Assembly (NCBI GenBank): GCA_963675745.2
Contig: CAXXWX010000015.1
Coordinates: forward strand, 160,001-224,000
From: Phycisphaerae bacterium
GTDB taxonomy: Bacteria; Planctomycetota; Phycisphaerae; UBA1845; Fen-1342
Direction of reading: 5' to 3'
DNA length: 64,000 bases
A program made the translations under genes and the position numbers. Below the pieces are notes generated by a model. That model made no database searches. It saw only the letters and a list, made by a program, of their open reading frames with translations, and was not told where the DNA came from. This document shows positions 1 through 64,000 of the stretch, one piece after another; within the stretch, counting starts at the first letter, position 1; each line of letters starts with the position of its first letter.

Positions 1-2
1 TC

Positions 3-500
3 AGCATCGCCAAGCGCCACGCCTCGCCGCAACTCGAGTTCTTTGAGATAGTCAGCGACGGGAACATCTCGCTGATGCGCGCGGTGGAGAAGTTCGACTA
101 TTCACGCGGGTTCAAGTTCAGCACGTACGCGTCGTGGGCGATCATGAAGAACTACGCCCGCACCATGCCGAACCACCGCAAGCACTCCGATCGCTACCAG
201 ACGGGGCGCGAGGAGCTGCTGGAGATCGTCGCCAGTCCGGATCTGGACGATGTCGAGGATGACCGCATTCCCGCACTGCGCGCCACGGTGGAAGACATGC
301 TCAGCACGCTCGACGAGCGCGAGCGGAAGATCCTGCGGCAACGTTTCGGCCTGGATGGCGACGAGGGGCCGCAAACCCTCGAGCAGATCGGCAAGCGCTT
401 CGGCGTATCAAAGGAACGCATCAGGCAGTTGGAAGCACGGGCAATGAGCAAGCTGCGCGGCGATTTCCAACAAGCCATCAGCAAGCTGCTGGCGGGGTAA
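3..500 (+). CDS. Sigma-70 family RNA polymerase sigma factor (5'-truncated at window edge)
   Basis: Frame open from base 3 (SIAKRH...SDGNISLMRAVEKFDYSRGFKFSTYASWAI = region 2); region 4 HTH TLEQIGKRFGVSKERIRQLEARAMSKLR. Confidence 0.93.
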   Translation, partial: SIAKRHASPQLEFFEIVSDGNISLMRAVEKFDYSRGFKFSTYASWAIMKNYARTMPNHRKHSDRYQTGREELLEIVASPDLDDVEDDRIPALRATVEDMLSTLDERERKILRQRFGLDGDEGPQTLEQIGKRFGVSKERIRQLEARAMSKLRGDFQQAISKLLAG

Positions 501-919
501 CATCGCAAGCCACTGATGAGGGGGTGGCGGCTCGGCACGTGAGCCAAGGCGCGCCCGCGCCGTTCAGCCCATTGAATCCCCTTATGCCGTTGCACCCTTG
601 GAGAAGCCCGAACGTGGGCGAGAGTGAGCGCAAGCATCGCACGCACCGTTGATGGTCCGAATGGGGAATGCCCGCTGAGTTTTCTTGTGCTACGAGTCTT
701 TCACGCGCGAACGGGCTCAAAGGGGTTAGAATGCGGGTGTGCCTTGGCGATCACGTACGCGCCGAGCATCTAAACGCGTTGTTCGCGCCCTGGCCACTGC
801 CAGTTACGTGGCTACAACCGAACTGGAAGCGTCCGTGCGACGTTCCCAGTATGTGACAGGCCTGGTAAGGCCGCATCCGGCGTAGAAAAACGCACTCGCA
901 CGGGACGGACTAGCCAGCA

Positions 920-2179
920 ATGACTGGTGAGCAAGAAACACAGCCCGTCGGAAAACAGAGTACGTCAGGTCACGTCTACCTCTCGACAACCGGATTCTAT
1001 CTGCTTGCCGCGGCCATTCACTTCGTTCTCATCGCAGTCTCGCAAATGCCGGGAGTCCACGTCGCGTTTCTCCGGTTGGGGTGGAGACTCGGGCCGTGGC
1101 GTTCATTTCCGTTCCCGTATGACTTTTCCAACGACGTCTCACAACCGTTCTTCCCAGAGTCAATGGCGGTTGCTGCACTTGTCGTGACGATGGTGTTGGG
1201 CCTGGCCTGTGTCGTGGCTGCTTTGCATAGCCTGACGTTCGCCGTCGTCGTTGGCACCCACGCCTGGTTCGGCTGGCCGGAGTACTGGAAGGATGTGCGG
1301 TCTCGGATCAGTCTTGGGGCAATCTGGGCCACGAGTGCACGACGCGGGTGGTGGGCGTGGCCAGTCGGCCAGTTCGTGTGGCTGTTGCTGGACCAAATCG
1401 GCTGGGGCTATCGTTACGCTTGTTACCCCATCATCAACAATGGCCCGCCGCAGCATGCTGCGAACATTGTCGCCGTCGGTCTTGTGTTCGGCGCGGTGGC
1501 CGCGCGTGTACTTAGAAGTTCTGTCCGGAAGGCGGTTGGGCCTGACGACCTCCGATGCGGCCGATGCGGTTATCTCCTGCGGGGCCTTGAGACTCCGCGT
1601 TGCCCAGAATGCGGATACGAGAGCAACTGTGCCGGCAAGCCAGAATACAGACTCCGCTGGCAGCCGCTCGGCAGATCGCGAGCGATTCGCAATCTCGTTT
1701 CGGCCGTGTTCGTTGCGGCGTTGCTGCTTGCTCCCGTCTGGCTGCCCCTTGGGCTCATGCGGCTGCCGCGAAATTGGCTGCGATATGTTCCCGCGGCGAT
1801 TTGTCCGCCCTGGCAGGTCCTCAACCACAACCCGAACATGTACCCCATTTCCTTGGATGCTGTTTGCTTTATTCGGCACAATGGATCAATCGCACTGATC
1901 AGGTTTGAACGGGAGACACACTTCCGCGCGGCATATACGGTGTCCTATTGGTCCAGCGATGGTGGTTTTCGGCGGCATGACCCACCCGACTCCACGCGCA
2001 TGGGGTACGTAGATGACCTTTGTGGCCCCAGAATGAGGGTCGGACCGTGGACCTTCGGTTGTGGCGCGGGAGGGAGAACGATGTTCTGGTTAATGCTGCC
2101 TGACGAGACATTCCAGGTCGAGGTCTTCACACTCGATGGTTTGCCAAGTGAACTGCGATGGGCCGTCGAAGTGCCATGA
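920..2179 (+). CDS. Hypothetical multi-pass membrane protein with internal zinc ribbon
   Basis: Several hydrophobic segments; CGRCGYLLRGLETPRCPECG motif. Confidence 0.75.
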   Translation: MTGEQETQPVGKQSTSGHVYLSTTGFYLLAAAIHFVLIAVSQMPGVHVAFLRLGWRLGPWRSFPFPYDFSNDVSQPFFPESMAVAALVVTMVLGLACVVAALHSLTFAVVVGTHAWFGWPEYWKDVRSRISLGAIWATSARRGWWAWPVGQFVWLLLDQIGWGYRYACYPIINNGPPQHAANIVAVGLVFGAVAARVLRSSVRKAVGPDDLRCGRCGYLLRGLETPRCPECGYESNCAGKPEYRLRWQPLGRSRAIRNLVSAVFVAALLLAPVWLPLGLMRLPRNWLRYVPAAICPPWQVLNHNPNMYPISLDAVCFIRHNGSIALIRFERETHFRAAYTVSYWSSDGGFRRHDPPDSTRMGYVDDLCGPRMRVGPWTFGCGAGGRTMFWLMLPDETFQVEVFTLDGLPSELRWAVEVP

Positions 2180-2439
2180 CACCGGGCCAGCGTCGGACCG
2201 TACGACTGACCCTCCATTGACGCCAAGCCCAGCACCAACGCACTTTCTCGCCCAGGACCTAACCCGCGGCGAGAGTCTCGGGAGCGCGGCGGCCACTGGG
2301 GCGTGACGCCTCTTGCGGGTGGACGATATGTGAGTTGACGCGTCGGGCCAACTGTTCGATTTTAGGGGGCTTCCAACGGCGTGGCGCGAAGCCGGCTGAC
2401 GCCCGGCTCTGAAAGACGGTGTGGGGGCTGCAAACGGCA

Positions 2440-2485
2440 CCACCAGTTGAAACTGGTGGCAAGGACCGGTCGGCTGAAGCCGACC
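2440..2485. repeat. Two adjacent REP-like hairpins with TGAA loops
   Basis: CCACCAGT-TGAA-ACTGGTGG (2440-2459) and GGTCGGC-TGAA-GCCGACC (2468-2485). Confidence 0.5.
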
Positions 2486-2685
2486 AACGCCGGCTCCCAT
2501 CGACACACTCGGCGCTGTTCGAGTATGGAATGCACTCCAAGGGGCTCGGCCTCAATGTTTCCCGCCGGCGGTGTCACGCACCCACCGCCGCGCGTCGACG
2601 CCGATTTGCGTTGACAACTTCGGGGTCGCGGGATATCAGTGGCCGCGTGGGGTTGGTGGATATGGGCTTTAGCGGAGGACTCGCG

Positions 2686-3777
2686 ATGAAACGGATGCTG
2701 CTGGCGGCTGTCGTTCTGTCTTTCCTGGTGCCTGTCACGGCCAGCGCTCAGCTCGGCAGGCTCCAACACGAAGCCAAGAAGGCCTTGAAGGAGTCGATCA
2801 AGGGCGACAATGACAAAGACAGCGGCGATCAGGCGACGACCGAAGATGCCGGCAAGAAGCCAGGTGAACCCGGAGCAACAAGCTCCCGGCCACCCGCACG
2901 CAAAGACAAAGACCGCAAATACGCCCCCGGGCTTTCGTACTCGTCGGTTCTGAATGGTGTGATTGTCTTCCCCAAGGACGGCCGGTTCCGGCTGCATCAG
3001 ATCCAGGCGACGTTTATTCCGGAAGGATGCAAAGGTGGATTTGCGGTCCTGCGCACCGCCGACGGCAAAGAGCTGTACCAGATGGACTGGACGCCGGACC
3101 ATCTCCAGAAGCCCTACACGTTGTTGAATTTCACCAAACAGACCGATCTGCGCAACGGCGAGACCGTACCCAGCGGGTGGTTTGACCACACCGACCCGGG
3201 GGACTACGTGGTGGACTTCTACCTCCCGGACGAGCACGTCTACTCGTTCCCCTTCAGCGTGGCCGTAATCGGCGGCGATGACCCGTTTGCCGAAGGCAAG
3301 TGCTACGTATCCAGCGGCGACTGGCGCGACTGGGGCTATCTCTACTATCGCGAGGCCGACGCCGATCAGAATCTCCAGTGGAAGGCCTGGCTGCGAAACG
3401 ACGCCTGCAAAGAGCAGGACATCAAGGTGCGTGTCGAGATCAAGCGTGACGAGGACGGCGAGCTGGTCTGCACGAATCGCGTGAACACGACGTACTCGGT
3501 TCAGCCCAAGTGGACGCGGTTGGAATTCGACATGGTCTTCCCCGAGGGCAAGGAGGTACCCCACGGCACCTATTTCAAGGCCAAACATCTGCTGGCCAAG
3601 GACGGTGCCCACACGCTGACCATGACGATTGACGACAAGCCGTACGGCACGTGGAAGTTCACCATCAAGGACGGGAAGCTCCAATACGCCGGCCGCACGC
3701 TGCGAGCCGAGGCCGACCCGCTGACCTTCATCGAGGGTGGCCGCGACGCCTGGTGGTACGAACGCGTGAAGGAATAG
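2686..3777 (+). CDS. Secreted hypothetical protein
   Basis: GGAGGA RBS before ATG 2686; signal peptide MKRMLLAAVVLSFLVPVTASA; strong coding bias. Confidence 0.85.
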   Translation: MKRMLLAAVVLSFLVPVTASAQLGRLQHEAKKALKESIKGDNDKDSGDQATTEDAGKKPGEPGATSSRPPARKDKDRKYAPGLSYSSVLNGVIVFPKDGRFRLHQIQATFIPEGCKGGFAVLRTADGKELYQMDWTPDHLQKPYTLLNFTKQTDLRNGETVPSGWFDHTDPGDYVVDFYLPDEHVYSFPFSVAVIGGDDPFAEGKCYVSSGDWRDWGYLYYREADADQNLQWKAWLRNDACKEQDIKVRVEIKRDEDGELVCTNRVNTTYSVQPKWTRLEFDMVFPEGKEVPHGTYFKAKHLLAKDGAHTLTMTIDDKPYGTWKFTIKDGKLQYAGRTLRAEADPLTFIEGGRDAWWYERVKE

Positions 3778-3839
3778 GTTCGCCGGGTGGAGGCTGTTCT
3801 CGGGCGGCCTGCTCGCGATCCCGTAGGAGCGATGCGATC

Positions 3840-3870
3840 CCCGCCGCTCGTAGTCAAAGCGGTGGGCTAC
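3840..3870. terminator. Hairpin between convergent genes (REP-like, GTAG-flanked on minus strand)
   Basis: CCCGCCGCT...AGCGGTGGG followed by CTAC. Confidence 0.4.
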
Positions 3871-3877
3871 GGCCAGG

Positions 3878-6292
3878 CTACTCGGGTTGATCTTCCCCCA
3901 CAGTCACAGTCTTGGTGATCGTGGCGGCGAGGTAGGCATCCACCTCAGCCGCCGCCTTGGCCACCGTGCGTGATGATCGAAACGTGATCGTCACCGGATC
4001 GGTGAACAGGGGCCGGCCATCGGTCCCGAGTTTCACTCCTTCGGTCAACGGGAGCCTGAACGTATGTGTCTGGCGTCCGGACGGCGTGCGGCGTTGCACG
4101 TGGTAGCCACCACTGAATGTAGCCGGTTCTCCCTGCGGCGTAGCCACCAATCGGCCGTCCGCCAAAAGCTGGCCATCTGAGTCGTGGAGTTCGAGAGCGA
4201 ACGCCAGGTAACTGAACTGCCGGTCTAACTGCATTTCCAGCCACCAGGCGCGTCCTGCATCCGTGTCGGCACGTTCTCCATCCAACGCACCCCAGCGCAG
4301 GCCAAGAACGTGGATCCGGTCGACGGTCGCGGCAGCCAACTCCTCATCTTCGATTTCGATCGGGATCTCAGTGACTGCGTCGGAGACCGTAAACTCAAGC
4401 GCCGGGATCGGCAGCGTACACTCCGCAAACGTCGGCAACCCCCGCAACCACTCTCTGAACGTCTGATCAGAAGCCCGGGCATCGGCGTACTCCTCGCGCG
4501 CAGGTGCGTCTGCAAAACGGATCTGCACGTTCCCCGTCAAGCGGTGCAGGCCCTTCTCGTTGAGCGCGTTGTCACTTTGGATGCTCCAGCTATACGCCGA
4601 GTTTCTGTCAGACGGCAGGAATACCGATTGGCGATCGAGCACCATATCGTCATCCAGTGTCGCACTGACAGCGACGACCATGGCAACTCCAGGTAACGTA
4701 AGGCCACGTCGCGGCAGAATGCTCACGCCCAGCGCAGGGTCCACACCCTGTTTGGTTAGACGGCGCCCGGCTACTCCGACTGTAATCAAGAGACGCGCGA
4801 TGTCGTTGACCTCGTCGGCGCTCAGACGCCCCTTGCGCATGCGCTCCGCCAGACTCTCGAGCAGGCGTTCCGCGGCCTCATGCTCGGGGCCACTGAGCCC
4901 CCGCTCGCCCCCCAGAGCAACAAGGGTCCGCGTGAGTTGTTCCCGGTCCTCCAGATGGGCCGCGCGCTCGTCAAGAAGCTGCTGCTGCGCCGCCAGCCGC
5001 GCCTCGCGCTCGGCCCCAACGCGATACGAGTAGGCACTCGCGGCCACAAGCACAACGAGGATGAAGGCTGCGACCGTCCCGAGCTTAAACCGCTGTCGGT
5101 GTATCGCCTTCTTCAGGACATACCAGCCGCTGTCGCGCTTGGCCTGGATTGGTTCGCCGGCCAGGTAGTGCCGGATGTCGCCGGCCAGTTCGCTGGCGCT
5201 TTGATAGCGGCGTGAACGCTCCTTCGACAGCAGTCGCAGGATAATCGTCTGGACTTCGTCATCGATCGGGCATCTGCCGGCACGTACTCGACGCGTGCCG
5301 CGGGCGGCAACGCCCCCGCCGACGGTCCAACTTCGCGTCGGTGGCGTTGGCGGCGTGTCCGTTATGTGATGCAGCACCTCGGCCAGTTGCCCGGTGACCG
5401 GATAGGGGAAACAGCCCGTCAGCAACTCGTACAGCACCACACCCAGCGAGTACAGATCCGTGCGCGTGTCAAGCTCGTCCGGATTGCCCCGCGCCTGTTC
5501 CGGCGACATGTACGCCGGCGTACCCATCACCTGACCGGTGATCGACATCAACGATGCATCGCCGCCCGCCAACGTCTTCGCCAAACCGAAGTCCAGCACG
5601 CGCGGCTGGCCTTCCGTATCCACCAGGATGTTCGACGGTTTCAGATCGCGATGGATCACGCCACGCTGATGGGCATAGTTAACCGCTTCGCAGATCGTGG
5701 CGAACAAGCGCAGTACCTGCTCCAGCGTGAGCTTCTGATCGCGCACGTACTCGTTGAGCGGCCGGTTGCGCACGTAGTCCATTACAAAGTACGGCCGACC
5801 GTCATGCGTCTCGCCGGAATGAAAGATCGCGATGATGTTCGGGTGTCGCAAGTTGGCGGCGAGCCCGATCTCACGCTCGAACCGCTTGCGATCTGACGCC
5901 GAGGCGTATTGACCGTGCAGCAGGAGCTTGATCGCGACTTTGCGTTTCGTGGCGGTCTCGATGGCCTGGTAGACCACGCCCTGTCCGCCGCGATGAAGCT
6001 CGCGCACCACCTTGTACCCGTCGATTTCGGGAATGTGCGCGTGGCTGTCCTCATGCGTGGGGCGCGCCGCTGCCGGCGACTTGACCGTGTCCGCGGAATC
6101 ATCGAGCCGCACGACCGGTCTTAGCTCGCGGACTCGTTTGGCCAAGTCGCCGTACTCGCCCAGCAGCTCCGCATCACGTTTGGCACATTCGTCGCATGAG
6201 GCCAGGTGCCCGCGCACCTCCAGGGCGCGTGCCTGGTCCAATTCGCCCGCGTGATAGCGTTCGAGCTCAGATTCATCCGGACAGGTGGTCAT
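3878..6292 (-). CDS. Ser/Thr protein kinase with N-terminal zinc-finger anti-sigma-like (ZAS) domain and one TM helix
   Basis: HLASCDEC (HxxxCxxC); RGGQGVVY, VAIK, HRDLKPSN, DFGLAK, GTPAYMSPEQ; TM LGTVAAFILVVLVAA. Confidence 0.93.
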   Translation of the reverse strand: MTTCPDESELERYHAGELDQARALEVRGHLASCDECAKRDAELLGEYGDLAKRVRELRPVVRLDDSADTVKSPAAARPTHEDSHAHIPEIDGYKVVRELHRGGQGVVYQAIETATKRKVAIKLLLHGQYASASDRKRFEREIGLAANLRHPNIIAIFHSGETHDGRPYFVMDYVRNRPLNEYVRDQKLTLEQVLRLFATICEAVNYAHQRGVIHRDLKPSNILVDTEGQPRVLDFGLAKTLAGGDASLMSITGQVMGTPAYMSPEQARGNPDELDTRTDLYSLGVVLYELLTGCFPYPVTGQLAEVLHHITDTPPTPPTRSWTVGGGVAARGTRRVRAGRCPIDDEVQTIILRLLSKERSRRYQSASELAGDIRHYLAGEPIQAKRDSGWYVLKKAIHRQRFKLGTVAAFILVVLVAASAYSYRVGAEREARLAAQQQLLDERAAHLEDREQLTRTLVALGGERGLSGPEHEAAERLLESLAERMRKGRLSADEVNDIARLLITVGVAGRRLTKQGVDPALGVSILPRRGLTLPGVAMVVAVSATLDDDMVLDRQSVFLPSDRNSAYSWSIQSDNALNEKGLHRLTGNVQIRFADAPAREEYADARASDQTFREWLRGLPTFAECTLPIPALEFTVSDAVTEIPIEIEDEELAAATVDRIHVLGLRWGALDGERADTDAGRAWWLEMQLDRQFSYLAFALELHDSDGQLLADGRLVATPQGEPATFSGGYHVQRRTPSGRQTHTFRLPLTEGVKLGTDGRPLFTDPVTITFRSSRTVAKAAAEVDAYLAATITKTVTVGEDQPE

Positions 6293-6556
6293 TTCCACGG
6301 CCCGCTACCACCGAGATGCGTTGGCATCCGCCCGCCGGCGCCATGTGCAATGTGCCATGCAAGACCATGAACATACCGGAAGCGGCATCAAGTGCGTATA
6401 GCGTACATCGCGATGGCCTGCGCGATCAACAACCCGTCGCCATGGCGACCGCCTCGCCAGCGGCATGCGTTACCGCTACAATGCCGCTCACGAACGTTCC
6501 TGATCAGTCGCACCGCAGCTTGAGCGGTGCCGGCCCCTGACATACGGAGACCATCC

Positions 6557-6742
6557 ATGAAACCGTCGTTCTGGCAGCGTCATATCGTCAAGCTGTGGCT
6601 TGTGAGCGGCACTCTGATCGCATTTCAGGGCTGCGGGTTGAGTGATCGCGAACTGGCCGGCATCTGGCAATCAGCGCTCACGACCGGCCTCAGCTCTCTG
6701 ATGCAGGCACTGGTCAGCGCTGCCGTCCCAGCCACGGCATGA
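6557..6742 (+). CDS. Small putative lipoprotein/membrane peptide (61 aa)
   Basis: GGAGA RBS; MKPSFWQRHIVKLWLVSGTLIAFQGC then amphipathic helix; 25 bp upstream of next gene. Confidence 0.6.
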   Translation: MKPSFWQRHIVKLWLVSGTLIAFQGCGLSDRELAGIWQSALTTGLSSLMQALVSAAVPATA

Positions 6743-6767
6743 GAGAATCTCGCGTCGGTCTGTTTGA

Positions 6768-7856
6768 GTGGTCCGTCGCAGCCATGGAGGGCCAACGGTG
6801 GTAGTGTGCGCACGCCTGCTGTGTTTGATCCCGCTTGCGGCCATCCTGGTCGGCTGTGGTGGTCGGGGGGCGCTCATCGAGCGCAAGCCGGAGTGGAACT
6901 ACGAACCATACGAGCGTCTGGCCGTGCTTCCGGTCAAGCTCCCGAGCGGCGCGCCCGCATCGGCAGCGCGACACGCCGACCAGATGACGACGCTGTTGTC
7001 CGACCTGCTCACGCAAAACGGAGCCTTCACGATCATCAGCCGCCAGGAGCTCGCGGACGTCATGCGCGAGCAGGATCTGGCGAGCCTGGATCTGGCCGAT
7101 GCGTCGACTTCGGTGCCTTCGGGGATGATCCAGGTGGCCCAGGCACTGGTGATCGCGTCGATTCAGGATTACGACCTGGCCCGCTTGCGCGAGCAACGTG
7201 CGGTGCCAGTGTACCGACGCGACCGCCGGGGACGACTCGTGCTGCGCAACGGCATGCCGGTGAAGATCGGCGAGCGCCGCGTCAATGTCTTCAGACACGT
7301 CGCGCGCGTCGGCGGTAATGTGCGCGTGGTCGATACGGCGACCGGCGAGGTGCTCTTTGCGCACGCCACCGAGCCGATCCAGTTCGAGAAGACCCAGGAG
7401 AAAGTACCGCCCAGCCTCACGCCGGAAGATCTGGCGGGTGAAGCCGCCGCTGAATTGGCGGCGGATTTTTACACACACCTGGCCCCAATGCGCGTCAAGG
7501 TTGAATTCGACGATAAGAACATCGCGCTGGCCACGGGCTACTACGACGGCGAGTATGACACGATCAAGAAGTTGCCGGCTTCTGCTGATGAGCTGCTGGT
7601 AGTCGTCCGTAACCTCCCGCGCCAGTGCGACCGCAACCGGTTTAACGTCGCCATCAGCGAAAAGGACGGGCGTCGCGATCTCTTTCGCGACGAGTTTGTG
7701 TGGAGCGCCGGGATGGGGGCGCGCGGCCACGCGTTTGCGGTCCCGACCGAGTTGCTGGTCGACAGCGGCGCCAGGGAATTCACGGCCAAGCTCTACGCCC
7801 CGGGCAACGATGCACCGGTGGCCGAGCGTGATTTCGAACTCGCCGATCCGGACTGA
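6768..7856 (+). CDS. CsgG/HfaB-like lipoprotein
   Basis: Lipobox LVGC; RLAVLP...FTIISRQELADVMREQDL...VRVVDTATGEVL pattern typical of the CsgG-like fold. Confidence 0.75.
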   Translation: MVRRSHGGPTVVVCARLLCLIPLAAILVGCGGRGALIERKPEWNYEPYERLAVLPVKLPSGAPASAARHADQMTTLLSDLLTQNGAFTIISRQELADVMREQDLASLDLADASTSVPSGMIQVAQALVIASIQDYDLARLREQRAVPVYRRDRRGRLVLRNGMPVKIGERRVNVFRHVARVGGNVRVVDTATGEVLFAHATEPIQFEKTQEKVPPSLTPEDLAGEAAAELAADFYTHLAPMRVKVEFDDKNIALATGYYDGEYDTIKKLPASADELLVVVRNLPRQCDRNRFNVAISEKDGRRDLFRDEFVWSAGMGARGHAFAVPTELLVDSGAREFTAKLYAPGNDAPVAERDFELADPD

Positions 7857-7912
7857 CTGAACCGCGCTCCCGCCGGGGGATAGTCCGCCTGCGGAAATGC
7901 CGGCGCTGTCCG

Positions 7913-8710
7913 CTACTTGGCTGACGACCCGGCGACCGATGTGCCGTCGGCCTGCTGGAGGCGTTGGAGCGTCCGCCGTCGCAGCATGGTCAGCGGCCGC
8001 GCCAGTAAGCGATGCAAGCGGATCCACACGCCAATCCTGCCAACCTGCTTCCATTCGTCCTCAGTCATCCGGTCAGGTCGCAGCCGGCGTTTGTGCTTTA
8101 GTACGTGGTACCGATCCGCCCGCTGAAACCGTCGCAACAGCCATTGAACTGGCGCCAGTCGTCGCCAGCCAATTGGGGGCAGCAGCAGTGAAATCTGGAA
8201 GTCAATGAGGTAGGGACGGCCATCGTCGCCCATCAGGACATTCTGGCGTTTGTTCAGATCGACGTAGGCAATATGTCGGGAGTGTAGCGTGAGCAGCAGG
8301 TCAGCAAGCTCGTCAAAGAAGGCGTCGGAGACTTGCTCGCGCCGGCCAAGCGCGTGTCCGGGAACAAACTCGTGCAGGAAGCCGGTCTCGCCTACTCGGC
8401 CAATGAGTCGTGGGACGCCGGATAATCCCTGAACCTCCGTATAGAGGCGCACCTCGCGGTTTGTCAGGAAGCGCCCGATCCAGGTCGTGGGTAAGGTCAA
8501 ACACTCGTTGTAGCGTCCGATCTTCAGCACGGCGAGTCCCTCGGGACCGCGATAGAGCCCCGTGGCCGCGAAGAAATCGTGCTTAAAGGTCTCCACGTGC
8601 TCGAAGCGCATGCCAGCGCATTGCACGTTGGCGGGCATCTCCAGCTCCGGGAGCGCGTATAGCCAGCGATGGCACACAGATGGTCGCTTGGCGCGTGAGT
8701 GGCGAGACAT
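7913..8710 (-). CDS. Atypical (RIO/Kdo-like) kinase-fold protein
   Basis: AVLK, REVRLY, GVPRL, LHSRHIAYVDLNKRQNVL, LIDFQ; start uncertain. Confidence 0.75.
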   Translation of the reverse strand: MSRHSRAKRPSVCHRWLYALPELEMPANVQCAGMRFEHVETFKHDFFAATGLYRGPEGLAVLKIGRYNECLTLPTTWIGRFLTNREVRLYTEVQGLSGVPRLIGRVGETGFLHEFVPGHALGRREQVSDAFFDELADLLLTLHSRHIAYVDLNKRQNVLMGDDGRPYLIDFQISLLLPPIGWRRLAPVQWLLRRFQRADRYHVLKHKRRLRPDRMTEDEWKQVGRIGVWIRLHRLLARPLTMLRRRTLQRLQQADGTSVAGSSAK

Positions 8711-8728
8711 AGGAAAAATTATACCTAT
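8709..8728. promoter_or_regulatory. Candidate operator palindrome upstream of the Rrf2 gene
   Basis: ATAGG-AAAAATTATA-CCTAT in an AT-rich divergent region. Confidence 0.4.
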
Positions 8729-8874
8729 CCAACGGCAACGTAAACATTTGCGGGTGGCACAATCGGACATATACTAGCGGAAGCTGGACTGGGGGTTTTT
8801 GACGTGTCCGTGTCGCACACGTCCACTTCGCGGCCCCATGGCGATGAACTGCTGTTACTGAAAAGGGGTGTGCC

Positions 8875-9330
8875 ATGATCTTGGGAAGCAAGGCATCAAC
8901 GTACGCGATTCTGGCCGTAACTGAAATCGCGCGCCACCAGCATGAAGATGACGGTGGCTTTTGCATGCGCGCCGCAGAGATTGCCAAGCACTTTGGGTTG
9001 CCGGCCGCTTACGCCGCCAAAGTGATGACACAGCTTGTGCGGGCCGATGTGCTGCACTCGGACCGCGGACCGCGCGGGGGCTTCCGGCTCACGCGCCCGC
9101 CAGAGGAGATTTCGATTCTCGACATCGTCGAAGCTGTCGATGGTCACTTCGAGGCGGAGCACGGAGTGTTGAGCTCACCGGCAGCACGCACGGCGCTCAC
9201 CGGTGTCAACGAGGTTTTTGAAGGCGTGGTTTCTGAAGTGCGCGACCTGTTGAGCAAGAAGTCGATTGCCGATCTTGGCGGATTCACGGCCGAGCCGGCC
9301 GTCGCTGAACTCCCACAGCTATCGCACTGA
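8875..9330 (+). CDS. Rrf2 family transcriptional regulator
   Basis: STYAILAV...EIAKHFGLPAAYAAKVMTQLVRADVLHSDRGPRGGFRLTRPPEEISILDIVEAVDG. Confidence 0.92.
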   Translation: MILGSKASTYAILAVTEIARHQHEDDGGFCMRAAEIAKHFGLPAAYAAKVMTQLVRADVLHSDRGPRGGFRLTRPPEEISILDIVEAVDGHFEAEHGVLSSPAARTALTGVNEVFEGVVSEVRDLLSKKSIADLGGFTAEPAVAELPQLSH

Positions 9331-9423
9331 TCGGCGGTCCACGACCAGACCCACTGTCCACACTTTACCCACCAACCGCAACCGCTCACGATACGCGCGA
9401 TACGGCGCACGCGGCGTACGCGC

Positions 9424-9476
9424 AAAAAAAGGCGTGCGGCACCCTGTGGGTATTGGCGCGGTCTGAGGGTGCCGCA
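9424..9476 (-). terminator. Putative intrinsic terminator
   Basis: 11-bp stem TGCGGCACCCT/AGGGTGCCGCA with A7 run (U-tail on minus strand). Confidence 0.55.
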
Positions 9477-9648
9477 GCGAGTGGAAGCAAGTCTTTATTA
9501 TACAGGTACTTACGAGAAGCAGAGCTGGGTTTGCCCACTAACTCATATTACCCACCTCGTAGTATAACAGCGGCCGTGGAAGATTCAACCACGATATCCA
9601 GCATTAGTCGCTTTCACATCAAAATCCCGACGGGGTGATAACTCGGGA

Positions 9649-12165
9649 TCATGGCGCCGGCGTCGACTGGGCGTCCAACTCGCGGCGTAGTTCGGCGACC
9701 AACGCCTCCCCTTCGGCATCGCCGGGAGTCGCCAGGTAGCGTGCCAGCAGACGCTCCGCCCTGGCGGGAACGCCCGCATCGAGCCAGATCGCCGCACTCA
9801 GGACGAGCGCCTCGGCGGGCAATTGCCCCTGGTCGGTGAGTCGCTCGAGAGTGCCGGCGGCGCGGCGCGCCGCATCTTCTTGCGGGATCGGCCGGCCATC
9901 CCGCGCTTTGCGGGCCGTAACAAACGCCTCGCGCAGCTTGCCGTCGCGCAGCAACAACAGGCCCTGCGCGTAGCACGCCAACGGGTTGTCAGGTTCCTCG
10001 GCCAGCAACGTGGTCACGGAATATGCGGCGCCCGAATCTCCGGCGCACGCCGCCGACCACACCAGAAACGACCAGAAGACGCGATCTTCACCCGAGGCGC
10101 GGTATGCATCGGCCCAAACACGCGTCGCCTCGTCATAACGCCCCTGATGGGCCAGCGCTTCGTGCAGGCCGCGCAGCGCGCGGTAGTTGACCGGGTCAGT
10201 GACGATGATCGCCGCGTAGACCTGTTCGGCCTCGGGCCACTTGTGGCTGCGCAGGTGATACTCACCGAGGACGAATGCGGCTTCGACGCCACCGTCGCCG
10301 CGCGCGAGCACCTCGTGAATAATGCGCTCTCCCTCTCCGCCCGAGCCGCCGCGGATTTCGGCGAGCGCGAGGTCAATCAAGAGCGTGCGCCGCGCGGCAC
10401 CGGTGATCCGCGGGTCGTCGCGTGCCTCACGAAGCCGGGGGATGGCGTCGGCGGCGCGTCCGAGTTGCCGCAGGAGGAGGTTGCCGTGCTCCGCGAGGCG
10501 CGCCCCCCGATATGCGGCGTCCGGCGCCGTGTTCCTTTCCAGCCACTCATATGCAATCAGCGCCTCTGACCACTGTCCCACACCACGCCGCGCATGCGCG
10601 AGGCTGGTCCAGGAGGCGGGATTGTCCTGGTCGATCGCCACCGCCTGCTCGGCGCAGGCCAATGCGCGTTGTGGCCGGCCATACAGGCCATAGCGGAACG
10701 CCGCCCGCCGGTAGAACGCCGCCCGCGCGCCACTGTCGCCGAAGGCGTCCGGATTGGCGGCCACGATATCGACGGTCCGATCCTGGGCGTTGCAGGCACG
10801 CTCCAGGAGTGTCTTTGTGTCCAGCCGGCGTGACTCGAACGTGTCGCTGACGGCGGCCCGCTGGTAGGCCAACGTCAACATCTCCCAGGCCGCGGCGTCA
10901 TGCGGGCGCACTTCAACCAGTCGATTCGCGCGGTTGACGGCCGTCCGCGATGCTTCACAGAGTCCGCGGTTGCCCGGTACCAGGCCCAGGGCGAGCGCAA
11001 GCGCAACCATGCCTGGGATAATCCACCGGCGCCGCGGGCCATGGGTCAGCCAGAGATCGGCAAGACCGGCGACGGCGATGAAAAGGCCGATCAACGGAAG
11101 ATACGAATCACGGTTCGTCAGCAGTGTGTCGTCCGGCGTGTCTATCCAAAGCACCGGCAGCAACAGAAGCCAGAACCAGGTTATGCCGATGCCAATCAGG
11201 CGCGTCGCTGAATGGCGGAGTGTCAGCACCGCGATCATGACACTGACGCCAAGCGCTGCCAGCGTCGTGCCGATCTGCCACAAAGGTACAGGGGCTGTGA
11301 TGGGATAAGCGGGCGCGACGCGCAGCGGCATGAGCGCGCATCGAACAGCAAGCCAGGTCGCTTCCCAGGGCACGTTACTGCGCAGATTGCCCCAGAGATC
11401 GTCCAGCAGAACGAGCGCGCCCGCCATACACACGATGGCCACGAGATAAATGTGCGCGGAGCGCAGCACACGCCGCATCCCGCGCGCCCGCCAATCAATC
11501 AGCGCAACCGGCACAACCCAAAGCATGAGCGGGGCACAAAGCGTGGCGAGCGCCAGTACCAGCAGAGCGAGCACCACATGACGCTGCCGGCCACCGGCCG
11601 CCGCTGACATGCAGGCTAGCAGGGAGAGGAGCGCCAGCAGTGTCGCGAGGAGCGGCGCACGGTTGGCATCCGCCGTATAGATCGGGACCAGTGCGGGATG
11701 CATCGCCCAGAGCAATGCCAGCGCGTAGGCGATCATCATACGCCCGGTGCCCCGGCGCGTCGGCTCGGATGGGGGCCGCAGCAGCACGTACAGCATCGCC
11801 CACACCAGCAGGGCGTTCAGTACGTGCAGGCACACATCCGTGTAACGGACCCAGGCGAGGCCCCCGCAGCCAAGCCCGGCCTGGAGCCCGTACGTGAGCA
11901 ACGGGATGGGGGCGCGACCGCTGGCTCCCAGTGCCGCGAGGCAATGGGCCAGGCGACCACCGGGTGAAGCGTCGGTGGCGGCGAGAAGCGGGTTGTCGGT
12001 AATCGAGGCTTGCTCGTTACCGGGCATTCCAGGGGCGTCGGCCAGAGGTTGTCCGCAGATGAAGACCAACGCGGCCAGCAGCATCGCCAGCCCCGCGACA
12101 GACAAACGCGTACGCCCACTTGTGCGGGACGGCGCGCGTGATAATGGCGGTGGAGTCGCAGGCAT
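9649..12165 (-). CDS. Multi-pass membrane protein with C-terminal TPRs (TMTC/GT-C glycosyltransferase-like)
   Basis: CLHVLNALLVW, ALLWAMHPALV, RDSYLPLIG motifs followed by TPR repeats. Confidence 0.75.
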   Translation of the reverse strand: MPATPPPLSRAPSRTSGRTRLSVAGLAMLLAALVFICGQPLADAPGMPGNEQASITDNPLLAATDASPGGRLAHCLAALGASGRAPIPLLTYGLQAGLGCGGLAWVRYTDVCLHVLNALLVWAMLYVLLRPPSEPTRRGTGRMMIAYALALLWAMHPALVPIYTADANRAPLLATLLALLSLLACMSAAAGGRQRHVVLALLVLALATLCAPLMLWVVPVALIDWRARGMRRVLRSAHIYLVAIVCMAGALVLLDDLWGNLRSNVPWEATWLAVRCALMPLRVAPAYPITAPVPLWQIGTTLAALGVSVMIAVLTLRHSATRLIGIGITWFWLLLLPVLWIDTPDDTLLTNRDSYLPLIGLFIAVAGLADLWLTHGPRRRWIIPGMVALALALGLVPGNRGLCEASRTAVNRANRLVEVRPHDAAAWEMLTLAYQRAAVSDTFESRRLDTKTLLERACNAQDRTVDIVAANPDAFGDSGARAAFYRRAAFRYGLYGRPQRALACAEQAVAIDQDNPASWTSLAHARRGVGQWSEALIAYEWLERNTAPDAAYRGARLAEHGNLLLRQLGRAADAIPRLREARDDPRITGAARRTLLIDLALAEIRGGSGGEGERIIHEVLARGDGGVEAAFVLGEYHLRSHKWPEAEQVYAAIIVTDPVNYRALRGLHEALAHQGRYDEATRVWADAYRASGEDRVFWSFLVWSAACAGDSGAAYSVTTLLAEEPDNPLACYAQGLLLLRDGKLREAFVTARKARDGRPIPQEDAARRAAGTLERLTDQGQLPAEALVLSAAIWLDAGVPARAERLLARYLATPGDAEGEALVAELRRELDAQSTPAP

Positions 12166-12318
12166 GTCGGTTTGTTTCCCGCGCAGGCAATGTCGAGGGC
12201 GGCCACCGGGCCGCGCCCTTGGAGCAAGTTTAACACGGCGCGCGATACGAAGCGCCTGTGTGAACACGCGTTATCGCACGCGGGCGACCCGCGCCGGGCA
12301 GCCACGCGGGCGCGACGC

Positions 12319-12347
12319 TTGCTTGGAAACGCTTGAACACCTAGAAT
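12319..12347 (+). promoter_or_regulatory. Sigma-70-type promoter for HNH gene
   Basis: TTGCTT-N17-TAGAAT. Confidence 0.55.
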
Positions 12348-12390
12348 TGGTGAGAGGTTTGTTTGTAGTCTTCACACGCAGGTGGTTGGC

Positions 12391-13020
12391 ATGCACGCAG
12401 AATCGCCGGCCTTGTCAGCAAGCGTACTCGTCCTGAACCGCATGTACATGGCGGTGCGGGTCGTGTCCGCCCGCCGGGCGATGTCATTTCTGTTTCGCGA
12501 AATGGCGGAAGTTATCTCCGTCGAGAACGACCAGTACCTGTCCTACGATTTCAATGACTGGGTCGAGGTCAGCGAAGCCAAGCGGGCATTTGAGCCGGAG
12601 CGCCACGATTGGATCCGCACGATTCGCTTTCAGGTGGCCGTACCCAAGATTGTGCGGCTGTTGGGCTATGACAAGCTGCCCAAGTCGAACGTCAAGTTGA
12701 ACCGGCGCAACATCTTCGCACGCGACGAGGGACGCTGCCAGTATTGCGGCAAGCGCTACGCCACCAGTGAATTGAGCCTCGATCACGTGTTGCCACGCTC
12801 ACAGGGCGGGGGAACGTCGTGGGAGAACATCGTCTGCGCCTGCGTGTACTGCAACGTGCGCAAGGGCGGCCGCACGCCACAGCAAGCCCGCATGCGGCTG
12901 ATCCGCCCGGCACGGCGCCCGCGGCGTTCACCGATCCTGGCGATCAAGCTGTCAGACCAGAAATACGCGAGCTGGAAGCAGTTCCTCGACTATGCGTACT
13001 GGAACGTCGAACTGAAGTGA
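12391..13020 (+). CDS. HNH endonuclease (McrA-like)
   Basis: VLVLN; RRNIFARDEGRCQYCG...SLDHVLPRSQGGGTSWENIVCACVYCNVRKGGRTP. Confidence 0.93.
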   Translation: MHAESPALSASVLVLNRMYMAVRVVSARRAMSFLFREMAEVISVENDQYLSYDFNDWVEVSEAKRAFEPERHDWIRTIRFQVAVPKIVRLLGYDKLPKSNVKLNRRNIFARDEGRCQYCGKRYATSELSLDHVLPRSQGGGTSWENIVCACVYCNVRKGGRTPQQARMRLIRPARRPRRSPILAIKLSDQKYASWKQFLDYAYWNVELK

Positions 13021-13137
13021 CGCAGTTGACAGCGCCGGGGCTCGCGGCATACCCTGCTCGCACGTTTGATGGTCCGTTTGGTACTGTATGACAGCGTCGG
13101 GTTCGCGCTGGTGATCCGGTCGCGGGTGGAGTTGGAC

Positions 13138-13476
13138 ATGCCTGTCGAGCAATGGTCCGAGACAATCATTCTGGGCGAGTTGCAGGACGATCCGCAGTTT
13201 ACGGATGACATCACCCAGGTCACCGAGCAATGCACGGCGAACCCCGGCATGGACGTGCTGCTGAGCTTTGGCGCGGTGGCTCATCTCAACTCATCAAGCC
13301 TGGCCAAGCTGCTCAAGCTGCGCAAGCTGGTGACAATCACGAACCAGCGCCAGTTGAAACTCTGCAACGTCAACGCGCACGTCTGGGGCGTCTTTCTGGT
13401 CACGGGCCTCGATCGCATCTTTGATGTTTCCGAAGATGTGCCCACCGGGTTGGCCGCTCTCCAGATGCAGGCCTGA
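13138..13476 (+). CDS. STAS-domain anti-sigma factor antagonist
   Basis: VLLSFGAVAHLNSSSLAKLLKL...LKLCNVNAHVWGVFLVTGLDRIF. Confidence 0.88.
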   Translation: MPVEQWSETIILGELQDDPQFTDDITQVTEQCTANPGMDVLLSFGAVAHLNSSSLAKLLKLRKLVTITNQRQLKLCNVNAHVWGVFLVTGLDRIFDVSEDVPTGLAALQMQA

Positions 13477-13593
13477 GACACTTCTCCCATCGCCACCCAA
13501 CACGCGCACGCGCTGCGCTATCCGCGTTGCGCGCATGGGCGGTCCGCACCGGCCGCAATGTGGGAACCGAGAACGCTCCGGGCCAACGCCGTA

Positions 13594-14481
13594 TCACGCG
13601 CCGGGTGTGTCCTCGGCGTCCGTCTCGACTGCTGGTGCGATGGGTGACGTCGTCCCGGGCGCCGGAGCGGGGGCGCTGTGCCGGCGCAGCAGCGGCGTGA
13701 TAATCCTGGCGACGAAGCGGGTGGCAACGCTGTCCGTGTGCCACCCGCGGTATCCCAAGCGGCCATACGCCCGGCGCCACGGCATGTTGCGCAAACGAGC
13801 GGCGTAGAGCGCATGGCTCTCCTTGTAGACGCCGGTCGGCACCACCAGTCCGTATAGCCCGGCCACGCCTCCGCCGTCGAATTCGCGATCGACTGAGCCG
13901 GTGAGCGGCACGAACGAGCGCAAAATCGGGTCGCTGGTCGAGTAGAAATTCCAGAGCTGGCCGTCAAGGCGTTCGAGCACGCCGGACAGGTCGTAGTCGC
14001 GTGAGAGACTGCTACCCAGGAACACGACGTGGTTGATGCGGTAGTTGTCCGGCAGACTGTCGACGGCCCAGGCGATGATCCCGGTTCCGGCGGACAGACC
14101 GATCAGACACACTGGCCGATCAGGGTACTCGTCGAGGTATGCGCGTATCTTGTTGGCAAGCCGTGCCGCTTCCTTCTTGTTGCGCGCGACGTCCACCTGG
14201 TCGCGCAGCGTGCCTCCCAGGACGCTCTGCCAGCCGAAGACCTCGATGGCGCCATCGTAGCCCCCCTTGCGCAGCCCGCGGGGAACGGAGGTCGTGCCCA
14301 CCGGACCGAACGGCCCGGCGCCGCCGACGTAAAAGGTCTTGCCGCATTCGGCTCCGCGCGGATCGCTGCCGGCCCGCGCGACCAGCCGGCAGCCGGACGT
14401 TGTGCCGCAGAGCACGACAATGAGCAGAGCGATGGTCAGGGCGAGCCGAATGCGTGTCCGGCCGGCGACCTGCGCTGGCAT
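13594..14481 (-). CDS. Alpha/beta-hydrolase fold lipoprotein
   Basis: Lipobox-like TSGC; nucleophile elbow LIGLSAG; NFYSTSDPIL; GWH. Confidence 0.8.
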   Translation of the reverse strand: MPAQVAGRTRIRLALTIALLIVVLCGTTSGCRLVARAGSDPRGAECGKTFYVGGAGPFGPVGTTSVPRGLRKGGYDGAIEVFGWQSVLGGTLRDQVDVARNKKEAARLANKIRAYLDEYPDRPVCLIGLSAGTGIIAWAVDSLPDNYRINHVVFLGSSLSRDYDLSGVLERLDGQLWNFYSTSDPILRSFVPLTGSVDREFDGGGVAGLYGLVVPTGVYKESHALYAARLRNMPWRRAYGRLGYRGWHTDSVATRFVARIITPLLRRHSAPAPAPGTTSPIAPAVETDAEDTPGA

Positions 14482-14555
14482 GAAACCCTCCTGTCGAACC
14501 GGCGGCCCCACCGACAAGGCACGAGCGGCGCTGCGTGGGGAGCAACGCGCCGGGC

Positions 14556-14957
14556 CTATTGCGCGACGTCGTTCAGCACATGATCTTCGACATAAATGGG
14601 CACGCCGCCCTCGCCGGCGACGCCGAGGGCGATCGCGTCCGACGGTCGACTGTCCACCTCGACGATGCCGCCTTGATGTCGAATGACCAGTTTTGCGTAG
14701 AAGGTGCTGTCGTGCAGATCGTTGATTACGATTTTCTCGAGATCGGCGCCCAACTGCCCGATGGTGTTGGCCAACAGGTCGTGCGTCATTGGGCGCGAGA
14801 GGCGCATGCCTTTGACGCGCCGATCGATGGCGAGAGCCTCGGTCAGGCCAATGACGATTGGCAGGGTGCGCGAACCGGTCCGCTCACGCAGGATGATCAG
14901 TTGGTGATCGCGCGTTTCCGAGATCACGATCGTTGCTAAGTCCATTCGGACTTCCAT
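14556..14957 (-). CDS. Bifunctional nuclease family protein (DUF151)
   Basis: RTLPIVIGLTEA, RPMTHDL, DSRPSDAIAL. Confidence 0.93.
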   Translation of the reverse strand: MEVRMDLATIVISETRDHQLIILRERTGSRTLPIVIGLTEALAIDRRVKGMRLSRPMTHDLLANTIGQLGADLEKIVINDLHDSTFYAKLVIRHQGGIVEVDSRPSDAIALGVAGEGGVPIYVEDHVLNDVAQ

Positions 14958-15139
14958 GGTTACCTCGCATTGTAATCACATGAGGCTATCCGGTGGCTGC
15001 CGCTCGTGCAAGGCTCGTGAAGGCACACGAAGCCGCCGGGCGTGACCGTTTCGAGTCACGGATGCCCACAAGACACAATCCGCATCGGCGTAAATCGAAG
15101 TTCGCGGCCTGTGGGTGCCGCTAACTCGCGCCCGGCGGC

Positions 15140-16924
15140 CTAGTTGTTGAGGAAGAGTCCGGGACCAAGCTCGGCGGCGCTGGCCAGGGCTGCGAGGGCC
15201 GGAGGCACCAGTTGGTCAGAACGGTTCGCGGCCGAGGGTGACGGGTCGCGCGCCGGCGGAACAGCCGCTGTCCCCAACCACCAGGGCAACTCAAAGCGGA
15301 GTCCGCTCATCAATCTGCCGCGGGGCTGGCTGTCAGATGTGTCACGCAGCTCTTCAGCGCACTGGGCGAAGCGATCCTGCTGTGCGAGGAACGCGTCGAC
15401 GATTCGCGAGTCAAACTGCCGATCACGCCCCGCCACGATGATATCCACGGCGGCGGCGTGCTCGAGGGAGTCTTTGTAGGGTCGCGCCGATCGGAGCGCA
15501 TCATACACGTCGGCGAGCGCAACAATGCGCGCCGCCAACGGGATCTGGTCGCCGCGCAGCCTCTCAGGATAACCCGTGCCATCGACGCGTTCGTGATGAT
15601 AGCGTGCGATGTCTTCCGCCATCTGGAGCATGTCAGATTCAGGCAAATCCGCCTGTGCGGCGCGCAGCGTGTCAGCGCCGATGATGGTATGGGTCTGCAT
15701 GACGCTCCGCTCGACAGCTTCGAGCGGTCCGGGCTTGAAAAGGATGGTATCGGGGATGCCGACCTTGCCGATGTCGTGCAACGCCGTGGTCCGCAGCAGA
15801 TTCTGGATGAAGTTGTCATTGATTACCGCGCCCAGGTCGCGGCGTTCGCGCAGCTTTTCGGCAAGCAGGCGCGCATAGGTTGTCACGCGGTCGATGTGGC
15901 GCCCGGTGTCGTCGTCACGCCGTTCCGTGAGCATGACCAGTGCCCTGACGAGAGTGTCGCGCGTCTGGTCGGCCCATGAGCGGGACATGACATGCTGGAT
16001 GGCCGACGCGGTCCGCATGCTCAACAACTCGAGGAATCGCAGGTCGCGCTCGCTGAAACGCGGTGTCGACGATGATGCGCGAGCGTACAACACTCCCAGG
16101 CAGTCCGGCTGCCCACCGCTGGCCGCGACGACCAGTGGAACATAGGCGGCCTGGGCATCGGCGGTGCCACCGGCATGCGCTTGGTCCCGCTCGTCGGCCA
16201 GCATCAGCACCCCGGTGCGGGCCACCTGAAAGGCGGTTTGATTGCACGCCGCAATGTGCGCCCCCCGCTGTCCGAACCGTTCACCGATGGTGGCGGCGAC
16301 CACCAGCTCCTCAACCGCACGGGGCTTGAGCAGGATCGCGGCCTGCACGCTGGCTGTCAGCCCGGTAGTGGCGCTGACGGCGTGTTCAAAGACGGTGTCG
16401 AGACCGGCGGCGGAATCCACCGCCGCGCATGTATCAACGAAGACCAGCAAGGCCTGGGCGAGTTCGGCCCGATGGTCGCTGGTCTGCTGCGCTGTCCGCC
16501 GGGCGCGCAACACACCGCGCAGCGATTGGACGCGCGTGCGCAGCTCGTACGGCGTCAGCGGATATGCCGCCACCTGGTCGGCCCCCGCACTGAGGGCCAC
16601 TTCGGCCCGGCCCCAGTCTTCCGCACGCTGTACCAGCAGGATCGCGACCTCCGCCGCGTAGAGATTCAGACGCAGCCGATGCATCAGCGCCTCGGCGTCC
16701 GCGTCAGGCAGCTCGGCGTCGGCCACAATGATGTCGGGCGTGTCATGCGACAGCAGCCGCATTGCCTCGGCGGCGCTCGCTGCCGCCAGCGTGCGATAGC
16801 CATCACGGTCGAGCGTGGCGCGCGCGAGCGCGCGCTGGTCGGCGTCGTTGCAGATCAACAACACCGTACACCACTCGACGTCCGTCGACGCGGCGATGAG
16901 CCCGGTTGGCCATGGCGTCTGCAT
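15140..16924 (-). CDS. HD-GYP phosphodiesterase with degenerate REC and GAF domains
   Basis: HDIGKVGIPDTILFKPG, HHERVDGTGYP, ADVYDAL...RPYK; start uncertain. Confidence 0.9.
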   Translation of the reverse strand: MQTPWPTGLIAASTDVEWCTVLLICNDADQRALARATLDRDGYRTLAAASAAEAMRLLSHDTPDIIVADAELPDADAEALMHRLRLNLYAAEVAILLVQRAEDWGRAEVALSAGADQVAAYPLTPYELRTRVQSLRGVLRARRTAQQTSDHRAELAQALLVFVDTCAAVDSAAGLDTVFEHAVSATTGLTASVQAAILLKPRAVEELVVAATIGERFGQRGAHIAACNQTAFQVARTGVLMLADERDQAHAGGTADAQAAYVPLVVAASGGQPDCLGVLYARASSSTPRFSERDLRFLELLSMRTASAIQHVMSRSWADQTRDTLVRALVMLTERRDDDTGRHIDRVTTYARLLAEKLRERRDLGAVINDNFIQNLLRTTALHDIGKVGIPDTILFKPGPLEAVERSVMQTHTIIGADTLRAAQADLPESDMLQMAEDIARYHHERVDGTGYPERLRGDQIPLAARIVALADVYDALRSARPYKDSLEHAAAVDIIVAGRDRQFDSRIVDAFLAQQDRFAQCAEELRDTSDSQPRGRLMSGLRFELPWWLGTAAVPPARDPSPSAANRSDQLVPPALAALASAAELGPGLFLNN

Positions 16925-17486
16925 TCTGCGACCCTGGTTCGAGACGGTCGGCGGATTACCGATCCGCGCGGTCGCACCCACCGCCCCCCGGTATCTGGCT
17001 CTGCTGGGCGCTGGGATTAGCCGCGCCATACCGCGGCGCGGCACTCGCTGAATCGACAGAATCGCGGGGCGGCTCTAACTGTGTGGTCATGGGCAACGGC
17101 CGGCGTGCGCCACCTCGCCTGATAACGCCGGCGCGCGACAAAACAGGGGCTGCCCCCGCTGTGCAGCCGCCGGGTCGCATCACGTTCTCAGTGAAGTCGG
17201 ACACACGAAACATCGCAGGCGGGCACGCCCGCTAAGAGCGTGTGCTTCGACCGCCCATCGCCCAATCGTGTGGTCGCGCGAGGCTTGTCGGCCAGGGCAG
17301 GGTTTGATCGCCACGAGCCTGGCAGCGGGAGCCGGGACGGTTGCCCGGGCAGTGTTCGTCAGGCACCCGCCCCATGCGCGGGGCGCCGGTGCCCGGTAAT
17401 CCGCGCGTCAGGTGTTTCGGGGCGGGTCCGCGCCAGGTCCGGATTCAGCGGCCAGGCTCCCGATAAGCACAGACGCAGATAGACGA

Positions 17487-17519
17487 TCGCGGGGCCGACC
17501 GTAAAGGTCCGCCCCGCGA
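17487..17519 (-). terminator. Hairpin downstream of sppA
   Basis: TCGCGGGGC...GCCCCGCGA stem 30 bp after the stop codon. Confidence 0.45.
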
Positions 17520-17549
17520 GCGAAAATGTGCGTTGCCTGCAACCGACGG

Positions 17550-19382
17550 TTAGCGCACCTTGCCTGAGAATGGCAGGAAGCAGCCGACGTGTTCGCGCTG
17601 GATGATCATCATGTTCCGCCAGCCGTGCAGGAGTGAATCCACCCGGTCGCCCGCCAACTCCTTCAGCACCGGGAGCATCGCCCGCAGCATGGGGTCAGTT
17701 GTGGCCAGCGGGCGCATGCTGATCTCGAACTCGTCTTCGGTGTCCTCGTCAAAGAGCGTCATGAGCACGTCCATGAAGTCCTTCTCGCGTGGGAGCACAT
17801 GGATCGCGGGGTCGGCCAGCCCCGATCTCTCGGTCGCATAGGCGATAGCGTCGCTGAGCCCGCCGATCTTGTCGATCAGCCCGATCTCGAGTGCCTGTGT
17901 GCCGGTGTACACGCGGCCGCCGGCGAGCTTTTCGAGATCCCCCTTGATGCGCTCGCCACGGGACTCCATGACACGGCCCTTGAACGCCGCGTATATGTCG
18001 TCCAGCCACTGCTGCATGCGCACGCGTTCTTCGTCAGAGAACTTGTGGTTCATGCTGAACAGGGCGGCATTTTTGCCGCGCGTGAACTCGGTCGTCGTAA
18101 TGCCGATCTTCTCTTCCCAAAGCTGATTCCAGACCAGCTTTCCGCCGAATACGCCGATGGATCCCGTTATCGTCGTAGGCTGGGCGAAGATGACCTCTCC
18201 AGGGATGGCCACGTAGTATCCGCCGCTGGCGGCGACATTTCCCATGCTGACAATCAGCGGCTTCGATTCGCCGATCCGGGTGGCGGCGTCCCACATGATG
18301 TCACTGGCCAGGACCGACCCGCCCGGCGAGTTCACACGGATTACCACCGCCTTGATGTTGTCATCCTCGAGTGCCTCGGTGAGGGCGGCGCGAAGACTCG
18401 TGCTGCCGGCGGTCTGGCCGGACATGAACCCGCCCTGGCTCTTGCCCACCATAATGGCGCCTTCGATGTAGATCAGACCGATGCCCGGCTCAGGTTCCTC
18501 CTGGGCTTTCTCCATCAGATCCTGGAAAAGCTGGAAGATGGCAAACGGGTTCTCAAAGTCGACATCCAGGCCATCACTCTCGTCGAAGCTCTTGATGACC
18601 TTGACGTCGCTGCCGTACTCCTTCTTGATCAGGCGGCGAAACGCGGGGAAGCCGGAAACCTCGTCGACGAGCTTCAACTCGAGTGCCTTTTCGGATGTCA
18701 GCGGCGCGGCATCGATTGCCGCTGTGATTTCATCGGCCGTCAGACCGCGACCCTCGGCAAACATACGCACAAGCTGCTCGAACAGGCCGTCGAGGAGCCG
18801 GTTCATCTGTTCGGCGGCGTACTTGGTGGGTTCGGTGCGCGTATAGGGCTCGACCGCACTCTTGTAGTCGCCACAGTGCAGGATGTCCGCCTCAACGCCG
18901 ATCTTGTCAAACATGCCCTTGTAGTAGCTGATTTCGGCGCCGATGCCGGTGATGTCCAGCGCGCTTTTCGGCGCGAGCGTGATGTGATCGGCAGCCGTGG
19001 CAAGTGCATAGGCGCCGTTGCCCGCGTGATCGAGATACGCGTGTACGGGTTTGCCGGCCTTGCGGAAGTCCAGAACCGCCTGGCGCAGGTCTTCGACCTG
19101 GGCGAGGCCGAACTGGGGGGAATCGATGATCAGCACCAGGCCGGCCACCTCATCGCTCTCCGCCGCCTCGTGGATCATGTCCACCCACTGATACAGCGTG
19201 CGCGCCTTCTCGCCGCCAAACAGCACGGCCAGCTCGGCGTCCTCGCTGGGGGCCTCATTCACCGATCCTGTGACCCAGAGGCGCAGCACTGTCTTTTCGG
19301 CGACAGCCGGCGCGCCGGCGTATATGCCGCACAGAATGACTGCCACCGACCAGGCGAGCTGTTTGCTGATACTGGCTTTCAT
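17550..19382 (-). CDS. sppA: Signal peptide peptidase SppA (protease IV, long form)
   Basis: GDYKSAVEP, RVNSPGGS, SMGNVAASGGYY, TITGSIGV; RBS CAGGAG. Confidence 0.93.
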   Translation of the reverse strand: MKASISKQLAWSVAVILCGIYAGAPAVAEKTVLRLWVTGSVNEAPSEDAELAVLFGGEKARTLYQWVDMIHEAAESDEVAGLVLIIDSPQFGLAQVEDLRQAVLDFRKAGKPVHAYLDHAGNGAYALATAADHITLAPKSALDITGIGAEISYYKGMFDKIGVEADILHCGDYKSAVEPYTRTEPTKYAAEQMNRLLDGLFEQLVRMFAEGRGLTADEITAAIDAAPLTSEKALELKLVDEVSGFPAFRRLIKKEYGSDVKVIKSFDESDGLDVDFENPFAIFQLFQDLMEKAQEEPEPGIGLIYIEGAIMVGKSQGGFMSGQTAGSTSLRAALTEALEDDNIKAVVIRVNSPGGSVLASDIMWDAATRIGESKPLIVSMGNVAASGGYYVAIPGEVIFAQPTTITGSIGVFGGKLVWNQLWEEKIGITTTEFTRGKNAALFSMNHKFSDEERVRMQQWLDDIYAAFKGRVMESRGERIKGDLEKLAGGRVYTGTQALEIGLIDKIGGLSDAIAYATERSGLADPAIHVLPREKDFMDVLMTLFDEDTEDEFEISMRPLATTDPMLRAMLPVLKELAGDRVDSLLHGWRNMMIIQREHVGCFLPFSGKVR

Positions 19383-19811
19383 GTCGTATCGCTCCTGTAT
19401 GTACACGTGCCCGAGGATGGGAAACTCTCAAGTGAATCTGCTGCGCACGGCCCGATGCTCGGGTCCCAACGTAACAACCGTGCGTATCGGGCGCAAGGCC
19501 GCCCCGCGCTGATGTATTCGCGGGAAGCACTGGAAAATGATGCTAACGCGACCTGAACGCATGTGAATTATAAACCCGTGCTTGTATCTATACTCGGCTG
19601 CGCGGCGACGGAAGCTGTCGCAAGTTGTATGGCGACATTCGCGGATGTATGGCACGCCGTTGCCGGCCGCGTCGCGCGTTCGGTCAATGGTCTTTCCCCG
19701 CGGTGGTGGTGCGCTCACTCCGTTGGCGGTAGATTGTGTGGAATTGTCGGCGATGCGACTGTCGCGGGGTGCGGTATTCGCAAGCCGGGTGACATTTCAA
19801 GGGAAGCTGCG

Positions 19812-21158
19812 ATGCAAATCGGAGTCGTGGGAAGCGGTTATGTCGGGCTGGTGACGGCCGCCTGTCTGGCGGACAGCGGGAATACCGTTGTGGCGGTGGA
19901 CACGGATGCCGAGAAAGTCGCGGCGCTGTCAGAAGCGCACTGCCCGATTTTCGAGCCCGGGCTCGAGGAGCTGATCCGCGCAAACATCCGCAGCGGACGC
20001 CTGCGCTTCACCACTGACTATCCAACCGCAGTCGCCGGCGCGGAAGTTGTGTTCCTGGCGGTGGGCACCCCACCACGGCCCGATGGTTCGGCTGATCTCT
20101 CGGCGATCGAGGCGGCCGCCACTTCGGTGGGCGAGTCGCTGACCGGCCCGGCGATCATCGTAAACAAGAGCACGGTCCCGGTGGGTACGGCGCGCCGTGT
20201 CGCCGACATCCTGGGCCGTCACACGACGCACCCGTTCAGCATCGTGAGTAATCCCGAGTTTCTTAAGGAAGGCAGCGCGCTCGACGACTTCCTGCGCCCC
20301 GACCGCGTCGTCATCGGTGCCGATGATCCCGAGGCCGGCGCCATCGTCGCCGAGCTGCACAAACCGTTCGTGCGCAACAACAAGCCGATTGTAGCCATGA
20401 GCGTGGCGGCGGCGGAGATGTCCAAATACGCGGCGAACGCATTCCTCTCGACGCGCATCAGCTTCATAAACGAGATCGCCGAAATCTGCGAGCGGCTGCA
20501 AATCGATGTCAACGAGGTCCGCCGCGGCATGGGCTCCGACGCGCGCATCGGGCACCACTTTCTTTACCCCGGCGTCGGGTATGGCGGCAGTTGTTTTCCG
20601 AAGGACGTGCAGGCCCTCGTCGCGATTGGTGACCAGGCCGACATCCCCTGTGACCTGCTGCGCGCGGTTCACACGCGCAACGTCCGCCAGCGTGAGCTGA
20701 TGATCGCGCGCGTACACGAGCGTTTGGGCAGCGATCTCAGCGGCCGGCGGCTCGCCGTCTGGGGAGTGTCATTCAAGCCCAAGACCGACGATATCCGCGA
20801 AGCGCCGGCCGTGTACGTGATGGATGCCCTGCTCGAATCCGGCGCTGAGGTCGTCGTGTACGACCCGGAAGCGCTGGATAATCTGCGCGCCGCGTACGGC
20901 GCGCGGCTCACCTATGCCGACGACGCCTATGCCGCGCTGCAAGGGGCTGATGCACTGCTGGTGATGACCGAGTGGAACGAATTCCGCAGCCCGGATTTTC
21001 GCCGTATGCGCCGCGACATGAAACAGCCGCTCATCCTCGACGGCCGCAATCTGTACGAGCTGGAGACGATGCGGCGTTACGAGTTTGAATACGTCAGTGT
21101 CGGCCGGCCGCCCGTGCGCCTGGCCGGAGTGGCTTCGGCGAACGTCGGCGGGAGTTGA
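19812..21158 (+). CDS. ugd: UDP-glucose 6-dehydrogenase
   Basis: GSGYVGL, NKSTVPVGT, SNPEFLKEG, GYGGSCFPKD, FKPKTDDIREAP. Confidence 0.95.
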   Translation: MQIGVVGSGYVGLVTAACLADSGNTVVAVDTDAEKVAALSEAHCPIFEPGLEELIRANIRSGRLRFTTDYPTAVAGAEVVFLAVGTPPRPDGSADLSAIEAAATSVGESLTGPAIIVNKSTVPVGTARRVADILGRHTTHPFSIVSNPEFLKEGSALDDFLRPDRVVIGADDPEAGAIVAELHKPFVRNNKPIVAMSVAAAEMSKYAANAFLSTRISFINEIAEICERLQIDVNEVRRGMGSDARIGHHFLYPGVGYGGSCFPKDVQALVAIGDQADIPCDLLRAVHTRNVRQRELMIARVHERLGSDLSGRRLAVWGVSFKPKTDDIREAPAVYVMDALLESGAEVVVYDPEALDNLRAAYGARLTYADDAYAALQGADALLVMTEWNEFRSPDFRRMRRDMKQPLILDGRNLYELETMRRYEFEYVSVGRPPVRLAGVASANVGGS

Positions 21159-21165
21159 TGCGGCT

Positions 21166-21972
21166 TTACGACTCGCGGTAGTCGGCCCAGGTCTTCGGTG
21201 TTTCGTAGACGCGGACGTTGTACAGCTTTGCGGGGGCAAACGCTCCGACGAGCAGATCCCACACGACGCGCGCGATGTTCTCAACCGTCGGATTCACTTG
21301 GCGAAACTCGGCGGCGTCCGTGTTCAGGTGCTTGTGATCCAAGCGGTCAATCACACGATCGCGGACCAGCTCCTCGAAACGCGGTAGCGCCACGACGGCG
21401 CCGCTTGCCGAATCGAGTGTGCCCGTGACGCTTACCTCGACTACATAGTTGTGCCCGTGGCCGTGGGGATTATTGCACTTGCCGAAGAACCCGCGGTTCT
21501 CAGCGTCGCTCATTGACGCGCAGTGCAGCCGATGTGATGCCGAAAACTCGAATTGCTGAGTAACGCGGACCATCTCCGGTTCCTCCTGCCTGATCGTGTA
21601 GCACAGAAACGGCGTTGCCAGCAACTCGACCTGTTCGAGCCCGACATGTGCGGGCGCGTGAGCAGCTACCAGCGCCCAAATCTCCTGCAGCAGACGCTCG
21701 GCGGACATACGCCAGCCGTGGCGCCGCAGTTGGCCGGCGGTCAGCGGAATCGCGTGTGCCCGCACAACGTCATCAAGCGCGCTGATGTTGCAGAGCATAC
21801 CCGTCCGTGCGTCCGGATTCCCGGAGATGGTCACGCGCAGACGCAGATAGGGGACAAGCCCCACCGCGCTGGGCCAGCCACCCCAGGAGTTGGTGATCGG
21901 CCGAGCCGGATCCACGTGTCCGGCCCAGTCGCGATCCACGGAAAACCGCACTTCGCGTGTGAGTCGAATCAT
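21166..21972 (-). CDS. queD: 6-pyruvoyl/6-carboxy-tetrahydropterin synthase family protein, tandem-domain
   Basis: C-terminal domain FSASHRL...CNNPHGHGHNY...LDHKHLN...PTVEN; degenerate N-terminal copy. Confidence 0.8.
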   Translation of the reverse strand: MIRLTREVRFSVDRDWAGHVDPARPITNSWGGWPSAVGLVPYLRLRVTISGNPDARTGMLCNISALDDVVRAHAIPLTAGQLRRHGWRMSAERLLQEIWALVAAHAPAHVGLEQVELLATPFLCYTIRQEEPEMVRVTQQFEFSASHRLHCASMSDAENRGFFGKCNNPHGHGHNYVVEVSVTGTLDSASGAVVALPRFEELVRDRVIDRLDHKHLNTDAAEFRQVNPTVENIARVVWDLLVGAFAPAKLYNVRVYETPKTWADYRES

Positions 21973-22139
21973 ATGCGGATTGTAGCGGCCCGGTTGCTCC
22001 ACCGCCCGGTCGGCTTGTTGCCCTGCTGCCTGGCGGCCTTGGGCCCCTACCGGCCCGGCCTTCCTTGTCGCCGTGGTTGCAGCAGCTAGAATCACTTTGT
22101 CGCGGCCCAGCGAATCGTCGATCCACACGAGCCCGGAAT

Positions 22140-22976
22140 ATGACGCTGCCCTACGATTATGTCGATGCGAAGCTGCACGAGCGGCGTGAGCGGGTCTTCC
22201 TGATCCTCGCCGGGCTGTTCCTGGGCACGTTGGCGATGCTGAATATTCTGGGCATCAGCCGGTTTATCAAGCTGTACGACGCGGGGATCGAGGTCGCCGG
22301 CGTGCCGTTGGTGTTTGCCGTTGCGATCGGCGTGCTGCCCTATCCGATCACGTTTCTCTGCACGGACTTCATCTCGGAGTTCTTTGGGCGCCGCCGGGCC
22401 GCACAGGTCGTCTGGGTGGGCTTGTTGCTGAATCTGTGGGTTATTCTGGTGCTGTGGATCGGCGGTCAGATGCCCGGTTTTGTGGCCAACGACCCGGTGA
22501 CCGGTATGCCGCCGTTGCCGCAATTCGATACCACAAAGGGAGCGTACATCGAGACAGGCTGGACCTTTTACCAGGTGCGCAACCTGGCATTCGGTGCCGT
22601 GACGGCTTCGATGATCGCCTATTTGGCCGCCCAGTTTGTGGATGTGTATGTCTTTCATTTCTGGAAACGTGTCACACGCGGTCGGCACCTGTGGCTGCGA
22701 AACAACGGCTCAACACTGGTATCGCAGATGGTCGACACAACGGCCGTCATTCTCATCACGCACTTCTACGCCCACGCGCTGCCAATCCGGCCCGACAAGC
22801 CGCTTTGGCCGCAGCTTGCCCTTTTCATTGCCTCGGGGTACGCGTTCAAGCTGGTGGTGGCGCTTTTGGACACGATTCCTTTCTATGTCGGCTCTTACTA
22901 TCTCCGCAAATACCTTAAGATCGACCCGCTACGCGAACATCGCGTCGACGGCGAGAGCACCTGTGGACCAGGCTGA
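22140..22976 (+). CDS. Queuosine precursor transporter (YhhQ/VUT family)
   Basis: YPITFLCTDFISEFFG, ASMIAYLAAQFVDV, LWLRNNGSTLVSQMVDT, ALLDT. Confidence 0.93.
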   Translation: MTLPYDYVDAKLHERRERVFLILAGLFLGTLAMLNILGISRFIKLYDAGIEVAGVPLVFAVAIGVLPYPITFLCTDFISEFFGRRRAAQVVWVGLLLNLWVILVLWIGGQMPGFVANDPVTGMPPLPQFDTTKGAYIETGWTFYQVRNLAFGAVTASMIAYLAAQFVDVYVFHFWKRVTRGRHLWLRNNGSTLVSQMVDTTAVILITHFYAHALPIRPDKPLWPQLALFIASGYAFKLVVALLDTIPFYVGSYYLRKYLKIDPLREHRVDGESTCGPG

Positions 22977-22988
22977 CGGGAGCAACAC

Positions 22989-23687
22989 ATGGATAGCAGA
23001 ACGGCGCTCATCACCGGCGGTAGCCGCGGCATCGGCCTGGCCATCGCACTGCGTTTCGCCAAGACCGGTCAGAACATCGTCATCGCCGCGCGAAATGCCA
23101 GCGCGCTGCAGGAGGCGGCGGCACAGATTCGGGAAGCGGGCGCGGCGTGTGAGGCCACCGCGGCGGATGTGGGCAGCCCGATGGACGCCGCGCGCATCCT
23201 CGACACGGCCATCAAGCGTTTCGGACGCATCGACATTCTGGTGAACAACGCCGGCTACGCGCCGGACGTGCCGGTCACGGAGATGACCGACGATAGCTTC
23301 CGCAGCACGATCGCGGCCAACATCGACGCCCCGTTTTACCTGACGCGCGGCGTGTGGCCGATCATGCAACAGCAAGGTGGCGGCGTGATTGTGAATATCT
23401 CGTCGATGGCGTCGGTGGATCCATTCCCGGGTTTCGCCGTCTACGGCGCCAGCAAGGCCTGGGTGAACGTGTTTACGAAAGCCACGGCGGAGGCGGGCAA
23501 GAAGGTCGGCATCCGGGTCTACGCCATCGCTCCGGGCGCGACGGAAACGGAGATGCTCCGCGGCGCGTTCCCCGATTTCCCGCCGGAGAAATGTCTGCGC
23601 CCTGACGACATCGCGGCCGCGGTCGAAGCCGTCTGCGACGATCGCCTGGCCCACAGTGTCGGCCAGACGATATTCGTGCAGAAGTAA
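22989..23687 (+). CDS. Short-chain dehydrogenase/reductase
   Basis: TGGSRGIG, VNNAG, YGASK. Confidence 0.95.
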   Translation: MDSRTALITGGSRGIGLAIALRFAKTGQNIVIAARNASALQEAAAQIREAGAACEATAADVGSPMDAARILDTAIKRFGRIDILVNNAGYAPDVPVTEMTDDSFRSTIAANIDAPFYLTRGVWPIMQQQGGGVIVNISSMASVDPFPGFAVYGASKAWVNVFTKATAEAGKKVGIRVYAIAPGATETEMLRGAFPDFPPEKCLRPDDIAAAVEAVCDDRLAHSVGQTIFVQK

Positions 23688-23745
23688 GCGACTTGACTTC
23701 GCCCAGCAGGACCGTCACGCCATCGAGCAGAATCGGGGTCCGTAT

Positions 23746-24408
23746 ATGCAGGCGACCGTACATGCCGTCTTTCTAATCGCATTCGCAGCCTCTACACCAC
23801 TGGCGCTGCTCGTGCTCAAGCGGCGGGCGCCGACCAGTCGGCAGTTCGTGATTGCGCTCGCGGTGGCGGCTGTCGGCACGGTCGTTGCCTCACCAGCGTT
23901 CATCCGGCATATGTGTCGCGAAGGCCAGCCGCTTGCCCCGTGGTTGATCCTCGGCCCGTGCCTCTTTCTGATCCTCCTCTTCGTCAACTCCGCCGCCTGG
24001 CGCCGCATCCTCGGCGTCGTCGTGTTTGTCGGCATGGTGAAGCTCTCGTGTCACTTCACCGACATAGTCCACATGCCGGGCTGGACCGGGAACCCCGACT
24101 TGGACTACGGCCCGGTCGTGCTTCGCAGCATGCGCGGTCAGGTCACTCTTGCGGCCGGTGATTCAGAAGATCCCCAGGACACCTACGCAGCAGGATGGCT
24201 GCGCGATCTCCCCGTTTGGCAAGACATCGTTAGCGAGCACGGGCGCGACAGGCGGCCACGAGCCAGGCGCCAGGTCGAACGGGCCTGGCACACGTGGCTC
24301 ACCGGCCTGTATCATTACACGTTGGTCCCGCGGGATTACTGGTATCCCGGCGGCCCCGTCGCGGAGGCCGGGCCAAAGCTGGAGCTGCGCGATCGTCCAG
24401 TGCCGTAA
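23746..24408 (+). CDS. Hypothetical membrane protein
   Basis: About four hydrophobic helices then a soluble tail. Confidence 0.6.
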   Translation: MQATVHAVFLIAFAASTPLALLVLKRRAPTSRQFVIALAVAAVGTVVASPAFIRHMCREGQPLAPWLILGPCLFLILLFVNSAAWRRILGVVVFVGMVKLSCHFTDIVHMPGWTGNPDLDYGPVVLRSMRGQVTLAAGDSEDPQDTYAAGWLRDLPVWQDIVSEHGRDRRPRARRQVERAWHTWLTGLYHYTLVPRDYWYPGGPVAEAGPKLELRDRPVP

Positions 24409-24425
24409 CTCGCCGCCGCCCCTTG

Positions 24426-25529
24426 CTATTGCAGATATTCCTTTATTCGCGCTATGACCACGCGGTCGCAGTCGGCGCGCGATCGTGGTTTGATGCGTTT
24501 GTATTCGGGTTGATACTCGTTCTGAAAGTCGACGAGCACCCAGTCGCCGGCGCGGTCACACACGACGAAATGCACGCCGCGCACATAGTTGTTGCGCGGG
24601 CTGATCAGGTAGTCGGCCAGCAGCACGTAGTCCGCATCGGGTTTTTCCCTGGCGACAAACGTCTTGGCCGCGCGGGCCAGGTTCCACAATACGCGCTGCT
24701 CGTTGGACGAGCCGGCCACCTCGAGCAACGGCCCGTCTTTCAACGCCGTCGCCTTGCACAGACCGTCCGCGTTGAGTCCTTCGGCGAGGCGCGTCGCACA
24801 CTCGCTATCAACGGCCTGTCCGACGCGCGCGGGATACACGAGCACGCTGGCATCGGCCCCCTTCCGCTTCATCACCTGCACACGCTGCTCGATGGCTTCC
24901 CGTTCCGCCTTGTCCGGAAGCCCCGACTTGCGCTCCCAACGCTTCTCCATCTTTCCGCCATGCGCGGGCTGCTTGCCGGTGGTGTCGATGGAGAGCGCGT
25001 CGCGCAGACGCTCGTGCAGCAGCACGCAACACGTCATCGGATTACGCGGCTTCACGCGGTCGAACGCCACACACCCGGGCGATTGGACGTCTTTCCAGGC
25101 TACACCCCCCTTCTTGTCGGCGATCACAGCACGCACCGCCGAAACGCCGCTGCCAGGCGTGCCGACGTATTCGGCGTACAGGCCGTACTCGGTCTTGAGC
25201 TCTTGACTTTGGACGAACCCGGCAAAGGCGCTTGCCAGCGCGTCGATGTCGGCGTCGGTCGGCGCCTTGAACGCTGTGTCGGTCATTTCAAAAGCGCTGA
25301 AACCGTCGCGTTCCAACATCAGCCCCACGACATCGGCCACGTCGCGCGATGTGTCCCCGCCGAGACTGATGGGAAAGATTGTCAGCGAGCTCCCCGGGCC
25401 GAGTGACTTGACAGCCGGCGCATCGTCCGCGTTGGCCGCCGGCTCCGCCGCAGCGGTTGGGCCGGCGCTGGTCAATCCGGCGCTGCACAGCGCAACGAGC
25501 ATCCCCAGTCTCGCGCATCGTTCGAACAT
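24426..25529 (-). CDS. Secreted hypothetical protein with two similar alpha/beta domains
   Basis: RBS AAGGAG; signal peptide; SLTIFPI... vs SVLVYPA... internal duplication. Confidence 0.8.
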   Translation of the reverse strand: MFERCARLGMLVALCSAGLTSAGPTAAAEPAANADDAPAVKSLGPGSSLTIFPISLGGDTSRDVADVVGLMLERDGFSAFEMTDTAFKAPTDADIDALASAFAGFVQSQELKTEYGLYAEYVGTPGSGVSAVRAVIADKKGGVAWKDVQSPGCVAFDRVKPRNPMTCCVLLHERLRDALSIDTTGKQPAHGGKMEKRWERKSGLPDKAEREAIEQRVQVMKRKGADASVLVYPARVGQAVDSECATRLAEGLNADGLCKATALKDGPLLEVAGSSNEQRVLWNLARAAKTFVAREKPDADYVLLADYLISPRNNYVRGVHFVVCDRAGDWVLVDFQNEYQPEYKRIKPRSRADCDRVVIARIKEYLQ

Positions 25530-25560
25530 AAGCGGTCTCCTTGTCGGACGAGGGTTATAC

Positions 25561-25578
25561 TGTAAGCACATACTTACA
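25561..25578. promoter_or_regulatory. TetR operator, site 1
   Basis: TGTAAG-N6-CTTACA just upstream of the 25529 start; matches the site at 26346-26363. Confidence 0.75.
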
Positions 25579-25601
25579 TTACGCGCAAATCAAAATGCGG
25601 C

Positions 25602-26204
25602 TTATCTGGCCTGCCCTTGCAGCAGCATGTGCCCGATCTGGCCAAACAGCCGCTGCCGTTGTTTCGTACCCAACAGGCCAAGTTCGCGGGTAATGCTGGC
25701 GACCGTTCCCAGGCCCACCAGCGCCCAGCCGACCAGGGCGGCATCGGGCTCGCGCCGCGCCGCATCGTCGCCGCGGTGCGCGCTGATCTGGTCGCGCACA
25801 AAGCGGTGGTAACGCCGGTACATCGCCGCCAGCGCCCGGCGCACGTCGGGATCATCTGTCTCGCTCAGGCCGGCGAAGACAATGCGGTAGTGGCCAAGCT
25901 GACCGTGGTGCCGCGTCTCGTGGTCCAGAAGTCGTTCGGCGGTCGATGCCGTCGCTGCCTCGTCATCCTCGACCGCCAGCAGCGCACGCCACGACTGAAC
26001 CGACTGGTCATACACATGCTCGATCGCGGCGATGAACATGGCTTTCTTGTCAGCCCAGATGCGGTAGAGAATGTTCTCCTGCACGCCGCACCGCCGCGCC
26101 AGCTCGGCGGTGGTGGTGCGGCGATACCCCAAGTCAGCGAACGCCAGCGCAATAACCGGGAGCAACTCCCGGCGTTTTGCTTGCATCTGACTCTCTCTGG
26201 GCAT
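25602..26204 (-). CDS. TetR/AcrR family regulator
   Basis: FADLGYRRTTTAELARRCGVQENILYRIWADKKAMF HTH. Confidence 0.9.
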   Translation of the reverse strand: MPRESQMQAKRRELLPVIALAFADLGYRRTTTAELARRCGVQENILYRIWADKKAMFIAAIEHVYDQSVQSWRALLAVEDDEAATASTAERLLDHETRHHGQLGHYRIVFAGLSETDDPDVRRALAAMYRRYHRFVRDQISAHRGDDAARREPDAALVGWALVGLGTVASITRELGLLGTKQRQRLFGQIGHMLLQGQAR

Positions 26205-26340
26205 CGCGTCAATCCAGATCATCAAACCGCAGCGGCCGCCCCCCAAGTCGGCCGTCACCGAACGGTCGTAGCCACCCCAGTACGCGGCAGCGGCAGGTCT
26301 CACGGAACTCGAACCGCCCTGCCGCCCTCCAGGCCTGCGC

Positions 26341-26391
26341 CATACTGTAAGTAACCACTTACAGTATGGCACATGCGCGGCCGGTTGTCAA
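26341..26391 (-). promoter_or_regulatory. Sigma-70 promoter overlapped by TetR operator, site 2
   Basis: Minus strand TTGACA-N17-CATACT; palindrome CATACTGTAAGT-AACC-ACTTACAGTATG at 26341-26368. Confidence 0.8.
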
Positions 26392-26448
26392 ATCATGCCG
26401 GCCGGAATCTGCCGGTGCGACTGCTGCGGTGTATTAACAGCGCGGGAG

Positions 26449-28251
26449 CTATCCGCCGGACACGCGCTGCGGCGGGTGTGGCGTGGGGTTCTCGCCGGGA
26501 TTGTCTGGCGTGCGGTAGCGGAGTGGTTCGGAATAATCAGGATAGGCGTGGCGCAGCGCGGCGTGTACCAGGCCGACGAAGAACGGCTGCGGGCGCAAGG
26601 GGCGGCTGGTCAGCTCCGGGTGCCCCTGCGTTCCCACGTAGTACGGGTGAACCGACTCGGGAAGCTCGTAAACGTTGCGCAGCTCGGACTTGGGCGCCTG
26701 GCCGGAGAAGATCATCCCATGCTTCTCAAGCGATTCGACGTAGCGCGGGTCCACTTCGTACCGATGACGGAAACGCAGACGCGTGCGCTCGCCGAACATG
26801 CGGTGCGCCAACGTGTCGGCACGGATCTCAACGTCGAACCCACCCAGCCGCATTGTGCCGCCGAGCCCTTCGATCTTGCGCTGATCCGGAAGGATGCTGA
26901 TGACCGGGTGGCGGCACTCCTGGTCAAACTCGGTCGAATTGGCGTCGTTCAGGCCACAGACGTTGCGGGCGAATTCGATCACCGCCGTCTGGAAACCCAG
27001 GCAGATTCCGAGGCAGGGCAGCCCGCTCAGCCGCGCTTGCTTCATACAGGCGATCTTGCCCTCGGCTCCGCGCGCGCCGAATGCCCCGGGGACAATAATC
27101 CCGTCAAGATCGGCCAGCTCCTCGGCCACGTTGGCGTCAGTGATGTCCGTCGTGTCGATCCATGACAGGTTAACCCGACACGAGAAACGCGTGCCGGCAT
27201 GCTCGAGGGCCTTGATGATGCTGGCGTAGGCGTCACGCACCGCCGTGTACTTGCCGGTTACGCCGATTGTGATCTGCCGGGACGCCCCGCGCAGGCGATC
27301 CAAATATGCATCCCAGGCGCGGCGCGCCTGCTGCTCGTGCCGCTCATCAAACTTGCTCTCGACTTGCAGCCACGTGCAGACCGCCTTGTCATAGCCCGCG
27401 CCGCGCAGCAGGTCGGGAATCAGGTACACGCTTTCGCAATCGTGCATGCTGAACACGCGCTCGAACGGCACGTTTGAAAACAGGGCGATCTTTTCGCGCA
27501 CCTTGCGGCTGACCGGGTTTTGCGCGCGGCAGGCGATAATGTGCGGCTGAATCCCGCACTCCATCAGGCGCTTCACGCCAAGCTGGGCCGCCTTGCTCTT
27601 CTGCTCGCCGAGTATCTGCGGCTCCATGACGTAGGTAAGCGCGACAAAGCAGACGCTGTGCTGGCCCTCCTCGAAGGCCAGTTGGCGCGTGGCCTCGATC
27701 ATGTACGCGTTTTCAACGTCGCCAACCGTGCCGCCGATCTCGACGAACACCACGTCGGCCTGCGTGGCCACGGCCAGCTCGCGCAGGTGGTTTTTTACCT
27801 CGCCGGTGACGTGCGGGATCATCTGCACGTCCCGGCCGAGGTAGCCGCCGGTGCGCTCGCGCTCCAGCACACGCCGATAAATCTGCCCGCTGGTGCAGAA
27901 GTTCAGACGGGCCAGATCCTGATCCAGCACGCGCTCGTAGGTTCCCAGATCCATGTCGCACTCGGTGCCGTCGTCGAGCACGAACACTTCGCCGTGGCGA
28001 TAGGGGTTTAGCGTGCCGGCGTCGATGTTGAGGTAACCTTCGAGCTTGATCGGCGCGACAGTGAGCCCCTTGTCTTGAAGGCAGCGGGCCAGCGACGAGC
28101 TGAAGATCCCCTTGCCCAGCCCGCTCATGACCGTGCCGAGCACGACCACGTACTTGGTCTGCCCCGGCTCATAGCCGGCCGGGAGTGGCGTATAGAACTC
28201 CGTATCGCCGGACCGATCGCGGATCGAATTGAGCAGCTCTTCAGCGTCCAT
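26449..28251 (-). CDS. pyrG: CTP synthase
   Basis: SGLGKG, GEVFVLDDG, EIGGTVGD, GICLGFQ, RHRYEV, HPE. Confidence 0.96.
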   Translation of the reverse strand: MDAEELLNSIRDRSGDTEFYTPLPAGYEPGQTKYVVVLGTVMSGLGKGIFSSSLARCLQDKGLTVAPIKLEGYLNIDAGTLNPYRHGEVFVLDDGTECDMDLGTYERVLDQDLARLNFCTSGQIYRRVLERERTGGYLGRDVQMIPHVTGEVKNHLRELAVATQADVVFVEIGGTVGDVENAYMIEATRQLAFEEGQHSVCFVALTYVMEPQILGEQKSKAAQLGVKRLMECGIQPHIIACRAQNPVSRKVREKIALFSNVPFERVFSMHDCESVYLIPDLLRGAGYDKAVCTWLQVESKFDERHEQQARRAWDAYLDRLRGASRQITIGVTGKYTAVRDAYASIIKALEHAGTRFSCRVNLSWIDTTDITDANVAEELADLDGIIVPGAFGARGAEGKIACMKQARLSGLPCLGICLGFQTAVIEFARNVCGLNDANSTEFDQECRHPVISILPDQRKIEGLGGTMRLGGFDVEIRADTLAHRMFGERTRLRFRHRYEVDPRYVESLEKHGMIFSGQAPKSELRNVYELPESVHPYYVGTQGHPELTSRPLRPQPFFVGLVHAALRHAYPDYSEPLRYRTPDNPGENPTPHPPQRVSGG

Positions 28252-28312
28252 CACTTACCGCCTCGCCTCCCGATCGGGTCAGAACCATCCATGGCACACA
28301 CGGCCCATCGGG

Positions 28313-29083
28313 TTACCGCGCGCCGTCGCGATCAACATCGCCGTACCGTAGCACAAACCGCCGATAGTCCTCGGGCGTGTCAATTCCAACCGCAGACCGG
28401 TTGACACGCTCGACGGCGATTGGAAAGCCATGCTCCAGGATGCGTAGTTGTTCAAGCTTCTCGCTGGTTTCCAACGGGCTTGGTTCCCAACTCGCGAACT
28501 CCAGCAGGAAGTCCCGTCGATAAGCGTAGACCCCCAGGTGCAGCAGCCACATGGCACAAGTCGCCGCGCTCTCGGCCTGGCGGTCACGTGGATATGGTAT
28601 CAATGAACGCGAAAAGAACAGCGCCCGGCCCGCAAGATCGGTGACGACCTTGACCGCGTTGGCATCCGCGGGGTCACCGTCGGCCGGAAACGGACACGCC
28701 AGCGTCGCCGCCGGACAGTCAGGTTCACGCTCCAGACGGGCCACCAGGGCGTCGAGGTCATCCGGGGCCATCTCGGGTTCATCGCCCTGGACATTGACGA
28801 TGATGTCTTCCGGCCCGCTACCGAGACCGCGCGCGGCCTCCGCGATACGGTCGGTGCCGCTGGGGTGCGCGTCGCTGGTCATGACGGCCTCGCCGTCAAA
28901 CTCGCGCACCGCGTCCAGGATGCGCCGGTCATCGGTGGCAACGATACAGCGCTGGATGCGCCGCGCGGCACATACGCGCTCGTATACATGCTGAATCAGG
29001 TACTTGCCGGTTTCTCTGGCGAGAGGCTTTCCGGGGAAACGCGTCGAAGCGTAACGGGCGGGGATAATTGCAACGACACTCAT
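28313..29083 (-). CDS. kdsB: 3-deoxy-manno-octulosonate cytidylyltransferase
   Basis: IIPARYASTRFPGKPL, SGTDR, NVQGDEP, EKLEQLR, GIDTPED. Confidence 0.96.
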   Translation of the reverse strand: MSVVAIIPARYASTRFPGKPLARETGKYLIQHVYERVCAARRIQRCIVATDDRRILDAVREFDGEAVMTSDAHPSGTDRIAEAARGLGSGPEDIIVNVQGDEPEMAPDDLDALVARLEREPDCPAATLACPFPADGDPADANAVKVVTDLAGRALFFSRSLIPYPRDRQAESAATCAMWLLHLGVYAYRRDFLLEFASWEPSPLETSEKLEQLRILEHGFPIAVERVNRSAVGIDTPEDYRRFVLRYGDVDRDGAR

Positions 29084-29360
29084 GCAGCACACCCGGATTC
29101 GAGGCATCCTCAACCCGGGGCCGCATAATAACGGCTGGGCGGGCGAATGCAACAACGAACACTTCGAGCCGTCGCTCGGGGGGCACGACCGCCAAGAGCG
29201 GTCACGCCCGACCAGCCACGGCTTCTAGATTCTGCTTGCATTCGGCTGGGCGTCTGCGTATAAGCGCGCTTGAGAGCATCTGGGGTTTGCCGCGTCGGTG
29301 AGACGTGTGGGGCGAAGTAACCATGCCATCGGCGGGGCCACGGTCAAGGGAGGACGAATC

Positions 29361-31019
29361 ATGAAGACGCTCTGTATCGCCGCTGCGCTGGTTGGTATCT
29401 GTGCTTCTTCGCTCGCCGGTGAACCGCACAAGCTGATGCCGCCTGGCGTCGCGCCGGCCGGCCCGGCTCGCGTTCACACGCCATCAGACGCTTCCAAACC
29501 CCTAGCGTTCGATCCGCCGGCGGTCGCCTATTCAAACTCGATCAACAATATCTGGGGCTGCGATACCAGCGTGCCCGGCTGGTTTGCCGACGACCTTGAG
29601 CTGGTCGGCGGCGGCCTGCTCACCGAACTGAGCACGAGTTTCTGGAGCTGGCACCCTGAAAACCCCGAAGACCCGAACGTCGCAGCCGGCATTGTCAGTG
29701 CGGAGGTCACGATCGAGCTGCGCCGCGCGGACGACGACCTGTTGCTGGGCAGCTTCTCACGCACGCTCGACTATGGCCCCAACGACCCATTACTCCATAA
29801 CCAGTCGAGTATCTGGACGTTCACCGGTCTGGAGACCGAGAACATCCAATTGGCCAACCGCAATGTGCTGGCCCGCATGATCGTCAACAGCATCGTCTAC
29901 GACAATCCGGATCCCAACACTCACGGCGGCTGGGGGCAGATTGTCTATGTCGATCCAAACCACGCCTATTGCCAGGGCACGGTCTACACGGCGGTTGAAA
30001 ACCCGGTCGGAACCAGCAGCCAGTACTTCGACAACAACGAAGGACACTGGTGGTACGGCCCGTGCGTCGACGGCGGCACCTATCCGGGACAGGGCACACC
30101 CGGCAATTTCTACTGGGAGCTGAAGGTCGTCGAGCTCGAGCCGTTAGAGGTGATCATCGACCGCCGACCAGAGTTCCCGTCGCCGCTTGCGCGTTATTGG
30201 TTCGATCCGGCGATTCCTGATTTCGGCGGCGGAAGCGGGAACTGGCGGAGCGACCTGCCGGATTACGTCCCATTCGACGTGGGCTCGGAATACACACTCG
30301 CCGCCGACCCGAACTCGATGTCCGGCGAGCTGGCGTGTTTGGGCTGGGTTTTCCGCAAGGTGGGCGGCACGGTCGATCGCCAGCCGCTGTCCGAAACGCC
30401 CTACCCCGGCATCATCGCGACCGACTACGCCGAGCTGCACATGTTGTTCGAGACGCAGACGACCATAACGGTTGTGGATGGCGACAACACGCCGCTGAGT
30501 CGTCTTGTGACAATCGGCAACCGCGACCCGAACGACCCGAACAACCCGTTGATTCCGCTGCTCGATCGGCGGGGTCAGGGCAGCGCGATCGCGCCGTTCA
30601 CCCGATACTACAACCCGGTGATCGAGGTCCCGCCGTACAACAACCAGGTGGTCGTGTTCGAGGTGGATGCCGATCCGGACACCGAGGTGGTTGCGTCGGC
30701 GTGGACGCGCTGGGATGACAGCGTGCTGCTGCTCGACGGCGTCCGCAGCGGCAACATGGTGATTCACCGCTTCAAGGCCGCCGAGTTCACGGTCGCCGAC
30801 GCCGGGCCGCCGTGCCTGGAGCGGGGTGATACTAATTGTGACGGGCTTGTGAATCATGAGTTTGATGCTTTCGTTATTGCATTGACGATGGGGCAAGACG
30901 CCTGGGAGGCGCTGCCATCATCGACGTGCGACTTCTTTTGCGCCAACGACATCAATGGTGATGGATCAGTGAATAACGGCGATATCGACCCGTTCATTGC
31001 ACTGCTCACCGGGAAGTAA
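29361..31019 (+). CDS. Secreted protein with C-terminal dockerin-like domain
   Basis: RBS GGAGGA; signal peptide; GDTNCDGLVN...[16 protein letters not shown]. Confidence 0.85.
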   Translation: MKTLCIAAALVGICASSLAGEPHKLMPPGVAPAGPARVHTPSDASKPLAFDPPAVAYSNSINNIWGCDTSVPGWFADDLELVGGGLLTELSTSFWSWHPENPEDPNVAAGIVSAEVTIELRRADDDLLLGSFSRTLDYGPNDPLLHNQSSIWTFTGLETENIQLANRNVLARMIVNSIVYDNPDPNTHGGWGQIVYVDPNHAYCQGTVYTAVENPVGTSSQYFDNNEGHWWYGPCVDGGTYPGQGTPGNFYWELKVVELEPLEVIIDRRPEFPSPLARYWFDPAIPDFGGGSGNWRSDLPDYVPFDVGSEYTLAADPNSMSGELACLGWVFRKVGGTVDRQPLSETPYPGIIATDYAELHMLFETQTTITVVDGDNTPLSRLVTIGNRDPNDPNNPLIPLLDRRGQGSAIAPFTRYYNPVIEVPPYNNQVVVFEVDADPDTEVVASAWTRWDDSVLLLDGVRSGNMVIHRFKAAEFTVADAGPPCLERGDTNCDGLVNHEFDAFVIALTMGQDAWEALPSSTCDFFCANDINGDGSVNNGDIDPFIALLTGK

Positions 31020-31108
31020 CGCGACCACGGGGGCAACACCCACCGCCGGTCCCGTGGCCCGGTCCTTTTGGCGCCGGCCCGGCGAACCGACGGCGCTGAT
31101 GACCGAGA

Positions 31109-31137
31109 TTGACTGAGCGCGTCGGTGTGGCTAGCAT
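31109..31137 (+). promoter_or_regulatory. Sigma-70-type promoter of the tRNA
   Basis: TTGACT-N17-TAGCAT. Confidence 0.6.
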
Positions 31138-31158
31138 AGCATAACCTGCCATGTAGCC

Positions 31159-31232
31159 GGGCGTTTAGCTCAGTCGGCTAGAGCGCATCCTTCACACGGA
31201 TGAGGTCACTGGTTCGAGTCCAGTAACGCCCA
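31159..31232 (+). tRNA. tRNA-Val (anticodon CAC), CCA not encoded
   Basis: Acceptor GGGCGTT/AACGCCC+A, D-arm TAGCTCAGTCGGCTAGAGC, anticodon arm CATCC-TTCACAC-GGATG, T-loop GTTCGAGTC. Confidence 0.96.
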
Positions 31233-31450
31233 CTTTTGTAGGTCACGCCGAACGTTTCGTTTAGCAAACCTGCCTGCGTCTGGTGGTGCGGCTCAGGGAT
31301 CCGCGAAAAACGGTACATACCGTTTTTGCGGCTCGGGCCGGCGCAGTCGTTCATGGCGCAAGGGGGAGGATGCGCGCTTCAGCCGCATCAACTGCCCCGC
31401 CGCGTTCCACGCATACTCCAGCACGTCGCCGGACGTCTTCGTCTGCTTCG

Positions 31451-34400
31451 TCAGCCGGCCGCTTGCAGCACGGCGAAGTCCTCCATGTCGCAGTCACCGT
31501 CGCCATCCAGATCGGCGGGGCGGCACCCGCCGCTCACCGGGGCAAACGGACCCGCGAGACACGGTGTCAGCATCGCCATGTCTTCCTCATCCACGTCGCC
31601 ATCGCCATCCACGTCGCCCAGAATGCGGTACTCGTAGGCGCCCATGTCTACGATTGGCGGCGTCCCGCCGCCGCTATCCGTCGTATTGGGGTCCTCGGCG
31701 AAGCGCGGGCTTCCTAAGAGGTCAAATGGCAGCGCTTCGGCCGTGTTGCCGTCGTCATCAAGGTCGGGCATGTCCGGAGGCACAGCCGAGTTGTCGCCCG
31801 CGTCGATGCAAGGCGAGCCGGCTGCCAGGCGGTGGTCGTTGTCCTCCCACGTATTCTGTTCGTCGTCGGGCCCATCGGGATCGACGAACACCGGATCGGC
31901 ATCAATGCAGCCAGCGCCGAACCAAGGCTGCCCAGTGCCGCCCGCAACGTCCGAGTACGTCACGGCTGGGCTGCAACCGTAGATCTCATCCGGCGAGTCC
32001 CCGTAGAAGATGCAATTCGTAATCACAGGCGGGTGTCCATACTCGCAGTAAAGCCCGCCGCCGCCGGCGGATGCTGTATTCCCACTGAATGTGCAATTCA
32101 CAAACGTCGAGCCAAGATCCCAGATGCAGCAGACGCCGTGCATCGAATTCCCGCTGATCGTACAGTTGGTAAGCGTCGGACCGCTTTCCCAACCGGCGAG
32201 GAGGCCACCGCAGCCGGTGGCCGAATTTCCGCTGATTGTGCAGTTGGTGAGCACCGGATCGCTTTCCACGCAGTAGATTCCGCCGGCATCGCCCCCGGGG
32301 TCGGCGGTGTTCCCGCCGATTGTGCAGTTGGTGAGTGTCGGACAGCCGTCAGAGCAGTACATGCCCCCACCGAAAGACGTCACTGAGTTCGCGCGGATCG
32401 CACAGTCCATGAGAGCCGGAGCGCTCTCATCCTCGGAGAAGACGCCGCCGCCGTCGTCCGCCGTGTTCCCGCTGACTGTGCAGTTGGTCAGGGTAGGGCT
32501 GCCGCTATAGCAACCAACGCCGCCACCACCCCCGGCCGCGCTTTCGCAAATCATGCAGTCGGCCAGCGTCGGGTTGCTGCCTGCGCGGCAAAGAACGGCG
32601 CCGCCGTAGTCGCCACCGGGGCTACTTTCATCAACGTGGCCATTCCTGATTGTGAGCCATCGCACGGCTGCTTCCGGTCCTTCGCCCTTGTGGAAGTAAA
32701 AGCCACGGCCGTCGCCTTCACAGTCGATGACGCACGCGTTCGGAATATTGCTTGCGCTGCTCACCGTGATGGTTCGGCCGTCGAAGTCCAGGTTCTTGTT
32801 ACCTGCTCCCGTGTACGTTCCATCCGCAACCACGACTGTGTCACCTTCGTGCCAATGGCACGCGTCAATGGCTGCCTGGATGGTCACCTTCGGGCCGTGC
32901 TCGCCATCCCAGGCTGGTGCCAGACCATCCCAAGCGTCATCCCCCCCCGGATCGACATGAAACACACGCGGCGGCACGAGCGGATCGGTGCCATTGATGT
33001 ACTCCTCGAGATTCAGCCGGCCGTCGGCATCATCGTCAGCCGCCGAATCGCCTGCGGTCGCCGAGCCGAAATAGTGCTGCTCCCACCAGTCCGGCAAGCC
33101 GTCACCGTCACCGTCGAGCCACTCATCGGAGCCGATGTCCACGAAATCGCCACTGGTCCGTGGCTCACCATCTATGTCAGTCTGGCCAGCGTAACTCCCG
33201 TTGGGATCCCCGTTTTCCAGACATGGAGAGCCGGCTGTCAAATGGCCGTCCGGAGTCAAGGCCGGGTCCAGTTCGATGCAGCCGGGGCCAAACCATGGCT
33301 CACCGGTCCCGCCCTTGACGTTGCTATAGGTGACGGTCGGATTGCCTCCAAGGAAGAAGATCGCGGTCTGCTTGTTGGTCCATATGACACAGTTGGCGAA
33401 TGCCGGCTCACCGCTGCCACTGCACGAAACGCTGTCGTAGCTGTTGCTCCTGTTGCCGGCGATTGTGCAGCCAGCAAACGTCGGGCTGCCGGCAAAGCAG
33501 CGCACGCCACCACCGCTTCCCTCGCTCCAATTGCCGGTAATCGTGCTATTCGCAAGCGTTGGGCTGCTAGAACTGAAGTAGATGCCACCCCCGCCGGTTT
33601 CGGCCGCGTTTCGGCGGAGTGTGCAGTTGGTGAGCATGGGGCTGCTGCTGTCGCAGTACACGCCGCCGCCGTAGCCGCCACCAGGGCTGCTATCGTGGAT
33701 CTCGCCGTTCGTGATCGTCAGGCCCCGCACGATTGCGTGTGGTCCCTCGCCACCGTGGAAATAGAATCCGCGACCGCTACCTTCGCAATCGATGATGCAT
33801 AACGCAGGATCGCCCGAGGCGCTGCGCACCGTGATCGTTTTCCCATGGAAGTCCAGGTCCTTGTTGCCCGTCCCGGTGTACGTGCCATCGGCGATCTCGA
33901 CGGTGTCGCCCGGCCCCGCCGCGTCGATCGCGGCTTGGATCGTGGGATACTCGCTCGGGACGAGAAGCGTATCACTCTGCTCCTGAAACTCATACGCGCC
34001 CATGTCGACCATCGGAGCCGTGCCGCTCCCGGTATCCGCCAGGCCGGGATCGTCGACGAAACGCGGTGCGTGATCCAGATCCCACGGCGTTGCTTCGGTC
34101 GTGTCGCCGTCGCCATCCAGGTCCAGCGTATCGGCCGGTACGCTCGCGTTATCGCCCGCATCGATGCAGGGCGAGAAGGCCAGCAGCCGGAAGTCGTTGT
34201 CCTGCCACGTGTTCGGGTCGTTGTCGGGCCCGTTGGGATCGACGAAGCGCGGGTCGGCGTCGATGCAACCCGCGCCGAACCAGGTTTCGCCGGCCCCGCC
34301 CTGCACCAAGGAGTATGTGACGACCGGCCCAGCGGGGCCAGAGCCGATCTCGTCCGGCGCGTCGTTCCAGAGGACGCAGTTGGTCAACGTCGGGCTGCTG

Positions 34401-36496
34401 AGGTTGCAGTAAATGCCGCCTCCGTAGCTGCCGGCCGTGTTACCCGTGATCGTGCAGTTGGCCAACGTCGCGTTGCTCTCGAACCCGCACCACACGCCAC
34501 CGCCGCGGCCATCGATCGATGAGTTGTCGGCAATAGTGCAGTTGGTGAGGGTCGGGCAGGTGGTATCATTGCAGCAGACTCCGCCACCGTGCTGCACGCT
34601 TGAATTGCCGGTGATGGCACAGTTGGTCAACGTTGGGTTGCTTCCCTCGCAGTGGACGCCGCCACCGCGGTTGCTGGTCGAATTATCGGTTATCTGGCAG
34701 CTGGTCAGCGTCGGGAAGCTGAAGTCGCAGCAGATGCCGCCGCCGTCGTCAGCCGTGTTGTTGGTGATCACGCAGTTTGTCAGCGTCGGATCGCTGAAGG
34801 AGCAGTAGACGCCACCTCCGCCGCCGCTGCCGGAATCGACGTGACCGTTCGTGATTGTCAGACCCTGTACGACTGAGTCTGGGCCTTCGCCGCTGTGGAA
34901 ATGGAAGCCGCGACCGCTGTCTTCGCAGTCGATGGTACAGAGCGCTGGATCGCCGCTGGCACTGCGCACCGTGATCACCTTGCCGCCGAAGTCGAGGTCC
35001 TTGTTACCCGTCCCGGTGTACGTGCCGTCAGCGATCTCTACGATTTCGCACCACCCAGCCGCATCGATCGCGGCCTGGATCGTGGCGTATTCGCTCGGGA
35101 CGTGCAGCGTCCGCACCTGGAATTCGTACGCGCCCATGTCGACCACCGGAGGTGTGCCGTTTCCAGTATCCGTCGTGCATGGAACGTCGATGAAGCGCGG
35201 CGCTTCATCCAAATCCCAAGGCAGCGGTTCGGTCGTGTTTTCGTCGCCATCGAGGTCCAGCGCATCGGCCGGCACGCTCGCGTTGTCGCCCGCGTCGATG
35301 CAGGGTGAGGTCTCCAGCAGCCGGAAGTCGTTGTCCCACCACGTGTCCGGGTCGTCGTCCGGCCCGTCGGGATCGACGAAGCCCGGCGTGGTGTCGATAC
35401 ACCCGGTTCCGAACCAGGACTCGCCGGTACCGCCCTGCACCAGACTGTACGTGACCACGGGAGTGCCGGGATTGACGTAGATCTCGTCGGGTGTGTCACC
35501 CCAGAGGACGCAATTGGTCAACGTGGGACTGCCGGTGTCACAGCGTAGACCACCGCCGCCATTGTCAGCCGAATTGCCGCTAATCGTGCAGTTGGTCAGC
35601 GCGGGGCTGCTGGCGTCGCAACGCACACCGCCGCCGATGCCGGCCGTATTCGCGCTGATGGTACAGTTGGTCAGCACGATGCCGTCGCCGACGCACAATA
35701 CGCCGCCACCGCCTCCGCCGGCGACAACCGTATTCCCGCTGATCGTGCAGTTGGTGAGCGTTGTGTTTCCGCTGCACGCGATGCCAGCCCCGCCGCCGCT
35801 GACATTCTCAGTGATCGTGCAGTTAATCAGCGTCGGGCTGCCGAGGGTGCACCAGACGCCGCCGCCGACGGTGTAGGCGGTGCCCTCATTGCCACTGATC
35901 GTGCAGTCGGTCAGTAGTGGGCTGCTGTCGCTACAGAAAATGCCAGCGCCTAAGACGAACCAGTCCTCGGAGTCGATCGAATTCGTGTTGATCGTGCAGT
36001 TGGTCAGCGTCGGACTGCCACCGGAGATGTACACGCCTCCGCCGCAGCTACCGGGCCCCGCGCGGTTACCGGTGATCGTACAGTTGGTCAGCACTGGACT
36101 GGCGGCGGTGATGTGCACGCCACCGCCGCCGGGGTCATACTCGACGTACCCATCCGTGATCGCCAACCCATCGACGATCGAGGTGGCCCCCTCCCCGCTG
36201 TGGAAATAGAACCCGCGGCCAGACCCTTGACAATTGATGATACACAGTGCCGGATCGCCCGAAGCGCTGCGCACCGTGATCGCCTTGCCGCCGAAGTCGA
36301 GGTTCTTATTGCCGGCCCCGGTGTACGTACCGTTGGCGACTATGACCACGTCAGCGTTGTTCGGATCAGCCGCGTCGATGGCCGCCTGGATCGTCGGATA
36401 CTCACTCGGCACATGCTGCTCTTCAGCAATGGCAGCGCACGCGATGGCAGCGACAGCAAGCAGCGCGGACCGGGCTTGGAATCGTGAGGTTCTCAT
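31451..36496 (-). CDS. Large secreted right-handed beta-helix repeat protein (four modules) with C-terminal dockerin-like domain
   Basis: Four TIQAAID...YTGxGNKxLDFxG modules, many LTNCTIxGN/GGG(V/I)xC coils, SPCIDAGDN...DMGAYE closers, final GDVDGDGDVD...ADLDGDGDCD. Confidence 0.88.
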   Translation of the reverse strand: MRTSRFQARSALLAVAAIACAAIAEEQHVPSEYPTIQAAIDAADPNNADVVIVANGTYTGAGNKNLDFGGKAITVRSASGDPALCIINCQGSGRGFYFHSGEGATSIVDGLAITDGYVEYDPGGGGVHITAASPVLTNCTITGNRAGPGSCGGGVYISGGSPTLTNCTINTNSIDSEDWFVLGAGIFCSDSSPLLTDCTISGNEGTAYTVGGGVWCTLGSPTLINCTITENVSGGGAGIACSGNTTLTNCTISGNTVVAGGGGGGVLCVGDGIVLTNCTISANTAGIGGGVRCDASSPALTNCTISGNSADNGGGGLRCDTGSPTLTNCVLWGDTPDEIYVNPGTPVVTYSLVQGGTGESWFGTGCIDTTPGFVDPDGPDDDPDTWWDNDFRLLETSPCIDAGDNASVPADALDLDGDENTTEPLPWDLDEAPRFIDVPCTTDTGNGTPPVVDMGAYEFQVRTLHVPSEYATIQAAIDAAGWCEIVEIADGTYTGTGNKDLDFGGKVITVRSASGDPALCTIDCEDSGRGFHFHSGEGPDSVVQGLTITNGHVDSGSGGGGGVYCSFSDPTLTNCVITNNTADDGGGICCDFSFPTLTSCQITDNSTSNRGGGVHCEGSNPTLTNCAITGNSSVQHGGGVCCNDTTCPTLTNCTIADNSSIDGRGGGVWCGFESNATLANCTITGNTAGSYGGGIYCNLSSPTLTNCVLWNDAPDEIGSGPAGPVVTYSLVQGGAGETWFGAGCIDADPRFVDPNGPDNDPNTWQDNDFRLLAFSPCIDAGDNASVPADTLDLDGDGDTTEATPWDLDHAPRFVDDPGLADTGSGTAPMVDMGAYEFQEQSDTLLVPSEYPTIQAAIDAAGPGDTVEIADGTYTGTGNKDLDFHGKTITVRSASGDPALCIIDCEGSGRGFYFHGGEGPHAIVRGLTITNGEIHDSSPGGGYGGGVYCDSSSPMLTNCTLRRNAAETGGGGIYFSSSSPTLANSTITGNWSEGSGGGVRCFAGSPTFAGCTIAGNRSNSYDSVSCSGSGEPAFANCVIWTNKQTAIFFLGGNPTVTYSNVKGGTGEPWFGPGCIELDPALTPDGHLTAGSPCLENGDPNGSYAGQTDIDGEPRTSGDFVDIGSDEWLDGDGDGLPDWWEQHYFGSATAGDSAADDDADGRLNLEEYINGTDPLVPPRVFHVDPGGDDAWDGLAPAWDGEHGPKVTIQAAIDACHWHEGDTVVVADGTYTGAGNKNLDFDGRTITVSSASNIPNACVIDCEGDGRGFYFHKGEGPEAAVRWLTIRNGHVDESSPGGDYGGAVLCRAGSNPTLADCMICESAAGGGGGVGCYSGSPTLTNCTVSGNTADDGGGVFSEDESAPALMDCAIRANSVTSFGGGMYCSDGCPTLTNCTIGGNTADPGGDAGGIYCVESDPVLTNCTISGNSATGCGGLLAGWESGPTLTNCTISGNSMHGVCCIWDLGSTFVNCTFSGNTASAGGGGLYCEYGHPPVITNCIFYGDSPDEIYGCSPAVTYSDVAGGTGQPWFGAGCIDADPVFVDPDGPDDEQNTWEDNDHRLAAGSPCIDAGDNSAVPPDMPDLDDDGNTAEALPFDLLGSPRFAEDPNTTDSGGGTPPIVDMGAYEYRILGDVDGDGDVDEEDMAMLTPCLAGPFAPVSGGCRPADLDGDGDCDMEDFAVLQAAG

Positions 36497-36609
36497 ATCA
36501 CATTCTCCCTCGAATGGGGACGTGCATCCCAAGCCTGGCCGGACTGCCCGCGCCCCATTCGCCGTTTTGTCCACACCAGACCGCTGGTTCGCTGGATACC
36601 CATGAACGA

Positions 36610-37056
36610 CTACTGAGCGGACAACAGCACGAGGAATGCATCGATGTCGCCGTTGTTCGTCCAGCCGTCGCCGTTGATGTCCGCCAGATTAGGGTCGCAG
36701 TCCGGGAAAGTGAGTGCGTATGCGGCCGGATCGGTCAGGGCGAGCGTGAACGGGTCGATGTCGCCGTTGTTGATCCAACCGTCGCAGTTCAGGTCGCCGA
36801 CCTCAAACTGCGACCCGCTTTGCGGCGCGGCCCAGAAACCGCCGGCGAGTCGGAAGTCGCCGCCCGTCATGGTGACGGGGCCGGCGTCGGGCTGGCCTAT
36901 GGTGCCGAAGAGCACCAGGTCGCCGCCGGCAGACCACATAGCGCCGCCACCGTCGATGGTGTGCCAGGGTACTTCGTAATCCTGCGCCAGTGTCAGCATC
37001 GTGACAAGCAGACCAGCGCCGAGGGCGAGAGCTTTTGTTTTTTGGCGCGTATACAT
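36610..37056 (-). CDS. Small secreted protein with dockerin-like C-terminus
   Basis: Signal peptide; WHTIDGGG...GTIGQPDAG...[21 protein letters not shown]...[15 protein letters not shown]. Confidence 0.85.
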
Positions 37057-37139
37057 ATCGATCTCCGCACTTTGGTGCGGCCGCACGCCGGCCGGGACGT
37101 CGATATCGCCTTGCGGCCCTGGCCGACGGTGCCGCGTGG

Positions 37140-38774
37140 TCAGTCAATGGTCACGTCATAGCCCTTGAGCGTCAGGGGCCGGTCGATCACCAGATTCGGC
37201 ACCGCGAACGTGTTGACGCTGCCGGCTTTGAAGATGAGCGTGGTTCCGTCCGGGGCCTCGGCGATGGCCTCCTCGATGCCCCCATAGCTGTTGTCGGGAG
37301 AGCCGTCGCCCGAGCCGCTGGTATTCACAAACTGCACTACGTCGAGCGGTGCCAGGCGATACACCTGGCCCTGGTCGCTATCGAACCAGGGGAAGTCGTT
37401 CGGGTCGTTTGGGTCTGGATTACCGATCTTGTCACAGGAGTACCAATCGTCCCCACCGCCGCCCCAGCCCATGTTCATCAGGAACTGCGGGTCCTCCGGC
37501 GATGTATCGTAGCCGTAGACGACCCAGGCATGGCCACCGCGACGGTCAAAACCATGCATGATCACGGGCCGCAGCCACTGGATCTCATTGATCATCGTCG
37601 ACGTGCTCAGCCCTCCGGACGTGCCATCCGGGTCGTACCGGAAGTGGCTCTCCAACGCACCTGGGACATTCGAAGTAGAGGCACCAGACGCCAGGAGCCC
37701 GAAGTCCATGTGAACACACACCGCGACGTCGTAGCACAGTTCGGCAACGGCGTCGTCGCTGCTGTCCGGCGGATCGGCGTGCTGATCCTGGAGAATCGAC
37801 CAGTCGTACGTATGCATGCCCGGGTAGGCGTAGTATGTCGAGGTGTACTCGTTCATACGTAACCAGAGCATGAACAGCGCATTCCGGTACGCCGCGGCAT
37901 CGCTGTGGTTGTACGCTTCGCTGAACACTGAGTCGTCCCAGTACCCGTTCATGCGCAGTCGGCCGCCATTGGTGGGTGTCCACTCAAGGCGAGTCGGTGC
38001 CCACCACCACCCAGGGAAGTTGGGATCGGTGGACAAGGGCTCCTCAATCCAGCTCGTCTGCCAATGGCACGAGTAATCGACGTGGTCCGAGCCCACACCC
38101 GTCAACGGCCACTTCCAGTAGTACATGAGCTGACACGTCGCCGTGGCGGTGCATCCGACAACGGTGTGCTGATCGGTGTTGGGGTCCGGCGCCGGGCAAT
38201 CGTCATTGTAGGGCGAGCCTTGATCCCATTTGCACGTCAGCGGCAGCTCCATCCTCGTCGGCGCTGCCCGGTCACCGTCGTCACGCGTCATGACCGGAAC
38301 ACGCCCAACCGTCAGATCGGCCCAGAATGCCGCGCGCTCGGTTAGGGCTGGCTGGTAGCGCTGTAGCCGCGGGTCCCGGCGGCCAACGGCAGCGCGCAAT
38401 GCCTTGGTGCGCATATCGATTTCCCAGAGAATGTAGTCGTAATTCGGATTAGCGGTGTCGTAGGTCCCGTGCGGGCTGTAAAGGTACACGGGCAAAACCA
38501 GGTCATCCGCTCCACACAGGCAGAAACCGCCGGCGCTTAGATGGGCGATGTAGCCCGCCGTCTGATTGTCAACGACGTACGGCTCCATCGTTTTGATGAC
38601 TGCCCCGGGCCGGGCGTCGGCGGTGACATGGCGCACCCAGGTGGTGACGGCCGTGCGGACTTCGTCCTCTGTCAACGGGGCCGCGGATACCGGGCCGATG
38701 ACGAAGATGGCCACGGCGAGCATGCACAACGCAGTGCGGCGCGTCCGTGTTGTCTTGGCAGGAATCGTTGCCAT
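37140..38774 (-). CDS. Secreted C10 family (streptopain-like) cysteine peptidase
   Basis: Propeptide; WDQGSPYN; catalytic Cys [17 protein letters not shown]; catalytic His [16 protein letters not shown]. Confidence 0.88.
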
Positions 38775-38797
38775 GGTTGTACCCTCCTTCCAAGTGC

Positions 38798-41700
38798 CTA
38801 CTGGAGCGATACCAGGACAAGGACCAGGCCCTCACCCGCATCCAGCGACGTCATGGCCTTGCCGAGGATTGCGCCCTGCGCCTTTGTATGGTCAGCGGCC
38901 TTCATCGCGTGGCCGGGCGTGTCGGAGGTGGTCAGCAGGTCGCCGGGCTCGATGGGGCCACTCGATGCATCGGCCATGACGTAGACGCGGCCGGTCAGCG
39001 CAACGGGGTGCTCACCATCGGCGGCGGAGCCTCTCTGCCCCATCAGCATCCCAGTCTGAACGCCGCCGGCGCCGCTGATCACGCCGGCCACAGTACGGTC
39101 ATATGCGTTCTTGCTAACAACCAGCGCGCCGGGGCTATCCGGGTCGATGCAGACGACCATGCCCGGCATCGGTGTCGCAGTCGCATAGCTGATATCGAAT
39201 TTCTCAGACAGATCGCTGCCGCCGCGGATCTCGAGAATATCGGTGGTAACGCGTCCATCCGACCCATCCAGGGAAATCTGTATGTCACCGTTCGGATCAC
39301 GCACGTCGAAGTAGCCGGCTTCGGTCCCGGTGTCGTCGGGCCAGATTTCGAGCGCGCGGCGCAGCCGGAGCGTGCCGTCATAACCGCTGTGGATGTTGAT
39401 TCCCGGCGTAAGCTCGTCGAGTCGGAACTCGATCCGCCCGGAACCAGGCGTATCGACCGTCGCGTTCCCCGAAAACCAAGTGTTCCCGGTGAACCAGCCG
39501 GCGTAGCCATCCGGGCTGTTCGAGATACCGAGCACGCCGTAGTTCGTGCCCGTCGCGGAGCTGGCGTAGCCGCGCACGGCACAGCCGCTGGCGGTTGAAT
39601 CGGTGACGTCGAGCTTCGCGTCGGGGGTCAGGTCGCCGATGCCGACCTTCCCGCTGTCACGGTCAATAACTACGTGCGCGCCGGTCGGGCCGTCGGCCTG
39701 GCCCAAGATCTGCAATTGATTCTCGCCTCCATCATAGACCAGCGCCATCCCGTACGAGTAATCATCGTCCTCGCCGAGCTTCAATGACGAGAAGCCGCCT
39801 TGCCCCGGTTGGTCTGGCGTGACGAGGATTCCGGCGAAGCTGGAATCGCCCATGACGTGCAGATCGGCCAGTGGGTCGTCGGTGCCAATGCCGACCTCAC
39901 CGTCGACGTCATCGATCCGCAGCGCGTTGATGTACGACGATGCGAGCGTACTCCAGACGCGCAAGCCGATGCCTCCGGCGCCGCTGCGGTTACCGAGCCA
40001 CACGGTATCGCCGGCATCCTTGGCCAATACGACGGATGGCGATCCACTGCTGTCGTCGATGAGAAGGCCCCGGTCGTTGTCCAGCAGGATGTTGCCGCCC
40101 GAGACGTGCAGCCGCGCGTCTGGCGTCGTGGTGCCGATCCCGACATCACCGGCCGGTTCGCAGGTCAGTGCATTGAGGTTCCCCGACGGTCCGTTACCCC
40201 AGATTTCGAAATTGCCCTGACGGCTGCCGGTACCGTTCACCTGAAGGAAAAACCGCTGCTCCACACCCGAGCCAACACCACCACTGGTGTTGGTCAGGCG
40301 GATTTGAGTAACTGCCGTCGAGTCGCTCTCGATAATGAAGTCATCCCACGTCTGCGACGACTTCACGTGCAAAGGCGTATCTGGGGAGTCGGTTCCGATG
40401 CCGACGTTGCCGCCGTCGTAGTAGATGTCTCCCCCAGTCTCCGTCCAAAACGACGAGCCGCCGCCCAGGTCACCGGCTTCGTCGATGACCGTCCCGTCGG
40501 GCAGCATGAAACCGCCGGTGGTTGATCGCACGGTCCCGGCCACGGTGAGCTTGTCGGTCAGGACATCTGTGCCGATGCCGACGCTGTCGGAGAAATAGCC
40601 GCGCCCTTCGAAGTAGCCGGCGTAGCCGTCGGGCGAGTAGGTCTGCCCCAAAACGCCGTAATTCGTACCCGTGGGTTGCATGGCGAGCCCGCGGATTCCG
40701 GCGCCCATCGGTCCGACTGCGACGCCGAGAGCACCAGAACCGCCTTCGACGGTGCTGACGCCGTGCAACCCGGCCGGACTACCTTCACCGTAGACGCCAG
40801 CGCCACTGCCGCCGACATGGCCCCAGTTGCCGCTGGTGCTGTGTTCACCCGCGATGGCCGGGCCAGTATCAGTGTTAGTGACGCTGAACGCGTTTCCGCT
40901 GTCCGCGGCCGTACCGGAATACGGCAACGCGAATCCGCCGCCCGGTTGCCACGTGGCCAGCCAGTGGCGTCAGAGGTCAGCACGTAACCGGCCCCCGCCC
41001 CGGTCGGCAGTTGGAGCCCCGTGGTCTGTACGGTGCCAACAACGTCCAGCATGGTCTCAGGTTGGAGTGTGCCGATACCGACGTAGCCCGATTGAGTAAT
41101 CCTGACGCGGGCCTCGTCGTCATCTGTCCTGGCGCCTGGCGTGTACAGATCGAGGTAGTCACCGAGCGCGGCGTCCCAGCCTGTTCGCAGAATGGTCCGC
41201 GAGCCAAAGTCCTGGTTGGTGACACGAAGCGCCCCGCTGAACGGGAGGGCAATATCCCCGTAGACCGCAAGCCGCGTATCGGGATTGCTGAAGGCGATGC
41301 CCAGGTTGCCTTCATCGGTGAGCCGCAGTATCTCGTTCGGGCTGGCGTTAGGGTTCCAGAAACTCAGCCATTCCTGGTCGAATCGGAGCGTGACGTGGTC
41401 GATCTGCCCGGGCTGCGCTTCAATCATCATCCAGTCGCCTGGCACGCCGCCGGCCCCCATCTGCTCACCGCCGAATCTGCTGACTCCTGCGACGTGCAGG
41501 GCTGCATCGGGATCGTTGGTTCCTATCCCGACCCTGCCGTCGTTGTAGTAGATGTCGCTGCCACTCTCTTCCCACAGGCATGAGCCGCCACCCGTCGCAT
41601 TCAATGCGTAGATGGCGAACGGCGCAGGTGTCAGCTCCTGGCGCGGCAGAAGCTGTGTCCCGTTAACCCAGATCTCCAACCAGCGGGCATCGCCGTTGTA

Positions 41701-41979
41701 GGCGTTGGCTGCGTTGAAGAGGATCTCGGTGCTGAAGAATCCATCGACGACAAGCACGCCGGGGCGTATGTCGCTGTCGATCAGCGTGCCGCCGGTCGCC
41801 GCATCGTAGAGCAAAAACTCCAGATCGGCGGTGGGCAACGGGTACGGAACGCCGGCGCTTTCGAGCCGGCCCTGGTAGGTGATGGCACTGCTCAGAGGCG
41901 TCTGTGGCAGCGCCACGACGGCGCCGAGTGCCGCGACGACCAGGATGGCCGTGGTCGGCCAGGACTTCATCGTTCTCAT
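38798..41979 (-). pseudogene. Fibre-like secreted protein (VGIGT repeats, C-terminal autoproteolytic-chaperone-like domain) split by a 1-bp frameshift near 40960
   Basis: ORFs 40558..42015 and 38798..40927 join as GYVLTSDATG-x-ATWQPGGGFALPYSG if one base is restored; signal peptide and RBS at the 5' end. Confidence 0.8.
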
Positions 41980-42161
41980 TGGTGCATCCTCCCACGAAGC
42001 AGCCATGTCAGACATTCAGTCCCTGCAGGCGGCCGGCGCTGCGGTGCCTGGCGCGCTCTACAGTGATGGGGCGCTTGATTCCCCCCCCTTCAGACGCGAG
42101 AATGAAAGCAGGTACCCGTCAAAAAAAACGGGGGATATTGCGTGCCGGGGAGCGTACCGAC

Positions 42162-42740
42162 GTGGGCGAGCCTTCCGATCCAACGGGACTATTGGTGGGT
42201 GTCTCGTCTGGTGATCGTGAGGCAGAGAATCGCCTGACACCGCTGGTCTATGCGAACCTGCGCGCCTTGGCCGCAAAAATGATGCGCCGCGAGCGCGCCG
42301 ATCACACGCTCCAACCGACGGCACTCGTCCACGAGGCGTACCTGAAGCTGATCGACCAGACGCGTGTGACCTGGAAGAACCGGGCCCACTTCTTCGCGGT
42401 GGCCGCGCAGGCCATGCGGCGCATCCTTATCGATCACGCCCGCAAGCGCGCCGAGGTAAAGCGTGGAGGCCGTCAGTCGCGGCTCGCTTTCGACGAACAG
42501 CTCGTGGCCGAGTATCAGCGCTCGGTAGACCTCGTGGCCCTGAGTGAGGCGCTGGACCGACTAGCCATGCGCGATCCGCTCCTGGTACGCATCGTCGAGC
42601 TGCGCTTCTTCGCCGGACTGACTGTCGCCGAGGCCGCCGAGGTCCTGGGAATGTCCAGCAGCACCGTCGAGCGCGAGTGGCGCTGCGCGCGCGTCTGGCT
42701 GCGCGCGGTTCTTTCCAACGAGGAAGACGCCGGCACATAG
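42162..42740 (+). CDS. ECF sigma factor, TIGR02999-type
   Basis: LTPLVYANLRALAAKMMRRERADHTLQPTALVHEAYLKL...RAHFFAVAAQAMRRILIDHAR...LRFFAGLT. Confidence 0.92.
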   Translation: MGEPSDPTGLLVGVSSGDREAENRLTPLVYANLRALAAKMMRRERADHTLQPTALVHEAYLKLIDQTRVTWKNRAHFFAVAAQAMRRILIDHARKRAEVKRGGRQSRLAFDEQLVAEYQRSVDLVALSEALDRLAMRDPLLVRIVELRFFAGLTVAEAAEVLGMSSSTVEREWRCARVWLRAVLSNEEDAGT

Positions 42741-42748
42741 GGGGCCCC

Positions 42749-45700
42749 ATGGGACGCGAGCCAAGCGAACGTGCGCTGCAGATTTTCCGGGTCGCGCTGG
42801 ATCGGCCGCCGGACGAGCAGCAGGCCGTGCTGGCCGAGGCCTGCGCTGGCGATGTCGCGCTGCGGGCTGAAGTCGAGCGGCTGCTTGCCGCCGATGCCAC
42901 GCAGACGTTTCTGCAACCCCCCGACAGAACATGCGTTGTCGGGCCAATCGCTCCCGACCCGGATGATGGCCTGGTTGGCCGCGAGATCGGGCGCTACCGC
43001 ATCGTGCGGCGCATCGCCTCGGGCGGGATGGGCACGGTTTACGAGGCGCTTCAACCGAAGCCGCGGCGCAGCGTCGCGCTGAAGATCGTGCGGGCCGACC
43101 TCGCATCCGAGTCCGCGCTGCGCCGGTTTGTCCACGAGGCGGAGATCCTCGCGCGGCTGCGGCATCCGGCGATCGCCCAGGTTTACGAGGCCGGCTCGCA
43201 CGCGGGCATGCCTTATTTCGCCATGGAGTACATCCCGAGCGCGCAAACGCTCATCGAATTCGCCGAAGATCACAAGCTGCCGACACGCCGCCGACTTGAG
43301 ATGTTCGCGGAAATCTGCGATGCAATTCACCATGGGCATCAGCGCGGCGTGATTCACCGCGACCTGAAACCCGGGAATATCCTGGTGGACGAAGCTGGTC
43401 GGCCAAAGGTCATCGATTTTGGCGTGGCGCGGGCCACCGACGCCGACGTGACGATTGCCACGCTGCAAACCGACGTGGGCCAGGTCGTCGGGACGCTGCG
43501 CTATATGAGCCCGGAGCAGTGTGAGGGGGACTCTGCCGCGCTCGATACGCGCAGTGACGTATACGCTCTGGGCGTGGTGCTCTATGAGCTGCTGACGGGT
43601 CGGTTTCCCTACGATGTGACCAACCACTCGCCCTTCGAGATTCCGCAAATCATCCGCGAATGCGCGCCGCGGCGCCCGTCGTCGATCAGCCGGCTGCTGC
43701 GCGGCGACGTGGAGACGATCGTTCTCAAGGCGCTCGAGAAGGATCGGACGCGCCGCTATCAGTCGGCGTCGGAACTGGCGGCCGACATTCGGCGGTATCT
43801 GCACGGCCAGCCGATCGAGGCGCGGAGCGATAGTCGGTTCTACATGCTACGCAAGCAGGTGCAGCGCTATCGGATCCCGCTCGCCGTGGCGTCCGGCTTC
43901 GTGCTGCTGCTGATCGGGTCGTCAATTGTCGCGTGGACGCTGTACTTTCAGTCGCAGCAGCGCCTGTGGGAGTCGTATTTGTCGCAGGCACACGCGCGGC
44001 GCTGGAGCGGCAAGCCCGGCTGCCGTGTGGAGAGCCTGACGGCGCTGAGAAAGGCGGCGGCAATTCGCCCAAGCGCCGCGCTGCGCGACGAGGCGATTGC
44101 CTGTATGGCCCTGGTGGACGCCGAGTTCACGAACCGCATCGACTACTCGAGCCTTGATCCCGCGCCGAACGTGGCAGCCGATCCAGACGTGCAGCGCGTA
44201 ATGCTCTGGTGGAACACCGGCGAGACGCTGTTGAAGCGCGTGGCGGACAATCGCGAGGTTCTGAGTTTGGCGGCACAGGGGGGCTTCCGCGCGCGTCCGC
44301 TTCCGCGTTTCAGCGCGGACGGCAAGTATCTGGCGCGCCCCGGCGAATCGGCGTGCGAGATCTGGGAAATCGATCCAGCCCGGCTGATTGATACGTTCGC
44401 GGTCAGGGCAACGGATTATCTGCAGCCGCTCGACTTCAGCCGTGATAGTTGCGAAGTGGCGGTGGGAGCCGCCGATGGATCTGTCGCCATTCACAGCTTG
44501 CGCACCGGCGAGACACACACGCTTCCGCCGGTGCATGCCCCGGTCCACCGGATTCACTACAGCCCCGCCGTCGACACGTTGGCCACGTGCTCGTTGAGCA
44601 GTTCCGATGTGCTCTTGCGCGACGCGAACAGCGGAGAAGTCCTGCAGGTGCTCGAGCACCCGGCGGCCGTTCGGACCGTGGCCTGGAGCAAGGATGGCCG
44701 ACAAATGGCCAGCGCGTGTTCGGACCAGTGCGCGTATGTCTGGGACCTCGGCACCACGCAGAAGCGATGGACGCTCCACGGGCACACCGGCCCGGTCACC
44801 GCTATCGGCTTTGGCTGCGATGACACGATTCTGTACACCGCGTCGTGGGACGGCACGACGCTGCTCTGGGATCCGCGACTAGGGCGGCGATTGCTCACGC
44901 TACAAGGCTGCGGGTTGGGCTTCGCCAGCGCCGGCCCCTGGCTCGGCCTGCGCACCTTCCAGCCCGGGCTCGCGTTTGTTCGGGCGCGTGTTTACGGCAA
45001 CGATGCCTTCCGAACGATCTGCGACCATCCGGCCGAATCACAAGACGGTTGTCAGTGGGTCCGAGTCAGCCCCGACGGTCGCCTGGCCGCGACGGCGTCT
45101 GGAGCGGGCGTTCGTCTCTGGGATCTGGAGCACAATCGCGCCGTAGCCTATCTGCCGATTGGCTTCACCAACTCGGTTGTCTTCCAGCCAGACGGGCTGG
45201 CGCTGATCACCGTGGCACCGCGCCGCATATTGCGCTGGCCGTTGCGGATCGACGATCAGGTCCTCCACGTCGGGCCACCTGAGAGCATCGTGTTGGACAC
45301 GCTGGGCAACTTCTGGGAAGCATGCCTCAGCGCGGATGGCAACAAGTTGGCCGTTTCGGCGGATCTGCGCCGCGTTGTGGTCGCTGATCTCGATCATCCC
45401 GCAGATGTGCGCATCTTCGAACCGCATGTCGGCGTGTGCTCGGTGGCACTCAGCCCCGACGGGCGCTGGCTTGCCACCGGCGCCTGGAAAGGCAGCGACG
45501 CCAAGGTCTGGGATGTGGCGAGCGGTGAGGTGGTGCATGTGGTGCCAACCAGCGACAACGTGCGGGCCGGTTTCAGCCCCGACGGCAAGTGGCTGGTCAC
45601 AAGCGAGGCCGAATACGTGCTGTGGGAAGTGGGCACGTGGCGACCAGTGGCGCGTTTTCCGCGCGGAGGCTATACGAGCGTGTCGGCCGCGGCCTCGTTC

Positions 45701-46048
45701 TCAGACGACGGCACCTACGTGGCGGCGATCAGCGACGCCAGCAAGATTGATCTGATCCACCTGGGCCGCTGCGCGGTTGTGGCGCGCCTGGAGTGCCCGT
45801 TGCAGCTAAACATGATCGGCGTAAGCTGCACGCCGGACGGCACACGAGTCATCTTCCCCGGGCGTGCCGGGCACATTCTGCATGTCTGGGACCTGCCTGT
45901 TGTCCGCGAGCGCTTGGCGACGATGGGACTGGATTGGGAGGCGCCGCCATTTCCCGCGCCGGCGGCACCAGCTTCCGCTCGGCCGTTACGCGCTGAGTTG
46001 TATCTCGGCAAACTTGAACCGCCCGGTGACCGTGGTCAGAGCAATTGA
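42749..46048 (+). CDS. Ser/Thr kinase with TM helix and C-terminal WD40 propellers
   Basis: IFRVALDRPPDEQQAVLAEACAGDVALRAEVERLL N-terminus; HRDLKPGN, DFGVA; repeated SPDG...WD units; 8 bp after the ECF stop. Confidence 0.93.
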   Translation: MGREPSERALQIFRVALDRPPDEQQAVLAEACAGDVALRAEVERLLAADATQTFLQPPDRTCVVGPIAPDPDDGLVGREIGRYRIVRRIASGGMGTVYEALQPKPRRSVALKIVRADLASESALRRFVHEAEILARLRHPAIAQVYEAGSHAGMPYFAMEYIPSAQTLIEFAEDHKLPTRRRLEMFAEICDAIHHGHQRGVIHRDLKPGNILVDEAGRPKVIDFGVARATDADVTIATLQTDVGQVVGTLRYMSPEQCEGDSAALDTRSDVYALGVVLYELLTGRFPYDVTNHSPFEIPQIIRECAPRRPSSISRLLRGDVETIVLKALEKDRTRRYQSASELAADIRRYLHGQPIEARSDSRFYMLRKQVQRYRIPLAVASGFVLLLIGSSIVAWTLYFQSQQRLWESYLSQAHARRWSGKPGCRVESLTALRKAAAIRPSAALRDEAIACMALVDAEFTNRIDYSSLDPAPNVAADPDVQRVMLWWNTGETLLKRVADNREVLSLAAQGGFRARPLPRFSADGKYLARPGESACEIWEIDPARLIDTFAVRATDYLQPLDFSRDSCEVAVGAADGSVAIHSLRTGETHTLPPVHAPVHRIHYSPAVDTLATCSLSSSDVLLRDANSGEVLQVLEHPAAVRTVAWSKDGRQMASACSDQCAYVWDLGTTQKRWTLHGHTGPVTAIGFGCDDTILYTASWDGTTLLWDPRLGRRLLTLQGCGLGFASAGPWLGLRTFQPGLAFVRARVYGNDAFRTICDHPAESQDGCQWVRVSPDGRLAATASGAGVRLWDLEHNRAVAYLPIGFTNSVVFQPDGLALITVAPRRILRWPLRIDDQVLHVGPPESIVLDTLGNFWEACLSADGNKLAVSADLRRVVVADLDHPADVRIFEPHVGVCSVALSPDGRWLATGAWKGSDAKVWDVASGEVVHVVPTSDNVRAGFSPDGKWLVTSEAEYVLWEVGTWRPVARFPRGGYTSVSAAASFSDDGTYVAAISDASKIDLIHLGRCAVVARLECPLQLNMIGVSCTPDGTRVIFPGRAGHILHVWDLPVVRERLATMGLDWEAPPFPAPAAPASARPLRAELYLGKLEPPGDRGQSN

Positions 46049-46067
46049 CGTTTACCTGTGACGTCCA

Positions 46068-46121
46068 GCAACAGAAAAGGTGTCACAACAGGCAACAGAA
46101 AAGGTGTCAGGATGATTTTTC
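46068..46121. repeat. 18-bp direct repeat / REP-like element
   Basis: GCAACAGAAAAGGTGTCA at 46068-46085 and 46092-46109, followed by GGATGATTTTTC. Confidence 0.7.
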
Positions 46122-46496
46122 GGCACCTTGAACGCGCGGCGGGCCGACCGTTGGCCATTTCGCCCTGCGCTGAGGGGGACACGGCGAAGATCGTATAGCG
46201 CCGGAATACTTGCGTATGGCGGGGAAGTGGAAGGCGAACGACCTAGAAAGTGACGGCAAGCTGCCCCAGCGCTGGCAAAGCAGACGGAAGGCCGCCTCGC
46301 TCCTCGACCCGGTGCTCCGCGCCCCGCGAGATACGGGCCGGAATCGGCTCTCTGTGAGCGCGCCGCCGCGCATCTCGAATGGGGTATTGTCCGGGTGATA
46401 TCGGCACGGGAATGTAGCGGTTGAACCGACCGGGAATCGGTGGCAGCCGTTTCCCGATCGGTTCAGACCTGCGCATGCGCCCGGCGTGCATGCGCG

Positions 46497-49400
46497 CTAC
46501 GACGAGATCGCACTGACGAAATCGTCGATATCGCCGTTGTTCACATAGCTGTCGCCGTTCATATCGGCCAGCCGCAGATCGCAGTCCGGATACTGGACCA
46601 CATAGCCGTCCGGATCGGTAATCGCGGTGACGAACGGATCGATGTCGCCGTTATTGACAAAGCCGTCGCAGTTGAGATCGCCGACCTCGTAGCGGTACAG
46701 CAGGATCGGGGTCACGCACTCGTTGCCGACGCAGTCCAGCACGCGCACGCTGCCCTCGCCAACGGCACCGCCCGGCGTAAGCTCGACCGAGTAGCGCACG
46801 ATCGTGTCGCCATTGGTGAACGGATCAACCGTCAGCACCAGGTTACTCGCACCGGGCAGCAATTCGACCGCACAAACGCCCGTATCGCGGAAGATCGGCT
46901 CCTCAACACGGCCGTCATAGCGCTCCGGGAACGTGCTCGACTCGATCGTCAACGACCAGCTATCAAACGTGCCCGTGTCGTTGTCCTTGTCGTCGGCGAC
47001 CCGCAGCACGTACGTGGCGTCCGCCGAGAGACCGTCGAGCGCGAACAACGCCGGTCCGTCCTCCGGCTGGTAGGTACCGGTGAACGGGGCCTCGGACGAG
47101 GAATCGGGAATCGGCGCGGCGGCCTCATCGTCCAGGGTGGTGTCGATGAAGTTGTTGCCGGTGCTGCCGATATCGGAGAGCAGGTTAATCACACGCGGGG
47201 CGATCAGCGTCAGATCGATGTCGTCGTCGTAGGCATGCGTGATGTTGAACGTGAGGTTGACGTCCTCGATCACGTCGGTGTCCGCAACAACGATCGATGA
47301 CGACACACCAACCACGTTGTTGTCCGGGATTGGCTGGGGCAGATCGCTGCTGATATAGCGCTTGCTGTGGTTGATCGACCCGGTACACACGGGTGCCTCG
47401 GCGTCCATTTCCACGAGAATGTATGAGCGCCAGCCGCAGGCGTCCGTCACGCGAATGTAGCCGCGGCCGTTGATACCAAGCGCGACGCCGACGATGAAGT
47501 CAACGCTGCCGGCCCCGGCGGGCGGATCGGGCGTTACCATTACCAGCTCGATATTCTCGCCATACGGCGCGACTTCGACCGCGACAATGCCGCTGTCGCC
47601 GGGGCCGTTATCCGTCGCCGTGCCGATGAATTTGGCCGTCGCGGGGTCATAGCTGCCTGTGATGATCGGCGGACTCCGGTCGGCGCTGATCGCGGCCAAC
47701 GCCACCGGCACGATGGTCACGTTGCCCGCAACATCGTAGATTTCGATGTCGCCGGCGCCGGCGAAGTTCGGGTCGGTCAGTTCGACGCGGTATTCGACGA
47801 CCTCGTCGCCAGGCGTGAAGCTCGCGACCACCGTCAGGTTCGTCGCGCCGGCGGCCGGTGCGATCGACTGCACGCCGCTTTCCGGCGCAAGCTCCTGCGC
47901 GACGCCGACGTAGCGCTCTGGCCCGCAGGGGCTCTTCAGCGTCAGGGCCCAGCGGCGTAACTCGGTACGTGAGGTACCAATCATGCGGTGATCGGCGGCA
48001 TTTACCTTCCACGGGCCCGCGGCACTCTGATTCGCCAGGGCGAACATCATGTTGTCGCGCTTGTCGGTGGTGATCCCGTCGCCGATGAATTCGCCACGCC
48101 CGTCGGGCTGATGGACGCCGAGGAACGGGATCGTGCCGAGGGCTGGCTCCTCATGGGCGTCGTCGGCCACGGGCGCGTCGTCGTCGAGCGTGATCCAGAG
48201 CGTGTTCTTGGTCAGCCCGGCCGAGGCGCGGTCGTCCATGCCGACGCGGTTGATCAGTGACGCGAACTCGCCACTCTTGTTGATCGTGGCGGCCAGTCGC
48301 CCGACGTCCAGGGTATCAATCGTGATTTCGGCCTCGACTTCGCCGACCAGGAACGGCTCGGCCACCGTAATGGTGCTGGAGGCGCCGGCCGGATTGCCGT
48401 AAGGCAAATCGGCTTGTATCTCCTGCTCGAAACGCAGATCAGTCGTCACGCCGCCCGTGTTCGCCGGGCCGGTGCCATCCGCAAAACCGGTGAGATTCAC
48501 GATGCTCTGGCAGGTGTTGTCCTGCATGTCGGTGACGGTGACCGTGCCCGAGCCGTTCAGCGTCGAGTCGATCAGCGTGACGGTATACTCGACCACGGTG
48601 TCACCCGGTGTGAAGCCGGGCGGCAGATTGAGCTGGGCATTGACGGCACCAGTCAGCACAATCGACTGAATACCCGCATCGAAACCGCCCGAATCAGTCG
48701 CCAGGCCCGCGAACGTCTGAGGCCCGGCGAACGTCGCCACGACATCCAGCTTAGCGTAAACGAGCCGTGAGCCGCCATTCTGCGTGTTGTAGTCGTCACG
48801 CACGTTGAGAATCCAGGTGCCATTGGCCGGGCCGCCATTGAAGTCAGCCAGCGTGCCCTCCGGCAGCCAGGTGCCGGTGTACGGTTCATCGCCGCTGAGC
48901 AGCGGCATGAGCTCATCTGCGTCGTCGTCCCAGGTGGCATCGGTGATATTGAACGCGAGCGAGCTGCCGCGGTCGGTTTGAATCTCGACCTCGGTGAGGT
49001 CCGGCGAGGTCAGTCGGATATCGAGGTCCGCACACGAGGTCGTCTCGAATGTCGCGGTCAGATTGACGTCGGTGATCGTTCCGGCGTCGCCGATGACCAG
49101 CGGTACATCAATCCCCGTCACGGCGTCGTTGTCCGGGATGAAATAGGGACCGTCCAGGGTGCGCACCGAGCGGCCGGCCACGGCGCTGCCGGCACACACC
49201 GGCGGATCAATATCGATCATGACAAGATCGCAGGCGGCATTCCCGGTGCAGTCGATGACGCGGATTTTGCCCGAGCCGCCCTGGTTGGGGTCGGTCAGCA
49301 CGATGTCGAACGTCGCCGTCCCCGTGCCCAGGCCGGTCAGGTTAACGAGCATGAGATTCGTCTCGGCGTAAAGCTCCACGGTGCACACGCCCGTGTCACC

Positions 49401-51317
49401 CGGCTGGTTGTCGGTCACCAGCCCGGCAATCGAATCGGTGTTGAAGTCGGGCGTGAGCGCGACGACGGGGTCCATTTCCTCGGCCAGCGCGGGGGCCGCG
49501 TTGTCGATGAAGACGGCGAGCTCGTAGGTCTCGCCCGGGCCGACTTGCGAAGCGGTGCTCTGCGGCTTGACCTCGATGTAGTAACGGCCGCTGGTGCGCG
49601 CGATGAAGAAACAGGCTTGCGCGGGGTAGTCCGGCGGATCTTCGCTCGTGTTCGAGTCACTCACGTCGCTGATCAGGACGTCGCCGTCCGGATCGTAGAT
49701 CACCAGCTTGCCGTGAAACGCGTTCGGGTCGTCGTTGGCCGCGTCAAACCCGGTCGAGTCGCGCTCCGGGTCACCATCGAAGGCGATGAACACGCGGTCA
49801 CCGACCACGGCATCAAACGCGTAGAAATCGCTGTCATCGCTGCGGTCGATCACGCCGGCGTAGTAGTGCTTGCCGGTGTAATCAGCGCTGTCCATGTCAT
49901 CGTTCAGCTCGCAGCCGACGAGCGGATTTCGCGTCGCGGGGATCACACCGTTGTGGAAGCGATAGCGGTGAACGGTCTTCGTGTCGTCCACGTCATTGTC
50001 TTCCACGACGAAGTAGTGCGTGCCGGCACCTATCATCTTCGCGCCGGCGATTACCGAGCTGGACGTGCTGTAAACGTAGTGCAGGTCGTTGATGGGCGAG
50101 CTGATCCCGTCGCCGTCGTCGTCGTCAAACTCGATCACGGTCGAGCCGTCGGTGCCGAGGAACGACAGCCACGTATCCAGGGTGCTGTTGCTCGAGCCGC
50201 CGAGGTTGACCCAGGCATACACGCGGTCGCCGTCCAGGCCGGTCACCGCCCAGTAATCGGCGTCGGCCGGACCGACGAGTTGGCCGCCGTCGCGCGGATC
50301 GCCGACCGGCGTGGCGTTCACGGCCGAGCCGTTCGGCTCGATCTCGCTGAGCTCGTACTCGATCGCATCATCGATGATGAGCGCGTACGGCCCGGTGGTG
50401 TATGTGGTGCTGCCGTTGTCGACGTAGATGTAGTAGTCCGCTCCCGCCAAGAGGGTCACGACAACGAGTTCGTGCTTGGCGCCGCTGGTGCCGGCGGTGC
50501 TGTGGTTTGATGCACCAAGACACCCATCCGGAAAGACCGGTGGACAGGAGTCGTTGACGTACAGCACGCCGTCAAAGCCGCTGCTGATCAGCTCCAGCGC
50601 GTAGTCACCGCTGGCGGGGGCCGTGAACTTGTACACATGGTCGTTGCCCGGCGCGGTGGTCGGCGTCGTGCCCGACACGCCACAGCGCCCGGTGCCCTGC
50701 ACAAACGAATAGTCGTGCACGGCATTATCGATGTTGTTGAGCCGCAAGACCGGGAGTGGGCCGCTGAGTGTCTCGGCCGCGGCACAGTCGTCCGGGTTTG
50801 TGAGGTTCAGCTCATCGACGATCAACGTGAAGACAAAGTTGTCGTACGTCGCGTCGTCGTGGTCGATGCCGATGAGGTAGGTCTCATTCATCGTCAGGGC
50901 AACGTCGAGATTGACCGGCCGCGCGCTGCCCGGCGCCCGCACGCCATCCACCTCCGTCATGGTCGAATCCAGCACGTAAATCACGAAGCGGCGGTCAGAC
51001 GACCGTAGCGGCGCGTGGTGCCAGGGCGCAAGCTGGATGCGATACGTGGCTGTCACCGTCGGCGTGAAGCTGTAAAAGACATCCGGGCCATCGACGTACG
51101 GGTCGATCGCCGGCAACCCGGGGAGGGTGGTTATGCTGTCATCGGCCAATACGGTAGTACCGTAGATGATGGTTGGTAATGGGCCGCTAATCACAGCGGC
51201 GTTGTTTGGATCGTCGTTGGCCGGGCTCGGTGGCAATGCCCAAGCGGCGGCGGTCAGCCCGCCGATCGTGAGCACACTGACGAGCACCCGCAGTCTGGTC
51301 CCCAGAACGTCCTTCAT
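46497..51317 (-). CDS. Large secreted protein with PPC-like and three proprotein-convertase P-like domains and dockerin-like C-terminus
   Basis: Signal peptide; EIEPNGS/ELNDD-type PPC-like units; three (I/V)xxVxxxxx(I/F)...DDxA...G.(W/Y) P-domain-like units; [17 protein letters not shown]. Confidence 0.85.
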   Translation of the reverse strand: MKDVLGTRLRVLVSVLTIGGLTAAAWALPPSPANDDPNNAAVISGPLPTIIYGTTVLADDSITTLPGLPAIDPYVDGPDVFYSFTPTVTATYRIQLAPWHHAPLRSSDRRFVIYVLDSTMTEVDGVRAPGSARPVNLDVALTMNETYLIGIDHDDATYDNFVFTLIVDELNLTNPDDCAAAETLSGPLPVLRLNNIDNAVHDYSFVQGTGRCGVSGTTPTTAPGNDHVYKFTAPASGDYALELISSGFDGVLYVNDSCPPVFPDGCLGASNHSTAGTSGAKHELVVVTLLAGADYYIYVDNGSTTYTTGPYALIIDDAIEYELSEIEPNGSAVNATPVGDPRDGGQLVGPADADYWAVTGLDGDRVYAWVNLGGSSNSTLDTWLSFLGTDGSTVIEFDDDDGDGISSPINDLHYVYSTSSSVIAGAKMIGAGTHYFVVEDNDVDDTKTVHRYRFHNGVIPATRNPLVGCELNDDMDSADYTGKHYYAGVIDRSDDSDFYAFDAVVGDRVFIAFDGDPERDSTGFDAANDDPNAFHGKLVIYDPDGDVLISDVSDSNTSEDPPDYPAQACFFIARTSGRYYIEVKPQSTASQVGPGETYELAVFIDNAAPALAEEMDPVVALTPDFNTDSIAGLVTDNQPGDTGVCTVELYAETNLMLVNLTGLGTGTATFDIVLTDPNQGGSGKIRVIDCTGNAACDLVMIDIDPPVCAGSAVAGRSVRTLDGPYFIPDNDAVTGIDVPLVIGDAGTITDVNLTATFETTSCADLDIRLTSPDLTEVEIQTDRGSSLAFNITDATWDDDADELMPLLSGDEPYTGTWLPEGTLADFNGGPANGTWILNVRDDYNTQNGGSRLVYAKLDVVATFAGPQTFAGLATDSGGFDAGIQSIVLTGAVNAQLNLPPGFTPGDTVVEYTVTLIDSTLNGSGTVTVTDMQDNTCQSIVNLTGFADGTGPANTGGVTTDLRFEQEIQADLPYGNPAGASSTITVAEPFLVGEVEAEITIDTLDVGRLAATINKSGEFASLINRVGMDDRASAGLTKNTLWITLDDDAPVADDAHEEPALGTIPFLGVHQPDGRGEFIGDGITTDKRDNMMFALANQSAAGPWKVNAADHRMIGTSRTELRRWALTLKSPCGPERYVGVAQELAPESGVQSIAPAAGATNLTVVASFTPGDEVVEYRVELTDPNFAGAGDIEIYDVAGNVTIVPVALAAISADRSPPIITGSYDPATAKFIGTATDNGPGDSGIVAVEVAPYGENIELVMVTPDPPAGAGSVDFIVGVALGINGRGYIRVTDACGWRSYILVEMDAEAPVCTGSINHSKRYISSDLPQPIPDNNVVGVSSSIVVADTDVIEDVNLTFNITHAYDDDIDLTLIAPRVINLLSDIGSTGNNFIDTTLDDEAAAPIPDSSSEAPFTGTYQPEDGPALFALDGLSADATYVLRVADDKDNDTGTFDSWSLTIESSTFPERYDGRVEEPIFRDTGVCAVELLPGASNLVLTVDPFTNGDTIVRYSVELTPGGAVGEGSVRVLDCVGNECVTPILLYRYEVGDLNCDGFVNNGDIDPFVTAITDPDGYVVQYPDCDLRLADMNGDSYVNNGDIDDFVSAISS

Positions 51318-51740
51318 CGGGAGATCCTCCGTTCCTTATGGAAAACGCGTTTGACGAACAGGGTCGCGAAGTAGATAGATCGATGGCCCAAGTCCCTGTA
51401 TGCGGCCTCGGGCCAATCCGCACCTAGATTGGCTTGACGCCGTACGAACTTGCTGGCCCGGACCGAGCGCTTGGCATGCTGCCCGCGTGATCAGCGCTGA
51501 CTATCGGCACAGCACGTCATGCGGGCCACTTCGCACGGCGAGTCACCATGAAGCCTGACCCAACTCCTCCGCTGACACCGGCACGGCATGCTACCCGCGT
51601 TCATTGTAGCGTTTCATTCAAGGGGAAGGACAACAAAATCCCCGCCCGTAACCGGTTGCGGACACCCAGGTGAGCAAATCGCCCCTGGGTCAGAACGCCC
51701 CCCAGGCGGCTCAGCAGCGCGCCGCGCTGCGTAGGCACGT

Positions 51741-52652
51741 TTATGGCAGCTTCTCCAGCACCGCCACACGCTCCTCTCCGGGAGGGTGCGTGCGGTAGTG
51801 GTCACGCAGCTCCTTGCCAATCCGGCCGAGCGTGCCGTCAGGTTCGGCATGCTGCGGCGACGGGATCAGTTCTGTCATGCGGCGTAAGAACGCCAGACGC
51901 TCCTGCTTGGACCGGCCGATTTTCCGCATGGTGTCATAGGACCACAGATCGGCTTCAAACTCGTGTTTCTCACAGTAGCCGACGGCGATGTTCCGGTAGA
52001 GGAACATAACGACTCCAGCGCCCAGGTCACCGCCGACCTCTCCCGCGGCGCCCGCATACCCAGCGCCGCGCAGCACGTGCTTGTGCTCGATGTGGCCAAT
52101 CTCGTGACCGAGGACAAACTGGAGTTCGGCGTCGCTGCGTGTTGCGTCGATCAACCCGCGATTGACGTATACATAGCCCCCCAGATGCGCAAACGCGTTA
52201 ATCTCGTCTGAGTCGATGATGTAAAACGAGTAAGTCAGCTCCGGACGCCGGGAATGGACGAGCAAGGGCGTCGCCAGTCGTTTCATGCGAGCGAGCTGCT
52301 GCGGATTGTTCAGGAGCGTGTGCTCGCGTCGCACGGTCTGATGCACCTGCCGGCCATACTCGATCTCCTGCTCGATCGTGAGCGGCAGGATCTCACCGCC
52401 GATCTCGTCGGCGGCGCGCGTGATCTCGTGGAAGACCTCGGCCGCGGTTGAGACCGCCGCGGGGCCGTCTTCCGGCAGACGTTTTCGCACAGCCTGCTCC
52501 CATTCGTCGAGTTGCTCCTTGGTAAGGTCGATGGCGGCCTCACCGCTACCCTTGACGGTGTCGTAGCTGTTGCGCCGGCAACCACGCGTCATGAAAGCCG
52601 CAAGGACCGTGATCGACAGCAGGATGAGCAGGAGCCGGGTGGTTGCGTGCAT
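51741..52652 (-). CDS. M48 family zinc metallopeptidase, membrane-anchored
   Basis: INAFAHLGGYVYVNRGL, VLGHEIGH, EFEAD, THPPGEER. Confidence 0.9.
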   Translation of the reverse strand: MHATTRLLLILLSITVLAAFMTRGCRRNSYDTVKGSGEAAIDLTKEQLDEWEQAVRKRLPEDGPAAVSTAAEVFHEITRAADEIGGEILPLTIEQEIEYGRQVHQTVRREHTLLNNPQQLARMKRLATPLLVHSRRPELTYSFYIIDSDEINAFAHLGGYVYVNRGLIDATRSDAELQFVLGHEIGHIEHKHVLRGAGYAGAAGEVGGDLGAGVVMFLYRNIAVGYCEKHEFEADLWSYDTMRKIGRSKQERLAFLRRMTELIPSPQHAEPDGTLGRIGKELRDHYRTHPPGEERVAVLEKLP

Positions 52653-52670
52653 GTCTACGCCCTTTCCGTA

Positions 52671-55076
52671 TCAAGGCTCGCGCGGGCCGGCCCCCGGCCG
52701 CGGCGCGCCAGCCGTCCAGTTCTCGTTAATCCGGCGGGCAACCGTCCGACAGGCCCGTTCCACCAGGGAATCAAATGGCTCGACGGTTCCCTGTGCGTCA
52801 CTCTTGACCGCGACCGTCGGCGTGTCGGGCGTCTTGACGATCGGCCCGAATTCAAAATCCGTTACCGTGTCCAGCACGCTGAGCTCGAGCGCATAGTGCC
52901 AGTTGAACCAGCCCGCCGGATAATCGCCGCGCTGCATCCCCGTGCAGGCGGCGGTGGCGTGACCGCAGATCAGGATGTCGCAGGCGTTTTCGCGCGCCGT
53001 GCGAACGAGGGTGGCGCGATCGGCCGTGGCGGGCACGTCCACACTCACGATCCGCGCGGCCTGGTCCTGCAATTCACGAGCCAGCCAGCGCTCCACCGTT
53101 CCGCGCTCGGGTGAGGCATCCGCGGAAAGCGTCTGCGCTACGACCACCATGATGGCGGGCTCCCCTGCCAGCAGCGGCGGCCGCCAGAGGTCTTGCGCGG
53201 TGACCGTATACTCGCGCTCGATCACGCTGTCAGGTGTGTGCGACCGCAGGGTGACGTATACGGTGCGACCGTCGGTTGGCAGGTCGCCGACTTCGCAGTA
53301 CTCCCCGCGCACCGTCGTGCTGCAAAGGTCATCGAGGCGCGGCGAGGTTCCAAGCAGCAGGTCACGGCGCTCCACCGCGGTTCCATTGCTGACTGCAAAA
53401 CGCACGCTCGGCCCGTTGAGCTGGGCGCCGTCGCGCGGACTGGTGATCTCGGCGGCCACTGGCTCGGGGGGGGTGTCCGTGTCATCGACTACGCTCGCGG
53501 AGGCAGGCTCGGAAACCGCGTCTCCGGCGCGCACAGACGCCGCCGTTGGCGCCGACAGACCGGCCCGCGTGCTCCAGGCCAAAACCGCCAGCAGAAACAC
53601 AACCGGCACGAGGGCCACGGCCCAACGGGTGGATCTCCGTCTGCGGCCGGCCGGTCGGGGCGGTTTATCAGCGGACTTGGTCGGCGGCACGACGGTACCA
53701 CCATCGCGGTCCTCGTGCAGCCAGCGCGTTAGATCGTCAATCAGCGCGGCACAGTCGGCGTAGCGCGCAGCGCGGTCTTTGGACAAGCACTTCTGGCAGA
53801 TGGCCGCCATGCGCGCCGGCACCGACGGCACACACTCGCGCGGCGGCTTGGGCTGCACGCAGACGACCTGGTGGATGGCCTGTTCGAGCGTATCGCCATC
53901 AAAGGCCGGCGTGTACGTCAACATCTCGTACAGCGTGGCGCCGAGCGAGAAGATGTCGCTGCGGGCATCGATCGGTTCGCCGCGCATCTGCTCCGGACTG
54001 CCATAGCGCGGCGAGCCGAGCAGATCACCGGGCTGGGTCATGCCGGTGTCCTGGTTGAGCTGCTTGGCCAACCCGAAATCCGCGACCACAATGCGGCCAC
54101 GATCGGTGAGCATTACATTCGCCGGCTTGATATCGCGATGGACGACGTCGCGCTGGTGTGCATAGCGCAGGGCCTCGGCAATCTCGATGGTCCAGCGCGC
54201 CACCTGACGGTGGTAACGGTCGTGAAACCACGCCGGTTGTCGCGCGCGCAGGGTCTTGGCGTCGAGTGTGTGGGCGCGCAGCTCCGCGCAGCGTTTCGCC
54301 ACGTCCGTCAGCGTCGGCCCATCGACAAGCTGCATTACGATGTATGCCAGATCGTCGCGCTGTCGGTAGCGGTGGATGCGGACGATGCCCGGATAGTCAA
54401 GTCTCGCCGCCCGTTGCGCTTCCAGTTGGAAGCGGCGTCGGAAGCCTTCCTCCAGGAACAGGCTCGAGCGCAAGACCTTCACGGCAACCGGGCGATCCAG
54501 CGAGCGCTCGTAGGCACGGTAGACCGTCGCCTGTCCGCCGCGCCCGATCAAACCCAGAATCTGGAGATCTTCGTCCAGCACCGGGTGCGGGGATTCAAGC
54601 TCCGGCGGTGACTGGGATGGCGACGAAGGTTCACCGCCCGGTTCGAGGAAATCGGGGCTGTCTTCTTCATCTTTCAGATACAGTTCAACCGCCTCGCGCA
54701 GCTCAGGGTCCGCCCCGCAGGCCTCGGTGAGATACGCGGCACGACGCTCCGCCGGCAGCTCCCGCACGCTGAGATAGAGCGCTCTGATGCGCTGGTGGCG
54801 GCCGCGTCCGCCTGTTGTCTTATCATCCGGCGGCGGCGTGGCCGGGCCGCCGACAAACGTCTGCTGGCTTGGACCGTGGAGGATATCGGCGAGCGTCGGC
54901 CCGTCCGCGCCGCGCCGCGTCTCGTACTCCTGCCGGCACCGCGCGCAACCGCGCAGATGAACGCGCAACCGTGCGCGCCGCTCACGAGGCAAGCCGGCGC
55001 CAAACAGGGCTTCGTAATCAGAATCAGTCAGGCACTCGCTCATCGTCTCTCTCTCGCTGACGTCATGCGTGCTCAT
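52671..55076 (-). CDS. Transmembrane Ser/Thr kinase with ZAS motif and extracytoplasmic alpha/beta domain
   Basis: HLRGCARC; GRGGQATVY, VAVK, HRDIKPAN, DFGLAK; TM WAVALVPVVFLLAVLAW. Confidence 0.92.
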   Translation of the reverse strand: MSTHDVSERETMSECLTDSDYEALFGAGLPRERRARLRVHLRGCARCRQEYETRRGADGPTLADILHGPSQQTFVGGPATPPPDDKTTGGRGRHQRIRALYLSVRELPAERRAAYLTEACGADPELREAVELYLKDEEDSPDFLEPGGEPSSPSQSPPELESPHPVLDEDLQILGLIGRGGQATVYRAYERSLDRPVAVKVLRSSLFLEEGFRRRFQLEAQRAARLDYPGIVRIHRYRQRDDLAYIVMQLVDGPTLTDVAKRCAELRAHTLDAKTLRARQPAWFHDRYHRQVARWTIEIAEALRYAHQRDVVHRDIKPANVMLTDRGRIVVADFGLAKQLNQDTGMTQPGDLLGSPRYGSPEQMRGEPIDARSDIFSLGATLYEMLTYTPAFDGDTLEQAIHQVVCVQPKPPRECVPSVPARMAAICQKCLSKDRAARYADCAALIDDLTRWLHEDRDGGTVVPPTKSADKPPRPAGRRRRSTRWAVALVPVVFLLAVLAWSTRAGLSAPTAASVRAGDAVSEPASASVVDDTDTPPEPVAAEITSPRDGAQLNGPSVRFAVSNGTAVERRDLLLGTSPRLDDLCSTTVRGEYCEVGDLPTDGRTVYVTLRSHTPDSVIEREYTVTAQDLWRPPLLAGEPAIMVVVAQTLSADASPERGTVERWLARELQDQAARIVSVDVPATADRATLVRTARENACDILICGHATAACTGMQRGDYPAGWFNWHYALELSVLDTVTDFEFGPIVKTPDTPTVAVKSDAQGTVEPFDSLVERACRTVARRINENWTAGAPRPGAGPREP

Positions 55077-55088
55077 CTTGTCACCTGT

Positions 55089-56345
55089 TTAGTCCGATCG
55101 TCGCAGCCGGGTCTCGATCCGATCGCCGCGCGCGTCGAGCATTACGAGTTGGTAATTGCCGAAACGCATGCGGGTGAGCAGATCTTGCAGTTGCTGTCGC
55201 GTGAGGCGCGTTCGCACGGCGAGCGTCACGACCTCCCCGATGCTCTCGTGTTCCTGCACGTGCAACACGTGCTCCCGCGCCGCAATAGCTTCGCGCATAC
55301 TCAGTGTTCTTTCCGGGCTGGTGTTCTGGATGGTGACGAAGACGGTCTGGCCGAACTGCCCAAGCTGGGCATAGGCCAACACCAGCTCCTCGACGCACCG
55401 CAGGCCTAATGCGCGACCGCTGTGCTGGAGGGCACGAACCGCGCCTTCATCGCCCGAATATTCCGAGGCCCAGGCTTCGCTGACCGGCGGCAACCCGCGC
55501 AGCAGCTCACCAGTCGCTGACGAGTGAATCACGGCCTGTGTCGAGGTCTTGTAGTCGGTCAGCCGGCGGGCCGGATTCGGATCGCCGGGCCGACCGGGGA
55601 TTTCGTGGACCTGTGCGCTGCCGACGACGTAAAACGGCGCGCCCAGATCGGCCTGCGCGTGGCGCAGCGCCGCGGCGTTGGCCTCGCCGTCGGCACGCGC
55701 GATCCCCATGGCCTTCAATTGCTCCCAGCGGCTGCGGACACGCACATCGAGGTTGAACTCCTTGAGTGCGCGCTCCAGTTCCGCGGCGACGTGCCCGCCG
55801 GCTTCCGAGCCCGGTTCGTCAAACCAGACCATCAGCCGCGGCGGGACTTCCGCGCTGAGCACCCGGCTGAGCGCGTCACAAAGCTCGCGCAGGCGCATCT
55901 CGTCAAGCTCGGCGGTGATCCTGACCGTGTACTCCTCGTGGGCGAAGCGGGGGCGGCGTCGGTCGGTGATCCGCACGTCGAACACACACTCACGCGCGAG
56001 CAGCCGGCGCGCCGCCGGGTAAATCCAGCCCGAGCGCAGCGGTTCCAGTGCCGGCCCGGCGTAACGCTGAAGGAAATTCTCGCGCGCGTTTTGCAGAGCC
56101 TCCTCCAGCCGATCGCCACGGGCGCGCCCCGAAACCACGCGCCCCGGGCCGGGCGCCGAGAGCGTCGCCGCCGGCACCGGCGCGGTGCTTGCTTCCGGCG
56201 GCGGCGGGCTGGCGTAGCTCGGTGGTCGCCGCCGAACCGGCTGCGGTGATCGGTATCGCGCCAGGGGATCCTCATCGCGGGCCGTGCAGTTGGTTGTCCC
56301 AACAAGCATGATGGCCAAAAGCACCGTTGCGAACGCGCGATGCAT
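55089..56345 (-). CDS. Exported protein/lipoprotein with FlgT/CsgG-like alpha/beta domain
   Basis: Signal peptide with Cys; ALQNAREN, YTVRITAELD, PRLMVWFDE...GAPFYVVGSA. Confidence 0.65.
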   Translation of the reverse strand: MHRAFATVLLAIMLVGTTNCTARDEDPLARYRSPQPVRRRPPSYASPPPPEASTAPVPAATLSAPGPGRVVSGRARGDRLEEALQNARENFLQRYAGPALEPLRSGWIYPAARRLLARECVFDVRITDRRRPRFAHEEYTVRITAELDEMRLRELCDALSRVLSAEVPPRLMVWFDEPGSEAGGHVAAELERALKEFNLDVRVRSRWEQLKAMGIARADGEANAAALRHAQADLGAPFYVVGSAQVHEIPGRPGDPNPARRLTDYKTSTQAVIHSSATGELLRGLPPVSEAWASEYSGDEGAVRALQHSGRALGLRCVEELVLAYAQLGQFGQTVFVTIQNTSPERTLSMREAIAAREHVLHVQEHESIGEVVTLAVRTRLTRQQLQDLLTRMRFGNYQLVMLDARGDRIETRLRRSD

Positions 56346-56347
56346 GG

Positions 56348-57529
56348 CTAGTGACCTCCTTCGGCAACGCTGCCGACAAGCACAGGTTCGCCGCGACCGG
56401 ACGGCTGCGCGCCGTGACGCGCCTGCTGGGGCATCTGAACCGGAGTGATAACGGAGCCGTTGCTATCGAGCGCATCCGACACGCGTTCGATGGCCCGGCG
56501 GGAGAGGCGGATGTAGCCGTCGTCGTCCTCGCGCTCGTCGTCGTCGCGTTCCTTGACGACGAGAGCCTGACGGTAGTGTGTCAGCGCACCTAACAGGTTG
56601 CCGCTTTTTTCGGCAATCAGCCCGAGACCGAAGTGGGCCTGGTAATCGTCGGCGCTACGGCCGACCAGCGCCAGCTCAAACGCGCTTCTCGCCGCTTCGT
56701 ACTCGCCGCGCTCGATCAGCTCGACGCCCGCGCGGCAGTGTTTGTTGCGCGATGATTCGAGCGGGATGCTCACGGTGCGGGCACCACCGAGCAGGCCGCG
56801 CACGAATTCATCCGCCGCTTCCTCCAGCACGGGGGCCACGAGCCGATCAACGGGGGGCATCTCGCTGAAGTCACGATGGCGCGCCAGGAAACCGACGAAG
56901 TTCGGCTTTAGCTCCTCGCGCTTCGGTTCAGCGCGAATGGTCCGCTGACACAAGACACTCCCGTTGAAAAGCTCAATGCGGACCCGCCCGCTGGGACAAA
57001 TCTGGCGTCCGACAGCGCGGAACACTTGCCGCCGGTTTTCGCCAACCGCCCGCTCGACGCCCCATTGCGACTCTGTAACCTCGACGGTGCAATCGATCAC
57101 GACAAGAGCATCCGCCCCTATCAGCTTGCCGTATTCGGCGGCGGCCCCGGGACGAACCAGGTCAGATCGCTGCAATTTGTGTTCGTCGAGCACGCGTTGC
57201 ATTTCGGGGCCGCGCAAGACCGTCTGCACATGCAAACCATCCTGCATGTCACGCCGACCCAGCAATGTGCCGATCCGGTTGGCAACCATCGGCGCGTAGT
57301 TCTCCACGTAAGTCCGCGACCCGCTGACCGGGCTGTCCGCCTTGAATGGCGGCCGCGCCGGCTGCGACGCGTCATAGACCACCGCGATGGTTTGGATTTC
57401 AGCGGGCAACTCCACGCGCGGCCGCTGGTGGGAAATCGCGACCAGCGCCTTCTTATGACAGCCCGCGCCACCGGGAAACAGGAACACAATCACAAACACC
57501 AACGCCAGTCCCGTACATCTGCGGTTCAT
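56348..57529 (-). CDS. CsgG-like lipoprotein with C-terminal TPRs
   Basis: RBS GGAGG; lipobox GAGC; RGPEMQRVLDEHKLQRSDLV...YGKLIGADALV; TPR AHFGLGLIAEKSG. Confidence 0.78.
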   Translation of the reverse strand: MNRRCTGLALVFVIVFLFPGGAGCHKKALVAISHQRPRVELPAEIQTIAVVYDASQPARPPFKADSPVSGSRTYVENYAPMVANRIGTLLGRRDMQDGLHVQTVLRGPEMQRVLDEHKLQRSDLVRPGAAAEYGKLIGADALVVIDCTVEVTESQWGVERAVGENRRQVFRAVGRQICPSGRVRIELFNGSVLCQRTIRAEPKREELKPNFVGFLARHRDFSEMPPVDRLVAPVLEEAADEFVRGLLGGARTVSIPLESSRNKHCRAGVELIERGEYEAARSAFELALVGRSADDYQAHFGLGLIAEKSGNLLGALTHYRQALVVKERDDDEREDDDGYIRLSRRAIERVSDALDSNGSVITPVQMPQQARHGAQPSGRGEPVLVGSVAEGGH

Positions 57530-57615
57530 CGGTTGACCTCCCATTAGTTGTGTCTTGGCGACGCGAATACCCACTGGCACCATGCCTGACAGCCACCGCG
57601 CCACGTGTCCGCTCT

Positions 57616-57655
57616 ATGAGGCGAAATCGGGGAACGGCGGGCGCGAAAAATCGTC
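57616..57655 (-). promoter_or_regulatory. Candidate promoter motif (copy B)
   Basis: Minus strand GACGATTTTTCGCG-N18-CGCCTCAT. Confidence 0.5.
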
Positions 57656-57926
57656 GCCGTAGTGCGGGAGGAGTTCGCACGCTGTCCTGCCGCAACTGTC
57701 ATGTGCCACGGAATCGAGGGAGTGGAGTGCCAGTGTCGTTGCCAGCTCGGCTGTTTGGCGCGTATGGCTGCGTAGCGGCCTGCGCCTCGCAGGCCGTCGA
57801 TGTATGACGAGTGTCCTCAACCTCCACAGACCTTCGTCCATAAACGGCGTTTCCAAGATCGGGCGGCCGGCGAGGCGCCGGCCGTTACACGTTACGCCGA
57901 AGCATGGCGCGAAACACGGAACGCCC

Positions 57927-60497
57927 TTAGTGGGAACGGTGCTGGGGCGTTATGCGCTTGGCGGCCGGCCAGCGGGCTTGCAGTCGCACGAGCAGGCGGC
58001 GCAGTGCCGAGCGGCCTTCTTCCACAACCGGCAGAATGTCAATCCGCCCATACGGGCCGTCCTTACGGTGCAGGAAATAAACGCCGGCCGCGCTGTAGAT
58101 GCTCGTGAACACCAGCAGTGCCACGATGCTCGCAAACCACCCGTGCGAGTGCGGATCGGTCGGGAAGTGCTGCGGGTCTAGCAGTGAGCGCAAGGCATCG
58201 AGCCCCCAGTAGCACGGGATCAACGCCTTGCCAATCAGTGCCAGCGTCCCTTCCAGCGGGCCCAGCGCCTGTGTGAACAGGATCTGCGGCATGATCAGGA
58301 CCACCATCGTTATGACCGCCTTGTCCGTCGTGTCTACGGCACAACTCGCCGCCAGCCCGAGTGCGGTCGCACTGAACGCGATCAGGAACATGGTGATCAG
58401 CAGGGCCAACTCGCTGCCGGCGGCCAGGTCGAGCGGTCCGCCCCAGCGAACAAACAGGTACATCACCAACACCTGCACCGCATTGACCACGCCCAACACC
58501 GCCAGCTTGCTGCCCAGATACGGCAGGATGTGCAGCGTGGCGAAACGCTCGTGCAAGTAGATGCGCAGCTCCTTCACGACCTCTCGAATCGACCCGAACA
58601 GGCCGAGGAAGAACATGCCCACCACCACGGCGAACGTGATGTTCATCTGCCGCGCGCCTTCGGTGGCCCCTTGAGGCAAAGATCCGAAACGGTAGCTCAC
58701 CAGCACGCCGAGTATCGGCGCGAGGCCCAGCAGCAGCGCCAACGCGCGCGCGTCGTTCAACAGCACGCGCGTAAAACGCCGCAACAACACGCGAAACTGC
58801 GTGGCGTACTCGGGTGAGCGCACCACGCGCAGCAAATCCCCGGGCCGGAGCTTGGTACGTCGTTGTTCAAGCGCCGCGTTGTCGGTTTGCGCCTCGAGAC
58901 AGCGACCAGAGCAAGCCCGCGTTTCCTCGAAGCGCTGGGCCCACTCCTCGGCGGTATGGCGCGGTTCACGCCAGAAGACCTCCCGGATATTGTCCACGCC
59001 GAAGTGTTGCTTGAGCTCGGCTGGCGTCCCGTAAAACGCCAGCCGCCCCTGGATGAGATAGATCACCTTGTCGCAGGCTTCGAGGCTGTCGGCGTAGTGC
59101 GTGATGCACAGTGTGGTAACACCGCTGGCGGCCACATCGCGGAAGATCCGCATCATCTCGGCCTCAGTCCGCAGATCCAGACCACTGGTGGCCTCGTCCA
59201 GGAAGAGCGCATTCGGCCGACTCAACAGCTCGATCGCGATTGACACCCGCTTCCTCTGCCCCCCCGACAGGTTGCGCACGGCGACGCCGCGCCGTTCAAA
59301 CAGGCCGACATCACGCAGCACGCGGTCTACGTTTTGCTCGAGCTCTTCGGTTGACGTATCCGGCGGCAGACGGATTTCCGCCGCGTAAGTGAGAGCATCG
59401 GCGACGGTAAGCGCATCGTGGAAGATCAGCTCTTGCGGGACGTAGCCGATGCCGCCCTTGAAGGCGTCGAAGTGGTCGTAGAGGTTGCGGCCGTTGTAGA
59501 GCACCGCGCCCGCGGTCGCCGGCCGACGGCCGTTCATCGCGTCCATCAGCGTCGATTTACCGCAGCCCGCCGTGCCGAATATGCCGACAAACTCCTGCGG
59601 CGCGATCTTCAGACTGACGTCGGCCAGTAGTGGCGTCAGGCGCCCATCGTCCCGGCTGACTACCTGCTTGCCGAGACCCACCAGCTCTATATTGATGCCG
59701 GCGTCGCCGACCTGTTGGGCATGTTGCACGGCGTGCGACGTCAGTTGCCGCCCGTCAAACGCAAGGTCGAGTGATCCGAACCGAACATGATCACCCGCCC
59801 GCAACTGTGCCCGGCCGCGCAGCCGTTGCTCGTTAACGAACGTGCCATTGGCTGACCGCAAGTCACGGATGATCAGGCGCTCATCACGCCGTGTAATCTC
59901 CGCGTGACGACGCGAAACGGTCGGATTCGCCAACTGGCAATCACAATCCTGCCCGCGGCCGATGATCGTGACGGGCCGCTCAAGCCGGATCGCGATGTTC
60001 GGCATCGCCGGTGCATGTCGGCGGCGCGGATCAATCAGTGTGTCCAGCACCTCGGGATCACGAGCCGGGCGCCGCCCCCCCGATCCGGCGCCTGGCATCG
60101 CTGTCTTGGAGGGATCCGTTCGCACGTCGAGATCAGCCGCGGCCGACAGCGGCTGGGCGACCCGCCCGCGCTCGCTGTCGCCGGCACACGACTGCAAGGC
60201 CACGCGCAGAGTCGTGGCGCCAAGCCGCAGCGCGTCGCCGTCGCCAAGCGCCGTCGAAGCGGACACCTGCTGCCCGTTGCGATATGTACCGGACGTGCTG
60301 CCCAAGTCCATTAGCACCAGAACGTTTGACTCGTAGCTGATCTGGCAGTGGACACGACTGACCGCGGTGTCGTTCAGCACGACATCTGCGTCCTCGCCAC
60401 GCCCCAGCAGAATATGTCCGCTGCCCGAGCACTCACGTTCGAAGATCGGCCGCGAGTTGGCATGCTGGCCGGCGGTGAGCGTCAGCCGGTAATGCAT
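57927..60497 (-). CDS. FHA-FHA-ABC transporter fusion (Rv1747-like architecture)
   Basis: Two FHA domains (GR...VSRxH...DLxSxxGT), Walker A GTAGCGKST, LSGGQ, FLDEATSGLD, C-terminal ABC-2 TM helices; RBS GGGAGG. Confidence 0.93.
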   Translation of the reverse strand: MHYRLTLTAGQHANSRPIFERECSGSGHILLGRGEDADVVLNDTAVSRVHCQISYESNVLVLMDLGSTSGTYRNGQQVSASTALGDGDALRLGATTLRVALQSCAGDSERGRVAQPLSAAADLDVRTDPSKTAMPGAGSGGRRPARDPEVLDTLIDPRRRHAPAMPNIAIRLERPVTIIGRGQDCDCQLANPTVSRRHAEITRRDERLIIRDLRSANGTFVNEQRLRGRAQLRAGDHVRFGSLDLAFDGRQLTSHAVQHAQQVGDAGINIELVGLGKQVVSRDDGRLTPLLADVSLKIAPQEFVGIFGTAGCGKSTLMDAMNGRRPATAGAVLYNGRNLYDHFDAFKGGIGYVPQELIFHDALTVADALTYAAEIRLPPDTSTEELEQNVDRVLRDVGLFERRGVAVRNLSGGQRKRVSIAIELLSRPNALFLDEATSGLDLRTEAEMMRIFRDVAASGVTTLCITHYADSLEACDKVIYLIQGRLAFYGTPAELKQHFGVDNIREVFWREPRHTAEEWAQRFEETRACSGRCLEAQTDNAALEQRRTKLRPGDLLRVVRSPEYATQFRVLLRRFTRVLLNDARALALLLGLAPILGVLVSYRFGSLPQGATEGARQMNITFAVVVGMFFLGLFGSIREVVKELRIYLHERFATLHILPYLGSKLAVLGVVNAVQVLVMYLFVRWGGPLDLAAGSELALLITMFLIAFSATALGLAASCAVDTTDKAVITMVVLIMPQILFTQALGPLEGTLALIGKALIPCYWGLDALRSLLDPQHFPTDPHSHGWFASIVALLVFTSIYSAAGVYFLHRKDGPYGRIDILPVVEEGRSALRRLLVRLQARWPAAKRITPQHRSH

Positions 60498-60695
60498 CGG
60501 TCTCGGCACCTCCCAGTATGGCGGGCGACGGGCCGCCGGGCGACCGCGCCGCGAACACCGATGTAGTGCGGTTTCAACACAGTTCTGACGTTCTACGTCG
60601 GCCACGGGGGGCCGACGCTACTTCTGCGTCTGACGTTCTGCCACTTCTGCGACGAGCCGTCGTGCCGGCGGCCAAGTGGCAAGTCGCTACTTGGA

Positions 60696-60775
60696 GAGGC
60701 GTCAAACGCCGCGTTCCCCGCGCAAGAAAATTGTGACGATTTTCGCGTGGGGCTGCTTATCACTTCACGCCTCAT
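60696..60775. promoter_or_regulatory. Symmetric divergent promoter element (copies A and C)
   Basis: GAGGCG..CCCCGCGC..GAAAATTGT-G-ACGATTTTC..GCGTGGGG..CGCCTC imperfect inverted repeat between divergent genes. Confidence 0.55.
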
Positions 60776-60790
60776 TGGCCGGAGGCACGA

Positions 60791-61528
60791 ATGACCATGC
60801 ATCGACCACAATCAACGCTCCAGCTTCAGGAAGCCGCGCGTCCGACGCAAACGCAACCACAGCGGGTACCCGCACGCGTTGTTCCCCGGGACCTGAACCC
60901 GGCGGCGCTACCGGCCGGCGAACGCGCGGCTTCGTCACGGGATCAAACGGCACCCGCCACCGCCGCCGGACGTCCCCGGGGGCGGGCCTGGAAGCTGCTC
61001 GGCGCTGCGGCCGCCGCCCTGGTCGCATGGGCCGTGCTGTTGGCGCCATCTCCACCTGATGGGCCCTCGCACCCGCGCTACCACCACCACATTGAATCTC
61101 CGGCGACAGAGATCATTGTCGGTGACGAGGACATCGACCGGGCCAACACTCAGGCAGCGCGCACCGGTAACGAGGCGACTCTCGCATCCGAACCGCTGGT
61201 CGCAACGCTCACGCCGGGCGCGCGGGCGGAGATACGCGCCGGTGATGCGCGCTATTACCACATCTTCCTTTTTGATAACTGCGACGAAGACGGCGACATC
61301 GTGCAGGTGTACTTCAATGGGGCGCTGCTCGGGGAGGTCCCGATTACCCACGCCGGCACGACTATCTCCGTGCCAGTCACGCAGGGGGCGGCCGGCCTGC
61401 TGCAAATCGTCGCCGTTCACGACGGCCAGGGTGGCATCACGGTCGCATTTCAGACCAGCGCCGGGCGCCGTTATTCCCGGATTCTCCAGGTCGGCGAGAG
61501 CCAGGTGGTCAACGTCGTGGCCCCCTGA
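60791..61528 (+). CDS. Single-pass membrane protein with C-terminal beta-rich domain
   Basis: RBS GGAGG; Pro/Ala-rich N-terminus; TM LLGAAAAALVAWAVLL; FDNCDEDGDIVQVYFNG. Confidence 0.75.
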   Translation: MTMHRPQSTLQLQEAARPTQTQPQRVPARVVPRDLNPAALPAGERAASSRDQTAPATAAGRPRGRAWKLLGAAAAALVAWAVLLAPSPPDGPSHPRYHHHIESPATEIIVGDEDIDRANTQAARTGNEATLASEPLVATLTPGARAEIRAGDARYYHIFLFDNCDEDGDIVQVYFNGALLGEVPITHAGTTISVPVTQGAAGLLQIVAVHDGQGGITVAFQTSAGRRYSRILQVGESQVVNVVAP

Positions 61529-61717
61529 CGCTCAACGGGAGCAAAGCCGTGGTCAACCGTGTCAAAACACTGCTTCAGCAATCACCGGCGTTTCGCTATG
61601 CCGCGCTGGTCGCCGCAATTGGAGTGGCGGTAATGCTGCTCGGGGCGGGCCCCGGCAATACAAGCGCGGCGGGATGACCATGAACCGGAGCACACACGGA
61701 TGAGGACCGGAGGCACC

Positions 61718-62992
61718 ATGCGAGCAAGCCAGCAGAGCGGTCTGGCCGGGCCGCTGGCCAACCCGACCGTGCGGCTGGCACTTCAGGCGCTGATGCTGTT
61801 CTTCATCCAGCGTTACCTCTATGTGCGTCTGCCTTTGCTCACAGTGGCAATCACCGTTTTTGCGGGGTTGGTCGCCGTAACCGCTTACCTGCTGCGGTAT
61901 CGGCGGGCCCCGCTCGTGAAGTGCTATCGCCACACAGCTTGCCGCTGGTTCATCGATCTCGTCTGTCGCTGGACGCGCGAGCAACCGCCGCTGACTGAGC
62001 CCTGCGCTGACTCCGACAACTCACCATCCCCGACAGTGCCGCCGCCGTGTCCGCCACAAACGCCGGCCAAGCCCGGCGCGCGCCCCAGCTCGACAACCGA
62101 GTTGCTGGCGACCGACGGCCTCGATTTCGAGTTGTTGCGCGATAACCTCGCGGACGTCGTTCGCGGATTCGACAATAACATCGGTACGGCCGTGGGGCGC
62201 ATACGACAGAATATGCGGCTGCGGACGGATCGCACCAACCAGGTCGCCGACGCGCCGCTGGGGGTGTTCCTGATCGTCGGTCCGGAGGGTGTCGGCAAGC
62301 GGCATTTTGCGCAGCAGCTCGCGCGCGGCCTTTACCGCTCAGCCGGCATCACCAGCATCGACCTGCGCCGTACCGCGGACGCCGCGGACAGCGTCGATAG
62401 CGTGCTCGGTTTCGACGATCGCAGCGATGGGACGCTCATTCGCGCCGTGCGCACACAGCCGTGCCAGGTGCTGCTGCTCGAGCACGTTGATTGCGCGAGT
62501 CCGGAGCTGCTCAATCGTCTGCGCGGCGTCTTGCTCAACGGGTTCCTGCGCGACGAGCGAAACGGGCACACCATCGCGTTCTCGAATTGTGTGATCGTGT
62601 TGACGACCACGCTTGGCACTGAGGCGTTGGCGCGTCTCGAGGTCGATGACGCCGAGGGCTCTGGCGCCCACCGGCAAACCGCTGATGTCCTGGCCGCGGC
62701 CACGCGTTTGCCAAAGCCGTTCCTGGCTCAGGTCCACGACATTTTGTCGCTACAGCCCCCGCCTCCGCCGCAAATGGCAGAGGTCGTGGCGCTCGTAATG
62801 GAGCAGGAGTGCGATCGCCATCGGCTGCTGCTGCGTTATGTCGCCGCCACCATCATTGCCGACGAGGTGCTCGCACTGGATCGAGAGCATGGCTATGCGC
62901 CGCTGCGGGCGCGCGTGCGCCGACGCCTGCGCGACCCGATTGACCGCGCCCGCCAGGCCGGCGCTGCACATTTGACCCTGCTTGATACGTGA
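61718..62992 (+). CDS. Membrane-anchored, degenerate ClpB-D2-like AAA+ protein
   Basis: RBS GGAGG; N-terminal hydrophobic helices; PLGVFLIVGPEGVGKR, VLLLEHVD, GFLRDERNGHTIAFSNCVIVLTT. Confidence 0.85.
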   Translation: MRASQQSGLAGPLANPTVRLALQALMLFFIQRYLYVRLPLLTVAITVFAGLVAVTAYLLRYRRAPLVKCYRHTACRWFIDLVCRWTREQPPLTEPCADSDNSPSPTVPPPCPPQTPAKPGARPSSTTELLATDGLDFELLRDNLADVVRGFDNNIGTAVGRIRQNMRLRTDRTNQVADAPLGVFLIVGPEGVGKRHFAQQLARGLYRSAGITSIDLRRTADAADSVDSVLGFDDRSDGTLIRAVRTQPCQVLLLEHVDCASPELLNRLRGVLLNGFLRDERNGHTIAFSNCVIVLTTTLGTEALARLEVDDAEGSGAHRQTADVLAAATRLPKPFLAQVHDILSLQPPPPPQMAEVVALVMEQECDRHRLLLRYVAATIIADEVLALDREHGYAPLRARVRRRLRDPIDRARQAGAAHLTLLDT

Positions 62993-63004
62993 GGAGACAC
63001 TCAC

Positions 63005-64000
63005 ATGGCCGAGGACATTCTCGCACGCCTGACCGACAAGCAAGTCCTGCTGCAACTGCTGGAGCAGGCTGACCGCGGCGCACGGCGAAAGATCATTGAA
63101 TCCGACATGTGCGCGCATCTCAGCGCGCGGGTCCGCGGACAGGATCACGTAAACGGTGATCTCGCTCGCCTGATCCGCCTGGAGTGGGGCAAGCAGAGGC
63201 GCACCAAGCCCATTGCCAACCTGCTGTTCCTCGGGCCGCCGGCCGTCGGCAAGACCGAGCTGGCCAAGGCCCTGGCCGAGTACCTGTTCGGCGACGAACG
63301 CAACATGCTGCGATTCAACGGCCCCGACTTCAGCGGGCCCGAGGGCAAAACCCGGCTGATCGGCACGCCGACCGGATATGTCGGCGCCGATGCCGGCGGA
63401 CAGTTGACCCGCCCGATGTTCGGCAACCGTCGCCGGCTGATTCTGTTTGACGAAATCGAGAAAGCCTACGACGGCGTTTATGACCTGTTTCTGCCGCTCC
63501 TGGGTGAAGGGCAACTCACCGAGCAGGGATCCGGACGCGTTGCCGACTACTCCGAATCGATCGTCGTGATGACCACTAACGCCGAGTTTGAGGCGATCGG
63601 CAAGATCACTGAGCAACACGAAGACGAAAACGAGTGCATGGCGGCGGTGAAGGCCCACCTGACGGCCGCCAAGGTCTTCCGGCCCGAGTTATTCAGCCGC
63701 ATCGACCGCGTTTATGTGTTCAAGCCGCTTGAGGGCGTGGTCGTCGCCGAGATCGCGGTCTTGAAGATGGTCGATCTGGCCGCCTCCTATGGCCTGACGC
63801 TTGAGTATGTCGAGCCCGACCTGGTTTTCGAGGCGCTGCAGAAGACGGCCAAGTTCGAACGCTACGACGCCCGCGAAGTCGAGCGCATGCTCGTGCCGAT
63901 GGTCGGCGAGGCGCTCCTGCTCGCACGCGAAGCCGGCGCCCGCCGTATCCGCCTCGAAGTGTCGGAAGACGGCGTTCTCGAAGTAAATCCCGCTCAGGCG
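63005..64000 (+). CDS. Stand-alone ClpB-D2-like AAA+ ATPase (runs off the window; absent from the ORF track)
   Basis: RBS GAGGAG; my translation is open to 64000: RVRGQD, LFLGPPAVGKTELAKALA, RLIGTPTGYVG, ILFDEIEKA, MTTN, FRPELFSRID. Confidence 0.92.
   Translation, partial: MAEDILARLTDKQVLLQLLEQADRGARRKIIESDMCAHLSARVRGQDHVNGDLARLIRLEWGKQRRTKPIANLLFLGPPAVGKTELAKALAEYLFGDERNMLRFNGPDFSGPEGKTRLIGTPTGYVGADAGGQLTRPMFGNRRRLILFDEIEKAYDGVYDLFLPLLGEGQLTEQGSGRVADYSESIVVMTTNAEFEAIGKITEQHEDENECMAAVKAHLTAAKVFRPELFSRIDRVYVFKPLEGVVVAEIAVLKMVDLAASYGLTLEYVEPDLVFEALQKTAKFERYDAREVERMLVPMVGEALLLAREAGARRIRLEVSEDGVLEVNPAQA

Follow-up and report, generated by a model that had tools for sequence, protein, structure and literature searches.

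We show that the leftward and divergent genes flagged by a first-pass annotation of the window, a 64,000-nucleotide stretch of a Phycisphaerae contig (C15), are the accessory half and part of the core of a larger gene system for which we found no description in the literature. The locus runs past the window, and a coupling ATPase, a small peptide and a cargo gene all lie beyond base 64,000. What stays invariant is the right-hand gene set together with the coupling ATPase and toxin-like cargo, the kinase, FHA-ABC, CsgG-like and M48 genes being optional. From sequence, we predict the six-part membrane module to be a tail-recognising, VirB-independent toxin exporter that would use a type IV component in a design resembling type VII secretion, a reading for which we consider the evidence evenly poised.

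The conserved core order is a single-pass beta-sandwich membrane protein (SP), peptide A, a membrane-anchored dead AAA+ protein, a live AAA+ protein, the coupling ATPase and peptide B. Among the 42 loci with at least 3.2 kb of upstream sequence, which come from five bacterial phyla, 37 keep the order SP, first AAA+, second AAA+ and coupling ATPase. A reciprocal search from SP recovered the family coupling ATPase in 8 of 11 loci with at least 4 kb downstream and, at one further locus, a divergent TraG-type ATPase upstream; L135 and L136 carry SP and the AAA+ pair and no coupling ATPase within the DNA examined, which counts against the exporter reading.

The SP gene (60791..61528, plus strand; present in 40/48 loci) encodes a protein with a C-terminal beta-sandwich containing invariant aspartates, and no Pfam domain was reported for the 120 SP relatives listed of 151. 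Its structure model (pLDDT 86) has a calcium-dependent CBM as best fold match, at only Z 6.0, rmsd 3.0 and 87 aligned residues, and as to a VirB8-like inner-membrane subunit, the fold comparison showed a beta-sandwich and no clear match. Peptide A (61549..61677, plus; alignment of 26) is an unannotated, conserved 42-aa membrane peptide corresponding in Proteobacteria to the N-terminus of a protein of about 600 aa. The first AAA+ gene (61718..62992, plus; AAA_2 E 1e-12, with a TM segment) is ClpB-D2-like and predicted to be catalytically dead, with degenerate Walker A and B motifs and no pore loop; the Walker B DE is kept in none of the 41 first AAA genes across loci. The second (63005..64000, plus, ending 6 bp beyond the window at contig position 224006; ClpB E 1e-51) encodes an intact, soluble ClpB-D2-like AAA+ protein, and second AAA genes retain Walker A in 40/40 and the Walker B DE in 39/40 cases. 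The divergent single-pass gene and two D2-only, ClpB-like genes were correctly recognised at first, but only the second of the paired ATPases is intact. A full class I Clp ATPase of the ClpB/ClpV type, with an N-domain and two AAA+ modules per chain, was considered and rejected, both genes matching the D2 part alone of the ClpB/ClpV models.

In most Proteobacteria the counterpart of the live AAA+ protein is EccA/SpoVK/CbbX-like, two copies giving such matches at E<=4e-61; against the EccA model TIGR03922 the same copies score E 2e-68 and 5e-75, which is below the cut-off and equalled by SpoVK/CbbX. The dead/live pair is retained despite a swap of AAA family between ClpB-D2 and EccA/CbbX, which in a quickly built tree falls on a single branch.

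The coupling ATPase (contig C15 224025-226007, plus, outside the window) is a 660-aa VirD4/TraD-like protein matching three T4CP Pfam families above cut-off (TrwB_AAD_bind, T4SS-DNA_transf and TraG-D_C), with DotL as sole PDB sequence match (E 7e-8). Its Walker A/B motifs are invariant among 49 aligned sequences and, together with the N-terminal TM anchor, place it by sequence among the type IV coupling proteins (VirD4/TraG/TraD). It is followed by peptide B (226045-226161, plus, outside the window; alignment of 35), a 38-aa membrane peptide with an invariant Trp-Met near its end, which lies immediately 3' of the coupling ATPase in 40/47 loci. Inspection of the downstream DNA, as had been suggested, revealed these two genes and a cargo gene of predicted NADase fold, and no T6SS cluster at the locus.

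The genes downstream of the core vary between loci and are toxin-like. At our locus, the cargo gene (226255-227214, plus, outside the window) encodes a predicted Tne2/Tse6/TNT-fold NADase with a basic low-complexity tail. The model (pLDDT 74) matches Tne2 best (Z 10.0, rmsd 2.6, 106 aligned), followed by Rhs1-CT, Tse6 and two fungal NADases, and Foldseek also matched a fungal NADase (E 3e-4), suggesting a TNT/Tne2-like NAD(P)+ glycohydrolase. The next ORF (227234-227620, plus, outside the window; 128 aa) is of low complexity and by eye resembles the tails that zeta-like proteins carry in planctomycete loci, the HMM comparison giving E only 0.34. Over all loci, the cargo comprises nucleases, NADases, zeta, papain and lysozyme-like types of at least seven toxin families, with Pfam matches to Zeta_toxin, Gln_amidase, Endonuclea_NS_2, Ntox4, Ntox46, ADP-ribosyl cyclase and VgrG3-like_C. 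Imm74 adjoins one cargo gene (L006) and small ORFs lie beside toxins in some loci; in many loci, including ours, no obvious immunity gene is seen beside the predicted cytoplasmic toxins, which counts against an exporter.

The cargo proteins have C-terminal tails that are basic and of low complexity. The cargo of our locus and that of the metagenome locus L113 are 53% identical over 59 aa in their tails and otherwise unrelated, and one recurring tail is found on unrelated N-terminal domains; toxin domains that vary while the trafficking module stays the same are the mark of polymorphic toxins. Compared with 714 ORFs of their own genomes lacking a hydrophobic stretch and picked by a composition heuristic, the 38 cargo proteins more often carry K/R in the last three residues (30/38 versus 257/714), a net charge of at least +2 in the last ten (28/38 versus 136/714) and a hydrophobic fraction of at most 0.16 in the last 50 (26/38 versus 28/714). 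A signal-like hydrophobic stretch occurs in only one of the 38. One cargo cluster may be joined in part through low-complexity sequence.

In the model we favour, the coupling ATPase would recognise cargo by the basic C-terminal tail, by analogy with the way in which coupling proteins choose T4SS substrates (PMC5675462). The dead, membrane-bound AAA+ protein likely tethers the live AAA+ ring. This ring would unfold the cargo, as suggested by ClpB D2 and CbbX both threading polypeptide tails. The predicted pore would consist of the coupling ATPase's own helices and peptides A and B, on the model of the type VII pump EccC, and CsgG-fold lipoproteins are candidates for crossing the outer membrane where present; among the loci no universal outer-membrane channel was found, CsgG-fold genes being present in 13/47. 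We propose, with somewhat less than even confidence, that the module could represent a new class of secretion system, i.e. a self-sufficient, VirB4-free translocon in which the coupling ATPase would serve both as pump and as pore, an exchangeable dead/live AAA+ pair would unfold the cargo and two micropeptides would complete the channel. Toxins (relaxases in plasmid relatives) would join it by acquiring a basic disordered tail.

Known systems resemble this module in part. VirB/VirD4 T4SSs include the bacteria-killing Xanthomonas X-T4SS and transport VbhT/PezT-type toxin substrates, and they share with the module a coupling ATPase anchored in the membrane, toxin cargo bearing C-terminal signals and positively charged C-termini, and some of the toxin families, namely zeta and the lipase and nuclease types (PMC6536674, PMC5675462, PMC12624023). 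In contrast, no VirB1-11 gene was found among the scanned neighbours of the loci, Pfam reports no XVIPCD or BID domain, and the module adds the dead/live AAA+ pair, the beta-sandwich membrane protein and two micropeptides. Strong VirB4 matches occur in 13/46 carrier genomes, none of them at the loci; in our genome (91% complete) PF19044 found no VirB4 and TIGR00929 matched only the coupling ATPase itself. VirB10/TrbI (PF03743) was found in none of five genomes searched, including ours and the closed G320, nor among the scanned neighbours.

Type VII (ESX) secretion systems have EccA, EccB, EccC and MycP among their parts. They export toxins with an FtsK-HerA pump (PMC3239186), and the module would work alike in having an FtsK/HerA-superfamily membrane pump, a single-pass partner and TNT-fold cargo. 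A further likeness is a membrane-anchored S8 protease in a cluster of seven loci (six acidobacterial, one Binatota), and the EccA-like AAA+ protein of the proteobacterial subtype, with its matches below cut-off, may be another. However, the pump is VirD4-like and not EccC, the scanned neighbours include no EccC/EssC, WXG100, EccB or EccD family, and the carriers are diderm Gram-negatives. A dead/live AAA+ pair is known from eukaryotic Torsin and LAP1/LULL1, in which a single ClpB-D2-like module has a membrane-bound inactive partner; the likeness to our pair is an analogy only.

A possible but rather unlikely explanation is that the module acts as an adaptor, recruiting tail-tagged toxins and unfolding them for a channel encoded elsewhere, mostly the T6SS and in some Proteobacteria a conjugative T4SS. 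The first-pass annotation drew a loose parallel to the T6SS accessory set of TagQRST, PpkA, Fha and ClpV, and kinase, FHA, ABC and Clp-like parts do lie near our core. The sheath gene TssC is present, unlinked, in 34/46 carrier genomes, suggesting dependence on another machine and arguing against a self-sufficient exporter. TssC is enriched in planctomycete (13/16 versus 67/301 of a phylum sample) and acidobacterial carriers (10/10 versus 30/100 other genomes of the same order), in comparisons that count related genomes as if independent and are uncorrected for genome size, and VirB4 is present in 4 of the 12 TssC-negative carriers. The Tne2/Tse6-like fold of our cargo also resembles T6SS NADases. 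The complete, mobilisable 38-kb MOBQ plasmid NZ_CP088249.1 has a related SP-AAA unit and peptide next to genes for a TraG-type ATPase and a MobQ relaxase with no annotated VirB, the pattern of a channel-borrowing element. The coupling protein of this plasmid is a TraG of the classical kind with weak similarity to this family (E 1e-4), and chromosomal loci carry toxin-like genes where the plasmid has the relaxase. The module itself differs from a T6SS: neighbour scans at the loci turned up none of TssB/C, Hcp, VgrG and TssJLM, genes for sheath, tube, spike and baseplate are all missing there, and the AAA+ proteins are single-domain with one dead. Against an adaptor, the T6SS clusters are unlinked. 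Comparing T6SS clusters of 11 carriers and 10 background genomes, no carrier-specific family occurred in more than 3/11, and the T6SS stretch examined contains its own ClpV in 8/11. Neither TssC nor strong VirB4 is found in 8/46 carriers, five of them also lacking VgrG, these eight being MAGs, which may be incomplete. Our genome has its T6SS genes, including a ClpV, in a cluster of their own on contig C1. The first-pass annotation had overlooked this cluster, the 42-aa peptide and the continuation of the operon beyond base 64,000.

We regard as improbable that the genes form an intracellular defence or addiction module, in which a membrane complex senses attack or restrains toxins that kill the producer. 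This would fit a cargo made up mostly of NADases, nucleases and zeta-like kinases, whose targets are cytoplasmic, the often inconspicuous immunity genes, small antitoxin-like ORFs of 67-100 aa located 5' of zeta-like genes, and the patchy distribution (1/301; no strong match in 40 relatives). However, PADLOC 2.0 detected no complete named anti-phage set and only single-component kinase, FHA and P-loop-type matches, and the cargo includes lysozyme-like VgrG3_C domains and multidomain proteins of 1000-2000 aa, with several cargo genes per locus and T4SS-substrate-like tails. Still less probable is a DNA mobilisation apparatus with the toxins as passengers: coupling proteins are parts of conjugation, and relaxases of the MobA/MobQ type adjoin the module or a relative of it at L041, L150 and on NZ_CP088249.1, but a search for the MobA_MobL family found it in only 3/46 carrier genomes and not in ours, no full-length match to the family ATPase exists among 72,556 plasmids, and the flanks in neighbour scans are mostly ordinary chromosomal genes.

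Within the window, the four leftward ORFs and their gaps of 2, 12 and 18 bp were confirmed. They encode, all on the minus strand, a predicted lipoprotein with CsgG-like domain and TPRs (56348..57526, ATG start 57526, longest ORF from 57604), an orphan exported protein (55089..56345), a membrane Ser/Thr kinase (52671..55076; Pkinase E 8e-44, one TM at 485-503) and an M48 metallopeptidase with N-terminal membrane anchor (51741..52652; Peptidase_M48 E 5e-25, HEXXH). Upstream, also on the minus strand, lies an FHA-FHA-ABC-permease fusion (57927..60494; Pfam), which we take to be of Rv1747-type architecture. The initial domain calls for the peptidase, kinase, fusion and TPRs stand; "FlgT-like" found no confirmation for the orphan, which has no Pfam, PDB or protein-database relative, and "CsgG-like" lacks a Pfam match and is retained on a match to a local CsgG-family HMM (E 1e-4). 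The FHA-ABC gene is no more than 10 kb away from the core in 13/17 planctomycete loci and is also near it in L006, while a close homolog occurs anywhere in at least 14/300 phylum genomes, and at L113 one operon divergent from the core joins FHA-ABC, cargo and a counterpart of our CsgG-TPR gene (23% over 238 aa, E 9e-5). Both findings argue for the two halves belonging together, in agreement with the original proposal of an unnamed, recurring, export-related system. An upstream motif had been ascribed to all three units: a 13-14 nt string, chosen after the fact, has three occurrences in the genome, two at the locus (57655, minus; 60735, plus), but the signal is weak, the longest exact shared upstream strings of 9 nt equalling the mode of 3000 random pairs, and no conserved copy was seen upstream in relatives.

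The kinase is found near the core in 13/47 loci, which is weak evidence of linkage because kinases are common, the M48 homolog in 5/47, all planctomycetes, and a CsgG-fold gene in the 13/47 noted above, a count made without background comparison. The FHA-ABC, kinase, M48 and CsgG-like genes are lineage-specific accessories, the first three probably being a planctomycete addition for regulation or quality control. The model first proposed, in which these genes would form the centre of a phosphorylation-gated machine that assembles or remodels the envelope, is highly improbable, since despite their recurrence beside the core in planctomycetes, and that of CsgG-fold genes, they are absent from most acidobacterial and proteobacterial loci examined, FHA-ABC with kinase also occurs without the core in other planctomycetes, and the coupling ATPase and cargo would be left unaccounted for.

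Coupling proteins are not known to operate without a VirB-type channel. A 2025 review (PMC12624023) describes the recognition and transport of protein substrates by coupling proteins as unclear. If the exporter reading is true, the six-part, VirB-less module with its portable tails would be a secretion route of a new kind, and a minimal system in which to study substrate handling by coupling proteins, accessible in cultured marine and soil Proteobacteria; the cultured carriers include Roseobacter sp. S98, Neorhizobium sp. LjRoot104 and Seohaeicola saemankumensis DP4N-5. If the module instead feeds the T6SS, it would represent a so far unknown way of loading T6SS cargo. Across five phyla, many genes so far called "hypothetical" and two micropeptides that lack annotation also receive a predicted role.

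The genes for the single-pass membrane protein (SP; window 60791-61528, plus strand) and the two AAA+ proteins (AAA1 and AAA2) continue beyond the window's edge with a VirD4/TraD-like coupling ATPase of 660 aa (C15, the window's contig, 224025-226007), separated from the second AAA+ gene by 18 bp. Behind it come, in order, a membrane peptide of 38 aa and two ORFs, the first of 319 aa, the second of 128 aa and low in complexity. Scoring 8000 candidates gave 234 relatives of the ATPase at E<=1e-10, the 120 listed being 40-63% identical. In the phylum the only carrier among 301 genomes is the window's own, and a species-genome scan yielded 47 loci in Planctomycetota, Acidobacteriota, Pseudomonadota, Gemmatimonadota and Binatota. 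The order SP, AAA1, AAA2, coupling ATPase is present in 37 of the 42 loci having at least 3.2 kb upstream (five loci being too short). The exceptions are L003 and L004, whose genes are rearranged, L041, where SP was not seen, and L043 and L049, in which the ATPase match is partial. Two short, conserved membrane peptides complete the core: peptide A is located after SP or, in Proteobacteria, forms the N-terminus of a protein of ~600 aa, and peptide B follows the coupling ATPase in 40/47 loci. Anchoring the search on SP gave 38 metagenome loci, of which 11 extend 4 kb or more downstream. The family ATPase is present in 8 of the 11; of the other three, L150 has a divergent ATPase upstream, and L135 and L136 show no coupling ATPase in the sequence examined. 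L135 (2442-7693) and L144 have the variant order live AAA+, SP, membrane AAA+, L144 likewise showing no coupling ATPase in the sequence examined; in L135 a Sel1-repeat protein comes next after the membrane AAA+.

Both AAA+ genes of the window are D2-only, as the first-pass annotation had stated, their match being limited to the D2 half of the ClpB/ClpV models. The Walker B DE is kept in none of 41 copies of the membrane-anchored AAA1 and in 39 of 40 copies of AAA2. In 15 proteobacterial loci the pair comes from a different family, both copies tested matching EccA/SpoVK/CbbX, and in a quick tree of 44 coupling ATPases this split maps to a single branch. The arrangement of one dead and one live copy is kept despite the family swap, which argues that selection acts on the job and not on the AAA family. 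The C-terminal domain of SP is confidently modelled as a beta-sandwich with invariant aspartates, for which fold comparison revealed no clear structural relative; its Atlas matches stayed under 0.9. An identity of SP with VirB8 or VirB10 gained no support, no such fold being among the matches listed, an absence that is not proof. A phage origin was discarded, with no usable viral-contig locus and only weak PHROG matches.

The genes past peptide B vary between loci. Domain scans of representatives (83, 93 and 29 proteins, not all ORFs) assigned cargo clusters to Zeta_toxin (12 loci), Endonuclea_NS_2 (7 loci) and ADP-ribosyl cyclase (6 loci), with further matches to papain-fold Gln_amidase, Ntox4, Ntox46 and VgrG3-like_C; Imm74 adjoins one cargo. 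The predicted fold of the window's own cargo matches Tne2 (Z 10.0, rmsd 2.6, 106 aligned), and Tne2, Rhs1-CT, Tse6 and fungal NADases outrank all other rows of this model-based comparison. For the tails, 45 cargo chosen by cluster or match were reduced to 38 by removing 3 open-ended and 4 near-duplicate proteins; set against 714 ORFs of the own genome, these cargo end in basic C-termini poor in hydrophobic residues, and a signal-like stretch is absent from 37/38. The window's NADase-like protein matches an L113 cargo with an unrelated N-terminal part at 53% over 59 tail residues, and in L010 two different cargos have a common tail. Short, positively charged C-terminal signals are reported for most T4SS substrates (PMC5675462), and VirD4 is reported to bind toxin C-termini (PMC6536674). 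We consider the link between module and toxin cargo well supported. Dispersed cargo searched for elsewhere in the own genome returned S8 protease matches only, and an HMM of the arginine-rich end helix became non-specific past about 11 loci.

Around half of the zeta-like genes of L003, L008, L014, L015, L019, L023, L032 and L040 have lost Walker A but retain either an end helix rich in arginine or a short motif of the form hydrophobic-Arg-Leu-Gly, and may have a regulatory and not a toxic role. The cargo array also includes low-complexity ORFs that consist of a tail alone and have no toxin domain (L009 14154, L012 14360, L016 7065, L022 12105), and a cluster of membrane-anchored S8 proteases, reminiscent of MycP, adjoins cargo in L006, L007, L009, L010, L012, L016 and L028.

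Our best reading, to which we give about an even chance, is a putative toxin exporter built around a tail-recognising coupling ATPase. The cargo tail would bind the coupling ATPase, and the live AAA+ protein, tethered to the membrane via the dead one, would unfold the cargo. The coupling ATPase helices and the two peptides could form the inner-membrane pore with SP acting on the periplasmic side, and in some lineages a CsgG-fold ring might provide the exit.

The module might instead be an adaptor for a T6SS or T4SS encoded in trans, a possibility we rate at about half the weight of the exporter. The first-pass annotation had allowed for a T6SS cluster downstream; the coupling ATPase and cargo lie there, and the neighbours scanned include no VirB or T6SS structural genes. 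The sheath gene TssC was searched for in 46 carrier genomes, covering the own genome and all loci except L043 and L049 (45 of 47). It is found in 34 and is commoner in carriers both among planctomycetes (13/16 carriers vs 67/301) and among acidobacteria (10/10 carriers vs 30/100 other genomes of the order), a co-occurrence that speaks more strongly than any other result against a module working alone. Among cultured, non-pathogenic carriers, Roseobacter sp. S98 has VirB4 and no TssC match, whereas Seohaeicola saemankumensis DP4N-5 has TssC and no strong VirB4; Neorhizobium sp. LjRoot104 is a further such carrier. Against the adaptor, the T6SS clusters of carriers are unlinked to the core and ordinary-looking, comparison of 11 carrier with 10 background clusters gave no clear carrier-specific gene, and eight carriers show neither TssC nor a strong VirB4, five of these also lacking VgrG, although they are MAGs in which genes may be missed. 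The VirB4 profile TIGR00929 matches in 19/46 genomes (13 at E<=1e-15, six weak), the weak match of the own genome being the coupling ATPase itself; PF19044 (VirB4) and PF03743 (VirB10/TrbI) gave 0/5 genomes searched each. The own genome has a T6SS cluster on contig C1 at about 138000-162000 (L050, L051) with TssA, TssB/C, Hcp-like and ClpV genes and an extra TssB-TssC fusion gene.

Intracellular defence by the module we regard as improbable, and DNA mobilisation as more improbable still: relatives adjoin relaxases on a closed VirB-less plasmid, in L150 and in L041, but MobA relaxase occurs in only 3/46 carriers. L150 (7113-20204) is a divergent version with a TraG-type ATPase, SP, two AAA+ proteins, a MobA relaxase-helicase, membrane proteins and peptidoglycan-binding proteins. 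The closed plasmid, NZ_CP088249.1, is typed 'non-mobilizable', has no VirB gene annotated and carries L151 (5934-12513), in which TraG and MobQ adjoin SP, a membrane AAA+, a secreted protein and an ORF that resembles peptide A but lacks annotation. L151 may represent a mobilisation unit that does without VirB.

The window spans C15 160001-224000, and its relatives suggest a planctomycete. All ORFs of the first-pass annotation, with their strands and gaps, are present in the sequence, and Pfam bears out its M48, Ser/Thr kinase, FHA-FHA-ABC-permease, TPR and two AAA_2 domains. Its CsgG label has modest support (local profile, E 1e-4), whereas the FlgT identity of 55089-56345 fell away, Pfam, PDB and protein-database searches giving no relative, and the proposed common upstream motif is weak, not convincingly above chance and without a conserved copy seen in relatives; repeats in 51300-64000 do not exceed the apparent chance level. 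The expected recurrence of the left-arm genes as neighbours holds for FHA-ABC in planctomycetes, the others being found in a minority of loci. FHA-ABC adjoins the core in 13/17 planctomycete loci and in a single locus from the acidobacteria, two more matches covering the ABC domain alone. At least 14/300 other genomes of the phylum have a close homolog (three candidates scored per genome); four of these, read widely, show no core genes, and in three of the four a kinase lies close to FHA-ABC. M48 recurs in 5/47 loci, a kinase in 13/47 and CsgG-fold genes in 13/47. In L113 the CsgG-TPR gene of the window has a homolog in an operon that runs divergently from the core and also contains FHA-ABC, two cargos, a zeta-like gene and a gene for an FHA-trypsin protein. 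The left arm is therefore a recruited accessory and not the engine, and we regard envelope remodelling as very improbable. A 1606-aa exported protein with proprotein-convertase P-domains (window 46497-51317, minus) and a kinase-WD40 gene upstream of the locus (window 42677-46048, plus) are probably unrelated to the system, as is an ECF sigma and kinase pair downstream (C15 227633-231264, minus).

Type VII secretion systems combine an EccA-family AAA+ protein, a single-pass partner and an S8 protease. Their layout parallels the module, but its pump is a type IV part and the type VII pump belongs to the FtsK family (PMC3239186). On the features tested the module fails membership of T4SS, T6SS and T7SS, yet it would work like parts of each. 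In line with the first-pass annotation recognising no named system, the openly accessible literature searched holds no description of it. We regard the module as real, conserved and, within that literature, undescribed, and its export route as putative. The relatives adjoining relaxases suggest an origin in mobilisable elements, in which toxins would have replaced the relaxase as the tail-bearing substrate, the direction of this change being putative.

What the first reader, a model, noticed from the sequence alone, without database searches (positions are those of the whole stretch)
61718..64000. Tandem D2-only AAA+ pair: membrane-tethered pseudo-ATPase followed by an intact ATPase
Seen, motif by motif (first vs second protein): Walker A GPEGVGKR vs GPPAVGKT; Walker B LLLEHVD vs ILFDEIE; pore loop absent (LGFDDRSDG) vs GYVG; sensor 1 LTTTL vs MTTNA; Arg-finger region PFLAQVHD vs ELFSRID. 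The first protein has lost essentially every catalytic residue but has N-terminal TM helices and a Pro-rich linker. Neither has the ClpB N-domain or D1. The genes are 12 bp apart. Inference: a hetero-oligomer in which the dead copy anchors or regulates the active one at the membrane. This resembles eukaryotic Torsin with LAP1/LULL1, except that the dead partner here also appears to lack the arginine finger.
Basis: partly seen in the sequence, partly recalled or inferred. Interest (0 to 1): 0.8.

Follow-up and report, generated by a model that had tools for sequence, protein, structure and literature searches.

The report
Membrane-anchored dead/live ClpB-domain ATPase pair
Two neighbouring genes encode a membrane-anchored, catalytically dead copy and a working copy of one half of the ClpB protein-unfolding motor; together with a third, unnamed membrane protein they form a conserved bacterial module that often sits beside a secretion-type ATPase and changing toxin-like genes, which points to an undescribed membrane machine.

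Summary
Observation confirmed. Gene A (61718-62992) is a membrane-hairpin protein with a complete ClpB-D2 fold but dead motifs. Gene B (63005-64006) is an intact D2-only ATPase and ends 6 nt past the window. With an upstream single-pass protein U (no Pfam) they form a U-A-B module, rare but spread over at least five phyla.

A comes in two sister clades: fully intact, and dead. The dead clade arose once, is under purifying selection (dN/dS 0.03-0.25), keeps the Walker A lysine (23 of 24) and the lid, and lost Walker A Thr, Walker B Glu, sensors 1/2, arginine finger and pore loop together. Two independent in-frame A-B fusions exist.

The Torsin/LAP1 analogy fails: LAP1 supplies the arginine, A cannot. 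The pattern matches Pex1 D1, so a dead membrane-anchored ring carrying a B motor ring fits best.

Dead-type modules lie near a VirD4/TraD-like ATPase (11 of 11 versus 0 of 34 intact-type loci). In this subgroup variable toxin-like ORFs follow it, mostly without VirB genes. No description was found in the literature searches. The biological role (effector handling versus anti-phage suicide) is inferred only.

The parts
60791..61528 (+). U: 245-aa single-pass membrane protein (Pro-rich N-tail, TM about residues 69-87, beta-sandwich domain inferred to be periplasmic); third core gene, no Pfam/NCBIfam/PADLOC/PHROG family
   Evidence: no hits; alignment; pLDDT 90; best Z 5.6, no clear fold match; 897 clusters at E<=1e-3; present in 72 of 77 loci with enough upstream DNA
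61718..62992 (+). A: 424-aa protein with N-terminal membrane hairpin, Pro-rich linker and catalytically dead ClpB-D2-like AAA+ domain with intact lid (alternative ATG at 61700)
62279..62302 (+). Altered Walker A of A: Lys kept, Thr replaced by Arg; basic residue at this place in 23 of 24 dead orthologs
63005..64000 (+). B: 333-aa soluble D2-only AAA+ ATPase with all catalytic residues, aromatic pore loop and arginine finger; no ClpP-docking IGF/L motif; stop codon ends 6 nt beyond the window. Beyond the window, same strand, follow a 660-aa VirD4/TraD-like ATPase (L001:8026-10008, 18 bp after B), a 319-aa toxin-like ORF with a basic tail (L001:10256-11215; TNT-like reading is a weak lead) and a 131-aa low-complexity ORF (L001:11226-11621)
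57927..60605 (-). Divergent FHA-FHA-ABC transporter; similar genes in loci L162 and L195 (accessory, link inferred)
56348..57604 (-). Lipoprotein-like protein with a CsgG-like segment and TPR (accessory, link inferred)
51741..56345 (-). Unknown 418-aa protein, Ser/Thr kinase and M48 peptidase of the divergent operon; kinases and M48 recur in some related loci (accessory, link inferred)

Best explanation
A and B arose by duplication of one stand-alone ClpB-D2 domain (shown by tree) and work as one machine at the cytoplasmic face of the inner membrane (inferred). A oligomerises through its kept nucleotide pocket and lid into a non-hydrolysing, pore-loop-free ring anchored by its hairpin. B docks on it as a second tier and is the only motor, threading polypeptide with its aromatic pore loop: a split, membrane-tethered two-ring Hsp100-like machine with a Pex1-D1-like dead tier (inferred). 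In the sister type both tiers are active. The likely clients are the unstructured cytoplasmic tails of U and of the variable neighbours. In this subgroup these include the toxin-like proteins encoded after the VirD4-like ATPase, which the machine would unfold, release or hand over (most speculative step).
For: Tree: A+B form one clade against Clp D2 (100/100), dead+intact A 99/97, dead A 100/100 (quick tree). B of intact-type loci is one clade (96/85) apart from B of dead-type loci. Dead A lies directly before B in 31 of 31 loci. dN/dS of dead A is 0.03-0.25 in 29 pairs. Among 24 non-redundant dead A: Walker A Lys 23, Thr 0, Walker B Glu 1, sensor-1 Asn 0, arginine finger 0 (no Arg within 2 columns), sensor-2 Arg 1, pore loop shortened from 14 to a mean 5.5 residues; intact A 16 of 16 and B 43 of 43 keep the catalytic set. 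Joint loss of cis and trans residues is what a ring made only of dead subunits predicts; Pex1 D1 is described with the same losses and a wider pore (PMC4490564 passages). The slowest segments of dead A are Walker A (0.58) and lid (0.69). Two in-frame TM-A-B fusions, P0156 and P0157, in D1-D2 order and of separate origin. Complex prediction for B with A's AAA domain gave weak support: 0.40 against best control 0.00, runs agree in at least 88% of contacts, partner pLDDT at least 77. This mark was reached by 116 of 157 solved complexes and 2 of 215 mismatches, but at 0.60 or under by only 18 solved and both mismatches, and it may reflect likeness to solved ClpB rings. A VirD4/TraD-like gene lies within 7 kb downstream in 11 of 11 dead-type versus 0 of 34 intact-type loci; the pairing recurs in the remote locus L270, found through U alone.
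Against: No experiment, no RNA data and no interface. Fusions fit side-by-side packing as well as stacking. They could be recent stop-loss alleles: two cluster members are the B half alone. Dead A has a conserved Arg at the end of the helix before Walker A (21 of 24) that could be a displaced trans-acting residue. All dead A share one origin, so the link to coupling ATPases is not independent evidence. The three coupling-ATPase families are alike only over short stretches, and the Pirellulaceae copies sit in integrase-flanked elements, so mobility alone could explain it. About two thirds of loci (intact type) have no coupling ATPase nearby. dN/dS could not be computed for the window's own A (closest relative 36%), and many dS values are above 1.
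Confidence: 0.5

Rival explanations
1. Single mixed ring or spiral: one or a few A subunits cap a B oligomer, tether it to the membrane and damp its ATPase, since a B site next to A lacks its arginine finger.
For: In dead A the lid and nucleotide pocket evolve slowly (0.58-0.69), while the arginine-finger face is relaxed (0.97-1.11). In the very divergent L270 copy only the part from sensor 1 to the lid still aligns. The A-B prediction was made as a 1:1 pair of paralogous AAA domains.
Against: 1:1 fusions would force alternation and leave no complete site. The helix-end Leu, a likely ring contact on the other face (role recalled, not tested), is invariant in 24 of 24.
Confidence: 0.25
2. Biological role A: the dead-type U-A-B-VirD4 operon is a VirB-independent protein export or delivery system for polymorphic toxins, with the AAA pair as unfoldase.
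For: Toxin-like ORFs follow the VirD4-like gene in 8 of 8 non-redundant loci with enough DNA: Pfam toxin-type hits in 6, weak PDB hits in 1, an atlas lead in the window's own. Basic C-tails: 6 of 16 hand-picked ORFs at +4 or more against 12% background. No VirB4 or VirB10 in G000; full VirB4 in 1 of 6 others. CsgG-like neighbours in some loci.
Against: No conserved channel gene across loci. Immunity-like genes were seen by eye only in L047 and L208. MAGs are incomplete. The ORFs for the tail count were chosen by hand.
Confidence: 0.3
3. Biological role B: an envelope-sensing suicide or anti-phage system. U senses outside, and the AAA pair and HerA/FtsK-type ATPase release cytoplasmic effectors (nuclease, NAD-consuming enzyme, zeta toxin).
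For: Effectors mostly lack visible immunity genes. B resembles PADLOC DolB and PDC-M37B in part, and the VirD4-like protein resembles mad8 in part. Distribution is very patchy. SIR2 and Cas3 genes lie near one Pirellulaceae copy. The theme of a constant NTPase core with an inactive NTPase and variable effectors is described in PMC7159879 (passages).
Against: The PADLOC hits are partial domain-level hits, and no partner genes of those systems were found. The window's locus is flanked by ECF-kinase pairs, not defence genes. Intact-type loci carry periplasmic beta-helix, YCF48-like or Sel1 proteins instead.
Confidence: 0.25
4. Torsin/LAP1-like activator: A alternates with B and activates it.
For: Membrane-anchored dead AAA+ partner of a D2-derived ATPase; weak Torsin Pfam hits in an intact A and an extra copy.
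Against: A has no arginine finger (0 of 24) and keeps lid and Walker A Lys; B has its own finger. LAP1 is the reverse.
Confidence: 0.07
5. A is a decaying duplicate or assembly artefact with no function.
For: A evolves faster than B (long branches), and intact orthologs exist.
Against: Open frame in the orthologs examined, dN/dS 0.25 or less, a single ancient clade with shared substitutions, an intact predicted fold, and support from an assembly contig.
Confidence: 0.03

Closest known systems
ClpB/ClpA/ClpC/ClpV (class I Hsp100) D2 domain
   Same: Fold and motifs (Foldseek ClpB NBD2; AAA_2); two AAA units in tandem order, fused in two relatives
   Different: No N-domain, D1 or M-domain; both units are D2-derived; separate genes; one is membrane-anchored and dead; no IGF/L ClpP loop in B (0 of 43)
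Pex1/Pex6 D1 ring (and NSF D2, recalled)
   Same: A tier that lost Walker B, arginine finger and pore aromatics together while keeping a reduced Walker A (PMC4490564)
   Different: Classical-clade eukaryotic AAA; dead and live tiers in one chain; analogy only, not homology at family level
Torsin with LAP1/LULL1
   Same: D2-like ATPase with a membrane-anchored inactive AAA+ partner
   Different: LAP1 donates R563, lacks Walker A and the C-terminal domain, and is luminal; A is the reverse and is inferred to be cytoplasmic
Skd3/human CLPB (single D2-type ring)
   Same: Stand-alone D2-type AAA+ domain; matched by the A profile at E about 1e-19
   Different: Ankyrin-fused, mitochondrial, homomeric; no dead partner (recalled)
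Dodola (DolA/DolB) and PDC-M37
   Same: Bacterial systems with a ClpB-like domain; partial PADLOC hits to B (PMC11514479 passages)
   Different: Partner genes not found; no membrane anchor, U or dead paralog in the passages read
iSTAND/MoxR-vWA ternary conflict systems
   Same: Constant NTPase core with an inactive NTPase and variable effectors, in planctomycetes among others (PMC7159879)
   Different: No MoxR-vWA couple; D2-type ATPases; membrane anchor; that paper's main text has no VirD4 and names ClpB only in a reference
VirB/VirD4 type IV secretion with effectors
   Same: VirD4/TraD-like coupling ATPase followed by toxin-like ORFs with basic tails
   Different: VirB4 and VirB10 not found in the window's genome and mostly not in relatives; no relaxase or VirB genes beside the locus

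Membership tests
Class I Hsp100 (ClpA/B/C/V) | N-domain plus D1 plus D2 in one chain | tested here: not met
   A 424 aa and B 333 aa match only the D2 part of the models
Class I Hsp100 (ClpA/B/C/V) | D2-type AAA+ fold with pre-sensor-1 hairpin and lid | tested here: met
Clp protease ATPase (ClpA/C/X) | IGF/L loop for ClpP | tested here: not met
   0 of 43 B and 0 of 16 intact A; present in 7 of 18 outgroup Clp
Active AAA+ ATPase (protein A) | Walker A K-T, Walker B D-E, sensor 1, arginine finger, sensor 2 | tested here: not met
   only the Lys is kept; hydrolysis itself not measured
Active AAA+ ATPase (protein B) | same motif set plus aromatic pore loop | tested here: met
   43 of 43
LAP1/LULL1-type activator | conserved arginine finger donated to partner | tested here: not met
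   0 of 24, none within 2 columns; a displaced Arg is not excluded
LAP1/LULL1-type activator | no Walker A, no C-terminal domain | tested here: not met
   both kept
LAP1/LULL1-type activator | membrane anchor N-terminal to the dead AAA domain | tested here: met
Pex1-D1-like dead tier | joint loss of Walker B, arginine finger and pore aromatics, Walker A reduced | tested here: met
Pex1-D1-like dead tier | stacked double ring | not testable with these tools
   complex job gave no interface; fusions are compatible
Dodola / PDC-M37 | cognate partner gene adjacent | tested here: not met
   U, the VirD4-like protein and the toxin-like ORF hit no such model
Dodola / PDC-M37 | anti-phage activity | not testable with these tools
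   needs a phage challenge
VirB/VirD4 T4SS | VirD4-like coupling ATPase | tested here: met
   Pfam TrwB_AAD_bind, T4SS-DNA_transf above cut-off
VirB/VirD4 T4SS | VirB4 and VirB10 in the genome | tested here: not met
   not found in G000, 91% complete; VirB4 in 1 of 6 relatives; absence in MAGs is not proof
MoxR-vWA ternary conflict systems | MoxR plus vWA core | tested here: not met
   no such family among the recurrent neighbours seen; one vWA gene in L208 only
T6SS accessory (ClpV-like) | linkage to or dependence on T6SS genes | tested here: inconclusive
   VipB in 12 of 17 dead-type and 6 of 31 other genomes, but 105 of 151 in the host family of G402; not adjacent

The most novel reading that the evidence does not exclude
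The dead-type operon is an undescribed toxin-handling machine. A membrane-anchored pseudo-ATPase ring, a D2-only unfoldase ring, a single-pass sensor or scaffold (U) and a VirD4-like ATPase export or trigger exchangeable toxins without VirB genes. The intact-type sister preserves the ancestral two-active-ring state, so nature supplies both the before and after of pseudo-enzyme formation.
Probability: 0.3. Interest if true: 0.9.

Novelty: new variant of a known kind. Interest (0 to 1): 0.72.

Why it matters
No description of a membrane-anchored pseudo-ATPase partner for a bacterial ClpB-type domain was found in the ten literature searches. The family gives a natural series: both copies active, anchor copy dead, anchor copy almost erased (L270), and fused. 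That makes it directly testable how a AAA+ tier becomes a scaffold, and which residues are kept (Walker A Lys, Thr to Arg, Asp to Glu). If the link to the orphan coupling ATPase and variable toxins is functional, it is a new secretion or defence system in mostly uncultured PVC, Acidobacteria and Gemmatimonadota. U would also be a new marker family with about 900 clusters at 50% identity.

Tried and rejected
Multidomain Clp cut by the window edge: rejected. Local decay: rejected. Phage origin: 1 of 80 viral loci is a B ortholog, in an element with phage/ICE-like genes. T6SS dependence: co-occurrence explained by host background. Conjugative element at the window's locus: no relaxase PF03432 in G000, and the one Replic_Relax gene is on another contig; no integrase recognised by eye among called genes; GC is flat.

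Fold search for U gave only generic beta-sandwiches, and the atlas gave only unnamed clusters: absence of a match, not a new fold. The homolog search for the toxin-like ORF among longer proteins found none, and it does not align with the L003 ORF I had read as similar. The promoter/terminator scan gave nothing above chance. No RNA holder was listed. The metagenome scan with the dead-A alignment could not run; B was used instead, so loci are ascertained through B. The earlier-findings look-ups were empty.

The NSF paper passages seen do not state that D2 is inactive, so that comparison is recalled. The dead-A search of 400 same-phylum genomes scored only 5 candidates per genome and returned four ClpB-length hits. 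A second U in G420 stands without AAA genes, so U alone does not mark the module.
Full report
OBSERVATION. The window ends in three co-oriented ORFs: U (60791-61528, 245 aa), A (61718-62992, 424 aa) and B (63005 onward). It is followed after 18 bp by a 660-aa ORF, a 319-aa ORF and a 131-aa ORF. A and B match Pfam AAA_2 and only the D2 part of ClpB/ClpA/ClpV models. The genome has its own full-length ClpB, ClpC and ClpV-like genes elsewhere (names are my reading). The model of A shows a helical hairpin, two further helices, a disordered Pro-rich linker and a whole AAA+ fold with lid, closest to ClpB NBD2.

CONSERVATION. B found 53 loci at 45-62% identity among GTDB genomes (Planctomycetota, Verrucomicrobiota, Acidobacteriota, Gemmatimonadota, Pseudomonadota), 80 in metagenomes (best 80 of 146 kept) and 1 of 80 in viral contigs. 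Of 135 loci with B, including the window's own and some near-duplicates, 31 carry a dead A and 65 an intact A. In 39 no A was seen; all but one of these have under 4.5 kb upstream. U is present in 21 of 22 dead-type and 51 of 55 intact-type loci with at least 2.5 kb upstream. The module is rare: U was not found in 60 relatives of the window's genome or in 400 genomes of G405's phylum, and was found in 1 of 400 of the own phylum. Yet the U profile finds 897 clusters at 50% identity. U is a single-pass protein with a confident beta-sandwich domain and no clear structural match.

TWO TYPES OF A. Among non-redundant rows (under 90% identity; extra B copies of L047, L162, L173 and L240 left out), 16 of 16 intact A and 43 of 43 B keep Walker A K-T, Walker B D-E, sensor-1 Asn, arginine finger and sensor-2 Arg. 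Of 24 dead A, 23 keep the Lys. None keeps the Thr (Arg 19, Lys 4, Gln 1), 19 have Glu for the first Walker B Asp, 1 keeps the catalytic Glu, none the Asn or arginine finger, 1 the sensor-2 Arg, and the pore loop is cut to a mean 5.5 residues from 14. No dead A keeps more than one of the six residues. Trees put A and B together against Clp D2, dead and intact A as sisters, and dead A as one clade. B tracks the type of its partner. dN/dS of dead A is 0.03-0.25 over 29 pairs; the least saturated give 0.25, 0.15, 0.12 and 0.03. The window's own A has no close relative for this test. The dead state is therefore old and selected.

PHYSICAL LINK. Dead A is the gene directly before B in 31 of 31 loci. 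A search for longer B relatives returned two TM-deadA-B fusions, P0156 (with a 98.8% identical fused allele) and P0157, separated on the tree by unfused rows. Two cluster members are the B half alone, so recent read-through is possible. The complex prediction gave weak support (0.40 against 0.00, no interface, possible likeness to solved rings).

MECHANISM. In a mixed ring, a dead partner must keep its arginine finger for the neighbour's site to work. LAP1 does exactly that while lacking Walker A and the C-terminal domain (PMC4358337, passages). A is the mirror image, so an alternating A/B ring would have no full site. Joint loss of cis and trans residues and of the pore loop, with Walker A Lys, N-linker and lid kept, is what a ring made only of dead subunits predicts. 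It matches the description of Pex1 D1 (PMC4490564, passages). I therefore favour a membrane-anchored dead tier carrying a B motor tier (inferred, 0.5), with a capping subunit in a single ring as main rival (0.25; rate pattern). The Arg after the Walker A Lys may replace Mg2+ by pairing with the Walker B Glu (inference, not seen in coordinates). B lacks a ClpP-docking motif, so remodelling rather than proteolysis is likely.

CONTEXT AND ROLE. Intact-type loci add a single-pass protein with a beta-helix, YCF48-like or Sel1 domain (Sel1 is my reading). Dead-type loci have a coupling-type ATPase within 7 kb downstream in 11 of 11 cases against 0 of 34. The window's VirD4-like family (Walker motifs intact) occurs in 6 of 6 non-Pirellulaceae dead-type genomes and, as a close ortholog, in 0 of 16 others. 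Pirellulaceae copies have an unrelated TraD-like gene in integrase-flanked elements. After the VirD4-like gene come variable ORFs: endonuclease NS_2 (L003), HNH (L006, just under cut-off), papain-fold Gln_amidase (L047, L208), zeta toxin (L002, L195), an ORF with weak PDB toxin hits (L027), and in the window's locus only a weak TNT-like lead. The remote locus L270, found through U alone, again has U, an almost erased multi-TM A, intact B, a third kind of TraD-like gene and an ORF weakly like an ADP-ribosyl cyclase toxin (E 0.29). VirB4 and VirB10 were not found in G000. VirB4 was found in 1 of 6 relatives and not in G211. T6SS co-occurrence is explained by host background. Export of toxins without VirB genes and envelope-triggered suicide defence both remain open, and simple co-travel on mobile islands is not excluded.

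WHAT IS KNOWN. Ten full-text searches returned no description of this module. I read term-matched passages, not whole texts, of PMC4358337, PMC11514479, PMC3482391, PMC4490564, PMC6160233, PMC7159879 and PMC12419801. No supplements were read, and those of PMC7159879 and PMC3482391 could list such loci. Most subscription papers are outside the library. PADLOC gives only partial hits to DolB, PDC-M37B and mad8. NSF D2 as an inactive tier, the ClpB arginine-finger position and T4SS basic-tail signals are recalled (the first not confirmed).

VERDICT. A real, conserved and apparently undescribed three-gene membrane module built on a duplicated ClpB D2 domain, in which the anchored copy became a pseudo-ATPase once. 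It is a new variant of the Hsp100/AAA+ kind, not a Torsin/LAP1 equivalent. Interest 0.72; about 0.3 that it is the core of a new toxin export or defence system (interest 0.9 if so).

Noticed in passing
window 57796-57864: Many contigs of the runs share both flanks but carry different 10-30-letter middles, with depth far above the surroundings; looks like a short repeated element with a variable centre between the lipoprotein and ABC genes.
   Followed up: partly
L003:5289-5804, L004:2162-2689, L027:13151-13657, L208:5600-6478, L002:11055-11369: Small Pro-rich ORFs beside dead-type modules, most carrying single or repeated R-x-x-G-F-type motifs, and four of the five a shared LY-x-x-SGR-like C-terminal motif; possible adaptor or client family.
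   Followed up: partly
L003:11347-13084: Two different toxin-like ORFs share a helical N-terminus and nearly the same basic Pro-rich C-terminus, as expected for a common trafficking signal.
   Followed up: partly
L047:9027-9893 (also L240): A third AAA copy, B-derived with altered Walker B, lies between B and the VirD4-like gene.
   Followed up: partly
L162:1580-8057: Two B copies in tandem after an FHA-ABC gene and a PP2C-M48 fusion, with no A upstream.
   Followed up: no
L082 / L190: Intact-type module on a viral-collection contig, with Sel1-like TM proteins and phage/ICE-like genes (labels by eye).
   Followed up: no
L007, L022, L030, L031, L044 (Pirellulaceae): Conserved cassette after B: HTH-kinase-like, Cas4-like TM protein (not seen in L031), kinase, two small unknown ORFs and a TraD-like gene, inside integrase-flanked elements where checked; three copies in one genome.
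   Followed up: partly
L016 and L006: In L016 U-A-beta-helix are inverted relative to B; in L006 the VirD4-like gene is split into two ORFs.
   Followed up: no
L028, L035, L036, L037: In Gemmatimonadota the module (order B-U-A) sits next to the nusG-rplK-rpoB cluster (gene names by eye).
   Followed up: no
L271:9014-9739: Stand-alone U homolog among housekeeping genes, no AAA genes nearby.
   Followed up: partly
window 46497-51317: 1606-aa secreted-type protein with two proprotein-convertase P domains and a dockerin-like tail (tail by eye).
   Followed up: no
G000:C1:151030-161634: The genome has a T6SS cluster with VipB genes and a ClpV-like ATPase on another contig.
   Followed up: partly
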